In this document: piece by piece, positions 1 to 64,000 of the stretch
Numbering within the stretch: the first letter of the stretch is position 1
How the letters are laid out: every line of letters starts with the position of its first letter
NCBI GenBank assembly: GCA_016182095.1
Contig: JACOXY010000011.1
Coordinates: forward strand, 3,794-67,793
Reading direction: 5' to 3'
DNA: 64,000 bases
Source: Candidatus Liptonbacteria bacterium
Lineage (GTDB): Bacteria; Patescibacteriota; Minisyncoccia; UBA6257; JACOXY01
The notes under the pieces: generated by a model
What the model was told of the DNA's origin: nothing
Database searches by the model: none
What the model saw: only the letters and a program-made list of their open reading frames with translations
Position numbers and translations under genes: made by a program

Positions 1-58
1 TGGCTGCCATTGGATTGATCACTTCTTATTTTTAAATAACTGGAGCAAACCGAAAAGA

Positions 59-427
59 TTGGAATTATTCTTAACACCCGACATGACCACCAACTCCTCC
101 ATAGAACTAGAAAATGGCGCGGTATTTACCATGACGCTTACCGAACGGGGCAGTCCCTATATCGGCGTGCAAGACTACGTTGAGTTGCGCGCAGGAGACA
201 AAACTGCGAAAATAATTGACGATTCGCGCTATATTGCCGAGGGACCAAATGGAATTATCCGCAAAAAAACCATCAACAAAATGAAAAACTATCGCCTGAT
301 GTACGAAACGATAAGTAAAAAAATCGCCGAAGGCGGCAAAGGCGACTCGCTGGAGTCAGTAAAAGTTTCCACCGAAGCGATGCTGGATTTGGAGGAGGGG
401 TTTCAAAAACAATATCAAAACTTATAA
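59..427 (+). CDS. hypothetical protein (122 aa)
   Basis: Clean ORF with ATG start, followed by a weak hairpin plus T-run; no recognisable motifs. Confidence 0.35.
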   Translation: MELFLTPDMTTNSSIELENGAVFTMTLTERGSPYIGVQDYVELRAGDKTAKIIDDSRYIAEGPNGIIRKKTINKMKNYRLMYETISKKIAEGGKGDSLESVKVSTEAMLDLEEGFQKQYQNL

Positions 428-598
428 AAATACCAGCATGATGGCTGGCTTTAATTGTTTTTTGGTTTCGCTTGCTTCTTTTGCAAACACGTCAGAAGCT
501 TGATTGCTCAAGATGTCAGAGTTGAGTTTGAACGATAATCCTTGCGTGTCTTGTGTTTTTCGCGAGGAATTCGTACTGTACCTCTTCTAATTTGCAGT

Positions 599-838
599 TC
601 ATTCCGCCGCATCTCGGAGCAATGACGCACTCCCTGCCAGACACTCTGTAGAGAATCGTGATGCGCTTGTTGAGGTAGTCGGGCTTAAGATATTGGCAAT
701 CTCTTGTAGTACCTGCTCTGCGGTAACTTTTCTTAATCCTTTGCACGCCGGACAGCAATCGCGGCCAGATTCTCTGCCGTCTTCAGTATCTCCGTTAAGA
801 ACCCAACCCCTACCATTGCAATGAAAACAGTCGCGCAT
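599..838 (-). CDS. small zinc-ribbon protein (CxxC...CxxC), start reassigned to the ATG at 838
   Basis: Product begins MRDCFHCNGRGW and has a second CCPAC pair. A strong SD (taaggaga) sits 6 nt upstream of the ATG at 836-838; the track's GTG start at 856 lacks an SD. Confidence 0.45.
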   Translation of the reverse strand: MRDCFHCNGRGWVLNGDTEDGRESGRDCCPACKGLRKVTAEQVLQEIANILSPTTSTSASRFSTECLAGSASLLRDAAE

Positions 839-938
839 TGTATTCTCCTTATCCACCAGAGCGCTGAAACTACAGTATCACGGCGACTTATTTAGTGCAA
901 TGGCATGGTAGCGTGCAACAACGGGCCAGCTCATGAAT

Positions 939-1017
939 CCACAACATTCCAACATTCTGCTCGCCATGCCGAAGCTTTATGCGAAGCGAAGGATGGCAGA
1001 ATGTTAGAATGTTGTGG
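939..1017. repeat. Family-1 palindromic element, copy A: 22 bp inverted arms (1 mismatch) around a 35 bp interior
   Basis: Left arm ccacaacattccaacattctgc and right arm gcagaatgttagaatgttgtgg match each other and the arms of copies at 2507, 2824 and 22178. It lies just upstream of the 599..838 gene. Confidence 0.8.
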
Positions 1018-1062
1018 AGTAAGCTGAAATATTAGATAGCCTTCTTCCTTCTCATTGGTTTT

Positions 1063-1596
1063 CTAGGAGCACCGAAGATCGCCAAAATGTGAATGGAGCT
1101 CGCTTGCAGCAAATACAAGATATACTTTTTCCTTTTCATCCACAAGCAACATAGGCAAATGTTCTTCATACCAACTTGACCACGGTGACAATTCAAACAC
1201 TTCATCATCTGCAAAGTACACCTCTACAGGAAGCGGAGCGTTGGAGTCTGAAGAAAAAGAGGGCGTTAGCATATCCGCATATGCGTTTTGTATCTCCTCG
1301 CGTGATAGCTTACTTGCGCGAAATTGCCCCGCAATGTAGTCGCAATGGTTTGAATTGCCGAAGTTCCCAACATATGCCAATTTTGAAAGGGGCCGCGAGT
1401 TAATCGGATGTGCCGCGTCAATAACCGCATGGAGGTGCTTTTGAAGCGTCCGCAGGCGGTACTCATGTAGCGGTATTGTTGATGCCGTGGGGATAGCGAG
1501 AACACCAAAGATGACGCCAACAAACAATGCTACACCTCCGAGGATAACAAATCTTGGTCGTTCACGAAAAACGGTTTTTATTTTTTCTGCAACCAT
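1063..1596 (-). CDS. hypothetical membrane-anchored protein (one N-terminal TM helix)
   Basis: ORF with a hydrophobic N-terminal segment (FVILGGVALFVGVIFGVLAI); overlaps the upstream ORF by 19 bp, which suggests an operon. Confidence 0.45.
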   Translation of the reverse strand: MVAEKIKTVFRERPRFVILGGVALFVGVIFGVLAIPTASTIPLHEYRLRTLQKHLHAVIDAAHPINSRPLSKLAYVGNFGNSNHCDYIAGQFRASKLSREEIQNAYADMLTPSFSSDSNAPLPVEVYFADDEVFELSPWSSWYEEHLPMLLVDEKEKVYLVFAASELHSHFGDLRCS

Positions 1597-2519
1597 AGTT
1601 TTGAAAGCCGGTAAAACTCGCCGGAAATTTGTTTACCGCGTTTATCTGATTTACGATCTTCTTTTTGTTCTGGATCGCCGTATCCCTTATGATAACGTGT
1701 AGCAATAATGTCCAGATGGCGTAAAAGGTCAATATGCTCCGACCACAGGTCAATAACGAAACGTATGAATGCGGCGGCAAAAAAGATGTTGTGCTCTGGC
1801 AAAATGAGATAAGTGTAAAGGTGCGCGCGTCCGGCATTGGTAAGTCGCTTGTATGGCAATTTTTTGTCGGACAAATTTGGGTGATATATTCCTTTCTTTA
1901 TAAGGTCGTGCGCGGTATCTATTTTTACTTGCGCGAGACCAACTGACGCGTCATATCCAACTATTCGCGCGGCGAGTTCCGCAACCATATCCTTGAATGG
2001 CTCAATGCGTGCAATTTCGTCAATCAAAACCGCGCCCAAGAGATACGGATCAATGTCAAATTTCTCTGCCGCTTCAAATATCAGCAAGCGGTGCGGGACA
2101 AATTTTGCTTTGACTGCGGCTTTAAGTACTTTCGGCTGATTAACAGGCTCAATAAATGGCTGCCCTTCTTCAAGCGAAGCGATATATAGTTCGACGTATC
2201 TACTGAGTATTGGCGTGCTGTTCGCGTGGCGCGTGCCGTCCATAAACGCCAAAAGCGCGCGGCTCGTAATAGAAAGCTGGTCAAATTCATCCTGTTTTGA
2301 AATCTTTTGATTGGTGTGCAGATACGCTCCTGAAGCGCGCCTCACAACATGCGCGCCATATATTCCCCCTCTCGCTGCACGGTTAAGCGCCTCTTCAAGC
2401 GCAAACGCTTTCAGTGTATCCGAGGCGAAAGCAAGACTTTTTTTTCTTGTATCTGTTATGACTAAAATTATTTTAATGCTCATGCGCTTATTATATATCA
2501 TCTCACAACATTCTAACAT
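1578..2519 (-). CDS. hypothetical protein; start uncertain
   Basis: Long ORF. The annotated ATG at 2519 lies inside palindrome B, so the internal ATGs at 2501 or 2483 are more plausible starts. No clear family motif. Confidence 0.45.
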   Translation of the reverse strand: MLECCEMIYNKRMSIKIILVITDTRKKSLAFASDTLKAFALEEALNRAARGGIYGAHVVRRASGAYLHTNQKISKQDEFDQLSITSRALLAFMDGTRHANSTPILSRYVELYIASLEEGQPFIEPVNQPKVLKAAVKAKFVPHRLLIFEAAEKFDIDPYLLGAVLIDEIARIEPFKDMVAELAARIVGYDASVGLAQVKIDTAHDLIKKGIYHPNLSDKKLPYKRLTNAGRAHLYTYLILPEHNIFFAAAFIRFVIDLWSEHIDLLRHLDIIATRYHKGYGDPEQKEDRKSDKRGKQISGEFYRLSKLWLQKK

Positions 2520-2540
2520 TCTGCAGAATGTTAGAATGTT
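2507..2540. repeat. Family-1 palindrome, copy B: perfect 34 bp palindrome aacattctaacattctgcagaatgttagaatgtt
   Basis: Perfect reverse-complement symmetry around a central ctgcag. It overlaps the stop of the ArsR-like gene and the annotated start of 1578..2519. Confidence 0.85.
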
Positions 2541-2797
2541 TGCATGAACTTAAAAAATGCTTTTCCGTAAGGAGAGAGCAGATGAGTTACCTCTCGGCCT
2601 CTGTATTTTTTATTTAAAAGACCAGCGTGAACAAGCGCGCGGGTGTGCTGGGAAATGGTTTTGAAGTTTCCGCCAAGTTTTTCCGTAATTTCAAAAACCG
2701 TGATTCCTTCATGTTTGTGAACGATATCAAGAATTGCAATGCGCCAGTGATTTGCCGCGCCTTTGAAATATCGCTCTAATTGCTTTGGTGTTTTCAT
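2531..2797 (-). CDS. ArsR/SmtB-family winged-helix transcriptional regulator
   Basis: HWRIAILDIV...ITVFEITEKLGGNFKTISQHTRALVHAGLL matches the ArsR helix-turn-helix and wing. The gene is flanked on both sides by Family-1 palindromes. Confidence 0.65.
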   Translation of the reverse strand: MKTPKQLERYFKGAANHWRIAILDIVHKHEGITVFEITEKLGGNFKTISQHTRALVHAGLLNKKYRGREVTHLLSPYGKAFFKFMQTF

Positions 2798-2823
2798 AAA
2801 AATTATCTTATCACATTACTTAC

Positions 2824-2857
2824 AATATTCCAACATTCTGCAGAATGTTGGAATATT
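2824..2857. repeat. Family-1 palindrome, copy C: perfect 34 bp palindrome aatattccaacattctgcagaatgttggaatatt
   Basis: Perfect palindrome located between the stop of the GT4 gene (2859) and the start of the regulator gene (2797). Confidence 0.85.
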
Positions 2858-2858
2858 A

Positions 2859-4079
2859 TTATATAAACAATTTTGAATATTCTGCGAGCTGACGCTCAAA
2901 AGTGTAGTTTTCTTGGATAAGTTTTTTTTCGGCATCACCCATAACTTTTCTTTTATTTTTATCTTTCATGAGGCTGACGACTTCTTTAGCAAATTCTTGA
3001 GGATTATCTCGCACCACAAAATGTTCGGCGTCTTTAGCTCCAGTGATTCCTTCGGCGCCTACGGCAGTTGTTACGACCGCCGTACCAGTTGCCATAGATT
3101 CTAATACCTTGTTTTGCACCCCAGCTCCAATACGCATTGGAGCAACAGAAACGGCAGCTTTTTCCAATTCGTATTTAACATCGGGTACGTCTGCGTTTAC
3201 TTTTATATCATATTTACCATTAAGCCCCATTATATATGCCGTTGGGCTAGAGCCAACAATCTCAAAGCTTGTCTCGGGTGCTTCCTTTTTTATATAAGGG
3301 CAATAAATTTCTTCAACAAAATATCGCACCGCATCCTCGTTTTGGTGGGTTCTTAAGTTGCCTTCAAAAATAATGAGATTGGGATCACGCTCTTTTTCTT
3401 CTGTGATTAGAAAATTCTCCATAACTCCATTTCCCATTACTTTGAGCTTGCCTTTATATCTATTTTTTGTATTTCTGTTAAGATATTCGGCGTCTATCCG
3501 AGAAACTACCACGCCAGCATCAAACTTTTCCAAACACTGCTTTTCGTATTCGCGCACACGGCCTTCTTCAATTTTGTAGATTAGTCCCATAAGTCCGCGG
3601 CTGCCTTGTTCGCGACTCCGTTTGTAGTTTAAAGATATAGCGTCCGTAAGCTCAATAACTTTGGTAATGCTTCGACTCCGCTCAGCACCTACGGCATACG
3701 GCGCCATACGGATAAGGTGCGCCAAAATACCACCATACGAAGCGTTAGCGAGCGTGTCGTTTATCAAGCGCTGCATTTTTCTGGAATGATAATAGCTCAC
3801 CTGTAGCGGCTTGCGGCTAAAAAATCCAAGCGCGGCGTTAAGATATGACTGCCACCACGGGAGCCAAACAGTAACCACCTTTGAAAATACGTCATCGCGC
3901 TGAATCGTTTTTTCTTGCCCATCCTCAGTGAAAGAAAGCAGGGTCAAATTAAACCCCGCGCGTTTTAGCTCTTTGCAAACATGATAGATGCGCAGTTTAT
4001 CGCCACCAATAACAGGATAGGGATAGCGGGATGTGAGAACTAGAAGTTTCTTCATAAAAACATTAAAACATGCAAACAA
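2859..4079 (-). CDS. glycosyltransferase family 4 (GT-B, group 1)
   Basis: The C-terminal GT1 region ...FVEEIYCPYIKKEAPETSFEIVGSSP...MRIGAGVQNKVLESMATGTAVVTT... is typical of Glycos_transf_1. Confidence 0.8.
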   Translation of the reverse strand: MFACFNVFMKKLLVLTSRYPYPVIGGDKLRIYHVCKELKRAGFNLTLLSFTEDGQEKTIQRDDVFSKVVTVWLPWWQSYLNAALGFFSRKPLQVSYYHSRKMQRLINDTLANASYGGILAHLIRMAPYAVGAERSRSITKVIELTDAISLNYKRSREQGSRGLMGLIYKIEEGRVREYEKQCLEKFDAGVVVSRIDAEYLNRNTKNRYKGKLKVMGNGVMENFLITEEKERDPNLIIFEGNLRTHQNEDAVRYFVEEIYCPYIKKEAPETSFEIVGSSPTAYIMGLNGKYDIKVNADVPDVKYELEKAAVSVAPMRIGAGVQNKVLESMATGTAVVTTAVGAEGITGAKDAEHFVVRDNPQEFAKEVVSLMKDKNKRKVMGDAEKKLIQENYTFERQLAEYSKLFI

Positions 4080-4130
4080 TAAAACAAAAATCGTTGTTCT
4101 CTTGTTTTGTTGTTCTTTTGTTCTTTTATC

Positions 4131-5087
4131 CTAACGCACTATTCCCATCTTTCTTAAAATATTTACCAGCAATTTTGTTGGATAAAAGATCCAGTTCACG
4201 CTCAATACATAATCGCGAAACCAACGGTAGCGCGTCATATGGTTCATAGTCCTAATTGCCCAATCAAGATGGGCTGGCTTAAAATCAGCCCAGTCGCGCA
4301 TAAAATCCATATCAAGTTCTATTTCTTCCTCTTTGAAACTCCCCTGCTTTGCCGCATAAGCGAGAGTCACATGCTTCGCCTTATTTGGATCAAGACCCAC
4401 CAATCTCATGGCAGTCGCATCAAGCGCGACAGGATCGGTGCTCCCCAAAATAATATCAAGCGAGCGAGGACGGCCATTGGTAGGCCCCCTATCATCCATG
4501 CCGATTATTCCGTCCATTATGCAAAGCTTTGGTTTAAGCAAGCCATTAATATCAACGATTAAGCTATCAAGAGAGTGATGGAGCGCGATCCTGTCGTGTC
4601 TCGGCACGCATCCCCATTGGTTTTTTAGAGAGCCGGTAAAATAGGTTAAGGCGTGCGTCTTTAACTTAGGCATGGTTATAAATACATCCGCATCTAAAAC
4701 AATTTCTGGCATTGGTCCTAAAAGTTTGTTGCCCACATCACGCGCCTGGCTTTTAGAAAGATTGACAACTTTAACTCCGAGCTTATCGGCAAGTTCGTAA
4801 ATCTTCGTGCTTTTAAAAGCTGCCTCCGCAGGCGCACGATATGAGTGCGCCTCAACCAGCGTGATGTTTTTGGTCTGCCCTTTGAGTTTACCTACGAGCG
4901 CGTAAATTACCTTCGGGTCCGTATTCGCATTGCATACTTTTTTCGCGTCAAACTCACAGAGATTAAGCTTAATAACCACCCGCGCGCTGGGTTTTACAAT
5001 TTCTTTCCAGTTCAGCTTCTCCAGAATACTCCGTACCGCCCCTTCTACGCCCTCGTTTTTTGTTGATCGGACTACTACGCGCGACAT
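4131..5087 (-). CDS. DUF362-like conserved protein
   Basis: The N-terminal pattern VVIKLNLCEFD...NANTDPKVIYALVGKL...ITLVEAHS resembles DUF362 family proteins; function unknown. Confidence 0.4.
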   Translation of the reverse strand: MSRVVVRSTKNEGVEGAVRSILEKLNWKEIVKPSARVVIKLNLCEFDAKKVCNANTDPKVIYALVGKLKGQTKNITLVEAHSYRAPAEAAFKSTKIYELADKLGVKVVNLSKSQARDVGNKLLGPMPEIVLDADVFITMPKLKTHALTYFTGSLKNQWGCVPRHDRIALHHSLDSLIVDINGLLKPKLCIMDGIIGMDDRGPTNGRPRSLDIILGSTDPVALDATAMRLVGLDPNKAKHVTLAYAAKQGSFKEEEIELDMDFMRDWADFKPAHLDWAIRTMNHMTRYRWFRDYVLSVNWIFYPTKLLVNILRKMGIVR

Positions 5088-5111
5088 AAAATCATTGAAT
5101 ATGGATGATTT

Positions 5112-5139
5112 ATCTCACACATAATATTATGTGTGAGAT
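5112..5139. promoter_or_regulatory. perfect 28 bp palindrome (hairpin or operator) between hicA and the DUF362-like gene
   Basis: atctcacacataatattatgtgtgagat is a perfect palindrome followed by a T-rich stretch on the plus strand. It could be a terminator for the hicBA transcript or an operator. Confidence 0.35.
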
Positions 5140-5373
5140 TTATTTTCCAAGCCATTCGTTCTTAGGAATTCCAGATTGCGCAATAATTCCTTTTAGAGTT
5201 CTGGGTTTCAACGCTCGCGCACCGTGAAAAGGCACGCTAACCTGCCGAAAAATGCCGCCGTATTTACCAACATAATAAAAATGGCTGCCGCGTGTATGAT
5301 TGTGCACAAAGCCACGATCTTTCAAAAAGCGCACAGCATCTTCGGCAGTCCAATTGTATAAACCACGCGGCAT
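5140..5373 (-). CDS. hicA: HicA-family toxin (mRNA interferase, YcfA-like)
   Basis: 77 aa with AEDAVRFLKDRGF...TRGSHFYY...VPFHGARALKPRTLKGIIAQSGI, which matches the HicA/YcfA fold signature. Confidence 0.7.
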   Translation of the reverse strand: MPRGLYNWTAEDAVRFLKDRGFVHNHTRGSHFYYVGKYGGIFRQVSVPFHGARALKPRTLKGIIAQSGIPKNEWLGK

Positions 5374-5382
5374 AAAACCTTA

Positions 5383-5709
5383 TTATGTTCTTAGCCGCGC
5401 AAGATTCAGCTCGCCAACCGTAAAAATATCTTTTAAGGTTCTCTTCTGGGCTTTTGCTTCGTGTCCAGAACGCCAGAGATTCTCATACTCTTTGTCGGAT
5501 TTTTGGTTTAAAATGTTTGGTCTTGCCTTAACTTTCTTGGCTGACTCCACATAACCCTCAACTGCTTCAAAAAGCAGAAGCATCGCCTCCTGCGGCGTAG
5601 TTCCAGATTCTATAATATTAAACTCCAATCCAACTGCGTACCAATCGGTACCATCCTTAAAAACCACATATCGCACCATGCCTTTTTGTAAGGTATTTTT
5701 ATATTTCAT
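5383..5709 (-). CDS. hicB: HicB-family antitoxin (UPF0150-like N-terminal domain)
   Basis: YVVFKDGTDWYAVGLEFNIIESGTTPQEAMLLLFEAVEGYVE matches the HicB N-terminal domain. The gene sits immediately upstream of hicA on the same strand. Confidence 0.6.
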   Translation of the reverse strand: MKYKNTLQKGMVRYVVFKDGTDWYAVGLEFNIIESGTTPQEAMLLLFEAVEGYVESAKKVKARPNILNQKSDKEYENLWRSGHEAKAQKRTLKDIFTVGELNLARLRT

Positions 5710-5730
5710 GCTTTTATATTACCCCACCCA

Positions 5731-5991
5731 ATGAAAAATAGCAATTTGACAAGGTTTATTTTTTATGCTAAAAATAGCAGAAGTAGTGGATGGGCCATTG
5801 CGAAATTGAAGGGGGCTCATGTGGACTCAGGTGATAGAACCAAGGCCGTGGAGTTCTGTGCTGACTGTGGATCAATCCTAGTTCCAAAAGTAGTGCAGAT
5901 TGGATACGATCGCCAAACCAGCAAGCCGATTTACATCACTGAGAAAAACTGCCCAACTTGGTGGCGATGGCATAGCCATCCAGCAGACTAA
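5731..5991 (+). CDS. hypothetical small protein (86 aa)
   Basis: ORF followed by an intrinsic terminator at 6021-6047; no motifs recognised. Confidence 0.3.
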   Translation: MKNSNLTRFIFYAKNSRSSGWAIAKLKGAHVDSGDRTKAVEFCADCGSILVPKVVQIGYDRQTSKPIYITEKNCPTWWRWHSHPAD

Positions 5992-6020
5992 CCCAGACCT
6001 TCGTTCCCGCGTCCTATTCG

Positions 6021-6047
6021 CCCCACCATTCGGTGGGGCATTCTTTT
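6021..6047 (+). terminator. rho-independent terminator
   Basis: Hairpin ccccacc-attc-ggtgggg followed by cattctttt. Confidence 0.5.
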
Positions 6048-6146
6048 AGCTTTGTATTACCACAAAATTCCCCAACAATAGCATATACCGATAGAAGCGA
6101 GGGCATACTGTAAGCCCTCACAGCTTCCAATGGGACAAGTCCATCT

Positions 6147-8024
6147 TTAGATTTCTCTAACTAATATAAAATTTTCCAAAACCAACACATCCATCTTAGT
6201 CCTTAAAAAACAATCTATCGCTTCCTGTGGTTTATTTACAATCGGTTCATTTTCGTTAAAGGAGGTATTGAGCAAAATCGGCACGCCGGTAATCTGCCTA
6301 AAGGCGTCAATGAGCTGCCAGTAAAGAGGATTTTCTTTTTTGGACACGGTCTGTAGGCGCCCCGTACCGTCGGCATGCGTTACTGCGGGAATTTTCGCGC
6401 GCATTTCCGGTTTTATGGTATAAACTTTTTCCATAAAAGGCACTGCTGGAAAACCAATTTGGAGAGGTCGTACCTCCCCTGGAGGAACGACCTCCGCACC
6501 GCGCGGATCCAAAAAGTAGTCGCTAACATATTCCTCTAAAATTGATGGCGCAAACGGGCGAAAGCTTTCCCGTTTTTTTATTTTCAAATTTAAAATATCC
6601 TTCATGTCCGGCCGCGCAGGATTCGCAAGGATACTCCTATTCCCTAAAGCGCGCGGACCCCATTCGGTGCGCCCCTGAAACCAACCAACAATTTTGCCTT
6701 CCGCAAGCAGTTGCGCTGTTTTTTGTATAAGCATAGTTTCACCCAACTCCTGGACATCGCAAGTCCTAAGGACTTGCGATGTCCTTATATTGGCATCCAA
6801 AATGCTTTTAATTTCGCCATTATGATATTCCGGTCCCCAATAGGAGTGGACCATCGTAAAATTGCGTTCTTTATTCAAAATCTGATTCCAAACGTAAAAT
6901 GCCGCGCCTAAAGCTCCTCCGGCATCGTAGCCGGCTGGCTGAATAAAAACTTCTTTAAACGGAGAGTTTTTGAATATCTGACCGTTTGCCAAACTATTCT
7001 GCGCGGTACCTCCGGCAAAACAAAGATTTGTGCTCCTCGTTTCCTTGTGGAGTTTGTTAAGCAGAGCAAAAAAAACTTCTTCGTATATCGCCTGCGCGGA
7101 GGCGGCAATGTCTTTGTGCTTTTGGGTAAGCTCTGCGCTCTCTTCTCTGCTCGGCCCCAAAAGATCTTCTAACTTATTTGAGTAAAGCTTAGATAATTCC
7201 GGATATCCGCCCTCCCATGCCATTTTTACCTCGCCTTTTGCATGTAAAAAATATTCTTGGCTCAATTCAAAGATACCAGCGGCAGCGCTTCGACTTTGCT
7301 CAGCGGCTAAATTGTTAGCTCCTAAGCCCGTCGCAGAACTTCCCCTGTCTAGTTTTATACGCACAATTTCGCGCATTTCTTTCAGATATTTCGGCTTTCC
7401 AAAAGCCGCGAGCCCCATGACCTTATATTCATCGCCAAATTTCCAAAATCCCAAGAATTGTGTAATCGCAGTGTAAAAAAAACCGATAGAATCCGGATAA
7501 TTAATCTCTCCTAAAATTTTCATCTTATTTCCTTCGCCAACCCCCCACATAGCGCTTGAAAAATCTCCCATACCGTCAACCGAGAGAAGTGCCGCTTCCT
7601 CAAAGGGGGAAACAAAAAACGCGGAGGCAAGATGCGCAAGGTGATGCGAGATATTATAAAACTTAGCGCTAATCTGCGACTCCTTAATACCCAAAGCTTT
7701 GGCGAGTTCTTCCTTAACACCGACAACCTTGCGCTTATTTACAAATCTATTCCAAAGAGAGCGGAAACTTGGAAGGTTTTTCAACACAAACCAGATTTTT
7801 TTCCAATAGTTAGCCTTCGGGTCGCGATTCAAGGCAATATGCGAAACATCTTGAATGCGAATCCCGGCAAAATCCAAACAAAACTTAATAGACTCGCTAG
7901 GGAATCCGGCCCAATGCTTTACACGTCTAATACGCTCCTCTTCAATGGCAGCGACGAGCTTGCCATCTTTTATCAAACACGCGGCGGAATCGGCATGATA
8001 GGCGTTTATGCCAAGTACGTACAT
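6147..8024 (-). CDS. O-carbamoyltransferase (NodU/CmcH/NovN family)
   Basis: N-terminus MYVLGINAYHADSAACL..., then WGPRALGNRSILANP, NTSFNENEPIV and AVTHADGTGRLQTV, all hallmark blocks of CmcH_NodU carbamoyltransferases. Confidence 0.85.
   Translation of the reverse strand: MYVLGINAYHADSAACLIKDGKLVAAIEEERIRRVKHWAGFPSESIKFCLDFAGIRIQDVSHIALNRDPKANYWKKIWFVLKNLPSFRSLWNRFVNKRKVVGVKEELAKALGIKESQISAKFYNISHHLAHLASAFFVSPFEEAALLSVDGMGDFSSAMWGVGEGNKMKILGEINYPDSIGFFYTAITQFLGFWKFGDEYKVMGLAAFGKPKYLKEMREIVRIKLDRGSSATGLGANNLAAEQSRSAAAGIFELSQEYFLHAKGEVKMAWEGGYPELSKLYSNKLEDLLGPSREESAELTQKHKDIAASAQAIYEEVFFALLNKLHKETRSTNLCFAGGTAQNSLANGQIFKNSPFKEVFIQPAGYDAGGALGAAFYVWNQILNKERNFTMVHSYWGPEYHNGEIKSILDANIRTSQVLRTCDVQELGETMLIQKTAQLLAEGKIVGWFQGRTEWGPRALGNRSILANPARPDMKDILNLKIKKRESFRPFAPSILEEYVSDYFLDPRGAEVVPPGEVRPLQIGFPAVPFMEKVYTIKPEMRAKIPAVTHADGTGRLQTVSKKENPLYWQLIDAFRQITGVPILLNTSFNENEPIVNKPQEAIDCFLRTKMDVLVLENFILVREI
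6752..6784. repeat. Family-2 palindrome, copy 1 (16 bp arms), in-frame inside the carbamoyltransferase CDS
   Basis: ggacatcgcaagtcct-a-aggacttgcgatgtcc. A near-identical 34 bp copy lies intergenic at 45354..45387. Confidence 0.75.
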
Positions 8025-8030
8025 AATAAA

Positions 8031-8058
8031 TAGGGTTTAGGGTTTAGGGTTTAGGGTT
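8031..8058. repeat. (TTTAGGG)4 heptamer microsatellite spanning the stop codon of the GT2 gene
   Basis: tagggtttagggtttagggtttagggtt. It encodes the C-terminal ...TLNPKP* of 8037..8897 and ends 6 bp before the next gene's ATG. Confidence 0.85.
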
Positions 8059-8897
8059 CTCTTCTTTAGCTCATATATCTTAGAGTCGACTAAAAATCTG
8101 TACCAAAATCCCTGAAGGGTGTGCCATATTAACCCCGGTATACCGTCCAAGAATCCTAAACGAATAAAATAACGATATTTAAAGTATAGAAGAGCCCTCA
8201 AAAATGGAGGTAATTTATAATAAAAATTTTCCTTGTACCATCGCTTTTTTTCGGGATCAGAACCATGCCTGTCTGCCTTTATTGTTGTATTGTTCTGTTG
8301 TTCTGTTGTTTGAAGGTAAGCCTCCGCCTCCCTGGTCGCGTATTTATTGTGCTTTTCTATCCAAACAGACAAATTTTTCCTGTCATGTTCCTCAAAATCA
8401 TTTTGTAAATTAATAGTTTTCCCGCTAGATAAAATTACATGCTCATCCATCTCTCGTTCCTCATAACGGCCAGCATCTCTCCTCCAGAGACGCAAAAACC
8501 AAGCCGGATAATATCCGCCATGTTTAATCCACCTATTCATAAAGTAAACTCTCCTTTTTAAATAAAACCCCGTTGTTTCTCTTGTTAATTTGTTAAATTG
8601 TTCATTGATTTCATTCCATGTTTCGGGGAGCATTATCTCGTCCGCGTCCAAGCGCAAGATCCAGTCATTTTTAATAGCAACAGTGTCGAGTGCCCAGTTA
8701 AACTGCTCGGCCTGGTTTACGAACCTTCTCTGATGTACCTTGTCGGTATATTTTTTAACAATTTCCAGGGTTTTGTCGCGGCTCATGGAATCAACCACTA
8801 TAATCTCATCTACCCAATCGGCAATACTTTGCAGGCAGTTTTCAATATTTAGCTCTTCGTTGTAAGTAAGGATTATGGCGCTAATTGGCAATTTCAT
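8037..8897 (-). CDS. glycosyltransferase family 2 (LPS-core-type, WaaE/KdtX-like)
   Basis: AIILTYNEELNIENCL...VVDSMSRDKT...RLDADE carries the GT2 DxD motif and fold signature. Confidence 0.75.
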   Translation of the reverse strand: MKLPISAIILTYNEELNIENCLQSIADWVDEIIVVDSMSRDKTLEIVKKYTDKVHQRRFVNQAEQFNWALDTVAIKNDWILRLDADEIMLPETWNEINEQFNKLTRETTGFYLKRRVYFMNRWIKHGGYYPAWFLRLWRRDAGRYEEREMDEHVILSSGKTINLQNDFEEHDRKNLSVWIEKHNKYATREAEAYLQTTEQQNNTTIKADRHGSDPEKKRWYKENFYYKLPPFLRALLYFKYRYFIRLGFLDGIPGLIWHTLQGFWYRFLVDSKIYELKKRTLNPKP

Positions 8898-8908
8898 TGT
8901 TGAAGTAA

Positions 8909-9478
8909 TTAAAATAAGCTCTGCGGTAGGAACGTTTTTATATCTTCTGGTCGTAATAGCCTTACATCATCAGCGACTTTTGTAAGCCCGAATGACTGGC
9001 CTTTTGCAACTCCCACATATTGAACTCTCTTATTAAAAGATTGGGTCTCTTCAACGGCCGCAACTAAATCAGTATCTGAGCTTATTAAATATGCAATATC
9101 ATATTTATCTTGACGCGCAAACCGAATCATCTCAACGGCAAGCCGTACATCCACGCCCTTTTCATGAAAGGTTTTGTCGGGATGTTGAATTAGCTGGCCA
9201 AGCGTTATTGCGATTTTTTGCTGCTGCAATTTACCAATTAGTTTTTGCTGATCAGCATACATTTTTTCTGATTTTTCGTTTCTCTGTCGCTTTAGTGCCC
9301 CCACATAATAGTGAATTTCTATAAGCTGATTTGGAATCACAAGCCACTCTGCAAACCCTCGGAAGTTAAAATCGAGTAACTTAAATTTACCATCTACTCT
9401 TGAAGAAAGCTCTTTGAGTTTAAAGTAAAAATTGTTCCCGTCTATAAAAACAAAAGCTCTTTGTTTATTTTGGTTCAT
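8909..9478 (-). CDS. NYN-domain protein (LabA-like PIN-fold RNase)
   Basis: FIDGNNFYF...GVDVRLAVEMI...ISSDTDLV are the conserved acidic motifs of NYN/LabA domains. Confidence 0.65.
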   Translation of the reverse strand: MNQNKQRAFVFIDGNNFYFKLKELSSRVDGKFKLLDFNFRGFAEWLVIPNQLIEIHYYVGALKRQRNEKSEKMYADQQKLIGKLQQQKIAITLGQLIQHPDKTFHEKGVDVRLAVEMIRFARQDKYDIAYLISSDTDLVAAVEETQSFNKRVQYVGVAKGQSFGLTKVADDVRLLRPEDIKTFLPQSLF

Positions 9479-9609
9479 GAACTAAAACTGCCGTCCCGAG
9501 CAAACCGAGAAGGCAGTGAGATTAACACTTTTACTGTAGCGCAAACCTAGAGCGGCGTCAAGTACTCCTGTGAATAACTGGGGGCGCGTATAAACATGCT
9601 GTAAAAAGC

Positions 9610-10812
9610 TCATACAAGCTCATTGTACGCCGCAAGCCACTTTTTAGCTATATTGGGCCAAGAGTATTTTTCTTCTACTAATTTTCTGCCTCGCTCGCCC
9701 AAAGCCTTCCTTAAATCGTCATCGCGTAAGAGACCTAAAATTGCCTTGGCCAATTGCTCCTCGTTTTTTTCTATCACAATTCCAGCTTTTGCTTCTCTCA
9801 CATCGGGCGTGATGCCAACTCCTTCTGTTATCACAACTGGCACGCTCCGCGCCATCGCCTCAACCACGGAGCCGCCAAAGTTTTCGGAATATGAGGGCAT
9901 AACAAACATGTCGGCGCTTTGATAGGCCGCGGCCTTATCTTCCCCGCGCAAATCTCCGGTAAAAATCACGCTGTTAGTTGGCAGTTGGTGATGAGTAGTG
10001 AGTAGTTGGATTTCCTTTTTGTAGCCCTCATCATCACCCCCAACAATTACCAAAACTAAATTGTTCTCTTGTTCTATTGTTCTATTGTTTTCTTGTCGAA
10101 CAACTTCCGCAAAGGCAGGAATTAAAGTGTCAAAGCCTTTTTTCCAGTTTAACCGCCCAAGCGAGAGCACAATTTTGGCGTTCCCGGGAATATTAAATTT
10201 TATTCTAAATTCACTCTTTAATTCCTCATTACTGTTTACTAATTTCTTTTCCATTTCCACTCCATTGGCGATCACAATCGCCTTATTTAGCGGCAATCCT
10301 AATTTTAGATACTCCTCTTTTTCCAGCTCGGTCGTAAAGTGGATCGCTGAAGCTCCCGACAAATTCTTTTTTTCTATTAAACTGATATATAACTTTTTCT
10401 TGAAACTACTTTTCTTTTCTATGAGTTCCGTGATTAAACTACCGCGTGGAGAAATAATGTACGGCTTATTAAATCTTTTAGCGTACTTGGCGCCAAAATA
10501 AGAAGCGGAAAGGAAAACAGAGGTAATGTGGATAATATCAAAATCTTTCAGTGAATCACGCAGCGCTAAACGCAAGTCTCGAGAATAGAACCAGGAACGC
10601 AAAAATCGCGACGCCTTAAAATAATAAATTTTAACGCCATCGATAATATCGGTTTTTGTCTGCAAATCATCTCCGCCATCAATATTGGTTGTATAAACAG
10701 TTACTTCGGCGCCTTCTTTCGCTACCCATTTATTCAGCCCATGAACGCTCTTAATCGGACCACCGTAGCGGTAAGCCGGAAGATAAGTTGGGACTATATG
10801 GAGAATCTTCAT
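9610..10812 (-). CDS. glycosyltransferase family 4; start reassigned to the MKILHIV ATG at 10812
   Basis: MKILHIVPTYLPAYRYGGP is a canonical GT4 N-terminus, and the C-terminus has ...FVMPSYSENFGGSVVEAMARSVPVV... The track's TTG start at 10854 adds an atypical 14 aa. Confidence 0.8.
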   Translation of the reverse strand: MKILHIVPTYLPAYRYGGPIKSVHGLNKWVAKEGAEVTVYTTNIDGGDDLQTKTDIIDGVKIYYFKASRFLRSWFYSRDLRLALRDSLKDFDIIHITSVFLSASYFGAKYAKRFNKPYIISPRGSLITELIEKKSSFKKKLYISLIEKKNLSGASAIHFTTELEKEEYLKLGLPLNKAIVIANGVEMEKKLVNSNEELKSEFRIKFNIPGNAKIVLSLGRLNWKKGFDTLIPAFAEVVRQENNRTIEQENNLVLVIVGGDDEGYKKEIQLLTTHHQLPTNSVIFTGDLRGEDKAAAYQSADMFVMPSYSENFGGSVVEAMARSVPVVITEGVGITPDVREAKAGIVIEKNEEQLAKAILGLLRDDDLRKALGERGRKLVEEKYSWPNIAKKWLAAYNELV

Positions 10813-10833
10813 GAACGAAGTAATAAGTAAAGA

Positions 10834-10877
10834 GTAATTAGTAATTAAGTTCAAGGGCCATCCTTATTACTAATTAC
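10834..10877. promoter_or_regulatory. inverted repeat in a divergent promoter region (gtaattagtaat / attactaattac, 20 bp spacer)
   Basis: Two 12 bp arms are exact reverse complements, and a third direct partial copy (agttactaat) lies at 10886-10895. All sit between divergent genes 9610..10812(-) and 10941..11213(+). Confidence 0.4.
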
Positions 10878-10940
10878 CAGTTGCTAGTTACTAATGTTTG
10901 TGTTACAAATAGCGTAGCATTATTTATCGGGGGGTTTCAA

Positions 10941-11213
10941 ATGATTAAGCATGAAGTTGTGAACGGCTTTGAAGACGTGAGGCATCTTAAAGCAGTAATC
11001 ATTACAGAGCCGCCGTGGATCTTTCCGGAGCTTTATGGCATTGTGCAAAATAGCGACAAAAGCCCGCGCTTCTCTGATGTTCTTGCCAAACTTGAAATTA
11101 AGCCCTTGGAATTTATTGAGTTAATAGACGATAAGTTTAATGGGAGGCCGCACTACAAGTTACAGATTGGCATCACGGCAGTGGGGCATAAGTTAGCGAT
11201 TATCGCCTGCTAA
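10941..11213 (+). CDS. hypothetical protein (91 aa), start at the ATG with SD
   Basis: ggggg SD 7 nt upstream of the ATG at 10941; the track's TTG at 10881 is less likely. No motifs. Confidence 0.35.
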   Translation: MIKHEVVNGFEDVRHLKAVIITEPPWIFPELYGIVQNSDKSPRFSDVLAKLEIKPLEFIELIDDKFNGRPHYKLQIGITAVGHKLAIIAC

Positions 11214-11224
11214 ATAGCAGCACA

Positions 11225-11947
11225 TCAGCCAGAATCATTGGCTGATTTTCTTTCCCCTTTGCGGCTTACCCCGCTAAGCATTCTATAGTATTTCCTATAT
11301 AATCTTCCTGGCTTCCTCTTCGCGGCCAGAAAAAATTTAACAATGAATTTCAAATAAAAATAGAGCGTCTTTGATATTAAAGATTTTTTTACAAATAAAA
11401 CGTCGCCATTGTTGGTTAGTGAAAAGGGAATGCAATAAAATCCGGCTGATTCCAGTTTTGCTTTAATTTTCTCCACTCTGGGTTTTAATTCTGGATATAA
11501 GAAATCATGAAATTCAATGGTCATTTGATTAACATCCTTAAGATCATCAGGGGTCGCGGCTCCCAGTATCTGAACCTCTTCGCCCTCGATATCTATTTTT
11601 ATTAAGTCCACCTTTCCGTTCTGTTTTAAGATATTTGTGAATGCCACACTTGGGACTCGTATACTTGACTCTGATTTTTCAACCACCGTAATATCCATCC
11701 CCCGCCCCCAGGATAAATCTAAGTAACCATCCTCAACGCCCACAGCTTTGTTTATCTTTTGTACGAGATTATTAGCTGGAATGCGTTCAAAAAGTTCCCG
11801 TAGTGGCTCAAAGGTCAAGACCTTACAGCCAAAATCTTCGGATATGCGCCGCGCGAATTCACCCCTGTTACCGCCCAAATCCAAAACAAAAGAATTTTCG
11901 TCCAAAAGATTTCCCAAAAAGTTGTGTTCGCAGATTTCTTTAATCAT
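11225..11947 (-). CDS. FkbM-family methyltransferase
   Basis: LDLGGNRGEF...TFEP...KIDIEGEE is the Methyltransf_21 (FkbM) signature. Confidence 0.7.
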   Translation of the reverse strand: MIKEICEHNFLGNLLDENSFVLDLGGNRGEFARRISEDFGCKVLTFEPLRELFERIPANNLVQKINKAVGVEDGYLDLSWGRGMDITVVEKSESSIRVPSVAFTNILKQNGKVDLIKIDIEGEEVQILGAATPDDLKDVNQMTIEFHDFLYPELKPRVEKIKAKLESAGFYCIPFSLTNNGDVLFVKKSLISKTLYFYLKFIVKFFLAAKRKPGRLYRKYYRMLSGVSRKGERKSANDSG

Positions 11948-13085
11948 TTAACACTTTTTTATACGCATCAACTATTTTACTTCCATAGTCATTCCATGTA
12001 AAACCGGAAGAGACCCTCTCTTTGGCCGACCGCCCCATTTGCAAGCGTCTTTCGGAATTTTTATATAAGTAAAGAAGTTTTTCCTTTAGTAAATTTACAT
12101 CGCGAATCGGTATTACAAAACCATCAAGACCGTCGCGTACGATATCCTCGCCCCCGGTATTAGTAGTACAGATTACCGGCAGCCCGCAAGCCATAGCTTG
12201 CGGCTGGACCATGGCTAAACCTTCTTCAATAGACATCAAACAAAATACAGAGCCCTGCGAATAATATTTATAAAGTTCTTTTTGCGGCACATGTCCAATA
12301 TAGTTAAACTTTCCGTCATATTTTTTAAAGAAGGGTTTTATTTCGTCGTTTATTGAACCAATGAGCATCAATTCGGAATTGGGTAGGTTTAGCTCGGCAA
12401 AAGCCCGCAATAAGTAATGAACGCCCTTCCTTAAGCTCATGCCACCAGCAAAAATAATTCTAAAAACATTGTCCTCTTTTTTTACTTGCCGAAACGAAGA
12501 CAAGTCCGCTCCATAAGGAACGTGAATTAGTTTGGATTCGGGAAATCCTTTCTCCAAAAAAGTTCTTTTTACATAAAGGGAGGGTATAGAGATGAAATCC
12601 GCTTCATTGTATTCTTCAATCTCTTTCTGGACTACTTTAGGATGCCCAAGCTGCGACTTCAGGCCAAATTTTTCGTACTCCTCTTTTAAAATACTGTGCT
12701 GAAAACTTATGTGCGAGCTACCTCTTTCAATAATGGTCACTGCTCCTGCTTTTTTTGCCGCGCGCAAAGTATGCAAAGCATAACTTGACCAGGCGACGCA
12801 AATGTCCGCTCCGCTGACTTTTTTGGATGCCCATTTATCAAAAACTTCACAATTCAGATATTGCGGATTGCCGAAACTTCGAAGAAAGCCCGGCAATTTT
12901 CTATATCCCCTTCCTATGGCCTCCACCAAAATATTTGAGAAAATCTTTTCCTTTGGAATGCCGTATTTTTGAACTTCCGACTTTGGATAAGAAGTTATTA
13001 AGCTTTTTAGGTGGCCGCGTTTTTGCAATTCTTCTGCTAAATTAAAAGCATGAAAACGACCGGCAACTGAAATAATTATCCTCAT
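11940..13085 (-). CDS. glycosyltransferase family 4
   Basis: FAGGMSLRKGVHYLLRAF...MLIGS...FCLMSIEEGLAMVQPQAMACGLPVICT matches the GT1 C-terminal domain. Confidence 0.8.
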   Translation of the reverse strand: MRIIISVAGRFHAFNLAEELQKRGHLKSLITSYPKSEVQKYGIPKEKIFSNILVEAIGRGYRKLPGFLRSFGNPQYLNCEVFDKWASKKVSGADICVAWSSYALHTLRAAKKAGAVTIIERGSSHISFQHSILKEEYEKFGLKSQLGHPKVVQKEIEEYNEADFISIPSLYVKRTFLEKGFPESKLIHVPYGADLSSFRQVKKEDNVFRIIFAGGMSLRKGVHYLLRAFAELNLPNSELMLIGSINDEIKPFFKKYDGKFNYIGHVPQKELYKYYSQGSVFCLMSIEEGLAMVQPQAMACGLPVICTTNTGGEDIVRDGLDGFVIPIRDVNLLKEKLLYLYKNSERRLQMGRSAKERVSSGFTWNDYGSKIVDAYKKVLND

Positions 13086-13091
13086 AATAAA

Positions 13092-13991
13092 TCAGGCCAA
13101 TAATCCGTTTAATCCTTTTTTGTTGGAATCGCAATACTCATAGAAATAATTTTCCCAGTACGCGCATATTTTTTCGTACTCAGGCGCGCCGACGCCATAC
13201 ATGCTGTCAAATTCGGGCCGGGAAGTATTATCGCTTCTTTCTTCAAAAAATTTAAACCATTTTTGGTATTCTTCCAAATCTTCGGGCGTCCCCCATTGAC
13301 AAAAGTAATCCACCGGGTACACCAACGAACGTAACCCGTCTCTAATTAAAAAGTTAAACAGCAAGCTCATGTAATATTCGCCGTTAACCGGCGTTCCGTC
13401 ATGCAAAACTTTCGCGCAGTAATGTTTTAAATTTTCGCCGGTACTAAAATAAAATGTGCCGGCTTGTTGCCAAGTGTCCATTTTATTAGCGGTAAAGAAA
13501 TATTTTTCTCTAATCTCTGACGCATAGCCGAATTGATCAGTTTTCACGCCGGCGTATAAATTAGGGCCCAAAAGATGGGGATGGAATCCGCGATAGCAAA
13601 CCGAAGCGCTGGCTATTTTTTTGTCCGCAACAGTTTTCTTAAAATCTTTATAGTCCCATAACATAAAAAAATCGCAATAATTAACTATTACCGGCTCTTC
13701 ATTTTTTATAAACGAAGAGGCTTCTGCGATTGAATAGACAGGGCCTAATTTATGGGGCTTAATTGGCATGATTTTAGCCTCCGGCTTCAGAGATAAAAGT
13801 TTGTCTGCCAAATTAGTGCTTGCGAGATGGTCTTCGGCGCAGATAAAAACAAAATCTTTTTCTTCGGGGAATAAGTTAATTACGTACTCAATTATCGGTT
13901 TGCCGGCAACTTCAATTAACGGCTTTATGGCCGCGTAACCTTTATCTACAAATCGCTGTCCGCGGCCACTCATGGGAATAATGATTTGCAT
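13092..13991 (-). CDS. sugar/alcohol-phosphate nucleotidyltransferase (LicC/NTP_transf_3-like), paralog 1
   Basis: N-terminal IIPMSGRGQRF...KPLIEVAGKPII is the nucleotidyltransferase glycine-rich loop. It has a long C-terminal extension and is paralogous to 14715..15536. Confidence 0.55.
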   Translation of the reverse strand: MQIIIPMSGRGQRFVDKGYAAIKPLIEVAGKPIIEYVINLFPEEKDFVFICAEDHLASTNLADKLLSLKPEAKIMPIKPHKLGPVYSIAEASSFIKNEEPVIVNYCDFFMLWDYKDFKKTVADKKIASASVCYRGFHPHLLGPNLYAGVKTDQFGYASEIREKYFFTANKMDTWQQAGTFYFSTGENLKHYCAKVLHDGTPVNGEYYMSLLFNFLIRDGLRSLVYPVDYFCQWGTPEDLEEYQKWFKFFEERSDNTSRPEFDSMYGVGAPEYEKICAYWENYFYEYCDSNKKGLNGLLA

Positions 13992-13995
13992 AAGT

Positions 13996-14703
13996 TTAAC
14001 TATTGGCGTTATTTCTTAAAGCCCATATGTATTTGATTGACCGCCAAATTGTTTTTAACTTACTCTTCCAGGAAAACGCCCATTTTGACTCTCCATAAAT
14101 TCTATTTGGGAAATAAACATTAATAGTTTCTATTTCATAGCCATTATTTTGAGCCACGCACAGCAGGTAAAGATCAAGCGAGAAATCCTTTGGGGGGTTT
14201 TTCATTAAAGAGATCAATCCTCTGGGAAACAATTTCGGCTGAGCGTTAATCTCCGCGAACTTCCTGCGCAAAATTAAACTGGCGACAACCGCCATTCCAA
14301 AACTAAAAATTATCTGCGATAAAGCGCGGTTTATTCTCCAACCTTTTACAACCAATTTTTCGCTGCTATGGCCCGCGTACACATCATGCGCCCTAAAGAC
14401 GTCTGCCGCGGAAGTCTGCATGTCACTGTGTGTCCAGGCCACCATATCTCCCCGCGCCTCTTTTAACCCCGTCATTATAGCATGGCCATATCCACGGTTA
14501 GGCTGATAAGAGATCAGTTTGGCGAACCCATATTTTTCCTTCGGCAATATACACTCAAAAATACTAAGCGTGTCGTCTTTTGACCCGTCGTTCACACAAA
14601 TCAGTTCAAATTCATATAGGTTTGAAAATTCCGCGAAAGCCTCAAGCACAAGAGGGATGTTTCGCGATTCATTATAGAAGGGAATGATGATTGACAGTTT
14701 CAT
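13996..14703 (-). CDS. GT2-family polyprenyl-phosphate glycosyltransferase (DPM1/ArnC-like)
   Basis: LSIIIPFYNESRNI...CVNDGSKDDT...YQPNRGYGHAIMTGL with a C-terminal TM segment. Confidence 0.7.
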   Translation of the reverse strand: MKLSIIIPFYNESRNIPLVLEAFAEFSNLYEFELICVNDGSKDDTLSIFECILPKEKYGFAKLISYQPNRGYGHAIMTGLKEARGDMVAWTHSDMQTSAADVFRAHDVYAGHSSEKLVVKGWRINRALSQIIFSFGMAVVASLILRRKFAEINAQPKLFPRGLISLMKNPPKDFSLDLYLLCVAQNNGYEIETINVYFPNRIYGESKWAFSWKSKLKTIWRSIKYIWALRNNANS

Positions 14704-14714
14704 AGTATATAAAA

Positions 14715-15536
14715 TTAAAGCTTTGCCTGCGTTTTGAAATATTCATGCCAAAAATCATATCCGTCCTTATTTTTGATTTCCAGATTGCCGCTCTTGATAT
14801 TTTTTTCCCAGAAGCAATATTCCTCGTAGTCGGCCGGAGTTCCCCACCCGATATATTTAACGGGGAAAGAAATCGCTCGATGCCGAAGCTCACAGGCAAG
14901 AGCAATCATAGAATCTATGTAGAATTCTCCTTTGACTTTAACATTTCTGCTGACTAATTCATGAGCCAACTCTAAAAAATATTTTCCGCTCTTAAAAATA
15001 AAAGAGCCGGTTATGGCAAAATCGTTAAAAGGATCTGCGCTTATGGGAACTTTTACCGAAACTCCATGAATGTTGTTTTCATTATCCTGTCTTAACCAGC
15101 CCCACGCCTGAGGGTTGCGCGACAAATTCGGCTGCCGGGTAAAACTGAAAACTATCAAATCGGCCGATTTATCGGATAATATTTTTTTTAAGTTTTCTTC
15201 GTCATAAACCATCCCAAAATCGCAAGCGCCGACAAAAAGCGGCTCGTCATTATTAAAGTATTCCTTGGCAACCAAACAAGAATTAAGCTGTCCTTTCGGA
15301 TCGGGATCGACCAGTATTTTTACATTTTTACCAGCTGATTCGAGAGTTTTGATAAGCTCTTTTTCCAAAAGATGCTCGTTTCTAACGACAAAAGTCCAGA
15401 TGTCGCTTTCTGGCATTCCCCGAATAGCTCTCAAAATCATTGGCTTACCCGAAACCGGAATAAGAGGCTTCGATTGTTTATAGCCTGCCTCCACGAAACG
15501 CTGTCCACGGCCTGCCATTAAAACAACATTAATCAT
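14715..15536 (-). CDS. sugar/alcohol-phosphate nucleotidyltransferase (LicC-like), paralog 2
   Basis: MINVVLMAGRGQRF...KPLIPVSGKPMI has the same loop as 13092..13991. Confidence 0.55.
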   Translation of the reverse strand: MINVVLMAGRGQRFVEAGYKQSKPLIPVSGKPMILRAIRGMPESDIWTFVVRNEHLLEKELIKTLESAGKNVKILVDPDPKGQLNSCLVAKEYFNNDEPLFVGACDFGMVYDEENLKKILSDKSADLIVFSFTRQPNLSRNPQAWGWLRQDNENNIHGVSVKVPISADPFNDFAITGSFIFKSGKYFLELAHELVSRNVKVKGEFYIDSMIALACELRHRAISFPVKYIGWGTPADYEEYCFWEKNIKSGNLEIKNKDGYDFWHEYFKTQAKL

Positions 15537-15567
15537 TGTTTAAAATATTTAAAAAATAAGATCGCGG

Positions 15568-16164
15568 TTATTTCCAAAAATCAACATATTCTTTCCCGAC
15601 CATAACGGCATCCAATCTAAAATTTATTTCTTTTATCTTTTCAATGTAGCGCTTAATATCTTCCGGACGGCCCCATCGATCAGGAGAGACGAGGCAGGTT
15701 TTAAAATTTTCCATGAGTAGCTTTCCTGTCTGGATATTTAGCGGCAATTTGGTATTCGTGTCTATCCACACCCAATCCACCAGATTTTTTTGCGCTAACG
15801 CCATTTCGATCGGCTCGGCCTCGCTATATCTAACCGCGATTTCTCTCACGCCATCCTTGCGAGAAGCGCGGTAAAGGTAAGGAAATTCAACATCCAAAAG
15901 AAAATAATTTGATTTAGGAATATTATATTTTTTAGCCAACTGAATACAGCGATTTTCTATACCGACTTCTTTAATATTGAAAACGATAAAGGCGTGATTA
16001 AATTTTTTTAAATATTCTTCCAAATCATCGCCGGTTCCCGGGTCATGATTCAAGTAAAGGGTGCCGTTGCGATTGTCATGGCGCACGTCAATCTCCACTC
16101 CATTTTCCTTTGGTACCGCATTCAATTCTTCAATCTTATTTACTCTATGTTCAATAATTAACAT
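15568..16164 (-). CDS. glycerophosphodiester phosphodiesterase-like (GDPD/GP-PDE fold) protein
   Basis: IEHRVN...GVEIDVRHD resembles the GP-PDE catalytic His/Glu-Asp blocks; this is a weak assignment. Confidence 0.35.
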   Translation of the reverse strand: MLIIEHRVNKIEELNAVPKENGVEIDVRHDNRNGTLYLNHDPGTGDDLEEYLKKFNHAFIVFNIKEVGIENRCIQLAKKYNIPKSNYFLLDVEFPYLYRASRKDGVREIAVRYSEAEPIEMALAQKNLVDWVWIDTNTKLPLNIQTGKLLMENFKTCLVSPDRWGRPEDIKRYIEKIKEINFRLDAVMVGKEYVDFWK

Positions 16165-16194
16165 ATAAATTGATTTTGTTCGTATCTCAAGCTC

Positions 16195-17091
16195 CTAGGA
16201 AACCATCTTTAATCTTATTTTCTCTTTGCTCATATTTTTGATATAAAAAACGTCGCTTTCGTTGATAAATTTGGGGGTCCCCTTTATAGATTTTATCCCG
16301 CCAATAATATAATCCGCAGCGGAAGCAATTTCATAATAACCCGTTTTTTTAAATTCCGAAATTTCTCCCAAATTGACATCCGAAAAAACAGCGGAGTCGG
16401 GAAAGAGGTGTTTGGAAAAATCAATCGGTTTATTTAATAGCTGGAATGGCCCTATATTAAAATTGAAGAGGTAATTTTCAATAGTTTTATTCATTTCGGC
16501 GTGTAAATTCAGTGCCTTGTCGTCTCCATGGCCGTGTGTAATTACTCCGTGGTTTTCCAAAAAAATGATCTGTGGTAGCTCCATTTTCCGGCTCATCCTG
16601 TAAATAGCGAGGGCAAGATTAAAACCTGGATTATAATATGGAACAAAAAGAGTGTCTTGGCCTTTAAAAATTTCCTTTAAAACTTTTTCGCCTCCCTCCA
16701 TGCAATTAAATACATTGGCGTAAACACTGTGGGAATGTATGACATACTCCGAATCAAAAACCGCATGCATCCCGGCTTCTATGGAAGCTTCCCCAAAACT
16801 TTCGTCCCCGAAGCTATTTTTTTGAATCCATAAGTTGAAGTCATTTTCCGACTTCGCAAAGGATGCCTCTTCTAAACCCTGTCTCACCTTTTCAAAATCG
16901 CAGGCAATGTAGCCCTTATTCTCTTTTAAATCTTTAAGCAAGCAGCCCGATGCTTTTACGTACATTTTTTTACCTATCTTAACCGAAATATTGCCTCCGG
17001 CGCCCTGCGCGTAAGCGGGCGAAGACCCGATATTTTGCGACAGCCGGAAAAAATTGTTTAGTTTGTTCATTTCTTTAAAATACCTGCCCAT
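16195..17091 (-). CDS. class II aldolase/adducin-family protein
   Basis: GNISVK..., VIHSHSVYA and ENHGVITHGHG match the zinc-binding His blocks of class II aldolases and MtnB-like dehydratases. Confidence 0.55.
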   Translation of the reverse strand: MGRYFKEMNKLNNFFRLSQNIGSSPAYAQGAGGNISVKIGKKMYVKASGCLLKDLKENKGYIACDFEKVRQGLEEASFAKSENDFNLWIQKNSFGDESFGEASIEAGMHAVFDSEYVIHSHSVYANVFNCMEGGEKVLKEIFKGQDTLFVPYYNPGFNLALAIYRMSRKMELPQIIFLENHGVITHGHGDDKALNLHAEMNKTIENYLFNFNIGPFQLLNKPIDFSKHLFPDSAVFSDVNLGEISEFKKTGYYEIASAADYIIGGIKSIKGTPKFINESDVFYIKNMSKEKIRLKMVS

Positions 17092-19225
17092 CTAATTTCA
17101 TTTTAGAAAAAATAAAGTAACAAGTGAATAACTGAAGCAAGCCGTTATAATCATCCTCCCAAGAAGGCTCACACTCAATAATATCGTTTAGTTCCGGGAT
17201 TAAACTCATGGCGATGTCGCCCACTTCTTGTTTCGAGATCACGCCGCACAGCTCAAGATACTGATGATCGTCTTCATAATAGCGGTTTGTGAAGAGCCCC
17301 TCGCACCGCGCAAGTTCCGTCAAAAACGGATCTACATTGACATTATTTTCAAATTTTAACTTAAGTATGAGATCCAAGTTAATTTCATCGCCTAAATTAT
17401 CAATGTCGTTCTTGCTTAAAACCGAGACAACTATATCCGCATGTTTTTCCTGGCTTTGGATATATTTTAACGAGTCCCCCTCTCGAGATTTTATCTGATT
17501 TAGCACTTTAGCTTTGTCATAACCTCGCTCTTTTGTGTCGCGAGAAACCTTCCAATGAGCGCGCAGTTCTTCTGACGGTTTAAGAAAAATCTTAAGATCA
17601 AATAGCGTCCTCATTCTATCCAAATAAAAAGAGTGAAGACCCTGAAATATTATAACCCTCCTGGCGCTCAACCTCTTCGGAATTGTGAATTTCCCGCTTT
17701 GATGGTCGTAGAAACTTCTTTGAATACTTACGCCCCCTTTAAGACTCGAGGCATTCGCAAGTTCCGCATGAAGACTATTGGCGCGCGGATCCAAGTGAGT
17801 GTACTTCGACCAGTTAGCGTCTCCACGCTCCCATTTGTGCATGTCATCTCCCTCTATAATTAAAGTGTTTTTTCTTCCAAAGGCGGCGGAAAGCAAGGTG
17901 GCAAAGGTATTTTTCCCGGCACCAGAATCCCCGGCTATTCCTATTAGATACGACTGATATTTAATTTTGTATTGGACATTGCTCTCAATTCCCCTCTTGT
18001 AGATCCACAAAATATTAACGAGTAGAGTTCCTTGAAGAAGCGTAAAAGCAATATTGACCAATTTTTCCGCATCGACGCCAATGCCGACCAGATACTCATA
18101 AAGATTCGGTCCATTTGCAAAATTCGGAGCAACCAACTGAAAGACCTGCGGGAAATCGGAACTCTTGGTTATTAAAAAGTAAATAAAGTAAAAAGCGTTA
18201 AGCAGTAAGAATGTGAATTTGGGAGCATTACCTTCTTTAATGTAAAAGTAGATAAAAAACGGAATAATCCAGTAATACCAGCCCGGCATAGGAGGGATGA
18301 AAAGAGTCAAAATACCAAAGCTAAAACCCAGAAACATAAGAAAAATGTCCCTATTAAAACTTTTATAGGTTAAGCTCTTTATAAGCAAAGCGAGGTAGGC
18401 AAGCGGAACAAAATATAAGACGAGCGAGTCGCTAAACTTATAATTAAAATCAAATATTTTTATCTGCTCTTTGTTATTTAAAACAATTTCCCTGAATGCT
18501 GGTGAATATAAATAATCAAGATTTATAAGGGCGAAAAGCACAATGGGCATAAGGGCCAAAACCACAGCGCGAACCCAATCAACTTTTTTAAGCAGTAAGT
18601 AAACAAAAGCAAACGGAATTACTAGTATCATACCGGTTTTTGCCGCTACCGCGAAGGAAAGCAAAAGGAATGATTGGACATACATCTCCTTGAACAAAAG
18701 ATAAAGCGCGGCAAACAAAAACATCATAGGAATTGCATCAAGCTGGCCGTGGACATAATTGATGTAGAATAAAATCGGAGAACACCAATAATATACAAGC
18801 ACTTTGTTTTGTTTATTTTTGAGCCATCTAGCAAGAATAATAAAAATAATGATATCGGCCGCGAGTATAGGTAGGCGGTAAATAAAGATATCTGAATTAG
18901 AAATGAGGTTAAAGTCCGATCCCAAGAATGTCGCGAGCACTACCCTGGGTATGCTTAAAATCCAAAGCATAACCCTAGGATACGGGAAGATATTAAGCTC
19001 GCCTAAACTGTAGAAAAAATCATAGGGATTCTGAAATCCACTTGCTACAAAATAATTTATAAATCGCGCGAAAAGCTTAACCAAAAAATCAGAGGCGAAT
19101 GTATAAGCAAAAACTATTTTCACCGCCAAAACACCCCAAAAAACTGGCGACTTTAAAATCACCAACTTAGAAGTTCCTTTTTTGTCGTAAAAAAATTGCG
19201 TGATGTTCGTCATAAGAATCACCAA
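17075..19225 (-). CDS. fusion protein: N-terminal polytopic membrane domain (~420 aa) + C-terminal PRK/uridine-kinase-family P-loop kinase
   Basis: About 11 predicted hydrophobic helices precede the GIAGDSGAGKNTFA Walker A motif typical of the phosphoribulokinase/uridine kinase family. Confidence 0.6.
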   Translation of the reverse strand: MVILMTNITQFFYDKKGTSKLVILKSPVFWGVLAVKIVFAYTFASDFLVKLFARFINYFVASGFQNPYDFFYSLGELNIFPYPRVMLWILSIPRVVLATFLGSDFNLISNSDIFIYRLPILAADIIIFIILARWLKNKQNKVLVYYWCSPILFYINYVHGQLDAIPMMFLFAALYLLFKEMYVQSFLLLSFAVAAKTGMILVIPFAFVYLLLKKVDWVRAVVLALMPIVLFALINLDYLYSPAFREIVLNNKEQIKIFDFNYKFSDSLVLYFVPLAYLALLIKSLTYKSFNRDIFLMFLGFSFGILTLFIPPMPGWYYWIIPFFIYFYIKEGNAPKFTFLLLNAFYFIYFLITKSSDFPQVFQLVAPNFANGPNLYEYLVGIGVDAEKLVNIAFTLLQGTLLVNILWIYKRGIESNVQYKIKYQSYLIGIAGDSGAGKNTFATLLSAAFGRKNTLIIEGDDMHKWERGDANWSKYTHLDPRANSLHAELANASSLKGGVSIQRSFYDHQSGKFTIPKRLSARRVIIFQGLHSFYLDRMRTLFDLKIFLKPSEELRAHWKVSRDTKERGYDKAKVLNQIKSREGDSLKYIQSQEKHADIVVSVLSKNDIDNLGDEINLDLILKLKFENNVNVDPFLTELARCEGLFTNRYYEDDHQYLELCGVISKQEVGDIAMSLIPELNDIIECEPSWEDDYNGLLQLFTCYFIFSKMKLDGQVF

Positions 19226-19254
19226 GGGAGAGCGGCGCCATTCCGGTTACGCGG

Positions 19255-19911
19255 TTATTTTTTAACTAAAACCGCTCTTAAGCCCGGCCCTTTCGCGCCC
19301 AGCATGTCGCGCTTATAGCTATCCCCCAGAACCATTACGTCGCCGCGCTTAAATCCAACCTTTTGAAGGGCAAGCTTAAAGATATGGGGGGCGGGTTTTT
19401 CCCTTCCCGCCTCCTCGGAGGATACAATAAAATCAATATATTTTGCAATCTTTAGAAGTTTAACCTTTTTGAATTGGATCCTGGCGGTTAGGTCGGTAAC
19501 TAAACAGATTTTAATATGATTCTCTTTGCATTCCTTTAAAAAACCCAGCGCCCCTTTTGCAAGCTTCATTTTTCCAAAAAAACTTTTCCAGTATAAAGTT
19601 TCCAAATCTAAAGTCAGATCAACATTTGTCTTCCCAAAATAATTTTCCAAAAGAGCCTGAAAATATAAAAGCCGAGAGTGGGAAGCGGCTTGAGTTGGAA
19701 TTCTTTTTTTAATCTTTTCTTTGGCTCTTTCATAAAATCGCAAAAAATCTTCGAATGAAAGTTTTTCTACTTTAGTAAATTTTTTATAACAAGCCAAAAT
19801 GGCATACTCATGACACGCGCGATAGTCGTAGAGAGTATTATCCAAGTCCAAAAGGATTGCCTTTGTTCCGCGAAGATTGATCTTTGAAAATTTCACGAGT
19901 TTTTGTTTCAT
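19255..19911 (-). CDS. HAD-superfamily hydrolase (phosphatase)
   Basis: ILLDLDNTLYD is HAD motif I, LVTDLT is motif II, and LGDSYKRDMLGA is motif IV. Confidence 0.65.
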   Translation of the reverse strand: MKQKLVKFSKINLRGTKAILLDLDNTLYDYRACHEYAILACYKKFTKVEKLSFEDFLRFYERAKEKIKKRIPTQAASHSRLLYFQALLENYFGKTNVDLTLDLETLYWKSFFGKMKLAKGALGFLKECKENHIKICLVTDLTARIQFKKVKLLKIAKYIDFIVSSEEAGREKPAPHIFKLALQKVGFKRGDVMVLGDSYKRDMLGAKGPGLRAVLVKK

Positions 19912-21491
19912 TTCTTTTTGCTTGAGGGACAGTCGTAGATACTGAAAGCATAGCCTGGCATAATTCCGGTTTCGGTTATGGGAAGGCCGAAAACTAATGG
20001 CTCTTTGCGTATGAAAAAATCGTTTGTCTTACGGCAATAATCCCAATTTGCCGGAAGCTCTTTCCAGCCGTTAAATCCTTCTCGCATTATGGTGATGCCA
20101 GTAGGATACAAAACATCCGGAACCTGATTCCAAAGACGCATTGGCCCATAATTTTCCGAAATAGCCCAGATTGTTGAATCAACATTAAGGCGCTCATCAG
20201 GATTCAGAGAAAGTTCTTTAAAAATCGCCCGAGCTTCTCTTAAAGACATCCCATCTTTAATAAAGAACGGAAAGAGCGTGAGGCGCTGAAAAAAGAATAC
20301 CGAACCCGCCACAATAACGATAAAGGCAACACTTTTTAAAATTATTGAATGACTATAATTTGTTGTCCAGTGAACAATAACCAAAAAGAAAAGGGGGGCT
20401 ATAGAAAATAAGTATTGGGCGCCGGGTCTTATGAAAATAAAATAAGAAAATATCGCCGCTGTTAATATGACGAAAAAATGCCAAAGGATTGGGGAGGGAG
20501 CGTGCTTTCTGTGCCGTGAGTACCAGAAACTCATACATAGTATGGCAAGCGCTACAATTCTTCCGGGAGAAACAGCGCCCAGTGGAGAAAAATCGGAAAG
20601 AAAGGGCTTGATTACTCCGCTTCGGGTAGTCGCCTTTTGTAATACCGGTTCCACACTGCGCCCCAAAACCACTCTGTCAATATATTCCTGCGCCCCCAGT
20701 TGGGAATTAAGCTGTGAAAAATGGTGGTACATTCCTTTTGTTGTCGGCGCCAATCCATAGCCAAAGACTTCAAGTACAAAAACAAAAGTAAAAAGCGATA
20801 CCATGAGGGCGGAAAGGCCGTATGCTAATGCTTTTTTAGGAGGGTGATAAAAAGCAAAAAAAAGACCAATTAGCGGAGCGAAGAGAATGGCGGAAGCCGG
20901 ATTTGTTGCTAGAGCCAATCCCAGCAAGAAACCGAAGAAAAGCCATAGCCATCTTAGTCGCGGCCCCAATAACCCAAGCAAAGCCAATGAGATGAGAAGC
21001 CGAGAAAGCGTTTCTGGTCTGCCAGAGTCAAAAATAATTGCGCTCGCAAGAGCAAATAATGTTGCTATATAGATAGCGACACCATACCAAGATATTTCTT
21101 GCCAGTCGGAAATTATAACTTTTTTGTAAATGACAGCCGCCGCGATAATGGTAATGGCGTAAAGAATAAAAATGGCAATATGCGCTCCTTGGGAAGTGCC
21201 AGTGGGCATAAGCCAGCTAATCACCAAGGGGAATAGTGGTGGGGATATCAAGTGTCTGCCGGTACCCGATAGATCACCAACCAGAAACTGGGGCGATAGT
21301 TGATTTACAAGTCCGCGATCCAACCTGTGATTGATGGCAGACGGAATGTAGTAGGCGGAATCACCGCCCAAAACCGGGTAAGCATTTAAGGCAAAAATAA
21401 AAAGAGTAACGATAATTAATATCGGGACAATCGTTATTAGTACCAACTTGATGTTGTTCGCTGTAAATCGCGACAAATAGTTTAACTCCAT
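19908..21491 (-). CDS. polytopic membrane protein with C-terminal soluble domain (candidate GT-C-type glycosyltransferase/polymerase), paralog 1
   Basis: More than 10 hydrophobic helices. The N-terminal block NAYPVLGGDSAYYIPSAINH and the C-terminal domain are shared with 34359..35921; YGGD is also found in 41990..43255. Confidence 0.45.
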   Translation of the reverse strand: MELNYLSRFTANNIKLVLITIVPILIIVTLFIFALNAYPVLGGDSAYYIPSAINHRLDRGLVNQLSPQFLVGDLSGTGRHLISPPLFPLVISWLMPTGTSQGAHIAIFILYAITIIAAAVIYKKVIISDWQEISWYGVAIYIATLFALASAIIFDSGRPETLSRLLISLALLGLLGPRLRWLWLFFGFLLGLALATNPASAILFAPLIGLFFAFYHPPKKALAYGLSALMVSLFTFVFVLEVFGYGLAPTTKGMYHHFSQLNSQLGAQEYIDRVVLGRSVEPVLQKATTRSGVIKPFLSDFSPLGAVSPGRIVALAILCMSFWYSRHRKHAPSPILWHFFVILTAAIFSYFIFIRPGAQYLFSIAPLFFLVIVHWTTNYSHSIILKSVAFIVIVAGSVFFFQRLTLFPFFIKDGMSLREARAIFKELSLNPDERLNVDSTIWAISENYGPMRLWNQVPDVLYPTGITIMREGFNGWKELPANWDYCRKTNDFFIRKEPLVFGLPITETGIMPGYAFSIYDCPSSKKK

Positions 21492-21508
21492 ATAAATTTA
21501 AAATTAGT

Positions 21509-22915
21509 TTATGGAAGCCAGTTGTTCCTGAATTTGTTTTCGTTTTTACTAATTTTCTCGAAGAGGGCAGTAACGCGAGAAGCCGATAATTCATGATTAA
21601 CATGCAGGTGGATGTAAAGCTGGTCCACAAGATAAAGCAGAAAAAAGTAATAAGCATCGCCTTTTTCTATATTCCAAAACTTGAGCATGCAGTCTAAAAT
21701 GCTTTGAATCTTAGTATTTTTTATAAAAAATAAATCTTGGATATTTCGTTCATATAACTCCACATAATTACCTTTTTTAAATCTACCGCCGCTTATTATC
21801 AAACTGTACAAATCGAAAATCTGCGGGAAGCCAAATCTCGCCTGCTCCCAGTCTATGACAAAAAACTTAGAACTTAGAACATTGAACATTGAACTGCTGG
21901 GGGCGGCAACACAAAGCATCTCAAAAAATGGAAACTCTCTCTTGGTAAGAGAAAAAATAAATGATTTGCTGTTTAAATTATCAACAGCTTTATCAAAAAA
22001 ATATTTTATCGACTTAAATCGTTCGTTGCTCATTTTTGATTGCAAAAATGAGAGTTCGCTTTGTATTTCGTTATAAAAATTAGATTCAGTAAAAATCTTT
22101 TCCTCTTTGGTTTTATCTGATAGTTTTTTTAAAAAATCAAGGTGGCAATTTTTAATAGCATCAATCCCGCGCGTACCACCAAACATTCCAACATTCTGCC
22201 CTAATTGGCCGAGCCAACGGGCTTTAGGCCCTAATTGGCCGAGCCAACGGGCTTTAGGCCCTAATTGGCCGAGCCAACGGGCTTTAGGCCCTAATTGGCC
22301 GAGCCAACGGGCTTTAGGCAGAATGTTGGAATGTTTGGTCTCTGATGATGGTGGTGGTGGGGAGAGAATTATGACAAGCGCTCCGCGAAAATAATCTTTG
22401 GCGAGTACCCGAGGAAAAGAAAATCCTGGTATATCTAATTTTTGTAAATAATCGAGGATTTTGGCTTCGTTCTCGCCATAAATCTCGCTTTCACGGCCAG
22501 GAAAATAAACTTTAGCGACACTCAAAAGCTTGCCGCTTTTTTCGCCAAAAATGGGAAGTATATATTTTCTGGAACCGGAGTAAACTGAAAAAGTGACCGG
22601 CTCTTCGAATTTGGTTTTAGAGGCGAGAAAAGAAAAAATCTCTTCGTTTTTGTCTACAAAAACTTTTTTTCTAAAAACAAACCACCAAACAAAATCAAGA
22701 TTAAAAATCCTTAAAAGAGTTATTTTGGCCTTACTCCAAAAATCTTTGCCTTTGTAAAGATAAAATTCTCTTAATGCGGCGGCTCGGAGATGCTTCGCGC
22801 CAAAAGGCAAAGCCACTCCGCTTTTTAAAAATTCACCGCTTAGCACCACGAATCGCGCCTCGCTAAAGCTACGAGATTTTTTTATATCTACTTTCTCAAA
22901 CAAATTCCACGGCAT
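21509..22915 (-). CDS. choline/aminoglycoside-kinase-like (APH-fold) protein carrying an in-frame 54-codon repeat insertion
   Basis: FFVIDWEQARFGFPQIFDL resembles the IDxE...FD block of choline kinase/APH. The expected HxDxxxxN catalytic motif is not evident. A 4x GPKARWLGQL repeat is encoded by the Family-1 element. Confidence 0.45.
   Translation of the reverse strand: MPWNLFEKVDIKKSRSFSEARFVVLSGEFLKSGVALPFGAKHLRAAALREFYLYKGKDFWSKAKITLLRIFNLDFVWWFVFRKKVFVDKNEEIFSFLASKTKFEEPVTFSVYSGSRKYILPIFGEKSGKLLSVAKVYFPGRESEIYGENEAKILDYLQKLDIPGFSFPRVLAKDYFRGALVIILSPPPPSSETKHSNILPKARWLGQLGPKARWLGQLGPKARWLGQLGPKARWLGQLGQNVGMFGGTRGIDAIKNCHLDFLKKLSDKTKEEKIFTESNFYNEIQSELSFLQSKMSNERFKSIKYFFDKAVDNLNSKSFIFSLTKREFPFFEMLCVAAPSSSMFNVLSSKFFVIDWEQARFGFPQIFDLYSLIISGGRFKKGNYVELYERNIQDLFFIKNTKIQSILDCMLKFWNIEKGDAYYFFLLYLVDQLYIHLHVNHELSASRVTALFEKISKNENKFRNNWLP
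22178..22339. repeat. Family-1 palindromic element, copy D: 23 bp perfect inverted arms around 4 x 30 bp tandem repeats (162 bp total), in-frame within a CDS
   Basis: Arms accaaacattccaacattctgcc / ggcagaatgttggaatgtttggt. The interior is (ctaattggccgagccaacgggctttaggcc)x4. Its length is a multiple of 3 and the host ORF stays open. Confidence 0.85.
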
Positions 22916-22990
22916 AATAATGCACCCCTATTTTACCCTAAGCGGAGAGGAATGAAAAGAAAAGCTTTTGTTGTGAATTTTTCGCCGGAA

Positions 22991-23021
22991 CATAAAACAC
23001 ATAGGTGTTACCTATGTGTTT
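22991..23021 (-). terminator. rho-independent terminator for the LbH acetyltransferase gene
   Basis: 10 bp stem aacacatagg/cctatgtgtt with a 5 nt loop, followed by a T-run on the minus-strand transcript. Confidence 0.5.
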
Positions 23022-23045
23022 GAACCCAGACATCGCCTTTTTGTA

Positions 23046-23669
23046 TCACCTGTATTCCTTGTATTCATGTATGTCATCTATCATTTTTACCTGCTTTGCG
23101 GGATTTCCCACCACCACTGCTCGTGGCGCGACAGCTTTCGTAACTACAGCTCCAGAGCCCACCAACGCACACTCGCCAATCACCACTCCAGGCATGAGCG
23201 TCGAATTCGCGCCCACAATCGCCCGGCGCTTTATCGTTACTCCCCGCAAACTTTCTTTTGTTGTCGGAAGATTCGGATAAGATGCATTCGTAATCACAAC
23301 ATTCGGCCCCACCCAGCATCCTTCCTCAAGAGTCGTGTACTCCGGCACAAAAGCCTGCGTGTGAATGCGGACACCATTTCCTATTTTAACGTGATGCTCA
23401 ACCACAGAGAGAGTGCCGATGCTTACGCTATCTCCGATGTCATTTAACTCTCTTACATTCACCTTGTTCCCCGTCTGAAAATTATTGCCAATCTTGTTTC
23501 CGGCGTAAATTACCGTATGCGAACGAATCACGGCATTGTCACCAATCACCGTTTCGAGTTCGCCCGATTTCGTTCCCCGCGGCGGCGCGCCGACGACTAC
23601 AAAGTCTTCAACAAAGCAGTTTTCCCCCAACTTCACGTTTTCGTGAATAATTGCTGTTTTGCTTATCAT
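23046..23669 (-). CDS. left-handed beta-helix (hexapeptide-repeat) sugar N/O-acetyltransferase
   Basis: Multiple [LIV]-G-x-x-x-x hexapeptide repeats (IGDNAVIRSHTVIYAGNKIGNN...) of WbbJ/PglD-like type. Confidence 0.75.
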   Translation of the reverse strand: MISKTAIIHENVKLGENCFVEDFVVVGAPPRGTKSGELETVIGDNAVIRSHTVIYAGNKIGNNFQTGNKVNVRELNDIGDSVSIGTLSVVEHHVKIGNGVRIHTQAFVPEYTTLEEGCWVGPNVVITNASYPNLPTTKESLRGVTIKRRAIVGANSTLMPGVVIGECALVGSGAVVTKAVAPRAVVVGNPAKQVKMIDDIHEYKEYR

Positions 23670-23801
23670 GTTTTTTGTTTCCTTCCTTAATAAATAACTC
23701 TATATAGAGTAAAGCATACTCTCTCTATCTTTGCAAACTGGACAAGGATTGTGTTTCATGCTATAAAGCATTCAGTAACTCGGGTCCTAAAGGAGTAGCG
23801 C

Positions 23802-24593
23802 GTGACTAGAACAGAGAGCGTTTTTGCGTCCATTGATTCACATGTGATAGCGTGGCCTATTTGCAATCTTCAGATAAGAACAAGGGGGCAATACGTCCCC
23901 GTGGAAAAAGTCAGAGACCACATTGCCGCGCGGCTTCGAGAAAATCCTCTGAAATTCGATGGCGTTTCCTGGAGACTTTGGTCCTCTTGCTACAACAACT
24001 CAACCGGGAAGCTTACACTCGACGTCGGAGTGGGACGATACAGCCAATATCGATATACAAATCTGGATCCCGAATTTCGCAGAATGTTTCCGGATCAGAG
24101 GTTGTGGTTTAATACACTAGCGCTCGGGACACTTGTAATCACCGTGGACAATAAGATCTACTTCTCCCGTCGGCCGCAAGATGCGCAACTTTCGCCAGGA
24201 CGATGGGATATCCCATGCGGGCACCCCAGCACATTTGAGCAAGCTCCAACATCAGATACAATCTTTGATGCCGTCCGCGTTGTAACCGATAAAGACGTGG
24301 AGCTTCCGCTCCGGTATGAGTTCATTCGCCCACTCATCCAAATCAGAGAAGAGCCAAAGTATGCAGATGATCTGGTGTTCGTAGCTTCGGTGAGACAGAC
24401 AAGCCAGCAGATTAAAGAAGCGCAAAAACCGGGAAGAGAAATCTCTTTCATTGACTGCGAGGCGGATTCCGTCGCACTGTTCTTGAGAGAAAATACAAAC
24501 CTCTCGCGCCCAGTGTACCTTTCTCTCTCTTATTTCGGGAGAGGCGAGTGCGGAGAGGACTGGTTCCGGCAATTTTGTAAGCACGAGAATTAA
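23802..24593 (+). CDS. hypothetical protein (263 aa), GTG start
   Basis: ORF with an aaaggag SD 7 nt before the GTG and a strong terminator after the stop. GC looks higher than the surroundings by eye. No family recognised. Confidence 0.4.
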   Translation: MTRTESVFASIDSHVIAWPICNLQIRTRGQYVPVEKVRDHIAARLRENPLKFDGVSWRLWSSCYNNSTGKLTLDVGVGRYSQYRYTNLDPEFRRMFPDQRLWFNTLALGTLVITVDNKIYFSRRPQDAQLSPGRWDIPCGHPSTFEQAPTSDTIFDAVRVVTDKDVELPLRYEFIRPLIQIREEPKYADDLVFVASVRQTSQQIKEAQKPGREISFIDCEADSVALFLRENTNLSRPVYLSLSYFGRGECGEDWFRQFCKHEN

Positions 24594-24597
24594 CCAA

Positions 24598-24630
24598 AAC
24601 GCCCGCGGCAAAAGCCCGGGCGTTTTTTTA
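24598..24630. terminator. bidirectional rho-independent terminator
   Basis: Stem aacgcccg/cgggcgtt with an 11 nt loop followed by ttttttt; the reverse complement is also followed by a T-rich tract, serving the convergent gene 24650..25342. Confidence 0.55.
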
Positions 24631-24649
24631 TTGTGCTCTCCACCTAAAA

Positions 24650-25342
24650 CTACACAACTTTTTTGAGCATAAACTTTTCTCCTTGCTCATAGACACCACC
24701 GCGCACATAGGTGAGCGGCAAGATCAAACATCCTTTCTGAATAAGCGTTCCCGGATCGCAGACCGCGGAACATCCAAGCTTTGTGCCATCGCCCAAAACC
24801 GCGCCAAACGACTTGCGCCCCGTATCTACTCCTCCTACCCGGACAGTAGTCATCGTAATCTTTGTATTCGCAAGTTGGGTACCAGCGCCTACCGTGGCAT
24901 TGTTCCCAAAAATGCTGTCTCCAATGTAGTTAAAATGCGATGCCTGCGAACCATCGAGCATGATGGTATTTTTGGCCTCCGTAGAGTTTCCGATAATACA
25001 TTTTTCTCCCGTAATCACTGGGCCTCGGATAAACGCCCCAGGACCTACAATTGACCTGGGACCAATAAACACAGGCCCGCGAATGTATGCTGTAGACTCC
25101 ACAATCGCACCATCGGAAATTATAATATTGTCGCCGTAAAGCTTAGCGCCTACACGCACCTCGCCTTTGATGCGTCCTCCGGCGGAAATGCTTTCAATTA
25201 ACTTCATGAGGTATTCATCAAGGTTGTTCAGCGCGTCCCATACAGTCTCGCTTTTATCAAAAAGCGCTTTGTGGATATATTTCGAGAGATCGAAGTAGGT
25301 TTCGGGGGCAAAGTTCTTTTTCATATCTTGATTATTCCACAC
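24650..25342 (-). CDS. hexapeptide-repeat (LbH) transferase, GlmU-C-terminal-like
   Basis: After a ~70 aa N-terminal region there are tandem hexapeptide repeats (IRGPVFIGPRSIVGPGAFIRGPVITG...). Confidence 0.55.
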   Translation of the reverse strand: MWNNQDMKKNFAPETYFDLSKYIHKALFDKSETVWDALNNLDEYLMKLIESISAGGRIKGEVRVGAKLYGDNIIISDGAIVESTAYIRGPVFIGPRSIVGPGAFIRGPVITGEKCIIGNSTEAKNTIMLDGSQASHFNYIGDSIFGNNATVGAGTQLANTKITMTTVRVGGVDTGRKSFGAVLGDGTKLGCSAVCDPGTLIQKGCLILPLTYVRGGVYEQGEKFMLKKVV

Positions 25343-25916
25343 TTTTGCGGTTTTTCATATATTTTTTCGCGAACTCCCAGGCAACAATACTCTGCCCATC
25401 AAATATTTTCCCGCTTGCAATCAAGCGGTCAACCTTACCGGGCGAGCATTCGATAGTTCGAATATCCTGTTCTGCCTCTTCGCGGCTGTGAGCCCCCCGA
25501 GAAAGACCGGATGCCAGGAACACACTCGTCCACTCGTTCGTAACGCCATTGTAGGGGCAAAACCCGCCTATTTTTTTTGTCACGCGCGCCGAAAAGCCGG
25601 TTTCTTCTTTAAGCTCCCTCACTGCCGCGACACGAGGAATTTCGCCTCTTCCCACTCCGCCACCCGGGAACTCAATGCTTTCGCGCCCCAAAAGATATCG
25701 GTACTGCCTCAAAAGAAGCACGTTCCCGCCCTGAAGCACCGGCACGATGAAGACCCCGCCTTCGGAATGATGGTAGTAGTAACTTCCCATTTTACCGCTT
25801 GGAAGCACAAACCGGTCTTCCTTAAACACCGACCATGGAGTCGTTTTAAACGAACGCGAAGAAACCGTCGCGTACGGCTTTTGCTGGTTTCGTTTTTGTG
25901 CTCGTCTCTTTTTCAT
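25332..25916 (-). CDS. NUDIX hydrolase; start reassigned to the MKKRR ATG at 25916, which overlaps the upstream stop by 4 bp
   Basis: Nudix box [27 protein letters not shown] (Gx5Ex7REUxEExGU). Confidence 0.65.
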
Positions 25917-27016
25917 TTTGTTGCGGTTGTAAAATTCTTCACAACGTCCGCGACAACGCTGACTTCTTCGGCGGTCAACTCTGGAAACATTGGGAGTGAG
26001 ATAATCCGTTCTGCCACACGCTCTGCGACAGGAAACGCCCACCGCTTATGCCCCAGGCGCGCATAAGCCCCTTGAAGGTGAAGTGGTATTGGGTAATGAA
26101 TGCCGCTTTCAATACCGCTCTCTTTGAGCGAGGCCTGAAGCCTATCGCGCTCCAGGGCCTCAATCACGTATAAATGATACGCGTGTCGTATGCCCGGGAG
26201 CACTTTTGGTATTGCTACGACACCCCCAAGTTTATCATCATATATTCGCGCAATGCTGTTTCTTTTTTCCATCCACTCATCAATATGTTTTAGTTTCGCA
26301 TCAAGAATTGCCGCCTGTAGCCCATCCAAACGACTATTAACACCTTCAAATTTATGGCTATATTTACCGACTCTTCCATGATTGGCGAACATTCTGATTT
26401 TTTCCGCAAGTTTATCGTCATTGGTAACAACTGCCCCGCCATCACCATAAGCGCCCAAATTTTTCGCAGGATAAAAGCTAAAAGTAGCCGCCGTGCCAAA
26501 AGTCCCAACTTTTTTGTCCGCATATTCCGCCCCATGAGCTTGCGCCGCATCTTCAATCACCATTAGCCCCCTGCTATTTGCTATGCGCATTATTTCATCC
26601 ATATCCGCTGGTTGTCCATAAAGATGTACCGGGATAATTGCTTTGGTTCTAGGAGTAATTGCGGCCTCAATTTCACTGGGATCAATATTGTAATACTCGT
26701 TGCAATCAACAAAAATAGGCGTGGCGCCCGCAAGAGTCACTGCCTCCGCAGTTGCAATAAAGGTGTTTACGGGAACAATTACCTCGTCTCCAGCACCAAC
26801 ACCCAAACATTTGAGCGTGATAAAAATGGCATCGGTGCCATTCCCAACGCCAATGCAATGTTTTGCACCTATATACGCGGCAAAGTTTTTCTCAAAATTT
26901 TCTACGTATTTACCCTTAATAAAGGCGGATTCTTCTATTACAGATTTTATAGCCGCAACAATTTCTTCCTTGATAGAAAGGTATTGTTTTTTAAGATCAA
27001 CAAGGGGGATTTTCAT
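25913..27016 (-). CDS. DegT/DnrJ/EryC1-family PLP-dependent sugar aminotransferase
   Basis: Full-length match with the catalytic-lysine block [19 protein letters not shown] and GVGNGTDAI. Confidence 0.85.
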
Positions 27017-27132
27017 CTCTAAAACGCTAAACTCTAATTTCTAAACTCTAAACAATTTCTCTGCTAAAGGCGGATTAGCTTTCGGCTAAAAAACTCAAAA
27101 TTTCAAACGCTTTGAAAATTATAATTTAGAGC
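27017..27132 (-). promoter_or_regulatory. conserved leader/promoter element, copy 1 (upstream of the aminotransferase gene)
   Basis: About 90% identical to 31193..31335 and 32380..32440. It contains a TTTAGAGTTTAGAAATTAGAGTTTAG motif and a small hairpin YAGCYTTCGGCTR with a compensatory change between copies. Confidence 0.55.
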
Positions 27133-28125
27133 TTAAGCGAAGCGCACAATTTGTCCGGTTTTAGCCGATTCTTTAGCCTTTTCCATAAACCTTACCAACT
27201 GTATGGCATGATCATCCAGGGCCAAAAATCTGTTACTATGATCCCCTTTTTGTATCGCTTCGACCACTCCTTCAAAAACCTTGTCATGATTAGACATCGA
27301 GCCTTTATAGGTTCCGTAGTCATTAGCTCCGGCGCCCTCCTCCAATTCATAAGTCGGAACTCCATTTACTTGGAATTGTTCAATGGTATTCAAATATTCT
27401 CCGCCGATTTTTACAGTGCCTTCCGTACCGATAAGCGTAATTGAGCCCTCAAAATTTTTATGGGTAGCACAGGTCGTATAGTTAAACGATCCGATAGCGC
27501 CATTAGCAAATTCCACTGCTATAACTCCGGCATCTTCTGTTTCAATTTTCTGTTTAAATGTGCCCATCAAAGCGTAAACCGATTTGGGCGGCCCCATAAA
27601 TTCAAGCATTAGATCGACAAAGTGGCTTGCCTGCGTAAAGAGCGCTCCGCCATCCAAAAGATGGGTTCCACGCCAAGCGTCAGCCTTATAATAATCTTCA
27701 CCCCTATTCCAAAACTAGCGATTTTGCTTTACCACATAGAGAAACTTTTGATTACGATAGGCGGCGTCAATCATGGCGCGGGCATCCTTCTCGGTAAACG
27801 CCATGGGCTTTTCACAGAGTACGTGCTTTTTGGCATTTAAGGCGGCTATGGAGTGCTCAGGGTGCAGACCTGAAGGAGTACAAATGTTTATAAGGTCGAT
27901 TGAATCATCTTTAACTAAATCTTCGGCATTGTAATAAGCTTTAACGCCTTGGTATTTTTTTACGATCGCATCGACGCGATCAGAAACAAGGTCACAAACC
28001 GCCACTAATTTAGCCCCATTTACATTTTGGAGTTTTTCCGCGTGCCTAGACCCTATTTTCCCGCATCCCAAGATAGCAAATTTAACCTCGTTCATTGTGA
28101 GTTCATAATACAGCATTTTTGCCAA
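27133..28125 (-). pseudogene. Gfo/Idh/MocA-family oxidoreductase interrupted by a single in-frame TAG (27715..27717)
   Basis: The N-terminal Rossmann part (27715..28125, FAILGCGKIGSRHA...) and the C-terminal part (27133..27657) are in the same frame, separated only by an amber codon: ...VVKQNR*FWNRGEDYYKADAWRGTHLLDGGALF... Confidence 0.55.
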
Positions 28126-28163
28126 TAAATAAACCTTGACAGTTATTAAACTTTATTTTCCGG

Positions 28164-28940
28164 TTAAATGAATTCCAGAACTAACGGCAAGTGGTCAGAG
28201 ACCTCAATATTTAAAGTTTTGAGGTTGCTTACGACAACATTTTGAGATACAAATATATAATCAGACACTGTGTCGCCCTCTCCCAAAAGTAGTGGGCTTC
28301 TTGTATATTTAATCCCGTAATTTTTAGTAACATTAACCAAAACTTTTTCGATCATGCCCACGCTTAAAGTTTCCGGGGAAAGATTAAAATCTCCGCAAAG
28401 TATTTTTTTGGTAGGCGAAGATTTTTTTAAAAAATCCAAAATTATTTCCGACTGTCTGATCCTTTCGGGGTTATCAACCTTGGGCCAGGTCGGTATGCCA
28501 TGAACATTACAGATTATGTAAGAACTGCCTTTATAAGAAATTTCAACAAATTGCATATTCTCGGGAAAAACATTGTCCCCGTCTTTATCGTCTTTTGCTA
28601 CCTCATTTTTATTTTTATATGTAAAAATTTCTCCGCTTTTTTTAATTTCGGCCGTATTTTTAACAAATGTGGCTTGGCCGGATGAAAGATCAAAATTAAC
28701 GGAACTCACATAATCATATCTGTCGCATTGAGCCGAAAAGGCTCCTTTAAAATCCGGCAGGGCTGTCTCGATTTCGCCGTAAAGATTAGACCTCATTCCA
28801 TTGCTTAATTTATGAAGTCCGCTTGATGTAAAAATTTCTTGAAAACAAAAGATGTCGGTGGTCGCGGCCGATGTTTTGATAAAATCCAGAAGCGGTCCAA
28901 AAACTCTTCCCCCCCAAGCATTTAGGCAAATGAGTTTCAT
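28164..28940 (-). CDS. endonuclease/exonuclease/phosphatase (EEP) family protein
   Basis: LNAWGG..., CGDFNLSPE, ...SDHLPLVLEF are EEP catalytic blocks. Confidence 0.65.
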   Translation of the reverse strand: MKLICLNAWGGRVFGPLLDFIKTSAATTDIFCFQEIFTSSGLHKLSNGMRSNLYGEIETALPDFKGAFSAQCDRYDYVSSVNFDLSSGQATFVKNTAEIKKSGEIFTYKNKNEVAKDDKDGDNVFPENMQFVEISYKGSSYIICNVHGIPTWPKVDNPERIRQSEIILDFLKKSSPTKKILCGDFNLSPETLSVGMIEKVLVNVTKNYGIKYTRSPLLLGEGDTVSDYIFVSQNVVVSNLKTLNIEVSDHLPLVLEFI

Positions 28941-31192
28941 TGTTTGCTAAAACTTTTATCTAAATTTCTAAATGCTTTTAAAAGGCCCTCTGTGTCCTCT
29001 TTATAGCTCCAGTCGGAAATAATTTCCTTTGATTTACCTTTCATTGATTCCAGAAGTTGTTCGTTATCTATAATTTTCTTAATATAGTGAGCTAATGCCT
29101 CAATGTCGCCCAGGCGATAGACAAAACCATTTTCGCCTTGCCTTACTAAATCCACCTGCGCCCCAATAGTGTGGGGAGCAATAACCGGCAAGCCGCAAGC
29201 CATGGCTTCATTCACAGTCGCGCCCCAATCGCCTTTTATATAATCGTCGGTTCTCACAAAAATATCAGTGATAGCATAGAGCTTTATTAATTCTCTTTGG
29301 TTTTTAAAACCTAAAAATTTTACGTTCGACAGACCTTTCTTCGCTACTTCTTTTTCAAGCGGTCCTTTTAGCTCTCCGTCGCCTATCATTAGTAAGCAAG
29401 TATCAGTAATTGAGTAATCAGAAATTAGTAATTCGTACGCCTTGATTACATGCTCGGGGTGCTTGTCATGCACAAAACGCGCCGCATAAGTTATAACTTT
29501 GGCTTTTGGGTCTATGCCAAGCTCACGCTTGATTTCATCGCGGCTATTTTCATATTTTTTTGATTCTTCCATAAAAAATTCGTTCCAAACGGCATAAGGA
29601 AAATGAAATATGCGCTCTTTAGGCGCGCCAAACTCAAGGTACATTTCACGATTCCAGGTACCAATCGCCAAAAAACCGGAAACAAATCCACGGAAAATAA
29701 TTTTTAAATATAGTCGTTTAAGCAATAAAAGAAATTTTGAACGCATTACATGCTTGTCATAATTAGAAGAATTTACAACTCGCAAAAATATCGGTGTTAA
29801 AGTAATTTTTGCGGATAAAAGCGTAAGCCAGGAAGTTATGTCCATCCAACCCAAAACAATCACGGCATCGTACCTGTTTTTCAGTAACTTCCAAAAAATA
29901 CCCGGATTAAATAATCCCCAAATTGAAGGCCTGGGTTTTGGCGCGTAATTTCGCAAAAATTTTAATTTATAGCCTACAAGTAGCGGAATATCCCATTTGT
30001 AAGCGATGCTGAAAAAATCTTTATGTAATTGCGGCTTGGAAACTCCCCAGTCAACACAATAATAAACAGTTATGTCTATTCGCTGATTCTTCGCAATTTC
30101 ACGCCATAGGGGAGATTGATATTGAATAGGATGAGTCGCGACTACCGCCAACTTATATTTTTTTGGCGCTAACTGGAGCGCAAATTCTTCGGCTACTTCA
30201 GGAAGCGTTTTGTCTGTTTTAATCTCCAAAAAATTCTTCGCTTTCATTCCCCATCTACGGTACTCCTCAAGCTGACGGCCGATCTCTTCCGGAGTATGCT
30301 CTTGTCTTCTTTCATAAATTTCCGATGCGTCATTTGAAAGCAAGATCGCCAAGTCGGGTTTTGGCATAAAGAAAAAAGCTGCCTTAAAAAACCATAATGG
30401 AATTCCGTATTTTGTCTTCGGCCTCGGATCAACAAGGTGACTATAATAATATCTTTCGCCAATCACCGTTTTCCCTTTGGTTAAAAGCGGGCGAATCACA
30501 AACCAGTATCCCAAAAAGTGGTCTAGTGCATGATATAAAAATCTGAAAAATCCAGGGATCCGCGATTCGCCCGGGGGTTGCTTATTTTTGCCAAAAGAAA
30601 ACATCCCCTGCTTGGTTGGTAGGATCTTTGGCCGAAACCCAAGGTGCGCGTGCCACACAGGCACATGGAAAGCTTCCAGAATTTTTGCCGCCAGCTCTGC
30701 GGTTGCCGATTTGCCGACTCCATCGGGACCCAGCACAACCACAAAATTGCCCGGCGGGGAAAGAAGCCGTGAGGGATAAGAAAGGATATTCTTAAGCGTG
30801 CTTTTTGGCTTTTTTTCGTAAAGCATTTCGGGAATATGGTATATTTCTTTTTCATTTTTTTCCCGTTTAGCGAGCAACGCTCCCGGATTTTTCACAGGAT
30901 TAGTGAAGTCCAATCTCAAGAAAACCAGCTCATTCCCGACAAATGTGTAGAGCACCATGTATAATCCGCCAATATTTTGCCGCTCGTAAACTTTAAATCC
31001 ATTATCTAGTGCGCACTCGCCGACAAAATCGCGAACCATCCTTTCGTCTCTTTTTTCTATAACTATGTCTATATCGTTTCCTATATTTTCCGGTATGAGT
31101 TCCGCCTTCCTTAAAACTGCGTAATTTATTCCACGCTTATTTAGCCCATCAAAAAAAGAAGTGAGTATTTTAGCAACTAATGGATGAGTCAT
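28937..31192 (-). CDS. tri-domain fusion: nucleotidyltransferase-like N-domain + Tmk-like P-loop kinase + GT4 glycosyltransferase
   Basis: N-terminus NIGNDIDIVIEKRD (minimal nucleotidyltransferase fold); middle VVLGPDGVGKSATAELAAKIL (dTMP-kinase-like GxDGxGKS); C-terminus ...YAITDIFVRTDDYIKGDWGATVNEAMACGLPVIA (GT1). Confidence 0.6.
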   Translation of the reverse strand: MTHPLVAKILTSFFDGLNKRGINYAVLRKAELIPENIGNDIDIVIEKRDERMVRDFVGECALDNGFKVYERQNIGGLYMVLYTFVGNELVFLRLDFTNPVKNPGALLAKREKNEKEIYHIPEMLYEKKPKSTLKNILSYPSRLLSPPGNFVVVLGPDGVGKSATAELAAKILEAFHVPVWHAHLGFRPKILPTKQGMFSFGKNKQPPGESRIPGFFRFLYHALDHFLGYWFVIRPLLTKGKTVIGERYYYSHLVDPRPKTKYGIPLWFFKAAFFFMPKPDLAILLSNDASEIYERRQEHTPEEIGRQLEEYRRWGMKAKNFLEIKTDKTLPEVAEEFALQLAPKKYKLAVVATHPIQYQSPLWREIAKNQRIDITVYYCVDWGVSKPQLHKDFFSIAYKWDIPLLVGYKLKFLRNYAPKPRPSIWGLFNPGIFWKLLKNRYDAVIVLGWMDITSWLTLLSAKITLTPIFLRVVNSSNYDKHVMRSKFLLLLKRLYLKIIFRGFVSGFLAIGTWNREMYLEFGAPKERIFHFPYAVWNEFFMEESKKYENSRDEIKRELGIDPKAKVITYAARFVHDKHPEHVIKAYELLISDYSITDTCLLMIGDGELKGPLEKEVAKKGLSNVKFLGFKNQRELIKLYAITDIFVRTDDYIKGDWGATVNEAMACGLPVIAPHTIGAQVDLVRQGENGFVYRLGDIEALAHYIKKIIDNEQLLESMKGKSKEIISDWSYKEDTEGLLKAFRNLDKSFSKQ

Positions 31193-31335
31193 GCTATATA
31201 AAACTCTAAGCTCTAATTTCTAAACTCCAAACAATTTCTCCGCCAAAGGCGGATCAGCCTTCGGCTGAAAATATCTAAACTCAAAGTTTTAAAAAAATTG
31301 AATTTTAAGTTTGTTTAGAATTTAGGGTTTAAAAG
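31193..31335 (-). promoter_or_regulatory. conserved leader/promoter element, copy 2 (upstream of the tri-domain gene)
   Basis: See copy 1. The hairpin is cagccttcggctg here and tagctttcggcta in copy 1, with the closing pair covarying. Confidence 0.55.
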
Positions 31336-32379
31336 TTATTCAGCGATTATCTCAAACATTTTCTCCAATCTTTTTTGAAAGGTGTACTCCCTGTGAGCGC
31401 GCGCGTAAGCAGTATCCGCGATTCTTTTTCGTTCATCATCATGATGGAGATAATAATCAACTTTTTCTAATAATTCGGTCGGGTTTTTGAAAGTAACTAT
31501 TTCTTTATCAATTTCAAAAAAATTTTTAATTTCGTCCCGGTGTTCACAAAGCTGAAATCCTCCACAGCCCGCGATTTCAAAAAAACGCTGATTCACTCCC
31601 AAAAACTCTCCTTGAAACGTGTTCAAAACGATCTTGGCGCCATTAAAGGCTTTGGATTTTTCAAGTTCGGAAACTGCTCTTCCTTGATAAACTTTTTTAA
31701 CTGGGGATTTGAGCCATCGGGGAATATCTAATCCCCACAACTTAACTTTATATTTTTTGATAAGCGGCTCAAAAACTTTGGCGCGAAAATAATACATATT
31801 GCCGGCAGTAGTTATGTCACACTCATAAATTTCCTTTTCTTCTTCAGTCAATTCCACACGCTTATGCCATTTAGGCATACAGGCTTCCGGTAAATAATGC
31901 GCGCTTAAGCCTAAAGACAGCGCCCGATCTACCAGAAATCTGTCTTTAAAAAATAAGGCATCATAGGGAGCGGCAAAAAAATATTGCCTGCCGATATTGC
32001 CGGGATGATCGGGAAACCAAAGCACAATTTTAGCTCCGGTATTTTTCTTGAGGCGGCTTATGATTTCCGGTGGGGTCTTGGCGCTTACCGTTATAATCAA
32101 ATCCGGATTATTTTTCTCTATAAGACCCGCGAGCCGGCTGTAAGTTTTGAATTCATACTTGGAAGACCTCACTATCAAAGTTTCTATGGCAGCTTTTTTA
32201 GCTCGTGTAAAAAAACCAAGCCGGCCATTTTTGTCCACGCCTTTTTTAAATGAAATCCCGAGCATTTCCCGCTCGTCAACCGCAGAAACTTTATAACCCA
32301 TACTTTCCAAGGTAACCAAAATGCTCTTCGGCAAGGTATCCGCATGCTGGGGTCCAACAACAACTATATTTTTATACAT
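31336..32379 (-). CDS. CgeB-family (DUF3880 / Glyco_trans_1_2) glycosyltransferase-like protein
   Basis: C-terminus FFEIAGCGGFQLCEHRDEIKNFFEIDKEIVTFKNPTELLEKVDYYLHHDDERKRIA matches the CgeB-like domain. Confidence 0.55.
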   Translation of the reverse strand: MYKNIVVVGPQHADTLPKSILVTLESMGYKVSAVDEREMLGISFKKGVDKNGRLGFFTRAKKAAIETLIVRSSKYEFKTYSRLAGLIEKNNPDLIITVSAKTPPEIISRLKKNTGAKIVLWFPDHPGNIGRQYFFAAPYDALFFKDRFLVDRALSLGLSAHYLPEACMPKWHKRVELTEEEKEIYECDITTAGNMYYFRAKVFEPLIKKYKVKLWGLDIPRWLKSPVKKVYQGRAVSELEKSKAFNGAKIVLNTFQGEFLGVNQRFFEIAGCGGFQLCEHRDEIKNFFEIDKEIVTFKNPTELLEKVDYYLHHDDERKRIADTAYARAHREYTFQKRLEKMFEIIAE

Positions 32380-32440
32380 AGCAAACTCTAAACTCTAATT
32401 TCTAAACTCTAAACAATTTCAAAATTCAAAGCTCTAAATT
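32380..32440 (-). promoter_or_regulatory. conserved leader/promoter element, copy 3 (shorter, lacks the hairpin part)
   Basis: aaactctaaactctaatttctaaactctaaacaatttc is nearly identical to the first 40 nt of copies 1 and 2. Confidence 0.5.
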
Positions 32441-32818
32441 CTAAGATCTGCTCTTCCCGCTCTTTTCAATAATTGATCCGAAAATTCTCATAAGTTCTTC
32501 AGCTTCATTGGTGAGAACTACGCACTCTTGCTCAAGGGTAACAACATTGCCCGTGTCAAGCAACCGAAGCCAAGATCGACTTTCTTTGGCTTCTTTCCTG
32601 CAGATTTTTATTCTGTGCATACCGTCTTTTTTACTCAATGTCTCGACAAACTCTATAAAATTGGCATGCGTTGAGCCAGAGGAGCGCGCGAGCTGCTTCC
32701 CATCTTCTATGTTTCCAATAGTTCTTGGTAATTCTTTGACGAGAACACGGCATCGTTTCGCAAATAAAAAAGTTCTTTCTTCAAGATTATATGGTTTTGA
32801 GTTTTGAGTTTCCGGCAT
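32441..32818 (-). CDS. four-helix-bundle protein (23S rRNA intervening-sequence protein family, TIGR02436)
   Basis: ERTFLFAKRCRVLVKELP...ARSSGSTHANFIEFVE...KICRKEAKESRSWLRLL matches the family consensus. Confidence 0.6.
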   Translation of the reverse strand: MPETQNSKPYNLEERTFLFAKRCRVLVKELPRTIGNIEDGKQLARSSGSTHANFIEFVETLSKKDGMHRIKICRKEAKESRSWLRLLDTGNVVTLEQECVVLTNEAEELMRIFGSIIEKSGKSRS

Positions 32819-32849
32819 TTGAGTTTATTTAGAATTTAGAGTTTAGGAT

Positions 32850-34274
32850 TTAGAGTTTGTTGATGTAACTTTTTACATCAACCACATACATCTGTCGGCT
32901 ACCGTCATGCACCGAATCAAAACAAATTTGAGTACCATCACGATTCCAGCGCGGATGAAGATCGGAGCGCATTTCGCTTATATCCCACGGCTCAACGCGG
33001 CCATCGGGCAGCGTATTTGTTTTTAAGCCAGAGGGCAAGGAATGGAACTTACCAATCTCTATTTTTTTTCCGGTTATCCAATTATAAAGAATAAGCGCGC
33101 GATAATGATTTTTGTCCGGGTATGTATCTGTTATAACCCAATTTCCGTCGTATGAAAATTGCGGGTGGCCGTCTTCGGTCATTAAACCCACCGCGATACG
33201 CCTTACTTTTTCAGATTTATCATGCAACAAGAAATAACTTTGACCCGCAATTTTTTGCTTTAAACTGCCGCGCAGTAATCTCACCAATCGCAGGAGAGGC
33301 TTAAATAAAGGATTATTTAAAATTCCAATTCTTCGCAGAGCCACCGCTTGAGGACTCCATTTCCCGTAAGCTAAAATTTCCGCGTCATTACGCCAACCAA
33401 AGTGAGAAATGTGGCCCGGCAAAACGTAAATATCGCCGCCATCTGGATTCGCTGTTACAAACCGCTGCATAGATCCGCCATCGGGTAATAAGAACTTGTC
33501 GACAAAACAGATTCGCGTGCCGGATGGATTAAAGTTAACATGAGTGAGATAGTGATGCTCATTTTCTCGTGGAAAGTTATTGAGATGCGCAACATCGTGA
33601 ATAGAAATTGCTAATTTAACTTCTCCGGTCTCCAAATCAATCCGAAAAATACCGTCATCTTTAGGAAACGGCTCCTCAAGATTTAGAGTTTCGGATTTAG
33701 AGTTTAGAGTTTGATAGGCATAACCATAACCTCCATATTTTTTTAGGCGAGCAAAGTTAAGGCCCAGAGCAAACTTTCCGTTCGGACTAACCGCGTAAAT
33801 CGGGGCGGGTAGCACTTTTTTTTCGCCAGTTTCTACATCCAATATCACGGAGACAAACCGCTCTCCCTGCCTATCATTGTAGATACACTTTCTTACAATA
33901 TTGGGGTTTCGGATGTCCAACCCGGACCCATCAATATTTGGGACATCCGAAGCAACGCCACCAGGCAGCCACTGCAATCGTGAACCTTGATGAAAATTCC
34001 ATGCATTGGTCTCTGCCAATGCTACCAATGACATTTGACCATTAACATTTGACCCCGAATCAAAACCTTTGGTTTTTGACGGGGCAAGCATATCTATCAA
34101 ACAAATACGCGCGGTATCCGAAGCGGTGGGAGGACGATATATAAAATCAACTTCTTCGGCAAGTAAAAATCTGCCTGATGCATCCCACGGACACAAATCG
34201 TGAAAACCAAAGAAGTGATGTTTTGGCCCAACGGTTACACCTTTTATTGGGAACTTGGAAATAAGATTTGGCAC
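32850..34274 (-). CDS. beta-propeller (TolB/PD40-like) domain protein
   Basis: Repeated ...SPNGKF..., ...NPDGGDIYVL..., ...HPRWNRDGTQICFDS...DGSRQMYVVDV blocks typical of PD40-type propeller blades; low specificity. Confidence 0.4.
   Translation of the reverse strand: MPNLISKFPIKGVTVGPKHHFFGFHDLCPWDASGRFLLAEEVDFIYRPPTASDTARICLIDMLAPSKTKGFDSGSNVNGQMSLVALAETNAWNFHQGSRLQWLPGGVASDVPNIDGSGLDIRNPNIVRKCIYNDRQGERFVSVILDVETGEKKVLPAPIYAVSPNGKFALGLNFARLKKYGGYGYAYQTLNSKSETLNLEEPFPKDDGIFRIDLETGEVKLAISIHDVAHLNNFPRENEHHYLTHVNFNPSGTRICFVDKFLLPDGGSMQRFVTANPDGGDIYVLPGHISHFGWRNDAEILAYGKWSPQAVALRRIGILNNPLFKPLLRLVRLLRGSLKQKIAGQSYFLLHDKSEKVRRIAVGLMTEDGHPQFSYDGNWVITDTYPDKNHYRALILYNWITGKKIEIGKFHSLPSGLKTNTLPDGRVEPWDISEMRSDLHPRWNRDGTQICFDSVHDGSRQMYVVDVKSYINKL
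33680..33713. repeat. TTTAGAG/TTTAGGA heptamer cluster inside the propeller CDS (encodes ...QTLNSKSETLNLEE...)
   Basis: atttagagtttcggatttagagtttagagttt is the same heptamer family as the intergenic leader motif and the (TTTAGGG)4 repeat. Confidence 0.6.
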
Positions 34275-34358
34275 CGATATTTTCTTAATTTAATTAAGCG
34301 TATCACGCCCAAATTGTCATTGCAAAACTTTTACCAGTGCTATATTATTTGCTAGGTA

Positions 34359-35921
34359 ATGATAAATTCTCAAAATATCAAGCCTTTTTTTATTTTTTCT
34401 GCAATAACAATAATTGCCGTGTCGTTTTTAATAGCGGGTTTTAATGTGTACCCTCCTCCATCCGGGAACTCCTCGCTCTTTGTTCCGCCGGCAATAAATT
34501 TAGCCGCAGGCAACGGCCTAATAGACGATCTAAGCCACATACGCCTAAACCAAACTAAGGACGCTCGATTTATTTCTTATCCGCCATTGTATCCGGTTCT
34601 TTTAAGTATATTGATGCCAAGGACGGATTCCATTGGCGCCTTTGTCGCAATCGCGGTAATGGAAATTTTAATCATAAGCTTCACGGCCTTAATTCTCTAC
34701 AAAATCCTAAGAACCACCGGGGATAACGGGGAAATTTCCTGGTTTAATATTTTAATAATAATTTTTAGTATTTTTGCTATTGCGGGCCCCCTATTAAATT
34801 ACAACGGCACCAGACCTGAAATTGTTTTCCAGCTAATCTCGGTGGCATGGATAATGTCTGTGATATATTTAACGCGCCACAAAAATTTATGGATGTTATT
34901 GGGAATAATTATTGGGGCTGGTTTGGCCACACATCCCTTGCACGGTTTTTATTTTTCAATTTTATCCGCATTGCTTTTTTCCTATGTCACGAATACTAAA
35001 TCGGCGATTAATAACATCCTGAGGGCGGGCGTACTGGGTGTTTTAGTTTTCTTGTTAATTTTAGCTCTCTCTCCACATGGCGCGCTTGATTATCTAAACG
35101 GAATGCGCGACATGGCATTTAGATATGCGAGCACCATGATATTTTGGACCGGATCGTCGCCCCTCACTGGTTTCGAGAGTCCGCTAAACACATACGGACA
35201 AGATTTGCTGCGTTATCTGGTGTTGAGTCCGGCAAGCTTTTTCTGGGGGCCATTTGTATTATTTGTTTTGATTTTAGCGGCGAAAAACTACAAAAGGTTA
35301 AATTCGGGTATAAAATCTCCCCATTTATTCTATTTGTTTTTATTCGTTTTTTTAGCAGTGATGAGCGGCATTATTTTTCTGGGGCATGCTGACAGTATTT
35401 ATTATTTGACCATGCTTGGTTCAATATTCGTAGTAATTGCATCTTATTTAGTATCGAAAGAGAAAGTTTTCGGTCGCGTAGTTTTATTTATGCTTCTGGC
35501 TACCATGAGCATTAGCTCTCTAAGGGTCTTTGTTTTAATGCCATTTTATTTTTTGGACGGAGTCAGAATCAGTGAGGCGAGGAATATTATTGAAAACTTA
35601 AATTTGCCGGATTGCGATGATTGCGTCGGAATATCACCGGCAAACCTATGGGTACTTTCGGAAAATTATCCTTCAATAATAACCGAGCTTCAGGCGGAGC
35701 GAACAGGAGAAAATTTGGGGAAGACAGCCAAAATAATACTTTTGGGACAGCACGGTTCGAGTCTCATGGAGCCCCCAAAAGAAATAAAGGGATGCCAAAT
35801 AGAAAAAGATTACTTTGCTAAAGAAAAACCTCCAAGCTTTTTTGGCATCAAAATAGCCAATATTATCCCCGGCCATGGTTTTGCCGTCTATGAGTGTGAG
35901 ATACAAACAAAATCAATTTAG
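34359..35921 (+). CDS. polytopic membrane protein with C-terminal soluble domain, paralog 2 of 19908..21491
   Basis: N-terminal block NVYPPPSGNSSLFVPPAINLAAGNGLIDDLS aligns with paralog 1; more than 10 hydrophobic helices. Confidence 0.45.
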   Translation: MINSQNIKPFFIFSAITIIAVSFLIAGFNVYPPPSGNSSLFVPPAINLAAGNGLIDDLSHIRLNQTKDARFISYPPLYPVLLSILMPRTDSIGAFVAIAVMEILIISFTALILYKILRTTGDNGEISWFNILIIIFSIFAIAGPLLNYNGTRPEIVFQLISVAWIMSVIYLTRHKNLWMLLGIIIGAGLATHPLHGFYFSILSALLFSYVTNTKSAINNILRAGVLGVLVFLLILALSPHGALDYLNGMRDMAFRYASTMIFWTGSSPLTGFESPLNTYGQDLLRYLVLSPASFFWGPFVLFVLILAAKNYKRLNSGIKSPHLFYLFLFVFLAVMSGIIFLGHADSIYYLTMLGSIFVVIASYLVSKEKVFGRVVLFMLLATMSISSLRVFVLMPFYFLDGVRISEARNIIENLNLPDCDDCVGISPANLWVLSENYPSIITELQAERTGENLGKTAKIILLGQHGSSLMEPPKEIKGCQIEKDYFAKEKPPSFFGIKIANIIPGHGFAVYECEIQTKSI

Positions 35922-36195
35922 CGGAGCGAATTTACTAAATATGCGAGGCGCGAGGAGGAGATTAGTAGCCAAGAGCTACAGCTCCGACGATAAACGAGGC
36001 AGATTTAGGAAATGCGCCCGCCCAGGAGGGGAAGCTCAAAAATTGCTGATTTCTTTGTTACTCCTCCTTAATGTATTCTCCGAATACAATTTCGTCGTCA
36101 TGCCTTGAAATCATCTAATTTTTGAACTTCTAAATTTGATTTTGTTTGTATCTCACACTCATATAAGTGCGGGCAATGAATTGCTTTAAAAAAAC

Positions 36196-37365
36196 CTAAA
36201 TTAAGGAGTAGAGTATACCGAGCTCACCCTCGTTTAATTCCGAAGTGTTGCCAAAGTAGAAGCCGTTTTGATGAACAAAGCGGGCATTGGGACAGTCGCC
36301 ATGCGAATTGATATACTTCTTATAAAACGGCTGTGAGGTAATATCTCCTGATACAATGGGCCGAATTTCAACTCCGTTTTCGGTAAATTTATTTTTATAA
36401 CTTTCAAATGTGGTTTTGTCTTTACAAATTATGGGCATAGCAAAAGCCGAGACTGTATCCATGTGATCAACCGAAAGCGCGAGTAGGTCGTTATTTTCTT
36501 TTTTCTTTTTGTTGAAAAATTTGAAATTTTTCTCTCTGGACGCGACAACTTCATCCCAATATTGAATCTGTAAATTACCTAAAAAGCCGTTAATTTCCGT
36601 AGGGCGCACATTGTACCCCAAATCAAAAAAGGAGTAGAGCGCGTAAAAAGGATCTGTGCCATGCTCCTTATGTAAAGCTTCGAGTTTTTCTTTCGGGAGA
36701 TTTCTTCCCCAGCCATGCGCGCGAACTTTTAAGAGCATGTGGTAAAGCTCTTCGTCATCAGTACATACCATACCTCCCTCAAGCGTTGAAAGATGATGGC
36801 CAAGAAAAAAAGAAAAGGTCGAGGCAAGGCCAAAATTACCAAGCAGTCTGCCATAAGCTTTTGAGCCTAGTGATTCACAATTGTCTTCCAGAAAAACAAT
36901 TTCGCGCTCCTCACATAAACTCCTTATTTCTTTTATATCATGGCAAAAACCAAGCGCGTTAGTAAGAAAAAGGCCACGGATTTCCTTAAGATAGGGTTCC
37001 AGTTTAGAGCTTGAAACATTTAGTGATTCTTTTTCGCAATCAATCGCCACCGGCACAAGTCCCAACTGCAGAAGGGGCATGACATTGGTAGACCACGTTA
37101 TAGCCGAAACTCCGACTTTATCGCCCCTCTTCAATTTGCCTAAATTTAAAAGCGCCTGAACAAGAATAAGGTTGGCCGATGAGCCGCTGTTTACAAATAC
37201 TGCGAACTTTCTTTCTTGTTTTTTGGCGAAAGCTTCCTCATATTTTTTGCATTCTTCCCCCATGCTGAAAAACTCTGTCCGCATTACAAAATCCGCGAGC
37301 TTCCTCCGAGTCTCATTTTCATCCATAAATGCCGATTTTATTAGTTTTATTTTAAAATTGTTCAT
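36196..37365 (-). CDS. DegT-family PLP enzyme with His in place of the catalytic Lys: probable nucleotide-sugar 3-dehydratase (ColD/E1-like)
   Basis: STFSFFLGHHLSTLEGG occupies the position where aminotransferases have SF(Y)xxK. His-for-Lys is the established signature of ColD and E1 3-dehydratases. It is translationally coupled to gmd. Confidence 0.55.
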   Translation of the reverse strand: MNNFKIKLIKSAFMDENETRRKLADFVMRTEFFSMGEECKKYEEAFAKKQERKFAVFVNSGSSANLILVQALLNLGKLKRGDKVGVSAITWSTNVMPLLQLGLVPVAIDCEKESLNVSSSKLEPYLKEIRGLFLTNALGFCHDIKEIRSLCEEREIVFLEDNCESLGSKAYGRLLGNFGLASTFSFFLGHHLSTLEGGMVCTDDEELYHMLLKVRAHGWGRNLPKEKLEALHKEHGTDPFYALYSFFDLGYNVRPTEINGFLGNLQIQYWDEVVASREKNFKFFNKKKKENNDLLALSVDHMDTVSAFAMPIICKDKTTFESYKNKFTENGVEIRPIVSGDITSQPFYKKYINSHGDCPNARFVHQNGFYFGNTSELNEGELGILYSLI

Positions 37366-38432
37366 GCGAAGTTTTCTCTTTTTACACCCACAGCTTTCAA
37401 ATCATGCTCCAGCATTATTTTTACAAGTTCTTCAAAGCTAGTCTTGGGGTGCCATCCTAGTTTTTGTCTGGCTTTGGTAGCATCCCCGACAAGATTTTCA
37501 ACGTCTGCCGGGCGATGATAGTAGGCATCAATAGCGATAACAGTTTTCCCCGTTTTTACATTTACCCCCCTCTCGTCCATGCCCTCGCCTTCCCATATCA
37601 AATTAATCCCTAAATATTTACAGCACGCTTCGACAAATTCTTTTACGGAGCGGCTCTTGCCCGTAGCTATAACATAATCATCCGATTCTTTCTCTTGGAG
37701 CATGCGCCACATAACTTCAACGTAATCTTTAGCATATCCCCAATCTCTTTTGGCGTACAAGTTACCAAGATATAATTTATCGGCTTTCCCAGCCATAATA
37801 TTCGCCAAACTCATTGTTATTTTTCGCGAAACAAAATTTTCTCCTCGCCTTGGCGACTCATGATTAAAAAGAATGCCGTTAGTCGCGAAAAGGTTATATG
37901 CTTCGCGATAATTCACAGCCGCGTAGTATGCAAAAACCTTAGCCACTCCGTAGGGACTGCGTGGATGAAAAACAGTTTTCTCGTTTTGCGGAGGAGGAGC
38001 GGAACCGAACATTTCGGAGCTTGATGCCTGGTAAAATTTTGTTCCGGGGCTATCGTGACGTATAGCATCCAAAAACCTAATCGTGGAAAGTCCGGTTGCG
38101 TCACTCGTAAACTCTGGGGTTTCAAAACTAATCCCCACGTGGCTTTGGGCCCCGAGATGGTAAACCTCGTCCGGTTTTAAAGAATTAACAAGGTGCCTGA
38201 TCGAGCTTGAGTCCGTTATATCTCCATAATGCAAGATGATCGGCTGATTCACGCTTACCTTACCTTTGGTGCGGTCCAGAACCAGATGCTCGATGCGACC
38301 TCTGTTAAAAGTGCTGGCCCGCCTCACCAAACCGTGCACTTCATAGCCCTTCTCCAGCAAAAATTCTGCCAGATAAGATCCGTCTTGTCCGGTTATGCCC
38401 GTTATAAGCGCTAATTTTTTATTCCTCGACAT
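37362..38432 (-). CDS. gmd: GDP-mannose 4,6-dehydratase
   Basis: ALITGITGQDGSYLAEFLLEKGYEVHGLVRRASTFNRGRIEHL is a near-canonical Gmd N-terminus, and the full-length SDR has the Gmd C-terminal extension. Confidence 0.8.
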   Translation of the reverse strand: MSRNKKLALITGITGQDGSYLAEFLLEKGYEVHGLVRRASTFNRGRIEHLVLDRTKGKVSVNQPIILHYGDITDSSSIRHLVNSLKPDEVYHLGAQSHVGISFETPEFTSDATGLSTIRFLDAIRHDSPGTKFYQASSSEMFGSAPPPQNEKTVFHPRSPYGVAKVFAYYAAVNYREAYNLFATNGILFNHESPRRGENFVSRKITMSLANIMAGKADKLYLGNLYAKRDWGYAKDYVEVMWRMLQEKESDDYVIATGKSRSVKEFVEACCKYLGINLIWEGEGMDERGVNVKTGKTVIAIDAYYHRPADVENLVGDATKARQKLGWHPKTSFEELVKIMLEHDLKAVGVKRENFA

Positions 38433-38441
38433 ATTTAAATT

Positions 38442-39422
38442 TTACACATTGTTATTTTGAAGATTTTCCAGATCCGCATCAACCATCATTTTTAGCAGAC
38501 TCTTAAAATCAGTTTGAGGAACCCACCCTGTAACTTGCTTAATCTTGGTAATATCCGCGCGCCACTCAAAAGCCTCGGCTGGGCGCACGAATTTTTCATC
38601 TACTACAACATACTTCTTCCAATCCAATCCGACAAATCCGAATACCGCGTCCAGAACTTCCCTCACCGCATGCGTCTCTCCAGTACCAATAACATAATCA
38701 CCGGGCTTATCCTGATTAAGGATTAACTGCATCGCTTCAACATAATCGCCGGCGAAACCCCAATCCCTTTTTACATTAAGATTCCCAAGGCGCAACTCTT
38801 TTTGCATCCCCATTTTTATTTTTGCCGCCGCCAGAGTAATTTTTCTTGGCAAAAATTCCACATCAACATACGGCGAAATATGGTTAAAGATTATCCCGGT
38901 ACAAGCAAAAATTTTATGCACCTCGCGATACATTTTTGCTAAATTAAGTCCAGCTGCTTTTGAAATTCCGTAGGGACTCGTAGAATTAATTGGGGTCTCT
39001 TCGTTTTGGGGAGAAGTTTTAGCATTGCCAAAAATCTCGCTGGTGCTGGCAAAGAAAAACTTGGCATCGGGTTTTAGCTCTTTAACAGCCGAGAGGAGAT
39101 AGTGAGTGCCATTGGTATTGCATTTCAGCGTGCCAAATTCATCTTCAAACGATGGACCAATGCCAGCGATGGCCGCTAAGTGATAGACTTCATCCGGTTG
39201 TGCCTTCGCAATCAACTTACACATTGTGGGGTAATCAGCAACATCGCCCCTGTGAAGTTTTATGCTGTCTAAAACATGGCTTACCTTGTGAAGACGCGGA
39301 TTAGACTTATCAGACGCAGTCCCTCTAATCAAACCATGCACTTCATATCCTTTACCCAAGAGAAGTTTCGCCAAATACGGACCGTCTTGCCCGGCAACGC
39401 CTGTTATTAGGGCTTTTTTCAT
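38442..39422 (-). CDS. Gmd-family NDP-sugar 4,6-dehydratase/reductase paralog
   Basis: ALITGVAGQDGPYLAKLLLGKGYEVHGLIRGTAS... is Gmd-like, but the sequence is divergent. It could be a heptose-specific dehydratase (DmhA-like) or an Rmd-like reductase. Confidence 0.65.
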   Translation of the reverse strand: MKKALITGVAGQDGPYLAKLLLGKGYEVHGLIRGTASDKSNPRLHKVSHVLDSIKLHRGDVADYPTMCKLIAKAQPDEVYHLAAIAGIGPSFEDEFGTLKCNTNGTHYLLSAVKELKPDAKFFFASTSEIFGNAKTSPQNEETPINSTSPYGISKAAGLNLAKMYREVHKIFACTGIIFNHISPYVDVEFLPRKITLAAAKIKMGMQKELRLGNLNVKRDWGFAGDYVEAMQLILNQDKPGDYVIGTGETHAVREVLDAVFGFVGLDWKKYVVVDEKFVRPAEAFEWRADITKIKQVTGWVPQTDFKSLLKMMVDADLENLQNNNV

Positions 39423-39483
39423 GAAGTTATAATATCATTCGCTTAAGGGAGTGACAAGAGCGCATTAAAAAAGTGCCCCCATT

Positions 39484-40216
39484 TTAGGGGCACCCCAACT
39501 TTTCTTGAAATTTTTTCTTCAAAAAAAGTGGCAATTTATTAGGATCTCCTGCATATCCAAACATTTCAGAGAATTCCAGGCTCAACTTTCTGCCAAGAGC
39601 TCTCTGCACTTCAAACATAGATTTTCCGCCATATTTGTTTTGGTAGGCAGCGCTGAAGAATTTATATCTGCGAGCTCTTTCTGGATCCACCTTGGTGCCG
39701 TCCCAGCCCCGCTCTAAATTATCAAAACGTTCGTCAATAGGAACGGGTTCGGTGTTGGTAAGCATAATATCGACATAAAGAATGATCTTCTCCGCAAGAA
39801 CGGTCGGCCCCTCTGCTCTATTAGGAATATTTGCTCCTGTGAGATTTACTATGTCGCTCGGAATTCCCATCTCGAGTAGGATATTGGCGTCTTTTGCCTT
39901 CAACTCATCCAGGAGTTCGAGAGAAAAAGAACCGTCGTTAATTGCTCGACGCAACGCTAAAGATTCATGCTTCTTAAACCAATCATGCAAAATAAGCGCC
40001 CTGACAATGGAATGTCGTTCATGGTGTGACAGGCCTGCCATTTCGGCCAAAATATCTCCAAACACTCCAGCAACAAGACAATGCTCCGAGACATTTCGCC
40101 AAATCCCCCCCCTTTCCCAAAGTTTCCCCCTTCTTAAAGTGGGGACGAAAGGCGCTAAGATATTTTAACGCGAATCTAGAAAAATAAGCTGTTTTCCCTT
40201 GCTCACCCAGAGTCAT
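39484..40216 (-). pseudogene. HD-domain phosphohydrolase (YfbR-like) split by a frameshift at a G8 homopolymer (C8 on the plus strand, 40105..40112)
   Basis: ORF 40216..40019 (MTLGEQGKTAYFSRFALKYL...) and ORF 40065..39484 (...NVSEHCLVAGVFGDILAEMAGLSHHERHSIVRALILHD...) overlap. The second frame continues upstream through the tract. G9 or G6 would give one 244 aa HD protein. Confidence 0.55.
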
Positions 40217-40399
40217 CTCCGCCTCCTTTCAAATAGATTGGCAACCAAGAGCCACACAATGCATACCATATTTAATTAAAAATGCAAGAGATTTCGGATC
40301 AAGCCCGGAATGGCTAGATTCCAAACAACTTCACAATACTTGCGATAATCAATTATTTTCAGTTGCTCTAAACAGAGAAATAAACTATTATAAATTACA

Positions 40400-41284
40400 A
40401 TGAACTCTAAAACTATGCTTTTCGGGGGGAGCGGTCTTTTGGGCCCAGTTATTTTAGAGAGGTATCCGGAAATTATCTCGGTGGGGAGAAGCGCGCCCCC
40501 AAATCACATAAAAAACCGGCACATTAACATAAAAGATTTGGACGATTTAAGCGCTTTGGACTCACTTGACTTCGATAAAGTAATTTTCTTAATAGGAAAT
40601 TCCAATCACCATCTCATTAATGCGGAAGCGGCCATGGGAATTGATTTTAACGTTACACCACTTAAAAAAGCTCTGTTTTATTTTCAAAAAAGAAATATTA
40701 AAAAATTGATTTGCTTTTCGACTATCCTACTTTATGACGCGGAAAAAATTAAACCACCGGTAGACGAAAGCCAACCCACCAATCCTTTTGCGAATGACTA
40801 TATCTTTAGCAAGTATTTAGCAGAAGAAGTTGCAAATTTCTATAAAAACAAGGTGCCAATCATTACTATACGATTAAGCAACATTTATGGCCCAACAAAG
40901 CTAACGCGTCCCGATCTTATACCAACCTTAATCCAAGGTCTTCTATCAAAGGATGAGATAACCGTGTGGAGCAAAAAACCCGTGCGTGATTTCCTTTATC
41001 TACCCGACGCGGCCAGCGCAATCGTAAAACTTTTGGATACCGATTACACAGGAGTGGTTAATTTGGGAACCGGGAACTCCATAAGCGTCGGGGAGATTGC
41101 GGATATTTTAGAAAAGATTTCCGGCAAAAAAATTACCGATCTTAATAAAGAAGTGTCCGGTCCGATGAATTTACGCTGTGATATTTCACTTTTAAAAAAA
41201 TTAACCGGCTGGGAACCGGAACACACTACGGAAGAGGGTTTGCGCCTAACTTATAATCAGATGAAAGAGTGGGGCGTTAAATAA
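40400..41284 (+). CDS. NAD(P)-dependent epimerase/dehydratase-family (SDR) protein
   Basis: MLFGGSGLLG Rossmann motif, ...Y..SK... catalytic region, about 290 aa. Confidence 0.55.
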   Translation: MNSKTMLFGGSGLLGPVILERYPEIISVGRSAPPNHIKNRHINIKDLDDLSALDSLDFDKVIFLIGNSNHHLINAEAAMGIDFNVTPLKKALFYFQKRNIKKLICFSTILLYDAEKIKPPVDESQPTNPFANDYIFSKYLAEEVANFYKNKVPIITIRLSNIYGPTKLTRPDLIPTLIQGLLSKDEITVWSKKPVRDFLYLPDAASAIVKLLDTDYTGVVNLGTGNSISVGEIADILEKISGKKITDLNKEVSGPMNLRCDISLLKKLTGWEPEHTTEEGLRLTYNQMKEWGVK

Positions 41285-41290
41285 AATTCT

Positions 41291-42040
41291 ATGGATAATG
41301 CCCGCATCACAATTGTAATGCCAGTCTTTAATGAGGGGATAAACCTTGATATAATGCTTCGCATAATTGAAGCGATTGTTAAAAGCACTCACGAAGTTCT
41401 TGTTGTCTATGACTTTCCGGAAGACGACAGCATCCCGGTTGCCAAAGAAGTCCAAAAAGATCATTCCAACATACGGCTAGTATATAATGACATTGGACGA
41501 GGAGCAATAAATGCCATTAAAAAGGGGGTGTTGGAAGCCAAAGGAAAATATGCGGTAACTTTAATGGCTGACGATATCGGTCCCGTATTCGCCCTGGACG
41601 CTATGGCTGATCTAATGGATATGGATTGCGGAATAGTTGGCTGCACCAGATACGCTTATGGAGGAAAAGTTTTTGGCGGATCCTTGAAACAAAAAATTCT
41701 TTCCAGAGCAGCCAATTCTATATTCAGGATTGTGACTTCATCCCAACTTACCGATGCGACATTCGGACCAAAAATGTTCAAGCCCGAACTGTTCCAAAAA
41801 ATAAACATTGAATCAACCCGAGGGTGGGCAATATCTTTCGAGCTATCGATTAAAATCCAAGCAATGGGATTTCGCGTAGGTGAAGTGCCGATAACTTCTA
41901 TCAACCGGTTTTATGGCGGACAGGCAACTTTTTCACTGGGCTCATGGCTTGGAGATTATTTAAAGTGGTTCTTCACAGGAATAAAACTTTTAAGGGGCAA
42001 GGGCTTGCCGCCCCCCCTGCACAAGCGCGCCTTTGAGTAA
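41291..42040 (+). CDS. GT2-family glycosyltransferase (DPM1-like)
   Basis: ITIVMPVFNEGINL...VVYDFPEDDS...GAINAIKKG. Confidence 0.7.
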   Translation: MDNARITIVMPVFNEGINLDIMLRIIEAIVKSTHEVLVVYDFPEDDSIPVAKEVQKDHSNIRLVYNDIGRGAINAIKKGVLEAKGKYAVTLMADDIGPVFALDAMADLMDMDCGIVGCTRYAYGGKVFGGSLKQKILSRAANSIFRIVTSSQLTDATFGPKMFKPELFQKINIESTRGWAISFELSIKIQAMGFRVGEVPITSINRFYGGQATFSLGSWLGDYLKWFFTGIKLLRGKGLPPPLHKRAFE

Positions 42041-43255
42041 ATAAAAAGTATATAAGTAAGCCGCGATAGCGATAACAATAATAAAAATTTGCAGGGTGGC
42101 TGCATAATCCCATCCGGCTAATCGCAGGACAAACGGTAGCCAAGCTAAAGACATATGGATAGCAGACAATTTTATCAGCAAATTCCTGTTAATTTTTAAA
42201 AATTCTCGCATCAGAAATGGCACTGTTAAAATAAAGGCCGATGCGGCATAGCCAATAAATCTTTCGGCGCTTGGAGTCACAAAAATACTTATAAGGTAAG
42301 AGCTCGCGCCATAGGCTACGGTAACAATAAACCAAAATGGAAGCCTGCGGAATATTTCTTGGAAGTTGCGCCGAATTAGATAAAAAATTACTACCGGCAT
42401 TATTCCTAAAAGGGTGAGCAGGGCAACGAAAGTCGCGAGCATCGCTTCGGGCATAAATCCGCACGAACCGACCCGCTCGATAGAACCAAGCGGTAGCCAC
42501 GAAGGCAGAGCAAAATTATAAATTGGATCGCAATTAGCTAAAGTATTCGACCATAAGCTGATTCCTAATACATTATTAAAAAAGTAATAAGGTATCTTGA
42601 GGGCAAAATATAAAAAACTTTGAAGGTTGTGCGCGTTAGGAATGCCTAAGCTATTTATTTGTCCAGTCACAAAAATGGAAATAGCAATTATAAAAAAAGT
42701 TCCCAGGGCCAGCATCCTCTTCCCTTTGTATATACTTAGACATAAGAAAATTAGGCCGAAGAGAATGATTGATTCGCGGGTTAAAAACATAAAAAAAAGC
42801 GTCAGTAACGCCGGAATCTCCTGGTTGTAAAAAAGAAAAACAAAAAATAAAGTCGATGAAAAAAGAAAGAAAGCATCCGGCAAAAGATACTCGCTCGATA
42901 TCCCCGCAAAGTACGGCATAAAAAGAAGCGGGGCAAGCATGAGGGAAAACGGCAAAATTTTTTTAAGAACAACCGCCAAACACAAAAAAAGCAAATATAG
43001 GGCGGCGATCGTTATGAAAAGGAATGAATGCTCCGCGTCTATACCGAATATGTAATGCGCCATGCCTGCCAAAAAGGGAAAAAAAATCCTGCCCGAAAAC
43101 GGCTGAATCACATCCTGAATATCGCCTTGAAAAATTTTGAGATACCACTCAACATCTCCTCCATAAATCGGATTGAGCGGCCAGTTTAAAGCGACAATCA
43201 AAGTTGCCAAAAACAAAGCCGCAAGAAAAAAGTTTAAACTTTTTGAAGAAGTCAT
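41990..43255 (-). CDS. polytopic membrane protein (12+ helices), third member of the YGGD-motif family; candidate polymerase/GT-C
   Basis: N-terminus LNPIYGGDVEWY resembles GGDSAYY in 19908..21491. It lacks the C-terminal soluble domain and overlaps the convergent GT2 gene by 50 bp. Confidence 0.45.
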   Translation of the reverse strand: MTSSKSLNFFLAALFLATLIVALNWPLNPIYGGDVEWYLKIFQGDIQDVIQPFSGRIFFPFLAGMAHYIFGIDAEHSFLFITIAALYLLFLCLAVVLKKILPFSLMLAPLLFMPYFAGISSEYLLPDAFFLFSSTLFFVFLFYNQEIPALLTLFFMFLTRESIILFGLIFLCLSIYKGKRMLALGTFFIIAISIFVTGQINSLGIPNAHNLQSFLYFALKIPYYFFNNVLGISLWSNTLANCDPIYNFALPSWLPLGSIERVGSCGFMPEAMLATFVALLTLLGIMPVVIFYLIRRNFQEIFRRLPFWFIVTVAYGASSYLISIFVTPSAERFIGYAASAFILTVPFLMREFLKINRNLLIKLSAIHMSLAWLPFVLRLAGWDYAATLQIFIIVIAIAAYLYTFYLLKGALVQGGRQALAP

Positions 43256-44307
43256 TTATTAAAAAATCTAAGCAATAACTCATCAACTCTCTTGGGGAAT
43301 AACTCTATCCCAAACTTACTTAGAACTTTTTGCCGCAAGAAAGCGCGGTCAAGCAGCTCTTTTCTGACTTTTCCCGTTAACACATTCACTATCGACTGCG
43401 CGATTTCATGAATATCATCCGGATTGACGAGGAGCCCGATCTCGCCTCCCAAAAGAGGAGTGCCCGAACCATCCTGATTGCCGGCAATAACAGGAATACC
43501 GCAGGATAAGGCCTCAACATAAACAGCCGGCGCCCCCTCGGCTTTTGAAGGCATGGTAAAAACATCCGCAAGATTATAATAATCAACTATTTCTTCGTCG
43601 GGAATAAAGCCGGCCACGATAACCTTGTCCCCAAGATTCATTGCGTCTATTAAATTTCGTACTCGAGGCATATCATCACCCTTGCCGCCCAGCAAATAAA
43701 TCGCTTCTGTCACAGCGCTTAATATTTCCGGCATAGCTTGTATTACACGATCATACCCTTTATAACCTTCGAGCGACGAAAGCCTTGCCACCGTAAAAAT
43801 AACTTTTTTACCCTTAAGTCCGTATCTATTAATAAGCAACGTCGGTTTTCCCTTGGGAGCGAACCTGGAGCCATCAACGGGATTATAGAGAAAATAAATC
43901 TTATCTTTTAACTCGGGGAGCTGCGCTATCATTTTTTCACCGGTAAACTCTGCGACTGTAGTTATTACTTTAGCTTCCAGCAGGCTTTTTCGCTGTAAAA
44001 AGCTTCTAATATTCCAAACATCAATTCCGTGAGTGCAAACTATATACTCGTAGCCGAATAGTTTCTTGATAAAGAACCCGATTGGCGAATAATTAACATG
44101 GGCGCAAACAATTACATCGGGTTTAAAACTCACGCTTTTAAAAAAAGAATTCAAAACAAACTTAATGCCGGCCCAAGCTCCGCCGCTTTTTATTTCAACC
44201 AGAACTACGCTGTCACCGCGCGCTTTTAGAGCGGCAATAAACTTCCGGTTATATTGCTGAATACCCCCCAAAGAGTTTGTGTCAGAGGTAATATACAAAA
44301 TTTTCAT
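43252..44307 (-). CDS. glycosyltransferase family 4
   Basis: ...FTMPSKAEGAPAVYVEALSCGIPVIAG... is the GT1 C-terminal domain. Confidence 0.75.
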   Translation of the reverse strand: MKILYITSDTNSLGGIQQYNRKFIAALKARGDSVVLVEIKSGGAWAGIKFVLNSFFKSVSFKPDVIVCAHVNYSPIGFFIKKLFGYEYIVCTHGIDVWNIRSFLQRKSLLEAKVITTVAEFTGEKMIAQLPELKDKIYFLYNPVDGSRFAPKGKPTLLINRYGLKGKKVIFTVARLSSLEGYKGYDRVIQAMPEILSAVTEAIYLLGGKGDDMPRVRNLIDAMNLGDKVIVAGFIPDEEIVDYYNLADVFTMPSKAEGAPAVYVEALSCGIPVIAGNQDGSGTPLLGGEIGLLVNPDDIHEIAQSIVNVLTGKVRKELLDRAFLRQKVLSKFGIELFPKRVDELLLRFFNK

Positions 44308-44320
44308 ATTTTAAGATTCT

Positions 44321-45259
44321 TCAGATTAAACCCTCGGCTTTTAAAAGCATCTCCAACCCTCCTCTTAAAGTAACTTTCGGCCGCCAGTCCAAATCCTGCA
44401 TAATTTTGTTGTCGTCCCCCACCAAGCGGTTACGCTCAAGGTCTCCCCGCGAACGGCTCTCTTCGGAGATAAATTCTACTTCTCTTCCGGCATTCTTTAA
44501 AAGATCTTTTATAATATCGGTAACTTCTTGGATGGAATTCACGGCATTAGCGCCAACATTATAAATAGCCCCCGGCGTGCCGCGCGCGAGAAGTAGCGCG
44601 AGAACGTCCGCAACTTCCGTAACATAGATAAAGTCCCTTTCAGGAAAAAGATTGCCGAGTTTTATGCTATTAACGCCCGATTTCAACTGCGAAACAATTT
44701 CCGGAATTACCTGGGGAATTCCGGCAAATGGCCCATAAATACTAAATGGCCGCAAAATAAAATAAGTCATCCCATTTTTTTCACACTCTTCCCGCGCCGC
44801 CCCCTCTCCTTCTAACTTGCTTTTGCCATAAACTTCAAAGGGTTCGGTGGGGTGGGTTTCTTTTATGGGCTCGTCCGATGGCCTGTATACGGAAGAGGTT
44901 GAGATATGTATAAATCGCGGCTTGTCTTGAAGTCTAGCGGCGGCATGAATAACGTTTTTCGCTCCGAGAACGTTAACGGCAAATGCCTTTTGGGGATCTC
45001 TGTTGCAGTCCGGTATAAAGTGAAGCGCGGCCAAAAAATAAACGGCGCCCGGCTTAATCTCATCTGTAAAGTTTTTTACCGCCTCCATATCGCGCACATC
45101 TCCCCGCTTAATCACTATCTTATCTTTCATGTCCTCTAAGTTAGACATTCTGCCGGTTGAAAAATCATCAAAAACCGCCACCGAATGTCCTTCATTTAAT
45201 AATTTCCTTGCAAGATTATTTCCCACAAAACCAGCGCCGCCGAAGAGTAAGGTCGTCAT
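44321..45259 (-). CDS. NAD-dependent NDP-sugar epimerase/reductase (SDR)
   Basis: MTTLLFGGAGFVGNNLARKLL...YGKSK... are classic extended-SDR motifs. Confidence 0.7.
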   Translation of the reverse strand: MTTLLFGGAGFVGNNLARKLLNEGHSVAVFDDFSTGRMSNLEDMKDKIVIKRGDVRDMEAVKNFTDEIKPGAVYFLAALHFIPDCNRDPQKAFAVNVLGAKNVIHAAARLQDKPRFIHISTSSVYRPSDEPIKETHPTEPFEVYGKSKLEGEGAAREECEKNGMTYFILRPFSIYGPFAGIPQVIPEIVSQLKSGVNSIKLGNLFPERDFIYVTEVADVLALLLARGTPGAIYNVGANAVNSIQEVTDIIKDLLKNAGREVEFISEESRSRGDLERNRLVGDDNKIMQDLDWRPKVTLRGGLEMLLKAEGLI

Positions 45260-45353
45260 AATATTTTGATTTTACCTCCTGGAAATATGGAAGTCAAAAT
45301 ACTGGCACACAAAAAAGCCGCTCCAGATGCTGTGCGGAAGCCGCTTCACATAA

Positions 45354-45387
45354 GGACATCGCAAGTCCTTAAGGACTTGCGATGTCC
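45354..45387. repeat. Family-2 palindrome, copy 2: perfect 34 bp palindrome ggacatcgcaagtccttaaggacttgcgatgtcc (intergenic)
   Basis: Perfect palindrome whose arms are identical to the copy at 6752..6784 inside the carbamoyltransferase CDS. Confidence 0.8.
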
Positions 45388-45445
45388 AGAATGTTCCGGT
45401 ATTTTTATGACGCCCTTCGAACAGTCTCAATCCTTATTTTCCAGT

Positions 45446-46171
45446 TTATGAAAAAAATTCGTGAGCGGAAGCATAGCGCTCCGGTGTGCCGATATCCAAG
45501 AATTTTCCGTCAAATATAAATCCAGTAGCCCTCCCGGCCAACCTGGGAAAAACGTCTCGTTCTAAAGAAAACTTTTCGTTGTCGGGAAAATACTTTGCAA
45601 TTTTTTTGTTCATAACATAACAGCCGGCATTTACAAAACTATCCGTCTTCTCCTTATTTTTCTCCGCAAAGGCAGTCATTTCTCCGCTCCGCGCCAATGT
45701 CACGTTTCCACAATCGGCTCTCCCGTTTTTTTCTGCAAGTGCCAGAGAAAGGGGGGGCTGTTTTTTTAGATAATTTTCATAAAACTTTTGAAAATCTAAT
45801 TTAGGAAACGTATCACCATTTATGACAAAAAAGTGCTTGCTTTTTACGCAGGGCAAGGCAAGCTTCACCGCCCCCCCTGTATCCAGGGGCGACTCTTCCT
45901 TAGAAAAAACAAATTCGGCCTCTTGCGCATAGCGGCTTTTTTTAAAATATCTCTCTATGTGCTCCCCCATGTGTCCAGTGCAAAAGATAATCCGGCGAAA
46001 GCCCTGCCGCAGGAGTTCCTTCACCACAAGCGCGAGAAACGGCTTTTTGCCTAATTCCGCCATTGGTTTTGGTCGATCTGAAATAACCGGCCGGAGCCGA
46101 GTGCCTAATCCGCCGCACAAAATCAAAATATCAATGTTATTAAGCAAGTTGAGGGTGCTTTTTCTGCTCAT
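45446..46171 (-). CDS. sugar-1-phosphate nucleotidyltransferase (HddC/ManC-like)
   Basis: ILCGGLGTRLRPV...KPM is the canonical NTP_transferase loop. It lies adjacent to a GHMP kinase and contains two intact G/C7 homopolymer tracts. Confidence 0.7.
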   Translation of the reverse strand: MSRKSTLNLLNNIDILILCGGLGTRLRPVISDRPKPMAELGKKPFLALVVKELLRQGFRRIIFCTGHMGEHIERYFKKSRYAQEAEFVFSKEESPLDTGGAVKLALPCVKSKHFFVINGDTFPKLDFQKFYENYLKKQPPLSLALAEKNGRADCGNVTLARSGEMTAFAEKNKEKTDSFVNAGCYVMNKKIAKYFPDNEKFSLERDVFPRLAGRATGFIFDGKFLDIGTPERYASAHEFFS

Positions 46172-47141
46172 AGATTATTTGGCTACCGTCATTTTCGAAA
46201 CTAAAGGGAATATGAAGCAGTTTGCTTAAGCTTGTTTTAATTCGGCCGTGCAGTTCTGGATTAGCGAAAAATAGCAGAAATCCTCCGCCTCCCGCGCCCA
46301 GAAGTTTCCCCCCTGAAGCGCCGGCGCCTCTTCCGGCGTCGTAGGCTTCGTCAATAAGAGAGTTGGTTATTTTTGAAGACAGGCTTCTTTTTAACTGCCA
46401 AGTTTCGTGAAGCATTTTTCCAAAATCGTTTAGGTCTCCTCCTTGCAAAACTTTCACTGCGTCATCCACCATGGTGAGCATCGCTTTTAATTCGTTTGAT
46501 TTTTGCGGAGTATTTTTTACCTGTTCAGCCGCTATTTCCGAGGCATAGCGGGAACGGCCAGTGAAAAATAGCATTAGGTGATCCTGAAAAAATTTTTTTC
46601 TCGCATCGCTTAAAATTATGGGCTCGATTTTTATCTTCTCTTTTCCGCCAAAAGAAATTTTATTTAAACCTCCGTAAGCGGCGGCAACCTGATCTTGGCA
46701 GCCAACATTTTCCCTTAGTAAATTCTGCTCAATGTGTATCGCATCCTTGGCAAGCCTTTCCCGACTTACTCTTTCTCCTTTCAGAGCGCTCAAGGCGTGC
46801 AGAAGACCAACGGTGAAGGAGGAGCTAGAGCCCATTCCGGAACGAGCCGGCAAATCGTCAAAATTATGGATTTCAACCCCATCTTTTATGCCCACAAAAT
46901 TTAAGGCGTGTCTTACAACCGGATGCTCTATCTCATCTACTGAATTCACAAGTTCAACTTTTGAATAAGCAATCCTTGAGCGGTGATCAAAAAACTGCGG
47001 CAAAAACCTCGCGCTGATATGGCAATATTTATCTATTGAAGTGGAAAGCACGGAACCGCCGCCACTGCTTTCAAACCAGGCTGGATAGTCGGTGCCTCCG
47101 CCAAAAAAAGAAATTCGGAGAGGACTTCTGGTAATTATCAT
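46140..47141 (-). CDS. GHMP-family sugar kinase (HddA-like heptose-7-phosphate kinase candidate)
   Basis: PARSGMGSSSSFTVGLLHAL is GHMP motif II. Operon context: nucleotidyltransferase plus GmhA/GmhB elsewhere in the island. Confidence 0.65.
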   Translation of the reverse strand: MIITRSPLRISFFGGGTDYPAWFESSGGGSVLSTSIDKYCHISARFLPQFFDHRSRIAYSKVELVNSVDEIEHPVVRHALNFVGIKDGVEIHNFDDLPARSGMGSSSSFTVGLLHALSALKGERVSRERLAKDAIHIEQNLLRENVGCQDQVAAAYGGLNKISFGGKEKIKIEPIILSDARKKFFQDHLMLFFTGRSRYASEIAAEQVKNTPQKSNELKAMLTMVDDAVKVLQGGDLNDFGKMLHETWQLKRSLSSKITNSLIDEAYDAGRGAGASGGKLLGAGGGGFLLFFANPELHGRIKTSLSKLLHIPFSFENDGSQIIYEQKKHPQLA

Positions 47142-47233
47142 AAAAAAACATTTTCATTGGGCATTAATGAATACTTTAACCATAAAACTTTTTTGATGTT
47201 TTGCAAATATTTACAAAAGATAAAAAAATTGTA

Positions 47234-47269
47234 TAAAAAACCCCGAACCAATGTTCGGGGCGCTTTTTT
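47234..47269. terminator. bidirectional intrinsic terminator
   Basis: Stem ccccgaac/gttcgggg with a 4 nt loop, flanked by an A-run upstream and a T-run downstream. Confidence 0.55.
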
Positions 47270-48194
47270 ATGTCCAGTTCAAAATTTTTTGCGTGACACT
47301 CTCGACATCTAATCCATATTTCTTCCAAATAACTTCTCTGCCGCCAAGATCGAAAACAAAGGTGTCCCTCTGTCCGATGCGAAGAAGAGGCTTCCTATAA
47401 TCGTTATCCACAAAAACTTCCGCAATGGCACTGCCCATGCCTCCAGCCAGAAAATCTTCTTCAAGAGTGACAACCTTGTCCACTCCTTCCAGATATTGGA
47501 ACAGAAAATTCTGGTTAATGGGCTTTAGGCGGAATAGATCAATTACTCGCGCGCTGACTCCTTTTTCTTCAAGCTGGTCTGCAACCCTACACGCCTGATG
47601 AACCATGACACCAGTAGAGATAATGGCAACATCTTTGCCTTTACACGCCAAACCAACACCGGAGCAAAAATCAATCTTATTGTTTTCATAAAGATTCGGC
47701 AGGTAACCCCTGTCAAACCTGATGTATTGGGGACCGTTATGGTTGTAAGAAATTTCGGCCAAAGCTTCCGCGGTCATATTATCGGCAGGACTCCAAATCG
47801 TAAGATTAGGCCAAACGCGCATCGCGGCTATTACTCCAACTGCGTGGTGAGTCGGCCCCATGATGTCATAAGCATAACCAGCTCCTACGCCAAGCGCAGT
47901 GATGGGTAGATTCATGGCGCACATATCAAGCTTTACGAACTCCAGGCATCTAAGCGTGATAAAAGGGTCAATGGCATAAATCCAAACCCTTCTTCCTTCT
48001 AAGGCGTGGCCGCAAGCCATTCCAACCGCCTGCTCTTCGGCAATTCCGACATTTCGAAACTGTCCGGGAAGTTCGGAAATTTGGTCCATGCTTTTGGCGC
48101 CATTATCGGCGCTGATCAGCATCGTTTTCTTATCTTTCAAAAAGACTTTATATAATGCGTCAAAAAAGGCATCCCGTTGAACTAAGCCCTTCAC
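47268..48194 (-). CDS. transketolase, C-terminal (pyrimidine-binding) subunit
   Basis: ...AEEQAVGMACGHALEGRRVW..., ...MRVWPNLTIWSPAD... match the Transket_pyr and C-terminal domains of split transketolases. Confidence 0.8.
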   Translation of the reverse strand: MKGLVQRDAFFDALYKVFLKDKKTMLISADNGAKSMDQISELPGQFRNVGIAEEQAVGMACGHALEGRRVWIYAIDPFITLRCLEFVKLDMCAMNLPITALGVGAGYAYDIMGPTHHAVGVIAAMRVWPNLTIWSPADNMTAEALAEISYNHNGPQYIRFDRGYLPNLYENNKIDFCSGVGLACKGKDVAIISTGVMVHQACRVADQLEEKGVSARVIDLFRLKPINQNFLFQYLEGVDKVVTLEEDFLAGGMGSAIAEVFVDNDYRKPLLRIGQRDTFVFDLGGREVIWKKYGLDVESVTQKILNWT

Positions 48195-49084
48195 AGCGCA
48201 CCTCCTTTTAAAGCTTGGGCTTCGAGTTTTTGTTCTTCTTCGCGAAGGCCCGCCATTACTGCTTCAAGGATCTCGCCTGTAGGAACTTTATAGTGCCACC
48301 CGCGTTTTCCTTCAATTGCCGAAGCTCCCTTGCCTTTAATGGTTTCCATTAGAACAGCAAGCGGCTTACTGGAGTTTCTGCCACGGATACTGCTTAAAGC
48401 TTTAAAAATTTCCGGGAACGAATGTCCGTTTGCCGTACGAGTTTCAAAACCGAAAGCTTGAAATTTTTCTGGTAAAGGATCCATATAAACGTCTCGCTGA
48501 GTTTCACAGCTGTCCGTAAATCCGATAGTAAATTGATGATTTCTGTTTACAATCAAAACCAAATTATTAAGCCCCAGGCGGCGCGCGGTTAGCATCGCTT
48601 CCCAGTTTGAGCCTTCATAAAGTTCACCATCTCCCGTAAGACAAATAGTGAGCCACGACTTTCCATCAAGCTTGGCTGAATCAGCCATGCCGGTCGCAAT
48701 CGGCAAACCATGGCCTAAGGATCCGGTCAAAACATCAATACCTTTGGTGTGTGGCTCGGAATGAACGCCTAAAGTGCTTTCTTCACCCAAAAAATTATCA
48801 AGGTCTTTAAGCGGGAAGAATCCAACATCGGCAAGGACAGGATAAAGGCCGAGGCCCGCCTGTCCTTCGCTCAAGATAAATCTATCGCGATTTTCCCATT
48901 GAGGATTTTCGGAATCAAAGTTCAAAATCTTCCCGTGATAAAGCGCGACAAAGAGCTCTGCCAATGAAAAGGCCGTGGTTACGTGGCCACTCTTACCCTT
49001 AACCGCCATTTCCAAAACTGTTCTGCGCAACCAATTTGCTTTTCTTTTTAAGTAAAGGAGTTCGCCCTTATTTATCTTTTCCAT
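48191..49084 (-). CDS. transketolase, N-terminal (TPP-binding) subunit
   Basis: GHVTTAFSLAELFVALY..., GSLGHGLPIATGMA, ICLTGDGELYEGSNWEA are the TPP-binding blocks. It overlaps the C-subunit gene by 4 bp. Confidence 0.8.
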   Translation of the reverse strand: MEKINKGELLYLKRKANWLRRTVLEMAVKGKSGHVTTAFSLAELFVALYHGKILNFDSENPQWENRDRFILSEGQAGLGLYPVLADVGFFPLKDLDNFLGEESTLGVHSEPHTKGIDVLTGSLGHGLPIATGMADSAKLDGKSWLTICLTGDGELYEGSNWEAMLTARRLGLNNLVLIVNRNHQFTIGFTDSCETQRDVYMDPLPEKFQAFGFETRTANGHSFPEIFKALSSIRGRNSSKPLAVLMETIKGKGASAIEGKRGWHYKVPTGEILEAVMAGLREEEQKLEAQALKGGAL

Positions 49085-49238
49085 TTTCCTATACCTCCTA
49101 TTTCCGATACCTCCTATAAACTGCCATCAGTATATGCACAGGCCATCAAAATAGTCAATTATTTGTAGCCCCTTGCAAAGAGCCTGGAAATTTTGTATAG
49201 TTTGTTTTAGTAAATAAACAAACATCGAGAGGAACAAA

Positions 49239-50753
49239 ATGGGTCGGAATATGGATGTACTGCTAATAGCTCCGGGTGATAGAATCGAAATTTACCAGGC
49301 TCTTGGAAAAAGTCAGAGCGCCTTGGAAACGCCGGTCTGGGCCGGACTTCTGGCAACTTTCTTAAGAAAAAAGGGTTACTCGGTACACATAATCGACGCC
49401 AATGCGGAGGGGCTTGAAGCCAACGAAGTAGCCAGGCGCGCCGCGGAAGTAAATGCCGTTTTGAATGTAATCGTGTGTTACGGCCACCAGCCGAACGCCT
49501 CGACTCAAGTCATGCCTCACGCGGGAAGAATTGTAAGAGCAATAAAAGAAGAAAATTCGAGCCGCAAAGTCATTATGGTGGGTGGCCATGTAGCGGCTCT
49601 GCCGGAACAAACACTACGCGAAGAGATGGCGGATTTCGTCTGTACTGGAGAGGGGCCTTATACGCTGTCTGCCCTTACCGAAGCTTTGAAAAACAACGCT
49701 ACGGATTACAAGGAAGTTCCCGGGGTTATTTATAGGGAAGATGGTGGCGTTATCAGAACCAAGCCCGCAAAAAATGTGACCAAGCTTGATGAAGAAATGC
49801 CGGGAATGGCTTACGACCTGCTGCCGATGCATCTCTACAGAGCTCACGGATGGCATTGCTATGGGCACGACGACAAACGTGAGCCCTACGCATCACTTTA
49901 CACGACGCTGGGATGCCCATTTCACTGCACATTTTGTCCAATTCAGGCGCCATTCAAAGAGGGAGAGAGTGCGCTGGGGTACAAGCCCTCCCTTAATAGT
50001 TATCGTAGGTGGAGCGCCAAAACTATTGGGGATCAACTTGAACTTTTGGCAAAAAATTATGGAATTTATAATGTTAAATTCGCGGATGAAATGTTTGTTT
50101 ATCACAAGCGCCATGTTTTAGAGCTCTGTAATGATATTATCGGCCGCGGGCTTGATCTAAATACATGGGCCTACGTGCGCATCGATACTGCCGGAGACGA
50201 CGAACAGCTTGAGTTGCTGCGGAAGGCGGGCGTGCGCTGGCTCTGCCCGGGAATCGAGTCTGGCGACACCAAGGTGCGAGATGATGTGGATAAGAGCTTT
50301 GCTCAAGAGAGCATTTTTACCACCATAGAACGCATCAGAAAACATGGCATTTATGTTATCGGCAACTATTTATTCGGCCTTCCAGAAGATGATTTGAATA
50401 GCATGCAGAAAACGCTCACACTTGCCATGGAACTAAATTGCGAGCATGCCAACTTCTATTCGGCGATGGCATATCCCGGATCACAGCTTTATCGGTACGC
50501 CTTGGAAAAGCAATGGCCCCTGCCAAAGAGCTGGGGTGGATTTTCCCAGCATTCCGTGGATTCAGCTCCGCTTCCCACAAACCACCTCACAGGAGCGCAA
50601 GTGCTTGAATTCCGCGACTGGGCATGGACCACATATTTCACAAATCCTAATTACTTGGCAATGGTTGAACGAACTTTCGGCAAAAACACCGCCGACAAGA
50701 TCAGGAAGAAAGCCACAGTTAAACTCGTAAGAAATAATGTCCCCGTAAAGTAA
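49239..50753 (+). CDS. B12-binding-domain radical SAM enzyme (class B)
   Basis: The N-terminal cobalamin-binding-like domain is followed by LGCPFHCTFCP (CxxxCxxC) and an SPASM-less C-terminus. It has a gagagga SD. Confidence 0.75.
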   Translation: MGRNMDVLLIAPGDRIEIYQALGKSQSALETPVWAGLLATFLRKKGYSVHIIDANAEGLEANEVARRAAEVNAVLNVIVCYGHQPNASTQVMPHAGRIVRAIKEENSSRKVIMVGGHVAALPEQTLREEMADFVCTGEGPYTLSALTEALKNNATDYKEVPGVIYREDGGVIRTKPAKNVTKLDEEMPGMAYDLLPMHLYRAHGWHCYGHDDKREPYASLYTTLGCPFHCTFCPIQAPFKEGESALGYKPSLNSYRRWSAKTIGDQLELLAKNYGIYNVKFADEMFVYHKRHVLELCNDIIGRGLDLNTWAYVRIDTAGDDEQLELLRKAGVRWLCPGIESGDTKVRDDVDKSFAQESIFTTIERIRKHGIYVIGNYLFGLPEDDLNSMQKTLTLAMELNCEHANFYSAMAYPGSQLYRYALEKQWPLPKSWGGFSQHSVDSAPLPTNHLTGAQVLEFRDWAWTTYFTNPNYLAMVERTFGKNTADKIRKKATVKLVRNNVPVK

Positions 50754-50764
50754 GTAAAAAATCG

Positions 50765-50797
50765 GTCCGCTGTTTTCACGGCGGACTTTTTTGTTTT
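50765..50797 (+). terminator. rho-independent terminator
   Basis: gtccgc-(10 nt)-gcggac followed by ttttttgtttt. Confidence 0.5.
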
Positions 50798-50823
50798 AAA
50801 AGGATCCAGGCCTCTCTGCCGAT

Positions 50824-51402
50824 TTAGGGGGTTCTTTTTAAAATATTTTCAACTTTTTTCACAAAAGAAGCCATCCCCTTTCTCATGATTATTTTCTTAA
50901 GTTTCTGTTTTTCGCTGTCAAACTGGATATAGCCCACATGGTCTTCGCCTGGATACTTGAAATCTATTGAAACATCTTCCCAAAGTTTTTTTAGACGATC
51001 ATAGACGGCGATATCAGCGGGGTCGGAGAGAAGCGCGTCCCCTTTGGTTCTGCGCCGCATACGCTCTTTGGCAATCTTTTCGCTACAGACCACTTCTAAT
51101 ACAAGCGCCCGCTTCCCGCAGCCAGAAGCTACGCCATATAACTGATGCCTTCTGAAAAGATAGCGGTTCACAGAATCAATAATAACGCCCTTGCCCAACC
51201 GCAGATATTTTGCCGCGAGAACATCTATCTCCCGTAGTGTTGCGTCCTGTGATTTGGGCATACGCTTTATGCCACGCCTGCGGCGAATCTCATTTTGGTC
51301 TATAAGAATATAACTCGATAACTCCTTTTCCAGGAGGCGAGCTCGAACAGTTTTCCCCGCTCCAGGAAGGCCGCAGATCAATATAAGAAACTTTTCTTGC
51401 AT
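50824..51402 (-). CDS. P-loop kinase (AAA_33 / zeta-toxin-like fold)
   Basis: ILICGLPGAGKT Walker A; about 190 aa single domain. Confidence 0.5.
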   Translation of the reverse strand: MQEKFLILICGLPGAGKTVRARLLEKELSSYILIDQNEIRRRRGIKRMPKSQDATLREIDVLAAKYLRLGKGVIIDSVNRYLFRRHQLYGVASGCGKRALVLEVVCSEKIAKERMRRRTKGDALLSDPADIAVYDRLKKLWEDVSIDFKYPGEDHVGYIQFDSEKQKLKKIIMRKGMASFVKKVENILKRTP

Positions 51403-51439
51403 TAAATATACTATGAGACTTTATGAAAAATAAGTCAAT

Positions 51440-51469
51440 AAAAAAGCCGAGAAACAGGGGTCTCTCGGC
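51440..51469 (-). terminator. rho-independent terminator
   Basis: On the minus strand, gccgaga-(10 nt)-tctcggc followed by tttttt. Confidence 0.55.
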
Positions 51470-51521
51470 ATTGTGACTAAAGCAAACCAGATCAGATCAG
51501 ATTTTCGCTGCTATCCCCGCA

Positions 51522-51899
51522 TCACGAAGCAATCGCGTTTTTTATAGCGCGGATGCTTTGCAGTTCTCTGGAAGATCCCCGATTCTCAACAAACTCAAGT
51601 AGGTCGTCAAGGGGATGTTCCTCGTTTTTCGCATAAATGCTATAATTCTCGATCCACTCCTCCTTTGCCAGGACTTGTCCTGATACATCCAACAGCTCTA
51701 CTGTTTTGACCAAACCATCGTCGCAACCTGAGGTTAGACTAGATAAATCGGTTCTTGTGATGCGCAGAATTACAGGCGAACAATTTTCTCCAGTAAACTT
51801 GAAAACGCCGTTTTGCCCCAGAACGGGCTCTACCTCCATCATAACTACCCTGTCTACTAACTCTTGCCAAGCTCTCAAAGATGCTTGCTGTGATGCCAT
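51522..51899 (-). CDS. hypothetical protein (125 aa)
   Basis: ORF with a downstream terminator; no motifs recognised. Confidence 0.35.
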   Translation of the reverse strand: MASQQASLRAWQELVDRVVMMEVEPVLGQNGVFKFTGENCSPVILRITRTDLSSLTSGCDDGLVKTVELLDVSGQVLAKEEWIENYSIYAKNEEHPLDDLLEFVENRGSSRELQSIRAIKNAIAS

Positions 51900-52049
51900 A
51901 CTATCTTTCTCTCTTTCTCTAACTTGCGATTTACTGCTGGCATCATATTATATCTAAACCCCAAAAATGTCAATAGCATTGCACACACACAACATTGACA
52001 TTAAGCCCAGTAGATTGTTACCATAGCCACAGTTACTTATTGAAAGGGA

Positions 52050-52829
52050 TTGGGCGTGAAAACATCGGAAGTTGGTTCGTTCACAATTAATTTAGCAAAA
52101 AGAGCGGGGGGGCTTATTTTTGATTTCCATAAACGAAGACTTGAGCAAATTTGGGCAGATCGCACTCACTTTAAAACCGCAGCTGACGACGCCAGCGATA
52201 AGTTAATAAGAGAAGCTATTGCCGCTGCTTTTCCTCATCACAACATACATTCCGAAGAGGGTGGATATTTAAATAGAAATTCCGAATACACCTGGGTATG
52301 CGACGCCGTAGACGGAACTATAAATTTATGGAGTGGGTTTACAGATCACTTTGCGGTATCCTTAGCCCTTTGTCAGAATAATGTACCCATTGTTGGTGTG
52401 GTTTATGCCCCCAAAAGACATGAGTTATATTTCGCAGAACAGGGGTTGGGCGCCTATTTAAACGGCAAACCAATTTGTGCTTCAAAAGAAATTAATATTA
52501 ACCATGTTTTAATGGGAGTGGATGCGGGGAAAAAAAATAGAACAGATCATCTGCTAATTTTGGATAGTCTGCTCCAAGATAGCGGAATTAATTGTGACCT
52601 AAGAACGGGCTGCGCTTCTGTGCCGCTCTGTCTTGCCGCAAGCGGAGCAATTCATGCTTATATGGCAACGAGCTTAGAACCAGAAGACATGGCGGCAGCA
52701 GTTATTATAAACAAAGAGGCCGGCAACAAAGTAACCAACATAGAATGCGGAGATTGGAAATTGGGTGATAAATCAATTTTGACTGCAAACCCAGAATTAC
52801 ATCAAAAAATTTTAAAGTTAATAAGTTGA
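52050..52829 (+). CDS. inositol-monophosphatase-family phosphatase (CysQ/SuhB-like), GTG start
   Basis: WVCDAVDGTINLWSG matches the IMPase W-x-DP-x-DGT motif; downstream block ...GVDAG... Confidence 0.6.
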   Translation: MGVKTSEVGSFTINLAKRAGGLIFDFHKRRLEQIWADRTHFKTAADDASDKLIREAIAAAFPHHNIHSEEGGYLNRNSEYTWVCDAVDGTINLWSGFTDHFAVSLALCQNNVPIVGVVYAPKRHELYFAEQGLGAYLNGKPICASKEININHVLMGVDAGKKNRTDHLLILDSLLQDSGINCDLRTGCASVPLCLAASGAIHAYMATSLEPEDMAAAVIINKEAGNKVTNIECGDWKLGDKSILTANPELHQKILKLIS

Positions 52830-52915
52830 TAATTCCCTTATCAAAATTGCGCTTCAGGCGCAATTTTTTGTTCTTGACCTTAGCGAATAAAAAAGTTAGG
52901 ATACGAACGTACATT

Positions 52916-53422
52916 ATGGCTCAAATTGAACCAAAAGACCTTCCTCTAATCAGGGAAAAACATTGCAATCAAAAAATCGTTTATTGTTCGGGTGTTTTTG
53001 ATCTTATACATCCGGGACATGTGCTGTTTTTTGAGGATTGCAAAAAATTTGGGGATGTTTTAGTTGTTGGAGTGGGCGGGGACACAAATTTAAAAAAAAT
53101 AAAGGGCAATGACCGGCCGATTATGAATAAATACATGCGCATGAAAATGGTCGATTCACTAAAACCAGTTGACTATTGTTTTTTGAGTTCCCATACGCCA
53201 GTCAATCATCCGTTAGAATTTATTGAAACGGTTTTTAAATTATTGAAGCCCGATACATACATAATCAACGCAGATGCTTCAGAAATTCTCTATCGCGAAG
53301 AAATGGCAAAAAAAAATAACGTTGGTTTAAAAATTTTACCTCGGTGGTGCCCTGATGAATTTGAAAATATCTCAACTACTAAACTTATAGAAAAAATTAA
53401 AGGCGGAAATAGGACTTTTTGA
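52916..53422 (+). CDS. cytidylyltransferase-family protein (HxGH nucleotidyltransferase, TagD/RfaE-domain-II-like); start set to the MAQIEP ATG
   Basis: CSGVFDLIHPGHVLFFEDCKKFGDVLVVGV contains the HxGH motif of CTP_transf_like enzymes. A possible promoter TTGACC-17-TAGGAT lies at 52873-52901. Confidence 0.55.
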   Translation: MAQIEPKDLPLIREKHCNQKIVYCSGVFDLIHPGHVLFFEDCKKFGDVLVVGVGGDTNLKKIKGNDRPIMNKYMRMKMVDSLKPVDYCFLSSHTPVNHPLEFIETVFKLLKPDTYIINADASEILYREEMAKKNNVGLKILPRWCPDEFENISTTKLIEKIKGGNRTF

Positions 53423-53477
53423 CGAAATAAGTAAAGTTTGTTATATTCCGTGTAGCATACAGTATTGGGAGGGAGAA

Positions 53478-54047
53478 ATGGGGAAGCCTACATTGAAAGC
53501 TCCGGTGCCCGGCGAGATCCGTACGGTGATTAAAGCATATGGAAGACACGTGTATTTTCAAAACTTTTTATTACCAAATGGGCAAACAATAGAATACCTT
53601 CTTCATGGTGGCGGTTCCGCAAATGCCGTAATGATTCTAGCAATCACAAAAGCCGGTAACGTTATCGCGGTAAATCAGTTTCGCTATGGCCCAAAAAATT
53701 TTGTTTTAGAGGTTCCCGGAGGAAACAAAAAAGGGGCGCAGAGCCTGGAAGAAGCTTTATCTGCCGAACTAATGGAAGAAACTGGATATGAGCACGGAGA
53801 ATTGATATGGTTAAGTAATAATGGGGTTTATTTTGACCCTTCATGTTCCGGGAGCCAATTTGCCGCCGCGCTAGCGATAGACTGTGTTCAGACAGCGGAA
53901 CCAAATCCAGAACCCAGTGAAATTCTGGAAACAATAGAAATTCCGCTAAAAGATTGGGTAGCTAAAATTTTTAGAGGAGAGATTAGAGACTCCAAAACTA
54001 TCACCACAACTTTTCTGGCTCTCCCGCGCTTGGGTTGGAAAATTTAG
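53478..54047 (+). CDS. NUDIX-like hydrolase (divergent Nudix box)
   Basis: EVPGGNKKGAQSLEEALSAELMEETGY is Nudix-box-like, with RE replaced by AE; it has a gggaggg SD. Confidence 0.45.
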   Translation: MGKPTLKAPVPGEIRTVIKAYGRHVYFQNFLLPNGQTIEYLLHGGGSANAVMILAITKAGNVIAVNQFRYGPKNFVLEVPGGNKKGAQSLEEALSAELMEETGYEHGELIWLSNNGVYFDPSCSGSQFAAALAIDCVQTAEPNPEPSEILETIEIPLKDWVAKIFRGEIRDSKTITTTFLALPRLGWKI

Positions 54048-54158
54048 GCATTAAAACTCGCAAATATTGTTTGCGAGTTTTTTGACAGGAAATTGACAAA
54101 AAAAAAGTAAATGATAGAATGCCAGTAGTTAATTTTACTTAGAAAGATAGAGGATAAA

Positions 54159-54863
54159 ATGAAGATTTTGGAGCCGCGAATTGTTTTTTCTTCTGGCATG
54201 ATTGCCGCCGGAAAAAGTACAACCTGTAGAGGTTTGGTGCGAGAAATTGCAAACGCGTTTTACCTTGACCGTGATGATATGATTTTCCCGCTTCTTCATG
54301 TGGCGCCCACAGTCTCAAAAGAATTGCCGCCGTTTGAAGAATATGTCAAAAATGACAATGTTTTTCCTGATAATGCCAGGATGGTGGATACGCCCTTCGG
54401 TGAAATGATTCAAATTTATCCTGCCAATCATTATCACAGACGGCACAGCCGAGACCAGGTTTACCTTATTCAGGCCAGGCTCGCATCCAGAGGATTAGAC
54501 CTTGGTAAGGTACCGGTGCTGGATTGTTTTTTGATGAGACAGATTGATGACGGCAGTTTAGGGCGCTTCATCGAGCAACCGCTATTTCGAGGGTACCTCA
54601 AGTATTTAATCCACTTCGTAGTTAGTCCGGAGGCTTGCTTTGAAAGAATTAAGGCGCGCAAAGGAGACAAGGAGGCGGAGGAGAGAAGCCGCGGAATGTT
54701 TGAAATTGAATCGTTTAAGAAAACACTAAGTGAAAAGCACGAGAGAATCCCCAGGGGGTTAAAAGATCTTAAATATCTGCTAATGGACACGACCGATAAA
54801 TCAACCGAAAAATGCGTTTCAGAGTGTCTCTCCTATATTTCCGGACCGTCTCCCTACATGTAA
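54159..54863 (+). CDS. P-loop kinase (AAA_33/zeta-like)
   Basis: SSGMIAAGKST Walker A; agagga SD. Confidence 0.5.
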   Translation: MKILEPRIVFSSGMIAAGKSTTCRGLVREIANAFYLDRDDMIFPLLHVAPTVSKELPPFEEYVKNDNVFPDNARMVDTPFGEMIQIYPANHYHRRHSRDQVYLIQARLASRGLDLGKVPVLDCFLMRQIDDGSLGRFIEQPLFRGYLKYLIHFVVSPEACFERIKARKGDKEAEERSRGMFEIESFKKTLSEKHERIPRGLKDLKYLLMDTTDKSTEKCVSECLSYISGPSPYM

Positions 54864-54876
54864 AAGCAAACCAAAG

Positions 54877-54906
54877 GCAGCGGACCATGCGCTGCTTTTT
54901 TATTTT
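54877..54906. terminator. bidirectional intrinsic terminator
   Basis: gcagcg-(7 nt)-cgctgc followed by tttttttattttt; it also sits at the 3' end of the convergent gmhB-like gene. Confidence 0.55.
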
Positions 54907-55496
54907 TCTAATATATATCTCACGGCATCCAAAGCGTTTTGCGCTTTAGATGTGGGCTTAACGTCATTCTTAAAGGCATTGCCCGACTTTGGAACTCTAC
55001 TGTTTGCCAGAGATTCAATCATAATAGTCTTGCAGCCCGCAGCCTCGCCAGCGGCAATGTCGGTAACCATATCGCCCAACATCCAGCTTTTCTTTAAATT
55101 AATATTCAAATCTTTGGCCGCCTTAATGATCATGCCCGGAGCCGGCTTGCGGCACCCGCACACTGTCCTATATTTTAAGGCGCGCTCCGGAACATCGGGG
55201 TGTGTTTCCGGATGATGCGGGCAAAAATAAAATCGGTCAATAAGACCTCCTAATTTTCTATTAATAAATTCGTGAAGTTCAACCACATCTTCGTAACTTA
55301 CAATACCGCGCGCTATGACCGGCTGATTGGTAATAATAACATTCAGGTAACCGCGCCCCTTAAGGGCATGAAGAGCTTCGCGGACACCGTCCACAATCAC
55401 AACGTCTTCTTTTTTATATATAAATCCATAAGCCTCATTGCCCTTAGGAAGTTCAAGGATAACTCCGTCCCTGTCAAAAAAAACAGCTTTATTCAT
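54900..55496 (-). CDS. gmhB: D,D-heptose 1,7-bisphosphate phosphatase (GmhB, HAD family)
   Basis: FFDRDGVI...ITNQ...CPHHP...CGCRKPAPGM...GDMVTDIAAG is the characteristic GmhB HAD plus Zn-finger pattern. Confidence 0.75.
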   Translation of the reverse strand: MNKAVFFDRDGVILELPKGNEAYGFIYKKEDVVIVDGVREALHALKGRGYLNVIITNQPVIARGIVSYEDVVELHEFINRKLGGLIDRFYFCPHHPETHPDVPERALKYRTVCGCRKPAPGMIIKAAKDLNINLKKSWMLGDMVTDIAAGEAAGCKTIMIESLANSRVPKSGNAFKNDVKPTSKAQNALDAVRYILEK

Positions 55497-55504
55497 ATTA
55501 GAGA

Positions 55505-56662
55505 CTAAACCACAAAGCGGCCCTGCTTATCTAAAAAGAAGTTTTTGCTATAAATATCAGGGTTTTGCTTTCTAAAAAACGAGCGGATAACCCAGTCAAA
55601 AAATCTCTTAATCACGCGAGGGAGCGCGCAAGCTACAGACATAAATTTTTCGTAAAAAGAATAATCGGCAAAAAGCAGCCCAGAAACATCTTGCTTCAAG
55701 CTAACTTTTAAAAAGCTTCCATCAAGGCGCCTCTTGATTGCTTCTGCAAAAATTGTCGCAAGCGCCTCTTTTCCAAAAAAAATTCGCATTTTTGAAACAT
55801 AACTTTTCCAGTCCCGGAAGAAGAAATTGTCGTAAAGCATTCGCCTATACCCATATCTCTTTAAAATCCCGCGAGCCGTATCATTATTAATTCCATATTT
55901 CTCGCGCAATTTCATGGAGCCCTTATGAGTCATGTAGTGCTCAATGGGGAGTTCGGTTTTTAAATATACGGCGTTTTGAGCAACAATGAAACGGCTCTCT
56001 TTTGCCGCGAGTTTTATGGGATAAATAACATCGGAACCGTATTCGTGCTGTATCATCTCCCGAAGAGGTTCGGGCAGGTTCGGCGGGGGAGCATTCAAAA
56101 AACTTTCCACGGCCAACATGGCATTTAGGGCATCTTCCTTATTGGCCATGCCAAGCATTATCATTGAAGGAATGAAAGTTCTATAGGCATTATCGCCAAA
56201 ATATTTTTTAGGGTAAATCCCGCTCTTTACTTCCGCTTCGCGGGTAAAATAATATGAGTTGTCCTTGGAAACGATGCTGAAAATTCTTCCGAGTACAGAG
56301 CTGACTCCCTCTTCCCGCTCGAAAATTTTTACACATTCTTCTATGTAATTTCTCGAAAGCCAGTCATCGTGAGCGCAGTGCTGAACATACTTTCCTTTAG
56401 CGAGGCGGAATATTTGGGTCATGCTTTTTGTATAACCCAGATTTTTTTCCGTTTTAATATAGTTTATTCTTGAATCTTTATCTTTGTACCCCTGGACTAT
56501 CTCTCCGGTATTATCTTTGCTCGCATCATCAAATACCAAAATTTCGAGATTTTTATAAGTTTGATTGGTAGCGCTCTCCAGGGCTCTCCAAATGAAATCG
56601 GCTCCGTTATAAACCGGTATCCAAATAGTAACAAGGGGGTTTGTATTTTCACTATAAATCAT
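55505..56662 (-). CDS. glycosyltransferase family 2
   Basis: VTIWIPVYNGADFI...QTYKNLEILVFDDASKDNT...HCAHDDW. Confidence 0.7.
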   Translation of the reverse strand: MIYSENTNPLVTIWIPVYNGADFIWRALESATNQTYKNLEILVFDDASKDNTGEIVQGYKDKDSRINYIKTEKNLGYTKSMTQIFRLAKGKYVQHCAHDDWLSRNYIEECVKIFEREEGVSSVLGRIFSIVSKDNSYYFTREAEVKSGIYPKKYFGDNAYRTFIPSMIMLGMANKEDALNAMLAVESFLNAPPPNLPEPLREMIQHEYGSDVIYPIKLAAKESRFIVAQNAVYLKTELPIEHYMTHKGSMKLREKYGINNDTARGILKRYGYRRMLYDNFFFRDWKSYVSKMRIFFGKEALATIFAEAIKRRLDGSFLKVSLKQDVSGLLFADYSFYEKFMSVACALPRVIKRFFDWVIRSFFRKQNPDIYSKNFFLDKQGRFVV

Positions 56663-56673
56663 TAAGGCTGGCT

Positions 56674-57612
56674 TTACGCAAAGTTTGTGTGTTCCGTATG
56701 GCGGATAATTTGATATCCCTTAACAAGTTCTTTAATGCCGCTCTGAAGAGAGTGGGCGGGCTTAAATCCGGTAGCTTCTATTTTTGCGTTTGAAACTATA
56801 TAATTCCTCTTGTCCGGATCCTCCCCTATTTCCGCTTCCAAATATACGAAGTTCGGCACGAATTTCTTTATTTCTTCGCAAAGCTCTACCTTACTTAGAT
56901 TGGCGTCGGAGAGCCCCAAATTATACGCCTGGTTTTTCATTCTATCGAAATTCTCCATACAGTGAATAAACCCGCGGACAACATCGCGGATATGTATAAA
57001 ATTGCGCTTAAAATGAGATTCAAAGAGAACAATACTGCCGTCTTTCATGGCGCGATGCACAAAGTCATTTACCAATAAATCAAGCCTCATCCTGTGGCTC
57101 ATCCCAAAAACTGTGGCGAGTCTTAACGTAATTGCGTTGCCGGATTCCAATATGGCTTTTTCCGCTTCTACCTTCAGGCGCCCATACAGAGAAATGGGGT
57201 TCAAAAAAGAATTTTCATCGCAAAAGACGGCTTTACTGCCGACACCATAGCCGCTATTGGTATTCGGGAAAATTATTCTTTGCTCCGGCTTTCGGAACTC
57301 AAGAATCATTCTAATGGCATCAAGATTGGTGGTAGTAGCCGCGACAGGATCGCGGTTGCAGGCAGGCATCCCCACGATACAAGCAAGCGGGATTATATAA
57401 TCTTTATCCGCGATATATTTTGCAACTAAGTCCTCGCTCCTTGCGTCCCCTCGAACCACAGTCAGTTTTTCATCGTAGGCGCAATCGGCAAGCGATGTCT
57501 GGCCATACATAAAGTTATCAATAACAGTTACTATATGCCCGCGGCGCAGGAGCTCCGGCACAAGCATTGACCCAATATACCCGGCTCCGCCGGTTACAAG
57601 AATTTTTGACAT
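56674..57612 (-). CDS. NAD-dependent NDP-sugar epimerase/dehydratase (SDR)
   Basis: ILVTGGAGYIGSMLVPELL...YGRLK... Confidence 0.7.
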   Translation of the reverse strand: MSKILVTGGAGYIGSMLVPELLRRGHIVTVIDNFMYGQTSLADCAYDEKLTVVRGDARSEDLVAKYIADKDYIIPLACIVGMPACNRDPVAATTTNLDAIRMILEFRKPEQRIIFPNTNSGYGVGSKAVFCDENSFLNPISLYGRLKVEAEKAILESGNAITLRLATVFGMSHRMRLDLLVNDFVHRAMKDGSIVLFESHFKRNFIHIRDVVRGFIHCMENFDRMKNQAYNLGLSDANLSKVELCEEIKKFVPNFVYLEAEIGEDPDKRNYIVSNAKIEATGFKPAHSLQSGIKELVKGYQIIRHTEHTNFA

Positions 57613-57669
57613 AGTGTTATTCTATAGAAATTTAAAAAAATGGCAACCGTAAAATAATCGCCGCATAAT

Positions 57670-58653
57670 TTAGGCTTCTTTTATCTTATTTCTCCAAAAT
57701 TCCAGAAGATAAAGCACGCTCTCCTCAAAAGAATACCTCGGTCGCCAACCGGTAGCATTTATAAATTTAGTAATGTCGGGAATCTGCAAAGTGACATCCG
57801 CGGGGCGCAAAAGAGCCGGATCAATCCGTGAGGGAATTTGAACAGTGGCTTTATTTTTTAGAACATCCAAAAAATCTCCGATTTTAATAACGGTAGGCCC
57901 TCCGATATTATAGGCTTCTCCAAATTCACATTTTTCGGCAGCTACCCAATACGACTCCATGGCGTCACGAACATCGATGAGCGTCCTCACTGAATCTAAA
58001 TTGCCATGCAAAAGCTCTTTTTGTTTGCCGGCCTCAATTAAAGCGACCTGCTTCGCCCATGAAGTCGCGAAAAGATCTTCACGCCTTGGATTCAGATACG
58101 CGAACATGCGTGTTCTCACAACTTTCATGCCGTAGGCCCTGAAATAGGTAAATCCCAAAAAGTCTCCGGCAACTTTTGAAACTGCGTATGGATTTGAGGG
58201 AATAATCGGGCAGTCTTCTTTAATGGGAACGTTTTTAGGATCTACCTGGCCATAAACTTCGCTGGTGGAACAAATTTGGATAACCGGATCGATTTCGGCC
58301 GAGCGCACAGCTTCAAATAAATTGGCGGTGCTCATGATGTTGTTCTGCATCATGGAAAGCGGTGTAAGCCAAGCAGCCCTGACGTTAGCATAAGCAGCCA
58401 AATGAAAAATAACGTCGGGCTTCACTTCTTTTAAGACCCGCAAAATGGAACTAAAATCGTTTAAGTCGCATTCGTAAATTTTTATCTTGTCTTTCAGGTG
58501 GGCGACATTGCTGTTTACGCTGGTGCTGTGCCAACGGGAAACACCGCTCACTTGAACGCCGGGGCAGTGGAGAACGATATAATCGGCCAGGTAACTGCCC
58601 CCGGAGCCGGTTATGCCTGTAATAAGAGCTTTTTTGAATATTCTTTTCTCCAT
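57670..58653 (-). CDS. Gmd/Rmd-family NDP-sugar 4,6-dehydratase or 4-reductase
   Basis: ALITGITGSGGSYLADYIV...PYAVSKVAGD... is Gmd-like but shorter; it is adjacent to a ColD-like gene. Confidence 0.65.
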   Translation of the reverse strand: MEKRIFKKALITGITGSGGSYLADYIVLHCPGVQVSGVSRWHSTSVNSNVAHLKDKIKIYECDLNDFSSILRVLKEVKPDVIFHLAAYANVRAAWLTPLSMMQNNIMSTANLFEAVRSAEIDPVIQICSTSEVYGQVDPKNVPIKEDCPIIPSNPYAVSKVAGDFLGFTYFRAYGMKVVRTRMFAYLNPRREDLFATSWAKQVALIEAGKQKELLHGNLDSVRTLIDVRDAMESYWVAAEKCEFGEAYNIGGPTVIKIGDFLDVLKNKATVQIPSRIDPALLRPADVTLQIPDITKFINATGWRPRYSFEESVLYLLEFWRNKIKEA

Positions 58654-58656
58654 TTT

Positions 58657-59856
58657 TTAACGCTTTACCGCGTCCAATACTACTTTTGAAATAAATTTTA
58701 CATCTTCGGTTTTAAGCGAAGGATGATTCGGCAAAAAGAAGCCACGATTATAAAGTTCGTCAGCCCACTTGAAATGCGCCTCGCCATACCGATTAGCCCA
58801 AAAGGGGTGAAGACCGAGATTCCCGGCCGTGTAGAGACGCGTTTCAATGCCATTTTTATGAAGAGCATCCGCCACAGTCTTTCTCTCTGCAGAATCGTTG
58901 GCCAAGGCGCAGAAATGAATACTGCATGGCACAATATCATTATCATATGACTGGGCATAAAACTTTTCACCCAGTAATTTTTTGTACAAGTGATGATTCC
59001 GGCTGCGCCGCTCCACAAGCCAATCCATTTTATCAAGTTGCCGCAAGCCCAAGAATGCCTGAAGGTCGGTTGCCCTTAAGTTGAGCCCGGGTTCATAAAA
59101 TATAAAGGGATTGTGGCTATTATCTACATTATATTTATTAAGCAGCGCCCCATGCGAATCTGGATCCAAATCCTTGCCCCAACCATGGCTTCTTGACATC
59201 AAAAGCAAATTATTAAATTCCTGATCGTCGGTCGAGACTACCCCCCCTTCAATTGTAGAAAGCTGATGCCCAAAGTAAAGCGAGAAGCTCGACATGTCGC
59301 CGAACGTTCCAGCTTTTCTCCCGCGATGCGACGCCCCCATGGCGGCACAGGCATCCTCCAAAAGAACAAATTTATATTTTTCTTTTAGAGCCAAAAGTTT
59401 ATCAATGTGCTTATGGGGAACGCCAAGAATTTGTACAAATATTACAGCTCCGGGGTCATGCTTTTTTAACAGCTCCTCCAAATAATCAACATCCAAAGCA
59501 AAGGTATCCTTATCCGCCTCGCACATGATTGGCTCAAACCCAAACTGGATTGCCGGAGTAATGGTTGTGGGCCATCCGGCAGAAGGAACAATTATTTTTT
59601 TGTTTTTAAGTTTAGACGATAATAAAAGAACATAATACATGAGGAGGTTAGCCGAAGAACCGGAGTTGCAAAACACGGAATATTTCTTTCCCCACCAGTT
59701 GCTCCATTTTTTTTCAAACTCCAAAGTTAACGGCCCCTTGGTAAGGCGGGAGTTAGTTTTAAGCCAGTCAATAAGAGCGCTTATATCCTTATCATCAATA
59801 GTGTCTTCCGCAAGATGATGTTTGATTTGCATAGTATAATTATTAGATAATACCAA
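58657..59856 (-). CDS. DegT-family PLP enzyme with His-for-Lys: probable nucleotide-sugar 3-dehydratase (ColD/E1-like), second copy
   Basis: SSFSLYFGHQLSTIEGG, with the N-terminus ...VFCNSGSSANL... Confidence 0.55.
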   Translation of the reverse strand: MVLSNNYTMQIKHHLAEDTIDDKDISALIDWLKTNSRLTKGPLTLEFEKKWSNWWGKKYSVFCNSGSSANLLMYYVLLLSSKLKNKKIIVPSAGWPTTITPAIQFGFEPIMCEADKDTFALDVDYLEELLKKHDPGAVIFVQILGVPHKHIDKLLALKEKYKFVLLEDACAAMGASHRGRKAGTFGDMSSFSLYFGHQLSTIEGGVVSTDDQEFNNLLLMSRSHGWGKDLDPDSHGALLNKYNVDNSHNPFIFYEPGLNLRATDLQAFLGLRQLDKMDWLVERRSRNHHLYKKLLGEKFYAQSYDNDIVPCSIHFCALANDSAERKTVADALHKNGIETRLYTAGNLGLHPFWANRYGEAHFKWADELYNRGFFLPNHPSLKTEDVKFISKVVLDAVKR

Positions 59857-59965
59857 TTATAAACCAAAAGCGGAGCTTTCGCCAATCACTTGAAATGCCC
59901 ACTCCCAAATGATAGTGTGACGAAGCATGTGCCAAATACACACCCGGGGACTAGAGATTTTTTAA

Positions 59966-60538
59966 ATGAGTTATAGAATTAAAACAAAAGAAATAGTTAC
60001 GAGCGCTCCAATAAATAAAAATCGATGGTGCCTGCTGGACAGGGATGGAGTGCTGGTAAAAGACAGGGGTCACACCCATAAAATATCGGATTTAGAAATT
60101 TTGCCGAACGTAACAGAAGGGCTGCGGCTTTTGAAAGATGCCGGCTTCAGATTTATTGTGGTGACTAATCAGGCGGGCATTGCCAAAAAATATTATACGC
60201 GTGAAGACGCTGATTTATTTAACTGCGAACTACAAAAGCGCTTGGCGAAAGAAAATATTTTTATTGAGGCATTTTACGTGTGCCCTCATCACCCTCATCA
60301 CACAGGAGAATGTTTTTGCAGAAAACCCAATACGGGCATGCTGGAACAGGCGCAAAAAAAATTCTTTATCAAGCCAGCATTATCAATCCTCGTCGGCGAT
60401 AAAGATTCCGACATTGAGGCCGGAAAACGTTGGGGGTGCAAGACTTTCAGAATTGCAAGCGGCCAATATCCCGCGGAAATTAAGGCCGACTACAATATTA
60501 AAAATTTGCTGGAAGTTGCGAATATTTTAAACAGATGA
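59966..60538 (+). CDS. gmhB: D,D-heptose 1,7-bisphosphate phosphatase (GmhB), second copy
   Basis: LLDRDGVL...VTNQAGIAK...CPHHPHH...CFCRKPNTGM...GDKDSDIEAG. Confidence 0.75.
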   Translation: MSYRIKTKEIVTSAPINKNRWCLLDRDGVLVKDRGHTHKISDLEILPNVTEGLRLLKDAGFRFIVVTNQAGIAKKYYTREDADLFNCELQKRLAKENIFIEAFYVCPHHPHHTGECFCRKPNTGMLEQAQKKFFIKPALSILVGDKDSDIEAGKRWGCKTFRIASGQYPAEIKADYNIKNLLEVANILNR

Positions 60539-61257
60539 AAAAAGTTATAAAACAACTGTTTCCCCGGGCAGTCGCGCTTTATCACAAAATCAATAAAACT
60601 CTGAAAGCTTTTATGGAACTTCCTCCCTATATTTACATTGAAGAAACAAACATAAAAATCCCGGCGCGCAATTGGATGGTATATGCCATATATTCCGGCG
60701 GAGGAAATATCGCGGATAAAAAACTTTACTATGAAAAAGAACTGACTTCCGAATTTAAAAAACTGCTTTCCAGCAAAAAAAATAAGGATTTTTTTGATGT
60801 TGGCGCCGGCATGGGATATTACAGCTTTATTGCCGCCGCGTCCGGAGCGCGGGTTGCCGCTTTTGAACCGGTAGACGCGCTGGCGAATTTTGTGAGGAGG
60901 GGCGCCAAAATGAACGGCCTAAAAATGTCGGTATTTAACGACCCGATCGGCGAAGACGGTAAAATTGTAACTGCCGATATAGGTATCCAAAAAACAACCA
61001 AAAAATCTATTTCTCTTGATGCTTTCGCCAAAAATCACTTCGTTCCCGGCATTATCAAAATAGATGTGGACGGCAACGAAAAAGAAATAATAGAAAACGG
61101 AGAGGGCCTCTTCAAGAATCACCCGCTTGATGTATTTTTAGAAATAAGAAAAGAAACTCAAAATTTGGCGGGGACACTTAAACGTTGGGGATTTTTTGAA
61201 AAAATGCGGCTGGGCGATAGCTCCGACTCAATGATGATTCTATTTTCAAAAAAATAA
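60535..61257 (+). CDS. FkbM-family methyltransferase
   Basis: FFDVGAGMGYYS...AFEP...IKIDVDGNE; it overlaps the upstream gene by 4 bp. Confidence 0.65.
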   Translation: MKKVIKQLFPRAVALYHKINKTLKAFMELPPYIYIEETNIKIPARNWMVYAIYSGGGNIADKKLYYEKELTSEFKKLLSSKKNKDFFDVGAGMGYYSFIAAASGARVAAFEPVDALANFVRRGAKMNGLKMSVFNDPIGEDGKIVTADIGIQKTTKKSISLDAFAKNHFVPGIIKIDVDGNEKEIIENGEGLFKNHPLDVFLEIRKETQNLAGTLKRWGFFEKMRLGDSSDSMMILFSKK

Positions 61258-61318
61258 ATTTACCGTCGTCACAAAAACAGAGCCGTGTTTATAGATGAAA
61301 TGCGCTGCGCCGCAAACC

Positions 61319-62683
61319 TCACATTATTTTTTCTATTTCTTCGCAGATGATATGTGTTAAGAGAGTGTGCACTTCCTGAATTCGGGGGGTGCTGTTCGAG
61401 GGCACAATTAAAGAAACGTCAAAAAGATCCTTTGACAATCCTCCGCTGTTTCCCAAAAAGCCAATAGTCTTTAATCCCGATTTTTTTGCGGTTTTACAGG
61501 CTTCAATAATATTTGCTGAATTGCCGCTCGTAGAAATGCCTATAAACACATCACTCTTTCTGCCCAAAGCTTCGACTTGTCTCGCAAACACGGTTTTATA
61601 CTCAAAATCATTTGCCCAGGCCGTCAGAACCGAAGTATTGGCGTTTAGGGCAATCGCCGGATAACCCCTGCGGTCCTTTCTCATAAAAGTACAAACCAAT
61701 TCAGCGGCAAAATGCTGGGCTTCGGCCGCGCTCCCGCCATTGCCAGCGATTAAAATCTTATTATCGGACGCTAAACAATCCTGAATCATCTTGATCATTG
61801 CGTTTATCGGCTGTAAAAAGTTATCTTCTATAAGAAAACTCCTTTTTAAATCAACGGATTCTTTAAAATAATTTTGGATTTTTCTTGTTTTCCCGTTTGG
61901 ATTAATCAGCCGATTATTTATTTCATAAGCCGCGCCAATAAGCCCCAAATCGACGCGCATTTTTTTACCCAACTGCAAAATTGCCCTTACGTCTTTGGGG
62001 AAACAGCCGCCCCCATAACCGCGATATCCTTCGTGGAATATCTCAAAATGGCTATCGCCTATCCTTTTGTCCTGTACCACGCAATCCTTCACAACGTCAT
62101 AATCAACGCCTTTTAGTTTTTCGCAGAGATCATAAATTTGATTCGCGAAAACTACCCTCGTTGCCAAATAAGCGTTCCCGAAATATTTTATCATCTCCGC
62201 TTCTTTGGCTTTTACAACTCTCGCGAAAGGCGCCTTAGGCAAGATTTTTAAAATCGAGGGGGCGATTTTTTTTCCTTTCGGCCCGGCAAAGCCTATAATT
62301 TGCCGGTCAGGTTTTACAAAGTCTTTATTCGCGGTCTTGGCACGAAGAAATTCGGGATTAAAAAGAATGATTTTTTTTGGATGCTGGCTTTGAAAAGAGT
62401 CGATTGAACCAGGCAATACCGTTGACTTAATCACAACTGTTTTTCCGTTATTTATAATATTTAAGGTTTCGCGTATCGCAGAATCATCATACCCGTTCTC
62501 GTTAAAGGGGGTTGGGACAGCAACAAAAATTACATTCGCTTTATTTATCTCTTCGGGCGATCCTATTTTTTTATATTTATCATAAAGATAAATGTCATAT
62601 TTATCCGAATTTCTTTTAAACCAGTTTTTCACCGCCCCCCCCACAAACCCCAAACCTACAATGCCAATTTTTGTCTTTTTCAT
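61319..62683 (-). CDS. fusion: UDP-glucose/GDP-mannose-dehydrogenase-family N-terminal region + C-terminal SIS-domain phosphoheptose isomerase (GmhA-like)
   Basis: N-terminus KIGIVGLGFVGGAV (UDPG_MGDP_dh NAD-binding); C-terminus KILIAGNGGSAAEAQHFAAEL...GISTSGNSANII (GmhA/SIS). Confidence 0.6.
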   Translation of the reverse strand: MKKTKIGIVGLGFVGGAVKNWFKRNSDKYDIYLYDKYKKIGSPEEINKANVIFVAVPTPFNENGYDDSAIRETLNIINNGKTVVIKSTVLPGSIDSFQSQHPKKIILFNPEFLRAKTANKDFVKPDRQIIGFAGPKGKKIAPSILKILPKAPFARVVKAKEAEMIKYFGNAYLATRVVFANQIYDLCEKLKGVDYDVVKDCVVQDKRIGDSHFEIFHEGYRGYGGGCFPKDVRAILQLGKKMRVDLGLIGAAYEINNRLINPNGKTRKIQNYFKESVDLKRSFLIEDNFLQPINAMIKMIQDCLASDNKILIAGNGGSAAEAQHFAAELVCTFMRKDRRGYPAIALNANTSVLTAWANDFEYKTVFARQVEALGRKSDVFIGISTSGNSANIIEACKTAKKSGLKTIGFLGNSGGLSKDLFDVSLIVPSNSTPRIQEVHTLLTHIICEEIEKIM

Positions 62684-62698
62684 ATTTTAAATTTTACT

Positions 62699-64000
62699 TT
62701 AATTGTTATTTTTATACAAAATAAAATTATCAAGCACCAACAAATCCATTTCGCTTTTTGAAAATGTGTTGTGAGCATTTTCGGGACTTGCCACAATCGG
62801 CTCTCCTTTTAAATTGAAAGAGGTATTCAAAACAATCGGAGTCCCAGTTTTATTATAAAAGGCATTGATTAATTTCCAATACCGAGGACTTTCTTCTTTG
62901 AAAACCACCTGTAATCTGCCGGTTCCATCAACGTGTGTAATCGCGGGCACTTCTTTTCTTTTTTCCTGCTTTACATGAACTACATAAAGCATAAAGCGGG
63001 CAGGGTAATGCTTGGCCGCTTCCGTGATATCAAAATATTCTTCCACTTTTTCTGCGAGCACGGAGGGGGCGAAAGGCCGGTACGGCTCTCTAAATTTTAT
63101 TTTGGTATTTACTATGTCTTTCATTTCTTCTCGGCGCGGATCTGCCAAAATAGAACGATTCCCCAGCGCTCTCGGCCCCCATTCAAATTTGCCCTGAAAC
63201 CAGCCGACAACTTTTCCTTTCGCAATTTCTCCGGCTACTCTATCAATCAAATCATCTTCGCTCTTAAAGTGCTCTGCTTTTAAATTATTATCCCTTATAA
63301 ATCTGCCGATTTCTTCTTCAGAATAAGCTTTGCCGTAATAGGCATGCTTCATTACAAAATTCCTGCTTCCCCCCAATAAAGAATGGGCCAAAAGGGCCGC
63401 CCCAAGCGCCCCCCCGGCGTCACCGGCTGCGGGCTGAATAAACATTTCTTTAATATGAGTCCCCTTTAACACTTTCCAGTTGGCTACGGAATTTAAAGCC
63501 ACGCCGCCTCCCAGGCAGATGTTTTCACAACCGGTAACCTTATAAGCTTCTTCCGTGAGTTTCATCATTGCCTCTTCGGTCAGTTTTTGAATTGAAGCCG
63601 CAATGTCCGCATAATACTCCTGTCTTTCAGCTTCCTCCTGGAACTTGGATCCGGCCGGTTTATCTCCAAAATAACTAGGCCACCCGGTATCGCGCGTAAA
63701 AAATTTTGACTTGGGATTTCTCGGGCTTCCGAAAAGTTGAATAAATTTTTTGGAAAAAGTCCGCGAGTTTGAGCGGAAAAAGGAAAAGTAACCAAGCTTT
63801 AGGGCGTAAGATCCGTCATCATAAAATTTCATCAGCTCTTTCGCCTTATCTATATATTTTGGCTTGCCATAAGGAGCCATCCCCATAACTTTGTACTCTC
63901 CTTCGTTTACCTCAAAACCCAAAAAAGCTGTAAATGCCGAGTATAGCAGTCCCAAAGAATGGGGAAAGTTGATCTCTTTGATAAATCTGATTTTATTCCC
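62699..64000 (-). CDS. O-carbamoyltransferase (NodU/CmcH family), 5'-truncated by the window edge
   Basis: GEYKVMGMAPYGKPKY, WGPRALGNRSILADP, AITHVDGTGRLQVV, NTSFNLKGEPIV align with 6147..8024. The ORF is open to the end of the window. Confidence 0.8.
   Translation of the reverse strand, partial: GNKIRFIKEINFPHSLGLLYSAFTAFLGFEVNEGEYKVMGMAPYGKPKYIDKAKELMKFYDDGSYALKLGYFSFFRSNSRTFSKKFIQLFGSPRNPKSKFFTRDTGWPSYFGDKPAGSKFQEEAERQEYYADIAASIQKLTEEAMMKLTEEAYKVTGCENICLGGGVALNSVANWKVLKGTHIKEMFIQPAAGDAGGALGAALLAHSLLGGSRNFVMKHAYYGKAYSEEEIGRFIRDNNLKAEHFKSEDDLIDRVAGEIAKGKVVGWFQGKFEWGPRALGNRSILADPRREEMKDIVNTKIKFREPYRPFAPSVLAEKVEEYFDITEAAKHYPARFMLYVVHVKQEKRKEVPAITHVDGTGRLQVVFKEESPRYWKLINAFYNKTGTPIVLNTSFNLKGEPIVASPENAHNTFSKSEMDLLVLDNFILYKNNN

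Follow-up and report, generated by a model that had tools for sequence, protein, structure and literature searches.

The 162-bp feature inserted in frame into a kinase-like gene of this Candidatus Liptonbacteria genome is probably a nested element (a reading to which we assign a probability of about 0.6), in which a palindrome entered the gene, a hairpin-forming sequence was added at its dyad centre and this addition was amplified four-fold. The unit that recurs elsewhere is a palindrome of 34-42 bp and not the whole 162 bp, and the array of four 30-bp units in its middle is a local feature that was acquired secondarily. The element is a Rickettsia-style "coding palindrome" outside Rickettsia. 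No published description of the repeat was found in the literature searched by exact sequence and keywords, and the finding holds as a nested element of a repeat family that is apparently undescribed.

Within the window, as we call the whole stretch of 64,000 nucleotides analyzed here, the element spans positions 22178-22339 and codons 193-246 of the host ORF on the minus strand (strand does not apply to the arms, units and palindromes given below). The left arm ACCAAACATTCCAACATTCTGCC (22178-22200, family core at 22182-22199) and the right arm GGCAGAATGTTGGAATGTTTGGT (22317-22339, family core at 22318-22335) are each 23 nt long, 100% complementary and separated by 116 nt. Four contiguous and identical copies of the 30-bp unit GCCCTAATTGGCCGAGCCAACGGGCTTTAG (22198-22317; chance expectation of four exact copies, 0) are placed exactly at the palindrome dyad between CTGC and GCAG, and TRF reported a period of 30 bp with 4.1 copies and 100% matches over 22198-22319. 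The original prediction of perfect 23-nt arms around four 30-bp units, 162 bp in all, agrees with these measurements, and the host ORF does read straight through the 54 codons, with the peptide TKHSNIL(PKARWLGQLG)x4QNVGMFG encoded in frame. Direct reading of the 30-bp unit revealed one open frame per strand out of the six, so that an open in-frame insertion is not automatic. Each unit is also a small hairpin (CCCTAA-TTGGC-cga-GCCAA-..-TTAGG), and the whole element folded as single-stranded DNA at -57.9 kcal/mol (z = -9.6 compared to shuffles). Beyond the four units of the array, BLAST detected no copy in the window or in 122 fetched loci, and the unit was absent from IMG/VR (18-mer search) as well as from JGI metagenome contigs (22-mer search). 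Its identical copies point to a probably recent local amplification, with the copy number of four depending on a short-read MAG assembly. A CRISPR or TIGR-type array was ruled out, as there are no spacers between the units, while Rfam gave no match in the window at the gathering threshold and only chance-level matches for 22100-22420 at E values up to 10.

The host ORF (21509-22915, minus strand, 468 aa) is identical to NCBI HYT12_01905, which is annotated as a hypothetical protein and lies on a 134-kb contig of a Candidatus Liptonbacteria MAG, and is located in a glycan-biosynthesis gene cluster. Since Pfam gave no match for this protein (one of its homologues has Pfam APH), the kinase-like fold could be confirmed only by a search with the structural model, and Foldseek against the PDB matched the host model to APH(2'') structures (probability 1.00, E 2e-6). 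The APH-like assignment made from the bare sequence was correct, as was the suspicion of a degenerate catalytic motif, but the HxDxxxxN catalytic loop is missing throughout the host family, with REF...IDWE kept in its place, so that the degenerate motif characterizes the family and was not caused by the insertion. There are 15 host homologues, mostly of about 405 aa, and 12 of the 13 that were aligned have a gap in place of the 54 residues; the comparison with orthologs proposed earlier thus marks the segment as an insertion relative to its homologues. P0003 (locus L120) is the sole aligned homologue filled at the same codon position, where it carries KHSNILQNVGMF, and its DNA (L120 4581-4614) holds a plain, unsplit 34-bp palindrome with the same 42-nt extent as in the window. 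The outer bases read ACA...TGT in P0003 and ACC...GGT in the window, a single symmetric double change that is synonymous on one side and turns Gly to Cys on the other. While the flanking 300 nt of the two genes are 63-66% identical, their palindrome cores are identical at 34/34 positions. The two filled genes were not sisters in an NJ tree, and their sisters, P0002 and P0004, are empty, which implies that the segment was gained twice at one codon or was precisely lost several times. No pair of empty and filled sites at near-identical DNA was found. AlphaFold2 on the alignment gave a pLDDT below 50 at residues 190-251 (about 30 within the insert) and of 85-97 on both sides. The insert is accordingly modeled as a disordered surface loop between the two lobes of the APH-like fold, in the predicted loop between the last N-lobe strand (179-184) and the first C-lobe helix (256-269), which is the kind of placement that the original prediction had asked a model to reveal.

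The recurring unit AACATTCYAACATTCTGCAGAATGTTRGAATGTT is a palindrome of 34-42 bp made of four AACATTC heptads, with the consensus (AC)AACATTCC...GGAATGTT(GT). Its 34-bp core consists of AACATTCYAACATTCTGC joined to GCAGAATGTTRGAATGTT and is lengthened to 42 bp in the host gene by an ACCA/TGGT extension. With AACATTCYAACATTCTGC as the query and one genome scanned for each species, we obtained at least 119 loci (8 kb each) with exact palindromes, from MAGs of Patescibacteria and the PVC group with a GC content of 27-60%, including Saccharibacteria, many Parcubacteria lineages, Kiritimatiellia, Verrucomicrobia and Lentisphaerae (local GC of 52-60% for the latter three). The arms are consequently not unique to this locus and belong to a large dispersed family with at least 152 non-redundant 34-bp copies when mismatches are allowed. 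Among the matches listed, 138 of 147 arm pairs were unsplit with a CTGCAG centre, 89 of 152 copies were perfectly symmetric, and 65 changes affected both arms symmetrically compared to 110 asymmetric ones; both-arm changes at this rate are far too frequent for independent mutation. Pairing extended at least 2 bp past the core in 43% of the copies among the matches listed, compared to about 6% expected. By our own estimate chance alone should produce some 140 single-arm matches, enough to account for the lone arms in unrelated taxa, but not for the adjacent arm pairs. The palindrome was absent from IMG/VR viral contigs and PLSDB plasmids and gave only chance-level matches in the INPHARED phage collection. 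Conservation of the core across phyla together with the excess of symmetric changes points to function or homogenization rather than neutral junk, and this symmetry and invariance could stem from binding of the repressor, from hairpin-templated (quasipalindrome) correction or from the two together. Four other candidate identities were dropped for the family: an integron attC site given the perfect symmetry, an intein or intron given the frame bias described below, a hairpin telomere given the internal position in long contigs, and an uptake sequence given the insertion signature.

Deep inside long ORFs we found 17 of the 141 copies (about 12%) among the matches listed, and nine of the ten coding hosts tested had a clear Pfam identity. 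These hosts are known enzymes, namely phosphoglycerate kinase (PGK), TsaD, class II FBP aldolase (FBA-II), MiaA, an Fmt-like formyltransferase, two FAD oxidases, a GT4 and an amidohydrolase. In comparison to PDB homologues the palindrome peptide constitutes extra residues, about 14 in PGK and 7 in FBA. The HSNILQNVGM frame was used in 15 of 18 coding copies (P = 2e-5), the alternatives being rich in Cys or Trp, and this bias argues that the coding copies are translated and filtered by selection. The insert in the window is predicted to be translated. The in-frame tolerance that had been compared with Rickettsia, and that the original prediction was reluctant to assume outside that lineage, is general in this palindrome family. 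Solo copies had a median distance of 97 nt to gene ends as against 222 nt to gene starts and were thus situated nearer to the ends; A-tract/T-tract flanks were present in some of them. The 175 ORFs downstream of solo copies among the matches listed fell into 144 clusters, and -10-like hexamers were not enriched at promoter spacing from these copies; a regulon was rejected as a general explanation because the downstream genes are unclustered and lack a -10 box at promoter spacing.

The claim that the same arms recur as three other palindromes in the window was correct for the 17-18-nt core AACATTCYAACATTCTGC, which is present at 938-1018, 2507-2540 and 2824-2857, but not for the full 23-nt arm, which with up to three mismatches occurs in the window only at the 22178-22339 locus. 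Two of the three palindromes are unsplit and share the centre CTGCAG. The copy at 938-1018 is intergenic and split, with 23-nt arms around a GC-rich interior of 35 nt. Additions at the dyad centre occur in a minority of the other family members: interruptions of 6-118 nt were observed in nine arm pairs among the matches listed and the window, with overlapping pairings in L111 counted, and the clear split cases are L022 (twice), L104, L105, L111 and window 938-1018, with inserts of 22-118 nt. A metagenome scan added four further split copies at four separate loci, which have one common GC-rich interior of 27-28 nt in both orientations. The interiors tend to prolong the stem (CCT...AGG) and are bordered by CTGC and GCAG, a layout that would fit either a duplication of 2 bp (GC) or an outgrowth starting at the centre.

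The two unsplit palindromes in the window bracket an 88-aa ArsR/SmtB-family winged-helix (wHTH) gene (2531-2797, minus strand). The upstream copy (2824-2857) has the appearance of an operator or promoter element, lies 27 nt upstream of the start codon and provides TTGGAA, a -35-like box, with its arm, while the downstream copy (2507-2540, a T variant) overlaps the last 10 nt of the gene and provides its TAA stop codon. Among the matches listed, 29 loci contain the same cassette, and across phyla its protein retains an identity of 55-81%. In these loci the upstream palindrome ends 14-52 nt (mostly 24-37 nt) before the ATG, several exhibit a promoter-like spacing of TTGGAA-17 nt-TATAAT, and the downstream T variant overlaps the stop at a fixed offset of -10, giving ...ACA TTC TAA. 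In 22 of the 29 cassette loci the layout is that of an inverted-repeat operator over the gene's own promoter, where binding by the protein is putative. A profile search against PDB sequences matched the wHTH protein to HlyU (E 3e-13) as well as CadC, CzrA, SmtB, NolR and AspA, its model has an a1-a5 plus beta-wing topology (pLDDT 89), and the Pfam families HTH_5, HTH_20 and MarR scored slightly below their cut-offs. In public data the protein forms 787 clusters at 90% identity, many of them on contigs shorter than 1.5 kb. Distant wHTH paralogues in the same loci have different palindromes in the same upstream and stop-codon layout, and similar recognition helices go along with similar palindromes. 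The cassette neighbors are mostly unrelated and only TspO (5 of the 29 loci) and a PIF1-like helicase (six loci) recur. Such a layout would be expected of a protein paired with its own specific site, in which the wHTH protein presumably binds the palindrome. The description of the repeat as a mobile selfish element consequently needs to be divided: a dispersed family does exist, but its unit is the 34-42 bp palindrome, which judging from its arrangement resembles the operator of a conserved wHTH gene and is not just anonymous selfish DNA.

The nested element would have originated in three steps. A perfect palindrome of the dispersed family may have entered the interlobe hinge loop of the APH-like kinase gene, adding 14 codons in the frame that is usually tolerated (T-K-HSNILQNVGM-F-G). 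A GC-rich, hairpin-forming sequence of about 28-30 nt would then have split the palindrome precisely in its middle (CTGC^GCAG), and replication slippage would most likely have multiplied this unit into four perfect copies. As 30 bp equal 10 codons the frame was kept through amplification, and the protein could tolerate 54 residues because they fall in a disordered surface loop. The family itself is presumably non-autonomous and similar to REP elements or RPEs, with the two operator-like sites that bracket the gene for the 88-aa ArsR-family repressor as possible "master" copies, and its distribution suggests that it is mobile. At the listed loci no linked transposase or recombinase was found. 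A target-site duplication, which the original prediction had proposed to look for, did not emerge, as flanking direct repeats of at least 3 bp were not in excess of a shifted control.

We considered it unlikely that the intragenic palindromes reflect regulatory exaptation, in which they would have been selected as auxiliary operators or roadblocks for an ArsR-like repressor in the manner of lac O2 in lacZ, and in which the window copy would be an operator with half-sites moved 118 bp apart and its roadblock relieved. This explanation draws on L120, where only 700 bp separate the filled host gene from the wHTH cassette downstream of it and three palindromes occur within 1.1 kb, on the invariant core between diverged flanks, on the co-variation of the palindrome sequence with the wHTH paralogue and on the recurrent vicinity of TspO to the cassette. 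In the window, however, the wHTH gene is 19 kb distant from the host ORF, and the unrelated neighbors of solo copies and the missing -10 box do not fit a regulatory role. Operators moreover usually arise by point mutation, whereas here 7-14 codons were inserted into housekeeping enzymes. Rather improbable is a function at the RNA level, with the hairpin and its four sub-hairpins acting as a signal for mRNA processing, stability or termination or as an embedded small RNA, and the family as a terminator-like hairpin that is mobile in the manner of SPRITE or REP elements. The strong fold, the excess of symmetric arm changes, the pairing beyond the core, and the position of solo copies toward gene ends, some between A-tracts and T-tracts, would all be expected of such an element, but Rfam has no match, the sense strand has no U-tract after the window element and the frame bias of the coding copies indicates that they are read as protein. 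A perfect DNA palindrome, in addition, equally signals cruciform DNA or the site of a dimeric protein.

The nested insertion also has to be distinguished from two explanations that we regard as very improbable. According to one, the family represents classical MITEs of a DDE transposon, the arms being terminal inverted repeats mobilized in trans by an IS located elsewhere in the genome and the unsplit palindromes minimal pairs of such repeats. The order of arm, interior and arm in the split copies and the occurrence of one arm-plus-interior composite at four loci resemble such an arrangement. Yet this family, in contrast to MITEs, is without target-site duplications, neither an IS-like spacing of arm pairs nor a transposase ORF nor a parent IS with these termini was present in the 119 listed 8-kb loci or the 64-kb window, L022 has its repeats without a transposase, and the bracketed gene encodes a wHTH protein that lacks a catalytic domain. 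According to the other, the palindrome and array are assembly artefacts, a mis-join or an inflated repeat in a short-read MAG. Many public MAG contigs do terminate at or inside the palindrome, the wHTH gene is often found on contigs shorter than 1.5 kb, and a perfect array of 120 bp is difficult to size with 150-bp reads; the two flanks, on the other hand, encode the N- and C-lobes of a single protein family in collinear order and with the frame intact, the host contig is 134 kb long and the palindrome occupies the same codon in an independent assembly (L120/L121, from two data sources).

Among known systems, the nested palindrome most resembles the RPEs (Ogata et al. 2000/2002), which are palindromic repeats found both intergenically and in frame in unrelated housekeeping genes, with a conserved encoded peptide at a tolerated position and no transposase known, as far as the account in PMC10969869 goes. 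According to the same account RPEs are imperfect, about 100-150 bp long and restricted to Rickettsia (PMC10969869), while the perfect core described here is 34-42 bp, is common to Patescibacteria and PVC MAGs and also brackets a conserved regulator gene; the difference in size argues against membership in the RPEs. With the REP/REPIN-RAYT systems the family shares short (20-40 bp) dispersed palindromes that are mostly extragenic near gene ends, lack target-site duplications and flank a single dedicated gene. It differs from them in that this gene encodes an 88-aa ArsR-type DNA-binding protein and not a Y1/HUH transposase, the palindrome has no GTAG/CGTC head, the sequence is the same across phyla instead of species-specific, and about 12% of the copies are coding. 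IS1397 and ISKpn1 insert into REP/BIME loops, and palindromes also undergo centre-break revision. Both processes resemble the additions observed here in acting exactly at the dyad centre, although our additions are hairpin-like sequences of 22-118 nt, not IS elements, and one of them is tandemly amplified in the window. ArsR/SmtB repressors (CzrA, SmtB and HlyU as well as AspA of pNOB8) are matched by the wHTH protein in profile and fold, by the palindrome over the -35 box of the gene's own promoter and by the different palindromes of each paralogue. The putative operator is distinguished from theirs as a 34-bp perfect palindrome of four AACATTC heptads, with a second copy over the stop codon and with sites scattered across the genome, coding sequences included. 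The coding palindromes of Nematomorpha mitochondria are likewise perfect inverted repeats within translated genes that keep their symmetry despite a cost at the protein level, but they are long, differ from gene to gene and originate where they stand (PMC6649704), whereas here one sequence is present in many genes and genomes.

In-frame palindromes of the RPE type have been regarded as a peculiarity of Rickettsia, and their occurrence in reduced CPR genomes demonstrates the same behavior there; the copies in the core enzymes PGK, TsaD, FBA and MiaA bear on how small genomes gain new loops. The link of the repeat to a dedicated DNA-binding protein, and not to a transposase, offers a testable handle on its persistence and spread. 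Tentatively, and as a possibility in which we place limited confidence, the AACATTC palindrome and the 88-aa ArsR-type protein may represent an undescribed operator-repressor module that spreads, as a module or as a solo site, both inside single genomes of Patescibacteria and PVC bacteria and from one to another, and that colonizes coding sequence as a translated coding palindrome, its symmetry and near-invariance being held by protein binding or hairpin-templated correction. If so, the sister wHTH/palindrome pairs of other specificity (L028, L030, L015, L057 and L106) would constitute a whole class, and the wHTH protein may help to copy its site, for example by way of forks stalled at bound palindromes. 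There is a substantial chance that the pairing of wHTH protein and palindrome is a new class. The palindrome also breaks MAG assemblies, with contigs ending there, which matters for the reconstruction and annotation of CPR genomes.

Copies of the main palindrome were found at one shared position in homologous proteins from different MAGs for two protein pairs. These comprised an FAD oxidase pair carrying it in the HSNIL frame (7055-7088 in locus L030 and 1160-1193 in L083, the L-numbers denoting loci fetched from other MAGs) and a Kiritimatiellia protein pair carrying it in the TTFQHSAECWNV frame (L031, 4569-4602; L084, 7636-7669). The core of these same-position palindromes was nearly invariant, while their flanks were 56-83% identical.

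The 88-aa wHTH regulator that is bracketed by two palindromes has distant paralogues, each paired with a palindrome of its own (e.g. TATTCCAGTGTTTTGCAAAACACTGGAATA and TTCTCTAATTCGCTCGAATTAGAGAA), at L028 (~1-330), L030 (~1480-1800), L015 (~2400-2750), L057 (~6400-6800) and L106 (~4520-4790). The layout matched that of the main cassette, with the upstream copy lying over the promoter and the downstream copy over the stop codon; palindromes of the paralogue type occurred at other places as well, e.g. in L092. Genes for TspO/MBR-family membrane proteins were repeated neighbours of the wHTH cassette or of a palindrome (L002, L043, L079, L085 and L099, and also L022, 4749-5294), and a palindrome copy lay in frame within the L085 TspO gene itself. 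Six loci had a gene for a PIF1-like helicase near the cassette, in several cases directly upstream of it. Many public MAG contigs started or stopped inside the palindrome or no more than 50 nt from it (L020, L021, L027, L045, L061, L074, L077, L080, L098 and L119). Contigs carrying the wHTH gene were often just 0.5-1.5 kb long, and short-read assemblies appear to be broken by this repeat.

A second family of perfect palindromes, GGACATCGCAAGTCCT(T)AAGGACTTGCGATGTCC, unrelated to the main one, was represented in the window by two copies (6752-6784 and 45354-45387), one intergenic and the other in frame in an ORF. The latter, the carbamoyltransferase-like ORF 6147..8024(-) (625 aa), reads the palindrome as RTSQVLRTCDVQ; alignment to PDB homologues revealed no clear insertion at this site.

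Two further repeats were present in the kinase-like ORF 21509..22915(-) that hosts the 162-bp element. The heptamer tandem repeat GTTCAAT GTTCAAT GTTCTAA GTTCTAA (21866-21900; minus-strand codons ~338-349) encodes SSSMFNVLSSK, corresponding to ~9 extra residues in the catalytic-loop region that were shared only with P0002, the closest homologue, and pLDDT was low for residues 341-347. In sequence this repeat is similar to the AATGTT heptads found in the palindrome arms, from which it differs in having a spacing of 7 nt instead of 8 nt. Directly adjoining the element (22178-22339), a (CCA)4(TCA)2 microsatellite (22340-22362) encodes PPPPSS, ~4 residues more than in homologues.

Elsewhere in the window, a 31-nt inverted repeat with 97% complementary arms 213 nt apart (35889-35919 / 36133-36163) was located between convergent genes, and its left arm shared sequence with the end of ORF 34359..35921. 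A motif, GTGTGAGAT/ATCTCACAC, was common to this inverted repeat, a 48-bp palindrome (5102-5149) and positions 2497-2504 beside the cassette palindrome at 2507.

Follow-up and report, generated by a model that had tools for sequence, protein, structure and literature searches.

Phosphate-linked groups are placed on surface glycans by the LicA/LicC/LicD phosphocholine system and by WbdD-type kinase-methyltransferase terminators, which rely on APH/choline-kinase-fold kinases, nucleotide-dependent transferases and methyltransferases. LicC has a GT-A-like fold, and we know of no P-loop kinase that takes part in the Lic or WbdD-type systems. Kanamycin nucleotidyltransferase (NTase) and the PF14907 proteins carry a helical domain after their core. 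The Campylobacter enzymes Cj1415-Cj1418 produce CDP-phosphoramidate 3'-phosphate, which probably serves as donor for a capsule decoration (PMC11800397). Addition of a hexose to a serine phosphorylated by PsmK requires PsmN, an uncharacterised member of the NTase family that is inactivated by mutation of its catalytic DxD (PMC6993621); PsmN has shown no in-vitro activity to date (PMC11912497). Here we describe a 751-aa protein of a candidate-phyla-radiation (CPR) bacterium in which a predicted NTase-like domain and a P-loop kinase are fused to a GT4 glycosyltransferase, a new variant of arrangement whose constituent folds are already known.

The protein is encoded in the window, a stretch of 64,000 nucleotides, by an uninterrupted ORF with an ATG start (28937..31192, including the stop codon; this and all other features below lie on the minus strand). 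An identical NCBI entry, P0001, is titled 'MAG: glycosyltransferase [Candidatus Liptonbacteria bacterium]'. An earlier note, made from the sequence alone, had read the ORF as a tri-domain fusion, quoting the motifs GNDIDIVIEK, located at aa 38-47 (31052-31081), and VVLGPDGVGKSATAE, located at aa 152-166 (30695-30739). Pfam, profile and AlphaFold2/Foldseek evidence over the single ORF bears out this architecture: an NTase-like part (aa 1-125), a P-loop kinase (aa 146-340) and a GT4 part (aa 346-751). The note had also failed to recognise a described family, and indeed we found neither a curated family in Pfam or NCBIfam for the fusion or for its NTase-kinase module nor a paper on either.

The fusion is genuine and not a frameshift product, because the frameshift that the note had raised as a source of an artificial join fails when set against fused homologs, independent assemblies and a junction at a natural boundary. 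About ten homologs with 47-76% identity carry the same fusion in independent ENA, JGI, Logan, NCBI and TARA assemblies (P0002-P0006 and P0008-P0011 full-length, P0007 shorter), and the species-representative genomes include two more fused cases (L010 and L011). In split relatives, the module and glycosyltransferase (GT) halves are neighbouring genes of the same conserved cassette with a 4 bp overlap. In L001, for example, the first gene ends in '...VEKLIRK' and a stop, and the second restarts with 'MIQNKKYKLAVVASHPIQYQ' over an ATGA overlap, whereas the fused query reads '...ALQLAPKKYKLAVVATHPIQYQ' across the junction. Comparison with such split orthologs places the junction at aa 339-351 (LQLAPKKYKLAVV; 30140..30178), and the join coincides exactly with the natural boundary between genes that are separate in relatives. 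The GC content of the fusion region (0.38-0.41) is similar to that of its surroundings. A frameshift or a chimeric contig that fused two separate genes would agree with the separate, overlapping halves of close relatives and with the in-frame stop in the neighbouring Gfo/Idh/MocA gene, which means that the sequence is not flawless. However, the identical NCBI fusion, the homologs from independent assemblies, the fused L010 and L011, the conserved linker sequence and the basal position of the fused forms in a rough tree effectively refute this explanation, which we give next to no chance. Rather than being an isolated case, the 751-aa protein represents a fusion, specific to its lineage, of two genes that normally lie side by side and are translationally coupled.

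The N-terminal domain (aa 1-125; 30818..31192) is predicted to have a Pol-beta-type NTase-like fold. Modelled alone with AlphaFold2, it reached a pLDDT of 87.8 with the element order H4-19, E24-26, E40-45, H47-63, E67-70, E78-85 and E88-95, and nearly all of its top 50 Foldseek matches were Pol-beta-superfamily NTases, the best at probability 0.9-0.98, although no match of the domain alone reached E<=1e-3 (best E 8.8e-3, query-normalised TM about 0.4). A Pfam search of the query returned nothing over aa 1-140; two relatives gave sub-threshold PF14907 matches (E 1.1e-3 and 0.1), and weak DUF2204 matches were also seen in relatives. The second strand carries a putative metal-binding DxD, D40-I-D42 (31067..31075), and strand E88-95 a putative third carboxylate, D95, in RLDF (30908..30910), both without variation in alignment A3 and nearly so in A1 and A2. 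Where the classic hG[GS] turn would be expected, 10 residues ahead of the DxD, a motif scan found L27-R28-K29 (31103..31111). The pattern hG[GSDN]-x10-DxD is kept by 33 of 168 family members (5 with strict hG[GS]), most others having H[SG] and the query's clade RK or RN. Since the query has L-R-K instead of the canonical nucleotide-binding turn, classical nucleotidyl transfer cannot be assumed, and judging from these residues the N-domain of this clade may transfer no nucleotides at all. The NTase-like assignment proposed in the note is thus upheld by the predicted fold, the carboxylate triad and the signature remnants in relatives, but not by a significant sequence match. The linker that follows (aa 126-145; 30758..30817) is modelled with lower confidence (pLDDT 64-71), and long-form relatives have a helical domain of about 100 aa inserted at this position in alignment A1.

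The kinase fold of the middle region (aa 146-340; 30173..30757) is solidly assigned. Pfam Thymidylate_kin matches aa 155-322 with 35.0 bits (gathering cutoff 27), the family profile aligns with solved thymidylate kinases along the entire P-loop domain (3lv8 best, E 3.8e-9), and an AlphaFold2 model covering aa 1-345 (mean pLDDT 85.8, pTM 0.84) matches thymidylate kinase structures in Foldseek with a target-normalised TM of 0.65-0.72 at probability 1.0. The pTM of this model also suggests that the NTase-like and kinase domains form a rigid two-domain unit. The Walker A motif, G155-P-D157-G-V-G-K161-S162 (30707..30730), has G155, D157, G158, G160 and K161 invariant in A1; H183-L-G-F-R187-P188 (30629..30646), with H183 and P188 near-invariant, aligns with the 'TREP' of 3lv8; E246-R247-Y248 (30449..30457; R247 invariant, Y248 near-invariant), the counterpart of the thymidylate kinase 'DRY/DRH', aligns with the 'DRH' of 3lv8 and reads DRY in the long forms; and the lid-region motif R295-R-Q-E298-H (30296..30310) has R295 and E298 invariant in A1. 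Invariance of the P-loop residues, R247, D255, R295 and E298 in a family of about 23% mean column identity makes them likely catalytic residues. The first 340 residues form a fixed two-domain module in which three carboxylates are conserved and the Walker A, [D/E]RY and lid motifs are all intact.

The C-terminal part (aa 346-751; 28940..30157) is a complete GT-B fold GT4 enzyme and shows every hallmark of a glycosyltransferase that is retaining and depends on nucleotide sugars. The assignment is solid: Pfam Glycos_transf_1 matches aa 551-722 (E 3.9e-33), aa 330-741 share 39% identity with the stand-alone GT P0013, and among solved structures BshA, PimB' and further retaining GT4 enzymes come closest. 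D655...E662 (DWGATVNE; 29207..29230) is a form of the GT4 E-x7-E motif peculiar to this clade, and the split-gene orthologs (L001, L004) have it too; P0009 and P0013-P0015 show the canonical form.

The fusion to GT4 is seen in the ten or so homologs, L010 and L011. The module, whose wide distribution had escaped the note, forms a large family with 3,394 representatives at E<=1e-30 in many phyla, among which we found no characterised member. The NTase-like and kinase pair is a widespread stand-alone module of polysaccharide loci. Long-form loci have Wza, Wzz, Bac_transf, GT1 and Wzy_C neighbours, and CPR loci have GT, methyltransferase, flippase and amino-sugar genes. Its fusion partners vary (GT4, APH-like, flippase-like, acetyltransferase): it is fused to GT4 in two independent lineages, flippase-like membrane domains are joined to it in P0094, P0126 and P0034, and the unrelated protein P0025 combines the module, an APH-like domain and a GT1 domain in a single chain.

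The usual partner of the module is an APH-like kinase and not a GT. About 44 of 64 extended family members have a fused APH-like domain, and of 40 species-representative loci, 32 have one that is fused or at most 8 kb away. In Actinomycetota, separate neighbouring ORFs encode the kinase, APH-like and N-domain parts. Comparative genomics shows that the module belongs to a widespread triad with this kinase. In the window, the partner, which the note had overlooked, is separately encoded, 6 kb from the module gene (468 aa; 21509..22915). It had no match in Pfam, whereas hhalign against the family fused or adjacent to the module elsewhere gave 99.4% probability (E 4.9e-22, 325 columns), and orthologs are present in all cassette loci. 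Because it reads 'KREFPFFEM' where the canonical catalytic loop is 'HGDxxxxN', the partner may be inactive or work differently in this lineage. In L008 and L009, methyltransferase genes flank the APH-like genes.

Other genes of the cassette are conserved as well. Directly upstream of the module gene lies a Glyco_trans_1_2 (CgeB-like) gene (31336..32379; Pfam E 3.8e-33), found at the same position in L001, L004, L008 and L009. A 474-aa protein (32850..34274), with no match in Pfam or NCBIfam, has orthologs in L001 (E 1e-183) and L004 (E 1e-124) and a gene of the same size at its position in L008 and L009; it shows no relationship to the 'unknown 415-aa' partner that long-form loci have. The amino-sugar genes (24650..28125), in the order of L001 and L004, encode a Gfo/Idh/MocA dehydrogenase (27133-28125), in which the in-frame stop is a TAG, a DegT aminotransferase (25913-27016), an inserted NUDIX protein (25332-26042) and an LbH acetyltransferase (24650-25342).

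Our preferred reading, which we hold tentatively and at slightly less than an even chance, is that the product of the fusion gene is a true bifunctional enzyme working in a surface-glycan pathway and that the triad equips the polysaccharide with a phosphate-linked substituent, either by making or by installing it. The likeliest role of the module would be in making or installing such a decoration on the glycan built by the GT domain; we infer the substrates and the sequence of reactions, and an activated phospho-sugar or phospho-alcohol might be channelled on the enzyme, as the note suggested. The most economical scheme, 'kinase, then nucleotidyltransferase, then P-loop kinase', follows the donor logic of PAPS synthesis and of Campylobacter O-methyl-phosphoramidate (MeOPN). 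The APH-like enzyme would phosphorylate a small alcohol or a sugar hydroxyl, the NTase-like domain would join the resulting phosphate to a nucleotide to give NDP-X, and the thymidylate-kinase-like domain would phosphorylate a nucleotide-like acceptor, either the donor ribose or released NMP. Through fusion to the GT, this decoration chemistry would be tethered to the enzyme responsible for placing the acceptor sugar.

It is also conceivable, if clearly less probable, that the glycan is modified directly: the thymidylate-kinase-like domain would phosphorylate a lipid-linked sugar, or its phosphate, right after GT4 addition, and the NTase-like domain would attach a nucleotide, hexose or phospho-alcohol there, in a manner resembling the lasso-peptide pair PsmK/PsmN. 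The independent fusions to GT4 and those to flippase-like membrane domains place the module at the assembly site, and the latter fit direct action on a lipid-linked glycan at least as well as a soluble donor; the weak PF14907 matches in relatives point the same way. Nevertheless, we identified no membrane segment or lipid-binding feature in the module, and the retained P-loop Asp157, 'RP' segment and [D/E]RY favour a nucleotide-like over a polymer acceptor, as these are the hallmarks that serve the nucleotide monophosphate acceptor in thymidylate kinases. The requirement for PsmN and its DxD in hexose addition (PMC6993621) lends this alternative a precedent, weakened by the missing in-vitro activity of that protein (PMC11912497).

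Two further explanations appear improbable. The thymidylate-kinase-like domain could re-phosphorylate NMP or NDP from the pathway transferases, with the N-domain as an accessory or regulatory nucleotide-binding domain, which would relieve product inhibition and feed nucleotide-sugar synthesis in a metabolically minimal organism. GT4 enzymes do release NDP, the fold and catalytic motifs are intact and JGI annotates relatives as 'thymidylate kinase', but the domain and its relatives score at most 47.6 bits against the NCBI dTMP kinase equivalog cutoff of 83.25, and such recycling leaves unexplained the obligate coupling to a conserved NTase-like carboxylate triad and an APH-like kinase in many phyla with full metabolism (Acidobacteriota and Planctomycetota, for instance). 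We are equally doubtful that the module is a non-catalytic regulator or scaffold that, with NTP bound, would control or organise the assembly complex (chain length or export coupling, for instance), leaving the product chemically unmodified. The variety of fusion partners and the lack of a canonical hG[GS] turn in most members would suit such a role, whereas the invariance of D40, D42, D95, K161, R247, D255, R295 and E298 at so low a mean column identity is a pattern typical of enzymes.

Compared with known systems, the proposed decoration enzyme combines familiar folds with unfamiliar details. Its kinase shares with thymidylate kinases (PF02223; 3lv8, 2wwf, 2plr, 5x7j) the fold over the whole domain, a GxDGxGK[ST] P-loop with an acidic residue, 'RP' at TREP, [D/E]RY and a basic lid. 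However, identity is 18-24%, scores lie far below the dTMP kinase equivalog cutoff, a disordered insert of about 20 residues is present (aa 194-209, pLDDT below 50), and the domain always follows an NTase-like domain, in polysaccharide loci and not in nucleotide metabolism. The N-domain has the predicted topology of minimal Pol-beta NTases (kanamycin-NTase-like; PF14907 NTP_transf_5, DUF2204), namely helix, strand, turn, strand(DxD), helix, strand, strand, strand(D), and their three conserved carboxylates, and the helical domain of the long forms recalls the one behind the core of kanamycin NTase and PF14907 proteins, but in the query R-K replaces the G[GS] turn. The GT shares the GT-B fold, the Glycos_transf_1 C-terminal domain and the second Glu of E-x7-E with BshA (5d00/2jjm), PimB' (3okc), MshA (3c4q) and TarM; it differs in the attached 340-aa module, a first acidic residue shifted by one position (GDWG...NE), an N-terminal Rossmann half missed by the Pfam GT4 N-domain models and equivalog scores that reach no more than 82 bits (cutoff 274).

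PAPS synthase (ATP sulfurylase and APS kinase) likewise unites nucleotidyl transfer and a P-loop kinase in one chain that yields an activated phospho-donor, and the MeOPN pathway uses the Cj1418 kinase, the Cj1416 cytidylyltransferase and the Cj1415 kinase; the NTases of both have folds other than Pol-beta, and the likeness to the triad is therefore one of logic and not of homology. PsmK/PsmN also pair a P-loop kinase with an NTase-family protein on which the addition of a group onto the kinase-installed phosphate depends, although their substrate is a peptide, PsmK is HPr-kinase-like and not thymidylate-kinase-like, and the two proteins are separate. With the Lic and WbdD systems, the triad would have in common an APH-fold kinase accompanied by methyltransferases, as in L008 and L009.

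The gene at 28937-31192 (-) is a single unbroken ORF of 751 codons with an ATG start. Both motifs quoted in the earlier note are found in it, GNDIDIVIEK at aa 38-47 and VVLGPDGVGKSATAE at aa 152-166, and the three-part fusion that the note described is indeed encoded as one polypeptide. An identical protein is present in NCBI under the title 'MAG: glycosyltransferase [Candidatus Liptonbacteria bacterium]', which assigns the window to a bacterium of the candidate phyla radiation (CPR), and the GC content of the gene (0.38-0.41) is like that of the flanking DNA. Around ten fused homologs (47-76% identity) occur in NCBI, ENA, JGI, Logan, and TARA data, in independent assemblies; one is from a marine MAG and another from a MAG labeled Nanoarchaeota. 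The fusion was also found in two species-representative genomes (loci L010 and L011). As the fused form recurs in independent assemblies, an assembly artefact is effectively excluded, and the frameshift envisaged in the earlier note as a possible source of an artificial fusion can be set aside. Other close relatives (52-58% identity) encode only the 345-aa unit made of the N-domain and the kinase domain, hereafter the module, and in their contigs the orthologous glycosyltransferase (GT) is the next gene, with a 4-bp overlap. The exact junction reads '...VEKLIRK*' and then 'MIQNKKYKLAVVASHPIQYQ' in the split form, and '...ALQLAPKKYKLAVVATHPIQYQ' in the fused form. In a rough neighbor-joining tree with no support values, the fused forms are basal and the split forms are nested inside them, a topology that hints at an ancestral fusion with later fission.

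The C-terminal part of the protein is a GT4 domain. Pfam places Glycos_transf_1 on aa 551-722 (E 3.9e-33, 114.9 bits vs a cutoff of 26.4), and the closest solved structures, BshA and PimB' for example, belong to the retaining GT4 enzymes. Query residues 330-741 align end to end with a 435-aa stand-alone GT (P0013; 39% identity; precomputed domains PF00534, PF20706, and PF13692), an alignment that indicates that aa 346-751 form a complete two-lobed (two-Rossmann) GT-B enzyme. No characterized GT equivalog (BshA, MshA, PglH, and others) was matched, the NCBIfam equivalog matches being all partial and far under their cutoffs. At the position of the E-x7-E motif, the query reads GDWGATVNE, in which E662 is kept and the first acid, D655, is one position off (D-x6-E). 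The orthologs encoded as separate genes have the same variant, which argues for a clade trait rather than decay.

The thymidylate-kinase-like P-loop domain (aa 146-340) proposed in the earlier note is supported at several levels. Thymidylate_kin (PF02223) matches aa 155-322 with 35.0 bits against a cutoff of 27, over profile positions 3-163 of 185, and is also matched by 29 of the 35 family members. With a profile built from 26 family sequences, solved thymidylate kinases align across the entire kinase domain (3lv8, E 3.8e-9). The AlphaFold2 model of aa 1-345 (pLDDT 85.8, pTM 0.84) matches thymidylate kinases in Foldseek with a probability of 1.0, E ~1e-8, and a target-normalized TM of 0.65-0.72. 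Finally, the query carries the thymidylate kinase motifs, namely the P-loop G155-P-D157-G-V-G-K161-S, E246-R247-Y248 (DRY in the long forms, relatives with a helical insert), and the lid R295-R-Q-E298; G155, D157, G158, G160, K161, R247, D255, R295, and E298 are invariant in the family, and H183 and P188 nearly so. A genuine dTMP kinase was rejected, as NCBIfam TIGR00041 scored 30.0 bits with the full protein, 32.8 with the module, and at most 47.6 with relatives, vs a cutoff of 83.25.

For the N-terminal domain (aa 1-125), no match to query aa 1-140 was found in Pfam, NCBIfam, or PDB sequences, and the families matched commonly in Pfam scans of the 35 alignment members do not include one for the N-domain. 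A model of the domain alone, built from the 35-sequence alignment, reached a pLDDT of 87.8, with DSSP assignments H4-19, E24-26, E40-45, H47-63, E67-70, E78-85, and E88-95. The predicted topology (helix, strand, turn, strand, helix, strand, strand, strand) fits a Pol-beta core. Foldseek retrieved nothing at E<=1e-3 with this model (best E 8.8e-3, query-normalized TM ~0.4); the top 50 matches are almost all nucleotidyltransferases (NTases) of the Pol-beta superfamily, the best at a probability of 0.9-0.98, and include CCA-type tRNA enzymes, Pol mu and lambda, Cid1, OAS, and TdT. The D40-I-D42-I segment and D95 are invariant in the N-domain-only family alignment (A3) and near-invariant in the two other family alignments (A1 and A2), and the model places D40, D42, and D95, a putative triad, on the strands bearing the metal-binding triad of the superfamily. 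The hG[GS] turn, expected 9-13 residues before the DxD, is absent in the query, which has L27-R28-K29 there instead. Among 168 relatives, 33 have hG[GSDN] exactly 10 residues before the DxD, and only 5 have the strict hG[GS]. PF14907 was matched sub-threshold in two relatives only (E 1.1e-3 and 0.1), one of which also matches DUF2204, and a profile search with the N-domain alone (A3) retrieved its own family, mostly as fragments, with no bridge to annotated NTases. The minimal NTase of the earlier note is supported by the predicted fold, the conserved carboxylates, and the traces of the hG[GS] signature in relatives, and by no significant sequence match. Judging from the model, the domain has an NTase-like fold, is probably a descendant of minimal NTases, and has a nucleotide site that departs from the canonical one; it is not a proven nucleotidyltransferase, and in the query it would work at most as a non-canonical NTase. 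In three loci from Actinomycetota/Acidimicrobiia MAGs (L033, L038, and L046; ~7900-12000), a kinase-only ORF accompanies a separate N-domain-only ORF. The APH-like gene separates the two in L033 and L038; in L046 it is found upstream, on the other strand. At the level of gene organization, these split ORFs show that the NTase-like domain should be able to function as an independent polypeptide.

The module belongs to a large family. The query ORF matches the module HMM with E 1e-125, the N-domain and kinase domain being co-linear with it, and an exhaustive search with the family profile gave 3,394 representatives, each standing for a 50%-identity cluster, at E<=1e-30; at E<=1e-10 the number rises to 8,000. 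The full profile (positions about 15-450) is matched by most of them. Members are typically 440-480 aa long and have an additional helical segment inserted between the two domains. Almost all of the family comes from uncultured bacteria, and its names in databases are 'thymidylate kinase', 'hypothetical protein', or merely 'glycosyltransferase'. Species-representative loci were gathered with a closer module subgroup (A4). Among the matches listed, the module is present in 40 of 41 such loci, and the phyla include Acidobacteriota, Thermodesulfobacteriota, Planctomycetota, Verrucomicrobiota, Actinomycetota, Gemmatimonadota, Proteobacteria, Chloroflexota, WOR-3, Bacteroidota, Lentisphaerota, and CPR. 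As to the distribution that the earlier note had suggested examining, the fusion with GT4 is specific to one lineage, and the module is spread over many phyla. No Pfam or NCBIfam model for the N-domain, the module, or the fusion was found, nor any paper on them in the literature searches, in agreement with the earlier note, in which the architecture was not recognized as a described family. All three folds are familiar and their combination is undescribed; this is not a new kind of protein. The earlier interpretation is supported in part, for its folds and for the non-artefactual nature of the fusion; the on-enzyme channelling that it proposed is hypothetical.

Extra domains occur in 64 of the 184 module-bearing proteins examined. 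About 44 of these carry an APH-like kinase domain and 11 a GT4 domain, the latter all in the clade of the query; in a few, the extra part is a MatE/Wzx-like flippase domain, a hexapeptide acetyltransferase, or a domain of no known family. Among the matches listed, an APH-like gene is fused to the module or lies within 8 kb of it in 32 of 40 module loci, usually directly downstream. The window also encodes an APH-like protein (468 aa, 21509-22915 (-)), in the same strand block as the fusion gene and 6 kb away from it; a Pfam scan of this protein gave no match, and hhalign linked it to the APH-like family with 99.4% probability (E 4.9e-22). An ortholog is found in every locus with the conserved gene neighborhood of the query (the cassette). 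The CPR copies read 'KREFPFFEM' where the family has 'HGDFAPWN', so that the catalytic loop is altered. In a different lineage, a 1,262-aa protein (P0025) combines the module, the APH-like domain, and GT1 in a single chain. Taken with the APH-like neighbors and fusions elsewhere, the window gene and P0025 indicate that the functional unit is a triad of NTase-like, thymidylate-kinase-like, and APH-like domains, repeatedly tied to GT4. Within the window APH-like gene, a perfect 30-bp tandem repeat of 4.1 copies (22198-22319) lies in frame and adds about four copies of KARWLGQLGP to the protein; the orthologs in two loci with separate module and GT4 genes (L001 and L004) have no repeat. The repeat may have expanded recently, may be a variable region of the contingency type, or may have arisen in assembly.

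Fused and split loci have one gene order in common. It begins with a no-family protein of ~426-474 aa (474 aa in the window, 32850-34274 (-)), followed by a Glyco_trans_1_2 protein, the module with or without its fused GT4, and then a Gfo/Idh/MocA dehydrogenase (UDP-GlcNAc 3-dehydrogenase-like), a DegT aminotransferase, and an LbH acetyltransferase. The last three are incomplete as a set in some loci, and none of them lies within the L009 contig; GT1, methyltransferase, and flippase genes are scattered through the cassette loci. Its gene content suggests that the cassette encodes a surface-glycan pathway in which an amino sugar is used. Wza, Wzz, Bac_transf, GT1, and Wzy_C are found in the long-form loci, which have the classic makeup of exopolysaccharide loci. 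The 474-aa protein matched nothing in Pfam or NCBIfam, and one of its orthologs has a faint match to PD40 (beta-propeller). Equivalence of this CPR protein with the 415-aa partner found in the long-form loci was rejected (hhalign probability 0.05%). The same fused gene and the same cassette as in CPR bacteria are present in GCA_030695805.1 (L009/L010), a MAG labeled 'Nanoarchaeota archaeon' (DPANN), whose module is 63% identical to that of the query (tblastn). Either genes have passed between the two domains of life, from one episymbiont lineage to another, or the MAG is wrongly binned or classified.

Several features of the region were observed in addition. Adjoining the 474-aa gene and divergently transcribed from it, a 520-aa protein (34359-35921 (+)) matches no family and looks from its sequence like a multi-pass membrane protein. 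Compared with the shared cassette order, a gene of the 23S-rRNA-intervening-sequence type, coding for a four-helix bundle (32441-32818 (-)), is inserted between the 474-aa and Glyco_trans_1_2 genes, and a NUDIX hydrolase (NudE-like) gene (25332-26042 (-)) between those for DegT and the LbH acetyltransferase. The Gfo/Idh/MocA gene (27133-28125 (-)) has a single in-frame TAG at 27715-27717 ('KQNR*FWNRG'), leaving ORFs of 136 and 174 aa, and its orthologs in L001, L004, and L008 are intact (344-346 aa); the TAG may reflect a pseudogene, a sequencing error, or read-through. A 258-aa endonuclease/exonuclease/phosphatase-family gene (28164-28940 (-)), the ATG of which overlaps the TGA stop of the fusion gene (ATGA), is absent from the syntenic loci L001, L004, L008, and L009, and its product may be a phosphodiesterase or phosphatase that joined the pathway in the present genome. 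Finally, a 716-aa protein (17075-19225 (-)) combines an unassigned N-terminal 420 aa with a phosphoribulokinase/uridine-kinase P-loop domain (aa 427-608), and gives this glycan region a second unusual fusion that involves a P-loop kinase; its gene is flanked by those of a HAD hydrolase and a class II aldolase (19255-19911 and 16195-17091).

The wider and more interesting context, which the earlier note did not mention, is that of a widespread module, an APH-like third partner, and a split-gene origin. The fusions of the module with GT4, with the APH-like domain, with the APH-like domain and GT1, and with flippase-like domains serve as Rosetta stones, linking the family to the assembly of polysaccharides. 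They provide a functional anchor for a large unannotated family (at least 3,394 clusters at 50% identity) and yield a short list of proteins for joint expression. The analysis shows the domain folds, conserved residues of a catalytic type, a glycan setting, and the linkage of the triad, and we infer that the triad would make or install a phosphate-linked substituent. If so, this would be a new modification route in bacterial glycobiology, and would also explain an unassigned element that recurs in exopolysaccharide loci, among others in those of Acidobacteriota, Planctomycetota, and CPR bacteria.

With moderate to low confidence, we favor a donor-activation scheme for the triad, in which a kinase would act first, followed by the nucleotidyltransferase and then by the P-loop kinase, because the kinase domain keeps the nucleotide-acceptor features of thymidylate kinases (P-loop Asp, 'RP' segment, and [D/E]RY). 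In thymidylate kinases, these features go with a nucleotide-type acceptor. The main rival is that the module modifies the nascent lipid-linked glycan directly, as its fusions to GT and flippase-like domains would suggest. A role in nucleotide recycling, which would make the present result a minor annotation correction only, is less likely, as is a purely regulatory role. Anti-phage defense is effectively excluded, the PADLOC protein models having given only 26-residue matches at the Walker A level. It is possible, if on balance doubtful, that the triad, present in at least a dozen phyla, is an undescribed unit responsible for a new activated phospho-donor (similar to PAPS or CDP-phosphoramidate 3'-phosphate) or for a new phosphodiester-linked decoration of environmental bacterial polysaccharides, with the GT4 fusions of the CPR clade and P0025 marking the acceptor-forming step.

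The order of kinase, nucleotidyltransferase, and P-loop kinase proposed under donor activation has a parallel in PAPS synthesis, which follows a comparable activation logic. A second parallel is the pathway of Campylobacter in which Cj1415-Cj1418 make CDP-phosphoramidate 3'-phosphate (PMC11800397). Direct modification by the module can be likened instead to PsmK and PsmN, which modify a peptide directly (PMC6993621), whereas the substrate here would be a glycan.

Follow-up and report, generated by a model that had tools for sequence, protein, structure and literature searches.

Organization of the Locus

The operon considered here lies in a 64-kb window (the whole stretch of DNA that was analysed, out of a contig of at least 134 kb) from Candidatus Liptonbacteria, a member of the Patescibacteria (candidate phyla radiation), and is embedded in a very large cell-surface glycan locus. 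[quoted passage not shown] The Gmd ATG is found 9 nt past the stop codon of the paralog, and the start of the DegT homolog overlaps the Gmd stop (ATGA), indicating translational coupling. Directly upstream of the paralog ATG is a promoter-like site, TTGTCA-17-TATTAT (39429..39457, minus strand), with 10 of 12 consensus matches and a TG ahead of the second hexamer; this is weak evidence for a promoter, the number of such sites found by the consensus scan in the region not being above that in shuffled sequences.

A Canonical Gmd and a ColD-Type DegT Homolog

The middle gene product scores 520 bits with the TIGR01472 gmd model (cutoff 415) and 457 bits with PF16363, is 56% identical to MUR1 and carries all Gmd motifs, that is GxxGxxG, GXXRR (as VRR), T-S-E, YxxxK and NHESPRRG, so that its earlier designation as canonical GDP-mannose 4,6-dehydratase holds. 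ColD-like-1 belongs to PF01041 (195 bits), the family of the DegT/aspartate-aminotransferase-type fold, and its best solved relative is ColD of E. coli O55 (2gms, E 2e-69, 38% identity). To place its catalytic residue in the alignment, the column of ColD His188 was fixed via the mutant chains 3b8x (H188N), 2r0t (H188K) and 3gr9 (S187N/H188K). MAFFT then puts into one column His188 of ColD, His220 of E1, His190 of ColD-like-1 (the first His of its GHH motif), the corresponding His of a second DegT homolog in the window, ColD-like-2, and the Lys of an ordinary DegT protein of the window (25913-27016). In this alignment the GHH motif of ColD-like-1 contains no Lys, and the four-Cys Fe-S insertion of E1 (DCYCAPGCDNTC) falls into a gap, with no Cys cluster. 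GHH is retained in 112 of the 120 best homologs, with SHH or AHH in two more, and none of the 120 has the Fe-S Cys motif.

For the conversion of ColD into an aminotransferase S187N and H188K are required together, and PDB 3gr9 contains both exchanges. ColD-like-1 and most of its homologs have Gly (Gly189) where ColD has Ser187; being small and not Asn, this residue is a difference from ColD and no contradiction. Replacement of the Schiff-base Lys by His marks the 3-dehydratases and has been named as their key difference (PMC8987622). The proposal that GHH occupies the position of the Schiff-base Lys is thus borne out by the comparison with ColD and E1, and the missing Fe-S cysteines indicate that ColD-like-1 is of the ColD type. 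An identity as E1/RfbH was rejected for both DegT homologs of the window, which reach 198 and 200 bits with NF011936 (cutoff 423) and lack the Cys motif. ColD-like-1 is best read as a ColD-type, PMP/PLP-dependent homolog of GDP-4-keto-6-deoxy-D-mannose 3-dehydratase, predicted to act on the Gmd product, and C3-deoxygenation of a GDP-4-keto sugar is a well-supported prediction.

Related Loci and the Missing ColC

How is the 4-keto group reduced in this pathway? The sequence-only reading had spoken of colitose-type chemistry, which implies ColC, an Fcl-like 5-epimerase/4-reductase. Fcl-like proteins were not found among the six SDRs of the window: the best scores with NF047922 were 35 and 27 bits, the paralog and the SDRs at 40400 and 44321 remained unmatched by this model, and the catalytic Cys of GSSC(I)YP was found in none of the six. 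Nor was a cupin epimerase found in the 64-kb window. The term colitose-type therefore goes too far, and the sugar of the operon is probably not colitose. A divergently transcribed SDR (40400..41284, plus strand, 294 aa, PF01370 76 bits) contains GxxGxxG and YxxxK and is an alternative candidate for the 4-reductase; as an Fcl-like protein it was rejected, since NF047922 gave nothing and Ile stands where GFS has Cys.

In related loci the picture is different. A canonical Gmd is located at most two genes from the ColD-like-1 homolog in all six other contexts examined, directly adjacent in five of them and with one radical-SAM gene in between in L004/L005, which indicates that the arrangement in the window is not due to chance. 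The SDR adjoining the Gmd and ColD-like pair scores with the GDP-L-fucose synthase model 477 bits in L004, 443 bits in L008, 296 bits in L003 and, weakly, 166 bits in L007, and the Fcl-like SDRs of L004 and L008 contain GSSCIYP. This neighborhood suggests that in Patescibacteria the ColD-like-1 family normally works in a colitose-type triad of Gmd, ColD-like and Fcl-like enzymes.

The Divergent Gmd Paralog

The first gene product scores 317 bits with TIGR01472, below the cutoff of 415, and its best solved relatives are GMDs, namely MUR1 (298 bits) and P. aeruginosa GMD (294 bits). Its identity to solved GMDs is 46-48% as compared to 29% to Rmd (2pk3, 108 bits), for which reason membership of the Rmd family was ruled out. 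The relationship to Gmd implied by the name Gmd paralog is consequently real; the protein is not, however, a second ordinary Gmd, as Gmd-defining motifs are lost. It retains GxxGxxG, TSE and YxxxK (YGISK), that is the catalytic set Thr/Glu/Tyr/Lys, and judging from the mapping of motifs onto the GDP-contacting residues listed for Gmd (PMC9415975) it also appears to retain the GDP contacts, the N of FNH, RKIT, KRDWG and RPAE. In place of GXXRR it has GLIRG, the second Arg being replaced by Gly; NHESPRRG has become NHISPYVD, with loss of the NHES Glu and a Val in the column of Arg185 (the P. aeruginosa numbering was verified for this column); and AAQSHV has become AAIAGI, with loss of the Ser of QSH. 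PMC3584063, with reference to King et al. 2009, presents GXXRR, the RR loop and Arg185 as Gmd-defining and ascribes to Arg185 the positioning of substrate and cofactor that dehydration requires. The same publication attributes a 4-reductase side activity to the short-type GMD of P. aeruginosa (PMC3584063). Rmd is also devoid of RR and has NHIGPGQ; the likeness of the paralog to Rmd is thus a functional one, in the motifs that both have lost.

These changes are rare, being found among the 120 best homologs in only three, the window protein, P0122 and P0123. Of 117 near-invariant Gmd columns 88 are kept by this clade and 13 are altered in all three members, the altered ones clustering in GXXRR, QSH and NHESPRRG. 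The clade evolves faster than canonical Gmds. The pair of paralog and Gmd is also present in L001 and L009, and a comparison of the window with L001 gives a higher identity for the paralog (81%) than for the other two operon genes (77% and 71%). In L009 the pair has no ColD adjacent to it, suggesting that the native substrate of the paralog may be a 3-hydroxy compound. We propose that the paralog is an NAD(P)H-dependent 4-reductase of a GDP-4-keto sugar, giving a D-configured 3,6-dideoxyhexose. With the full T-S-E/YxxxK signature it may also have residual or altered dehydratase activity, and its changes could equally reflect lost cofactor binding in a pseudoenzyme or structural partner of Gmd.

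A Second Module With Genes for GDP-Heptose

Some 20 kb from the operon the sequence-only reading had pointed to a second pair of a Gmd-family and a DegT-family gene, and this pair is real. ColD-like-2 (58657..59856, minus strand; 391 aa from the start annotated in the source, Met at about 59832) has ColD as best solved match (E 6e-48, 31% identity; E1 30%), and according to MAFFT the His of its YFGHQ motif stands in the same column as His188 of ColD. YFGHQ is found in 117 of 120 homologs, and an Fe-S Cys motif is absent; identities within the family, which extends over several phyla, are 65-79%. Only 3 nt separate the gene from an SDR gene of the Gmd/Rmd/DmhA group (57670..58653, minus strand), the best solved match of which is the C. 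jejuni GDP-heptose 4,6-dehydratase 7us5 (E 1e-60, 38% identity), followed by Rmd (2pk3, 34.5%). DmhA is preferred over Rmd by a small margin of 213 vs 201 bits, and the SDR has TSE, YxxxK and, as in DmhA and Gmd, a PRR motif at the position where Rmd has PGQ.

Adjoining this pair is a gene (56674..57612, minus strand, 312 aa) that matches PDB 6vo6/6vo8 without gaps across 310 residues (E 6e-117, 393 bits), a close homolog of Cj1427, which functions as GDP-heptose C4-dehydrogenase (PMC10680097). Downstream in the same operon follow a GT2 glycosyltransferase (55505-56662, minus strand, PF00535 105 bits) and a GmhB-like heptose bisphosphate phosphatase (54900-55496, minus strand, NF006506 132 bits, TIGR00213 120 bits). 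Further genes on the minus strand encode an HddA-like GHMP kinase (46140-47141, 134 bits) and an HddC-like guanylyltransferase (45446-46171, 155 bits), for both of which the respective HddA and HddC models are the best NCBIfam matches, at scores below the curated cutoffs; this group (44321..47141), which may supply GDP-heptose, also contains an SDR with Rmd among its solved relatives (44321-45259, minus strand, 86-88 bits), another candidate 4-reductase. Beyond ColD-like-2 there are a GmhB-like HAD phosphatase (59966-60538, plus strand, NF006506 137 bits), an FkbM methyltransferase (60535-61257, plus strand) and a GmhA to which a nucleotide-sugar dehydrogenase fragment is fused (61319-62683, minus strand; gmhA TIGR00441 198 bits, cutoff 209). 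Pfam and NCBIfam matches in addition identify a split transketolase-like ThDP enzyme (47268-48194 and 48191-49084, minus strand) and a B12-binding radical SAM enzyme (49239-50753, plus strand). Orthologs of both adjoin ColD-like-2 in L011 and L012, and of the transketolase only in L010; in L003 a split transketolase is likewise found after the ColD-like-1 homolog.

The idea that GDP-heptoses are the substrates in this DNA thus fits the second pair, with its DmhA-like SDR and adjoining Cj1427 homolog, but not the first operon, which has a bona fide GDP-mannose dehydratase. 3,6-Dideoxyheptoses, which the sequence-only reading did not know as described, have already been reported together with a GDP-linked pathway in C. 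jejuni (Ghosh, Xiang and Raushel 2023; PMC10440746).

Proposed Pathway and Alternatives

The reading that we favor, at a probability of roughly 0.55, is that the operon encodes a three-enzyme module for deoxygenation of a GDP-hexose with the Gmd-derived paralog as 4-reductase and a D-configured product, and that ColD-like-2 acts on GDP-heptoses. Initially Gmd, a clear member of its family, would convert GDP-D-mannose to GDP-4-keto-6-deoxy-D-mannose. ColD-like-1, which has the catalytic His and ColD-type architecture, would then use PMP, regenerated from PLP with L-glutamate, to form a ketimine at C4; abstraction of the C4' proton by His190 would lead to expulsion of the 3-OH, and hydrolysis would yield GDP-4-keto-3,6-dideoxy-D-mannose. 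In the third step the paralog would replace the Fcl-like ColC of related loci and use exchangeable NAD(P)H to reduce the ketone at C4. The residues it has lost, the second Arg of GXXRR, the Arg185 equivalent, the NHES Glu and the QSH Ser, may be regarded as marks of a dehydratase with tightly held cofactor. As no 5-epimerase is recognisable, a D-configured GDP-3,6-dideoxyhexose is the likeliest product; its stereochemistry is purely inferred. If the hydride is delivered to the side from which Gmd had taken it, the D-arabino (tyvelose) configuration would result and not L-colitose, and the sugar would be transferred by one among the many glycosyltransferases of the locus. ColD-like-2 would perform the same C3 chemistry on 4-keto intermediates of GDP-heptose, provided by the adjacent DmhA-like dehydratase and/or the Cj1427-like dehydrogenase, giving 3,6-dideoxy- and/or 3-deoxy-heptoses.

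Alternatively, the pathway could be that of ordinary colitose, with Gmd and ColD as described, ColC encoded outside the window and the paralog a dehydratase that is redundant or specialised in another way. In other Patescibacteria, orthologs of ColD-like-1 (59-69% identity) do occur in triads of Gmd, ColD-like and Fcl-like genes, the search for ColC covered 64 kb of a contig that spans 134 kb or more, and the paralog has kept T-S-E and YxxxK. We nevertheless consider this explanation rather unlikely, because the glycan locus is otherwise self-contained and has no Fcl-like SDR within 64 kb, the operon position of the third enzyme is held by the paralog in the window and in L001, and the paralog is without an equivalent of Arg185, which is reported to be necessary for dehydration.

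Somewhat less probable still is that the paralog is catalytically dead or regulatory, acting as structural partner of Gmd in a hetero-oligomer, and that C4 is reduced by the SDR at 40400-41284 or at 44321-45259. Consistent with such a role, the changed residues (RR loop, QSH, Arg185) contact the cofactor and the neighboring subunit, L009 keeps the pair of paralog and long-type Gmd even without ColD, and the nearby SDRs have intact GxxGxxG and YxxxK. Yet GxxGxxG, Thr, Glu, Tyr, Lys and all GDP contacts are conserved in all three clade members, and the retention of 88 of 117 Gmd-invariant columns in a protein more conserved than its neighbors is a pattern typical of an active enzyme. Further candidates for the reductase, besides these two SDRs, may lie outside the window.

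The speculation that the first operon itself acts on GDP-heptose instead of GDP-mannose draws on the GDP-heptose supply pathway encoded in the window and on the ColD homolog that acts on heptose in C. jejuni, but is highly improbable, since the dehydratase of this operon passes the equivalog cutoff as a canonical Gmd, heptose dehydratases make up a clade of their own that contains the SDR at 57670-58653, and the Cj1427-like enzyme is linked to the second DegT homolog and not to ColD-like-1. That ColD-like-1 is an aminotransferase making a GDP-4-amino-4,6-dideoxy sugar of the perosamine type, as membership of the DegT family and perosamine synthases among its solved relatives (78 bits) might suggest, is hardly credible given a threefold higher score for ColD, a motif without Lys and the His that marks 3-dehydratases (PMC8987622).

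Comparison With Known Systems

E1 (RfbH/DdhC, CDP-6-deoxy-L-threo-D-glycero-4-hexulose 3-dehydrase) is likewise related to DegT, with His in place of Lys, and eliminates the 3-OH from a 4-keto-6-deoxy sugar nucleotide. The four-Cys motif for a [2Fe-2S] cluster separates E1 and SpnQ from ColD. E1 has this insertion and needs the reductase E3, whereas the insertion is missing in both window proteins.

With the GDP-3,6-dideoxyheptose pathway and Cj1427-dependent heptose modification of C. jejuni HS:5/HS:11 (Raushel and Holden laboratories) the second module shares a DmhA-like 4,6-dehydratase, a ColD-like C3-dehydratase, a close Cj1427 homolog and GmhA/HddA/GmhB/HddC-like genes. It differs in that no cupin C5-epimerase was seen, that ColD-like-2 is just 31% identical to ColD as compared to 62-67% for the C. 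jejuni enzymes, that the module is linked to split transketolase-like and B12 radical SAM genes, and that dehydrogenase and C3-dehydratase are in one operon, a combination previously reported only in vitro.

The GDP-D-rhamnose pathway (Gmd and Rmd, or the bifunctional GMDs of P. aeruginosa and PBCV-1) resembles the first operon in that Gmd is joined by another SDR from its superfamily, which in the window is proposed to reduce C4 without epimerisation. Paralog and Rmd are both without RR and the Arg185 equivalent, and in both NHI replaces NHE. However, the pathway of the window includes a 3-dehydratase, and the paralog falls into the Gmd clade (46-48%), not into that of Rmd (29%); a reductase function of the paralog, should it have one, would have evolved separately from Rmd.

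The pathway to colitose in E. coli O55/O111 and Yersinia pseudotuberculosis (Gmd/ColB, ColD, ColC) also is GDP-linked, lies in a surface-glycan locus and has Gmd followed by an Fe-S-free His-for-Lys DegT homolog, the one to which ColD-like-1 is most similar. The window differs in its host, a member of the Patescibacteria and not a proteobacterium, in a ColD-like-1 that is just 38% identical to ColD with Gly for Ser187, and in having no ColC, the place of the third gene being taken by a degenerate Gmd paralog. The operon would thus represent a known GDP-3,6-dideoxy sugar pathway in which the usual last enzyme has been swapped for a rare altered copy of the first.

Operon Layout and the Surrounding Glycan Locus

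All 64 kb of the window make up a glycan-assembly locus, with genes for many GT1, GT2 and GT4 glycosyltransferases, carbamoyltransferases, methyltransferases and nucleotidyltransferases. An identical protein is recorded from a Candidatus Liptonbacteria MAG (Patescibacteria), the contig having 134 kb in its longest version. Three polytopic membrane proteins with 8–10 hydrophobic segments each and no family match (34359–35921 on the plus strand, 41990–43255 and 19908–21491 on the minus strand) probably serve this locus as polymerase-, flippase- or GT-C-type membrane proteins. The three minus-strand open reading frames of the first operon lie exactly where the sequence-only reading had put them, a divergent Gmd paralog (38442–39422, 326 residues) being followed by Gmd (37362–38432, 356 residues) and by a DegT-family protein, here called ColD-like-1 (36196–37365, 389 residues). 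Only 9 nt separate the paralog from Gmd, and the stop codon of Gmd overlaps the start codon of ColD-like-1 (ATGA). Directly 5′ of the ATG of the paralog is a promoter-like TTGTCA-17-TATTAT, a kind of site that is no commoner than in shuffled sequence.

A 193-residue open reading frame with an HD-like LHD motif (39484–40065, minus strand) lies 61 nt upstream of the operon; its GTG is uncertain as start codon because the frame remains open upstream of it, and it has no match in Pfam or NCBIfam. It was considered as a conserved fourth operon gene, as the tail of an upstream open reading frame on contig L009 looked similar, and was discarded when tblastn against L001, a syntenic contig, and L009 gave no match. 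Elsewhere in the locus, a GFO/IDH/MocA oxidoreductase is split on the minus strand into an N-terminal Rossmann part and a C-terminal part (27133–27657 and 27715–28125); it is one gene in L001, and the split may reflect a frameshift, an error of sequencing or a pseudogene. The 751-residue protein with a thymidylate-kinase-like domain and a GT1 glycosyltransferase (28937–31192, minus) is kept in L001 as a protein of 762 residues, and lying among the glycan genes is a member of the 23S rRNA intervening-sequence protein family (PF05635; 32441–32818, minus). Three consecutive genes (16195–19911, minus) encode a class II aldolase, a 716-residue protein that includes a phosphoribulokinase/uridine-kinase domain, and a HAD phosphatase; two nucleotidyltransferase-like genes follow (13092–15536), and together these may constitute another sugar-nucleotide pathway.

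A Probable ColD-Type Dehydratase Coupled to Gmd

The best solved relative of ColD-like-1 is ColD of E. coli O55 (E 2e-69), and the first His of its GHH motif falls into the catalytic column as set by the ColD mutant chains H188N, H188K and S187N/H188K. In a multiple alignment this column holds His in ColD, in Yersinia E1 and in both His-type proteins of the window, and Lys in the ordinary DegT protein at 25913–27016. The four-cysteine insertion of E1, DCYCAPGCDNTC, is missing from both window proteins. The alignment with ColD and E1 and the check for Fe–S ligands, both proposed by the sequence-only reading, therefore favor a ColD-type, Fe–S-free 3-dehydratase. This enzyme group is defined and divided by the His-for-Lys exchange and by whether a [2Fe-2S] motif is present (reviewed in PMC8987622). 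ColD-like-1 has thousands of homologs; among the best 120, GHH is present in 112 and SHH or AHH in another two, none of the 120 has a Cys cluster, and all those named by source come from Patescibacteria-group MAGs. ColD-like-1 is probably a new member, at 38% identity to ColD, of a known family of C3-dehydratases.

The middle gene proved, as claimed, to encode a bona fide GDP-mannose 4,6-dehydratase, scoring 520 bits against TIGR01472 (cutoff 415). In every neighborhood read (L001, L003, L004/L005, L006, L007 and L008) a canonical Gmd, 58–77% identical to that of the window, is found beside the ColD-like-1 homolog or at most two genes off. The pair is adjoined by a short-chain dehydrogenase/reductase (SDR) matching the GDP-L-fucose synthase model in L004 (477 bits), L008 (443), L003 (296) and, more weakly, L007 (166), and the Fcl-like SDRs of L004 and L008 display GSSCIYP, the signature that includes the epimerase cysteine. 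Gmd, the ColD-like and the Fcl-like protein together correspond to the set of Gmd, ColD and ColC by which colitose is made, and such a colitose-type triad is normally the setting of the ColD-like-1 family. The core of Gmd and a ColD-type enzyme is a known kind of system, common in Patescibacteria metagenomes. In another Patescibacteria locus a B12-binding radical SAM gene lies between Gmd and the ColD-like-1 homolog (L004 6442–7938, L005 2962–4458). None of the six SDRs of the window is Fcl-like, and no cupin (RmlC-type) epimerase was found among its open reading frames of at least 110 residues.

The Divergent Gmd Paralog

The third protein of the operon belongs to the Gmd clade, but with 317 bits it remains under the TIGR01472 equivalog cutoff of 415. 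It shares 46–48% of its residues with solved GMDs but only 29% with Rmd. Two near-invariant Gmd motifs are altered in only three of its 120 best homologs, namely in the paralog itself, in P0122 from L001 (81% identical) and in P0123 from L009 (66% identical): GXXRR is changed to G-L-I/V-R-G and NHESPRRG to NHISP(Y/R)(V/I)D. When these three clade members were compared with 122 canonical Gmds over the 117 columns conserved at ≥93%, 88 columns were retained in all three and 13 altered in all three (R34G, Q85, S86, Y123F, P147S, E182I, R186V/I, G187D, V191L, T192P and others). The Arg186 column corresponds to Arg185 of the P. aeruginosa enzyme, and the Arg lost from the first motif is Arg36 of the RR loop, the offset being verified with the 1rpn chain. 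PMC3584063, summarizing Webb 2004 and King 2009, counts GXXRR, the RR loop and Arg185 among six Gmd-defining features and calls Arg185 fundamental for orienting GDP-mannose and NADP+ in the dehydratase reaction. P. aeruginosa GMD, a protein of 323 residues that we class as short-type, is also able to reduce its own 4-keto product (PMC3584063). The paralog resembles A. thermoaerophilus Rmd, in which RR is likewise absent and the second motif reads NHIGPGQ. The paralog still has the glycine-rich motif, T-S-E and YxxxK, as well as those residues that PMC9415975 names as contacts to GDP.

The clade appears to be rare: among the matches listed from GTDB species genomes and JGI metagenome contigs there is no relative above 55% identity, all of these matches are canonical Gmds, and FNHESPRRG is found in 75 of the 80 GTDB loci listed. 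It also evolves faster than canonical Gmds, its identity to outgroup Gmds being 42–49% as compared to a mean of 53–57% for canonical short-type Gmds. Between the window and L001, however, the paralog is the best conserved of the three operon genes (81%, the other two 77% and 71%). The order paralog-then-Gmd recurs in L001, with ColD following, and in L009, where a membrane protein comes next and no ColD is adjacent.

Which Sugar Does the First Operon Produce?

How could an operon with a Gmd paralog in the place of ColC complete a GDP-linked 3,6-dideoxyhexose? From what was observed, that is family memberships, catalytic His, lack of Fe–S ligands, operon coupling and loss of Gmd-specific residues alongside the keeping of catalytic and GDP-binding ones, we infer three steps. 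Gmd would supply GDP-4-keto-6-deoxy-D-mannose, from which the ColD-type enzyme would remove the 3-OH via a PMP ketimine, PMP being regenerated by glutamate. Judged from sequence, these two steps are very probable. In a third step the paralog, which has lost the residues clamping the cofactor and orienting the substrate for dehydration, could act as NAD(P)H-dependent 4-ketoreductase replacing ColC; for this role we consider the odds slightly below even. Since no recognizable epimerase is encoded in the window, the product should remain in the D series. Should the hydride come back to the face that Gmd normally takes it from, GDP-3,6-dideoxy-D-arabino-hexose would result, the tyvelose configuration, although this stereochemistry is a guess.

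The main rival is that ColC is encoded outside the window and the product is true colitose, as the triads of the related loci would have it. Alternatively, the paralog may be a non-catalytic partner of Gmd and the reductase another SDR of the window (40400–41284, plus strand, or 44321–45259, minus strand), a view compatible with the altered motifs and with the constant pairing with Gmd, whereas the retained YxxxK and GDP contacts and the conservation of the paralog between the window and L001 speak for a catalytic protein. That the DegT protein of this operon is an aminotransferase is, despite its family, unlikely with His in the Lys column.

A Probable Heptose Module Around the Second His-Type Protein

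The second His-type DegT protein, ColD-like-2 (58657–59856, minus; 391 residues in the source annotation, with the Met at about 59832), also turned out as predicted, with the His of YFGHQ in the catalytic column and no Fe–S motif. It is about equidistant from ColD (31% identity) and E1 (30%) and only 29% identical to ColD-like-1. Three nucleotides downstream of it follows a putative dehydratase that has a PRR motif in common with DmhA (57670–58653, minus), and the next gene (56674–57612) encodes a close, gaplessly aligned homolog (6vo6, 393 bits) of Cj1427, a GDP-heptose C4-dehydrogenase (PMC10680097). A GT2 and a GmhB-like phosphatase come thereafter; nearby GmhA-, HddA-, HddC- and second GmhB-like genes have their best matches in those families, mostly under the curated cutoffs. 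With Cj1427-like, DmhA-like and heptose genes beside ColD-like-2, the earlier suggestion of GDP-heptose substrates therefore fits the second module; for the first operon, which shares the window with these genes and has a bona fide Gmd, a heptose substrate is unlikely. The 3,6-dideoxyheptoses, of which the sequence-only reading knew no description, are already known from C. jejuni, as synthesis of GDP-3,6-dideoxy-heptoses of HS:5 and HS:11 was reconstituted with a ColD homolog (Ghosh, Xiang, Raushel 2023, PMC10440746), and a follow-up paper obtained GDP-3-deoxy-heptoses in vitro with Cj1427 and the C3-dehydratase (PMC10680097).

A nucleotide-sugar dehydrogenase fragment that lacks its N-terminal part is joined at its C-terminus to GmhA (sedoheptulose-7-P isomerase, 198 bits; 61319–62683, minus), and the same 454-residue fusion is found on other contigs (L173). 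A plus-strand block inside the heptose region (52050–54863) encodes an inositol-monophosphatase family protein, an RfaE-domain-II-like adenylyltransferase, a NUDIX protein and an AAA_33 kinase-like protein and may point to another route of sugar activation, possibly an ADP-linked one; L010 has NUDIX and inositol-P genes homologous to this block.

The ColD-like-2 family is 65–79% identical across Patescibacteria, Nanoarchaeota, Elusimicrobia, Deltaproteobacteria and KSB1. Comparison of the window (44321–62683) with three loci from different phyla (L010, L011 and L012) revealed recurring partners: the Cj1427-like dehydrogenase (76, 63 and 54% identity), a GHMP kinase (60–67%), a split transketolase-like enzyme, an NTP transferase and, in L011 and L012 only, a B12-binding radical SAM protein (39–53%). 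The DmhA-like dehydratase is kept only in the closest locus, which suggests that the family may naturally act on the Cj1427-type product, and 3-deoxyheptoses would result. This neighborhood may represent an uncharacterized pathway to 3-deoxy, branched or methylated heptoses. By analogy to YerE and ErwE, which branch CDP-3,6-dideoxy-4-keto-glucose at C4 (PMC9306805), the ThDP enzyme might catalyze C4 branching of a 3-deoxy-4-keto sugar. Alternatively, it may merely supply sedoheptulose 7-phosphate. On the Patescibacteria contig L003, a split transketolase-like pair (11188–12907) follows a Gmd, ColD-like-1 and Fcl-like set with no heptose genes in view, favoring modification of the 3-deoxy-4-keto sugar over precursor supply. 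Formation of an erwiniose-like octose by B12 radical SAM chain extension was considered and dropped, since erwiniose is described as arising when a ThDP enzyme adds a C4 keto acid to CDP-3,6-dideoxy-4-keto-glucose (PMC9306805); the sole point left from this comparison is that 3-deoxy-4-keto sugars are acceptors for ThDP branching. L012, the Elusimicrobia locus, encodes a true E1-like protein (13714–15090, 55% identical to Yersinia E1) in addition to its ColD-like-2 homolog, so two types of 3-dehydratase coexist in one cluster.

Implications and Comparison With Known Systems

Taken together, a Gmd duplicate would serve as terminal 4-ketoreductase in place of ColC and yield a D-configured GDP-3,6-dideoxyhexose such as GDP-tyvelose, and the ColD-like-2 cassette, shared at 54–79% identity by Patescibacteria, Deltaproteobacteria and Elusimicrobia with its Cj1427-like dehydrogenase, GHMP kinase, B12 radical SAM protein and split transketolase-like enzyme, would be a widespread natural route to 3-deoxy- or 3,6-dideoxyheptoses that are further branched or methylated. 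To this combined reading we assign a probability of roughly 0.3. Patescibacteria are ultrasmall, mostly host-attached organisms with reduced genomes; that more than 64 kb is given over to one glycan locus, including two distinct C3-deoxygenation modules, suggests a central place for rare deoxy sugars on the cell surface. Should the paralog prove to be a reductase, it would illustrate cleanly how a dehydratase scaffold can be turned into a reductase when a few residues that orient cofactor and substrate are lost, and it would provide GDP-activated D-3,6-dideoxyhexose for glycoengineering. In addition, ThDP or B12 radical SAM enzymes encoded in the ColD-like-2 neighborhood may tailor nucleotide heptoses in new ways.

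A literature search found nothing relevant linking colitose to Patescibacteria among the papers listed and no paper on GDP-tyvelose, GDP-abequose or GDP-paratose, the latter being weak evidence of absence because commas in sugar names defeat such searches. There is nothing unusual about the core chemistry of Gmd and a ColD-type enzyme, which is well understood. To our knowledge, tyvelose is otherwise known only as CDP derivative, and neither a GDP-activated D-3,6-dideoxyhexose nor a Gmd-derived protein with Rmd-like motif losses in the place of ColC has been described. As far as we know, 3-deoxyheptoses have been made only in vitro and GDP-3-deoxyheptoses only upon mixing of C. jejuni enzymes; the ColD-like-2 neighborhood points to a natural counterpart of these GDP-3-deoxyheptoses.
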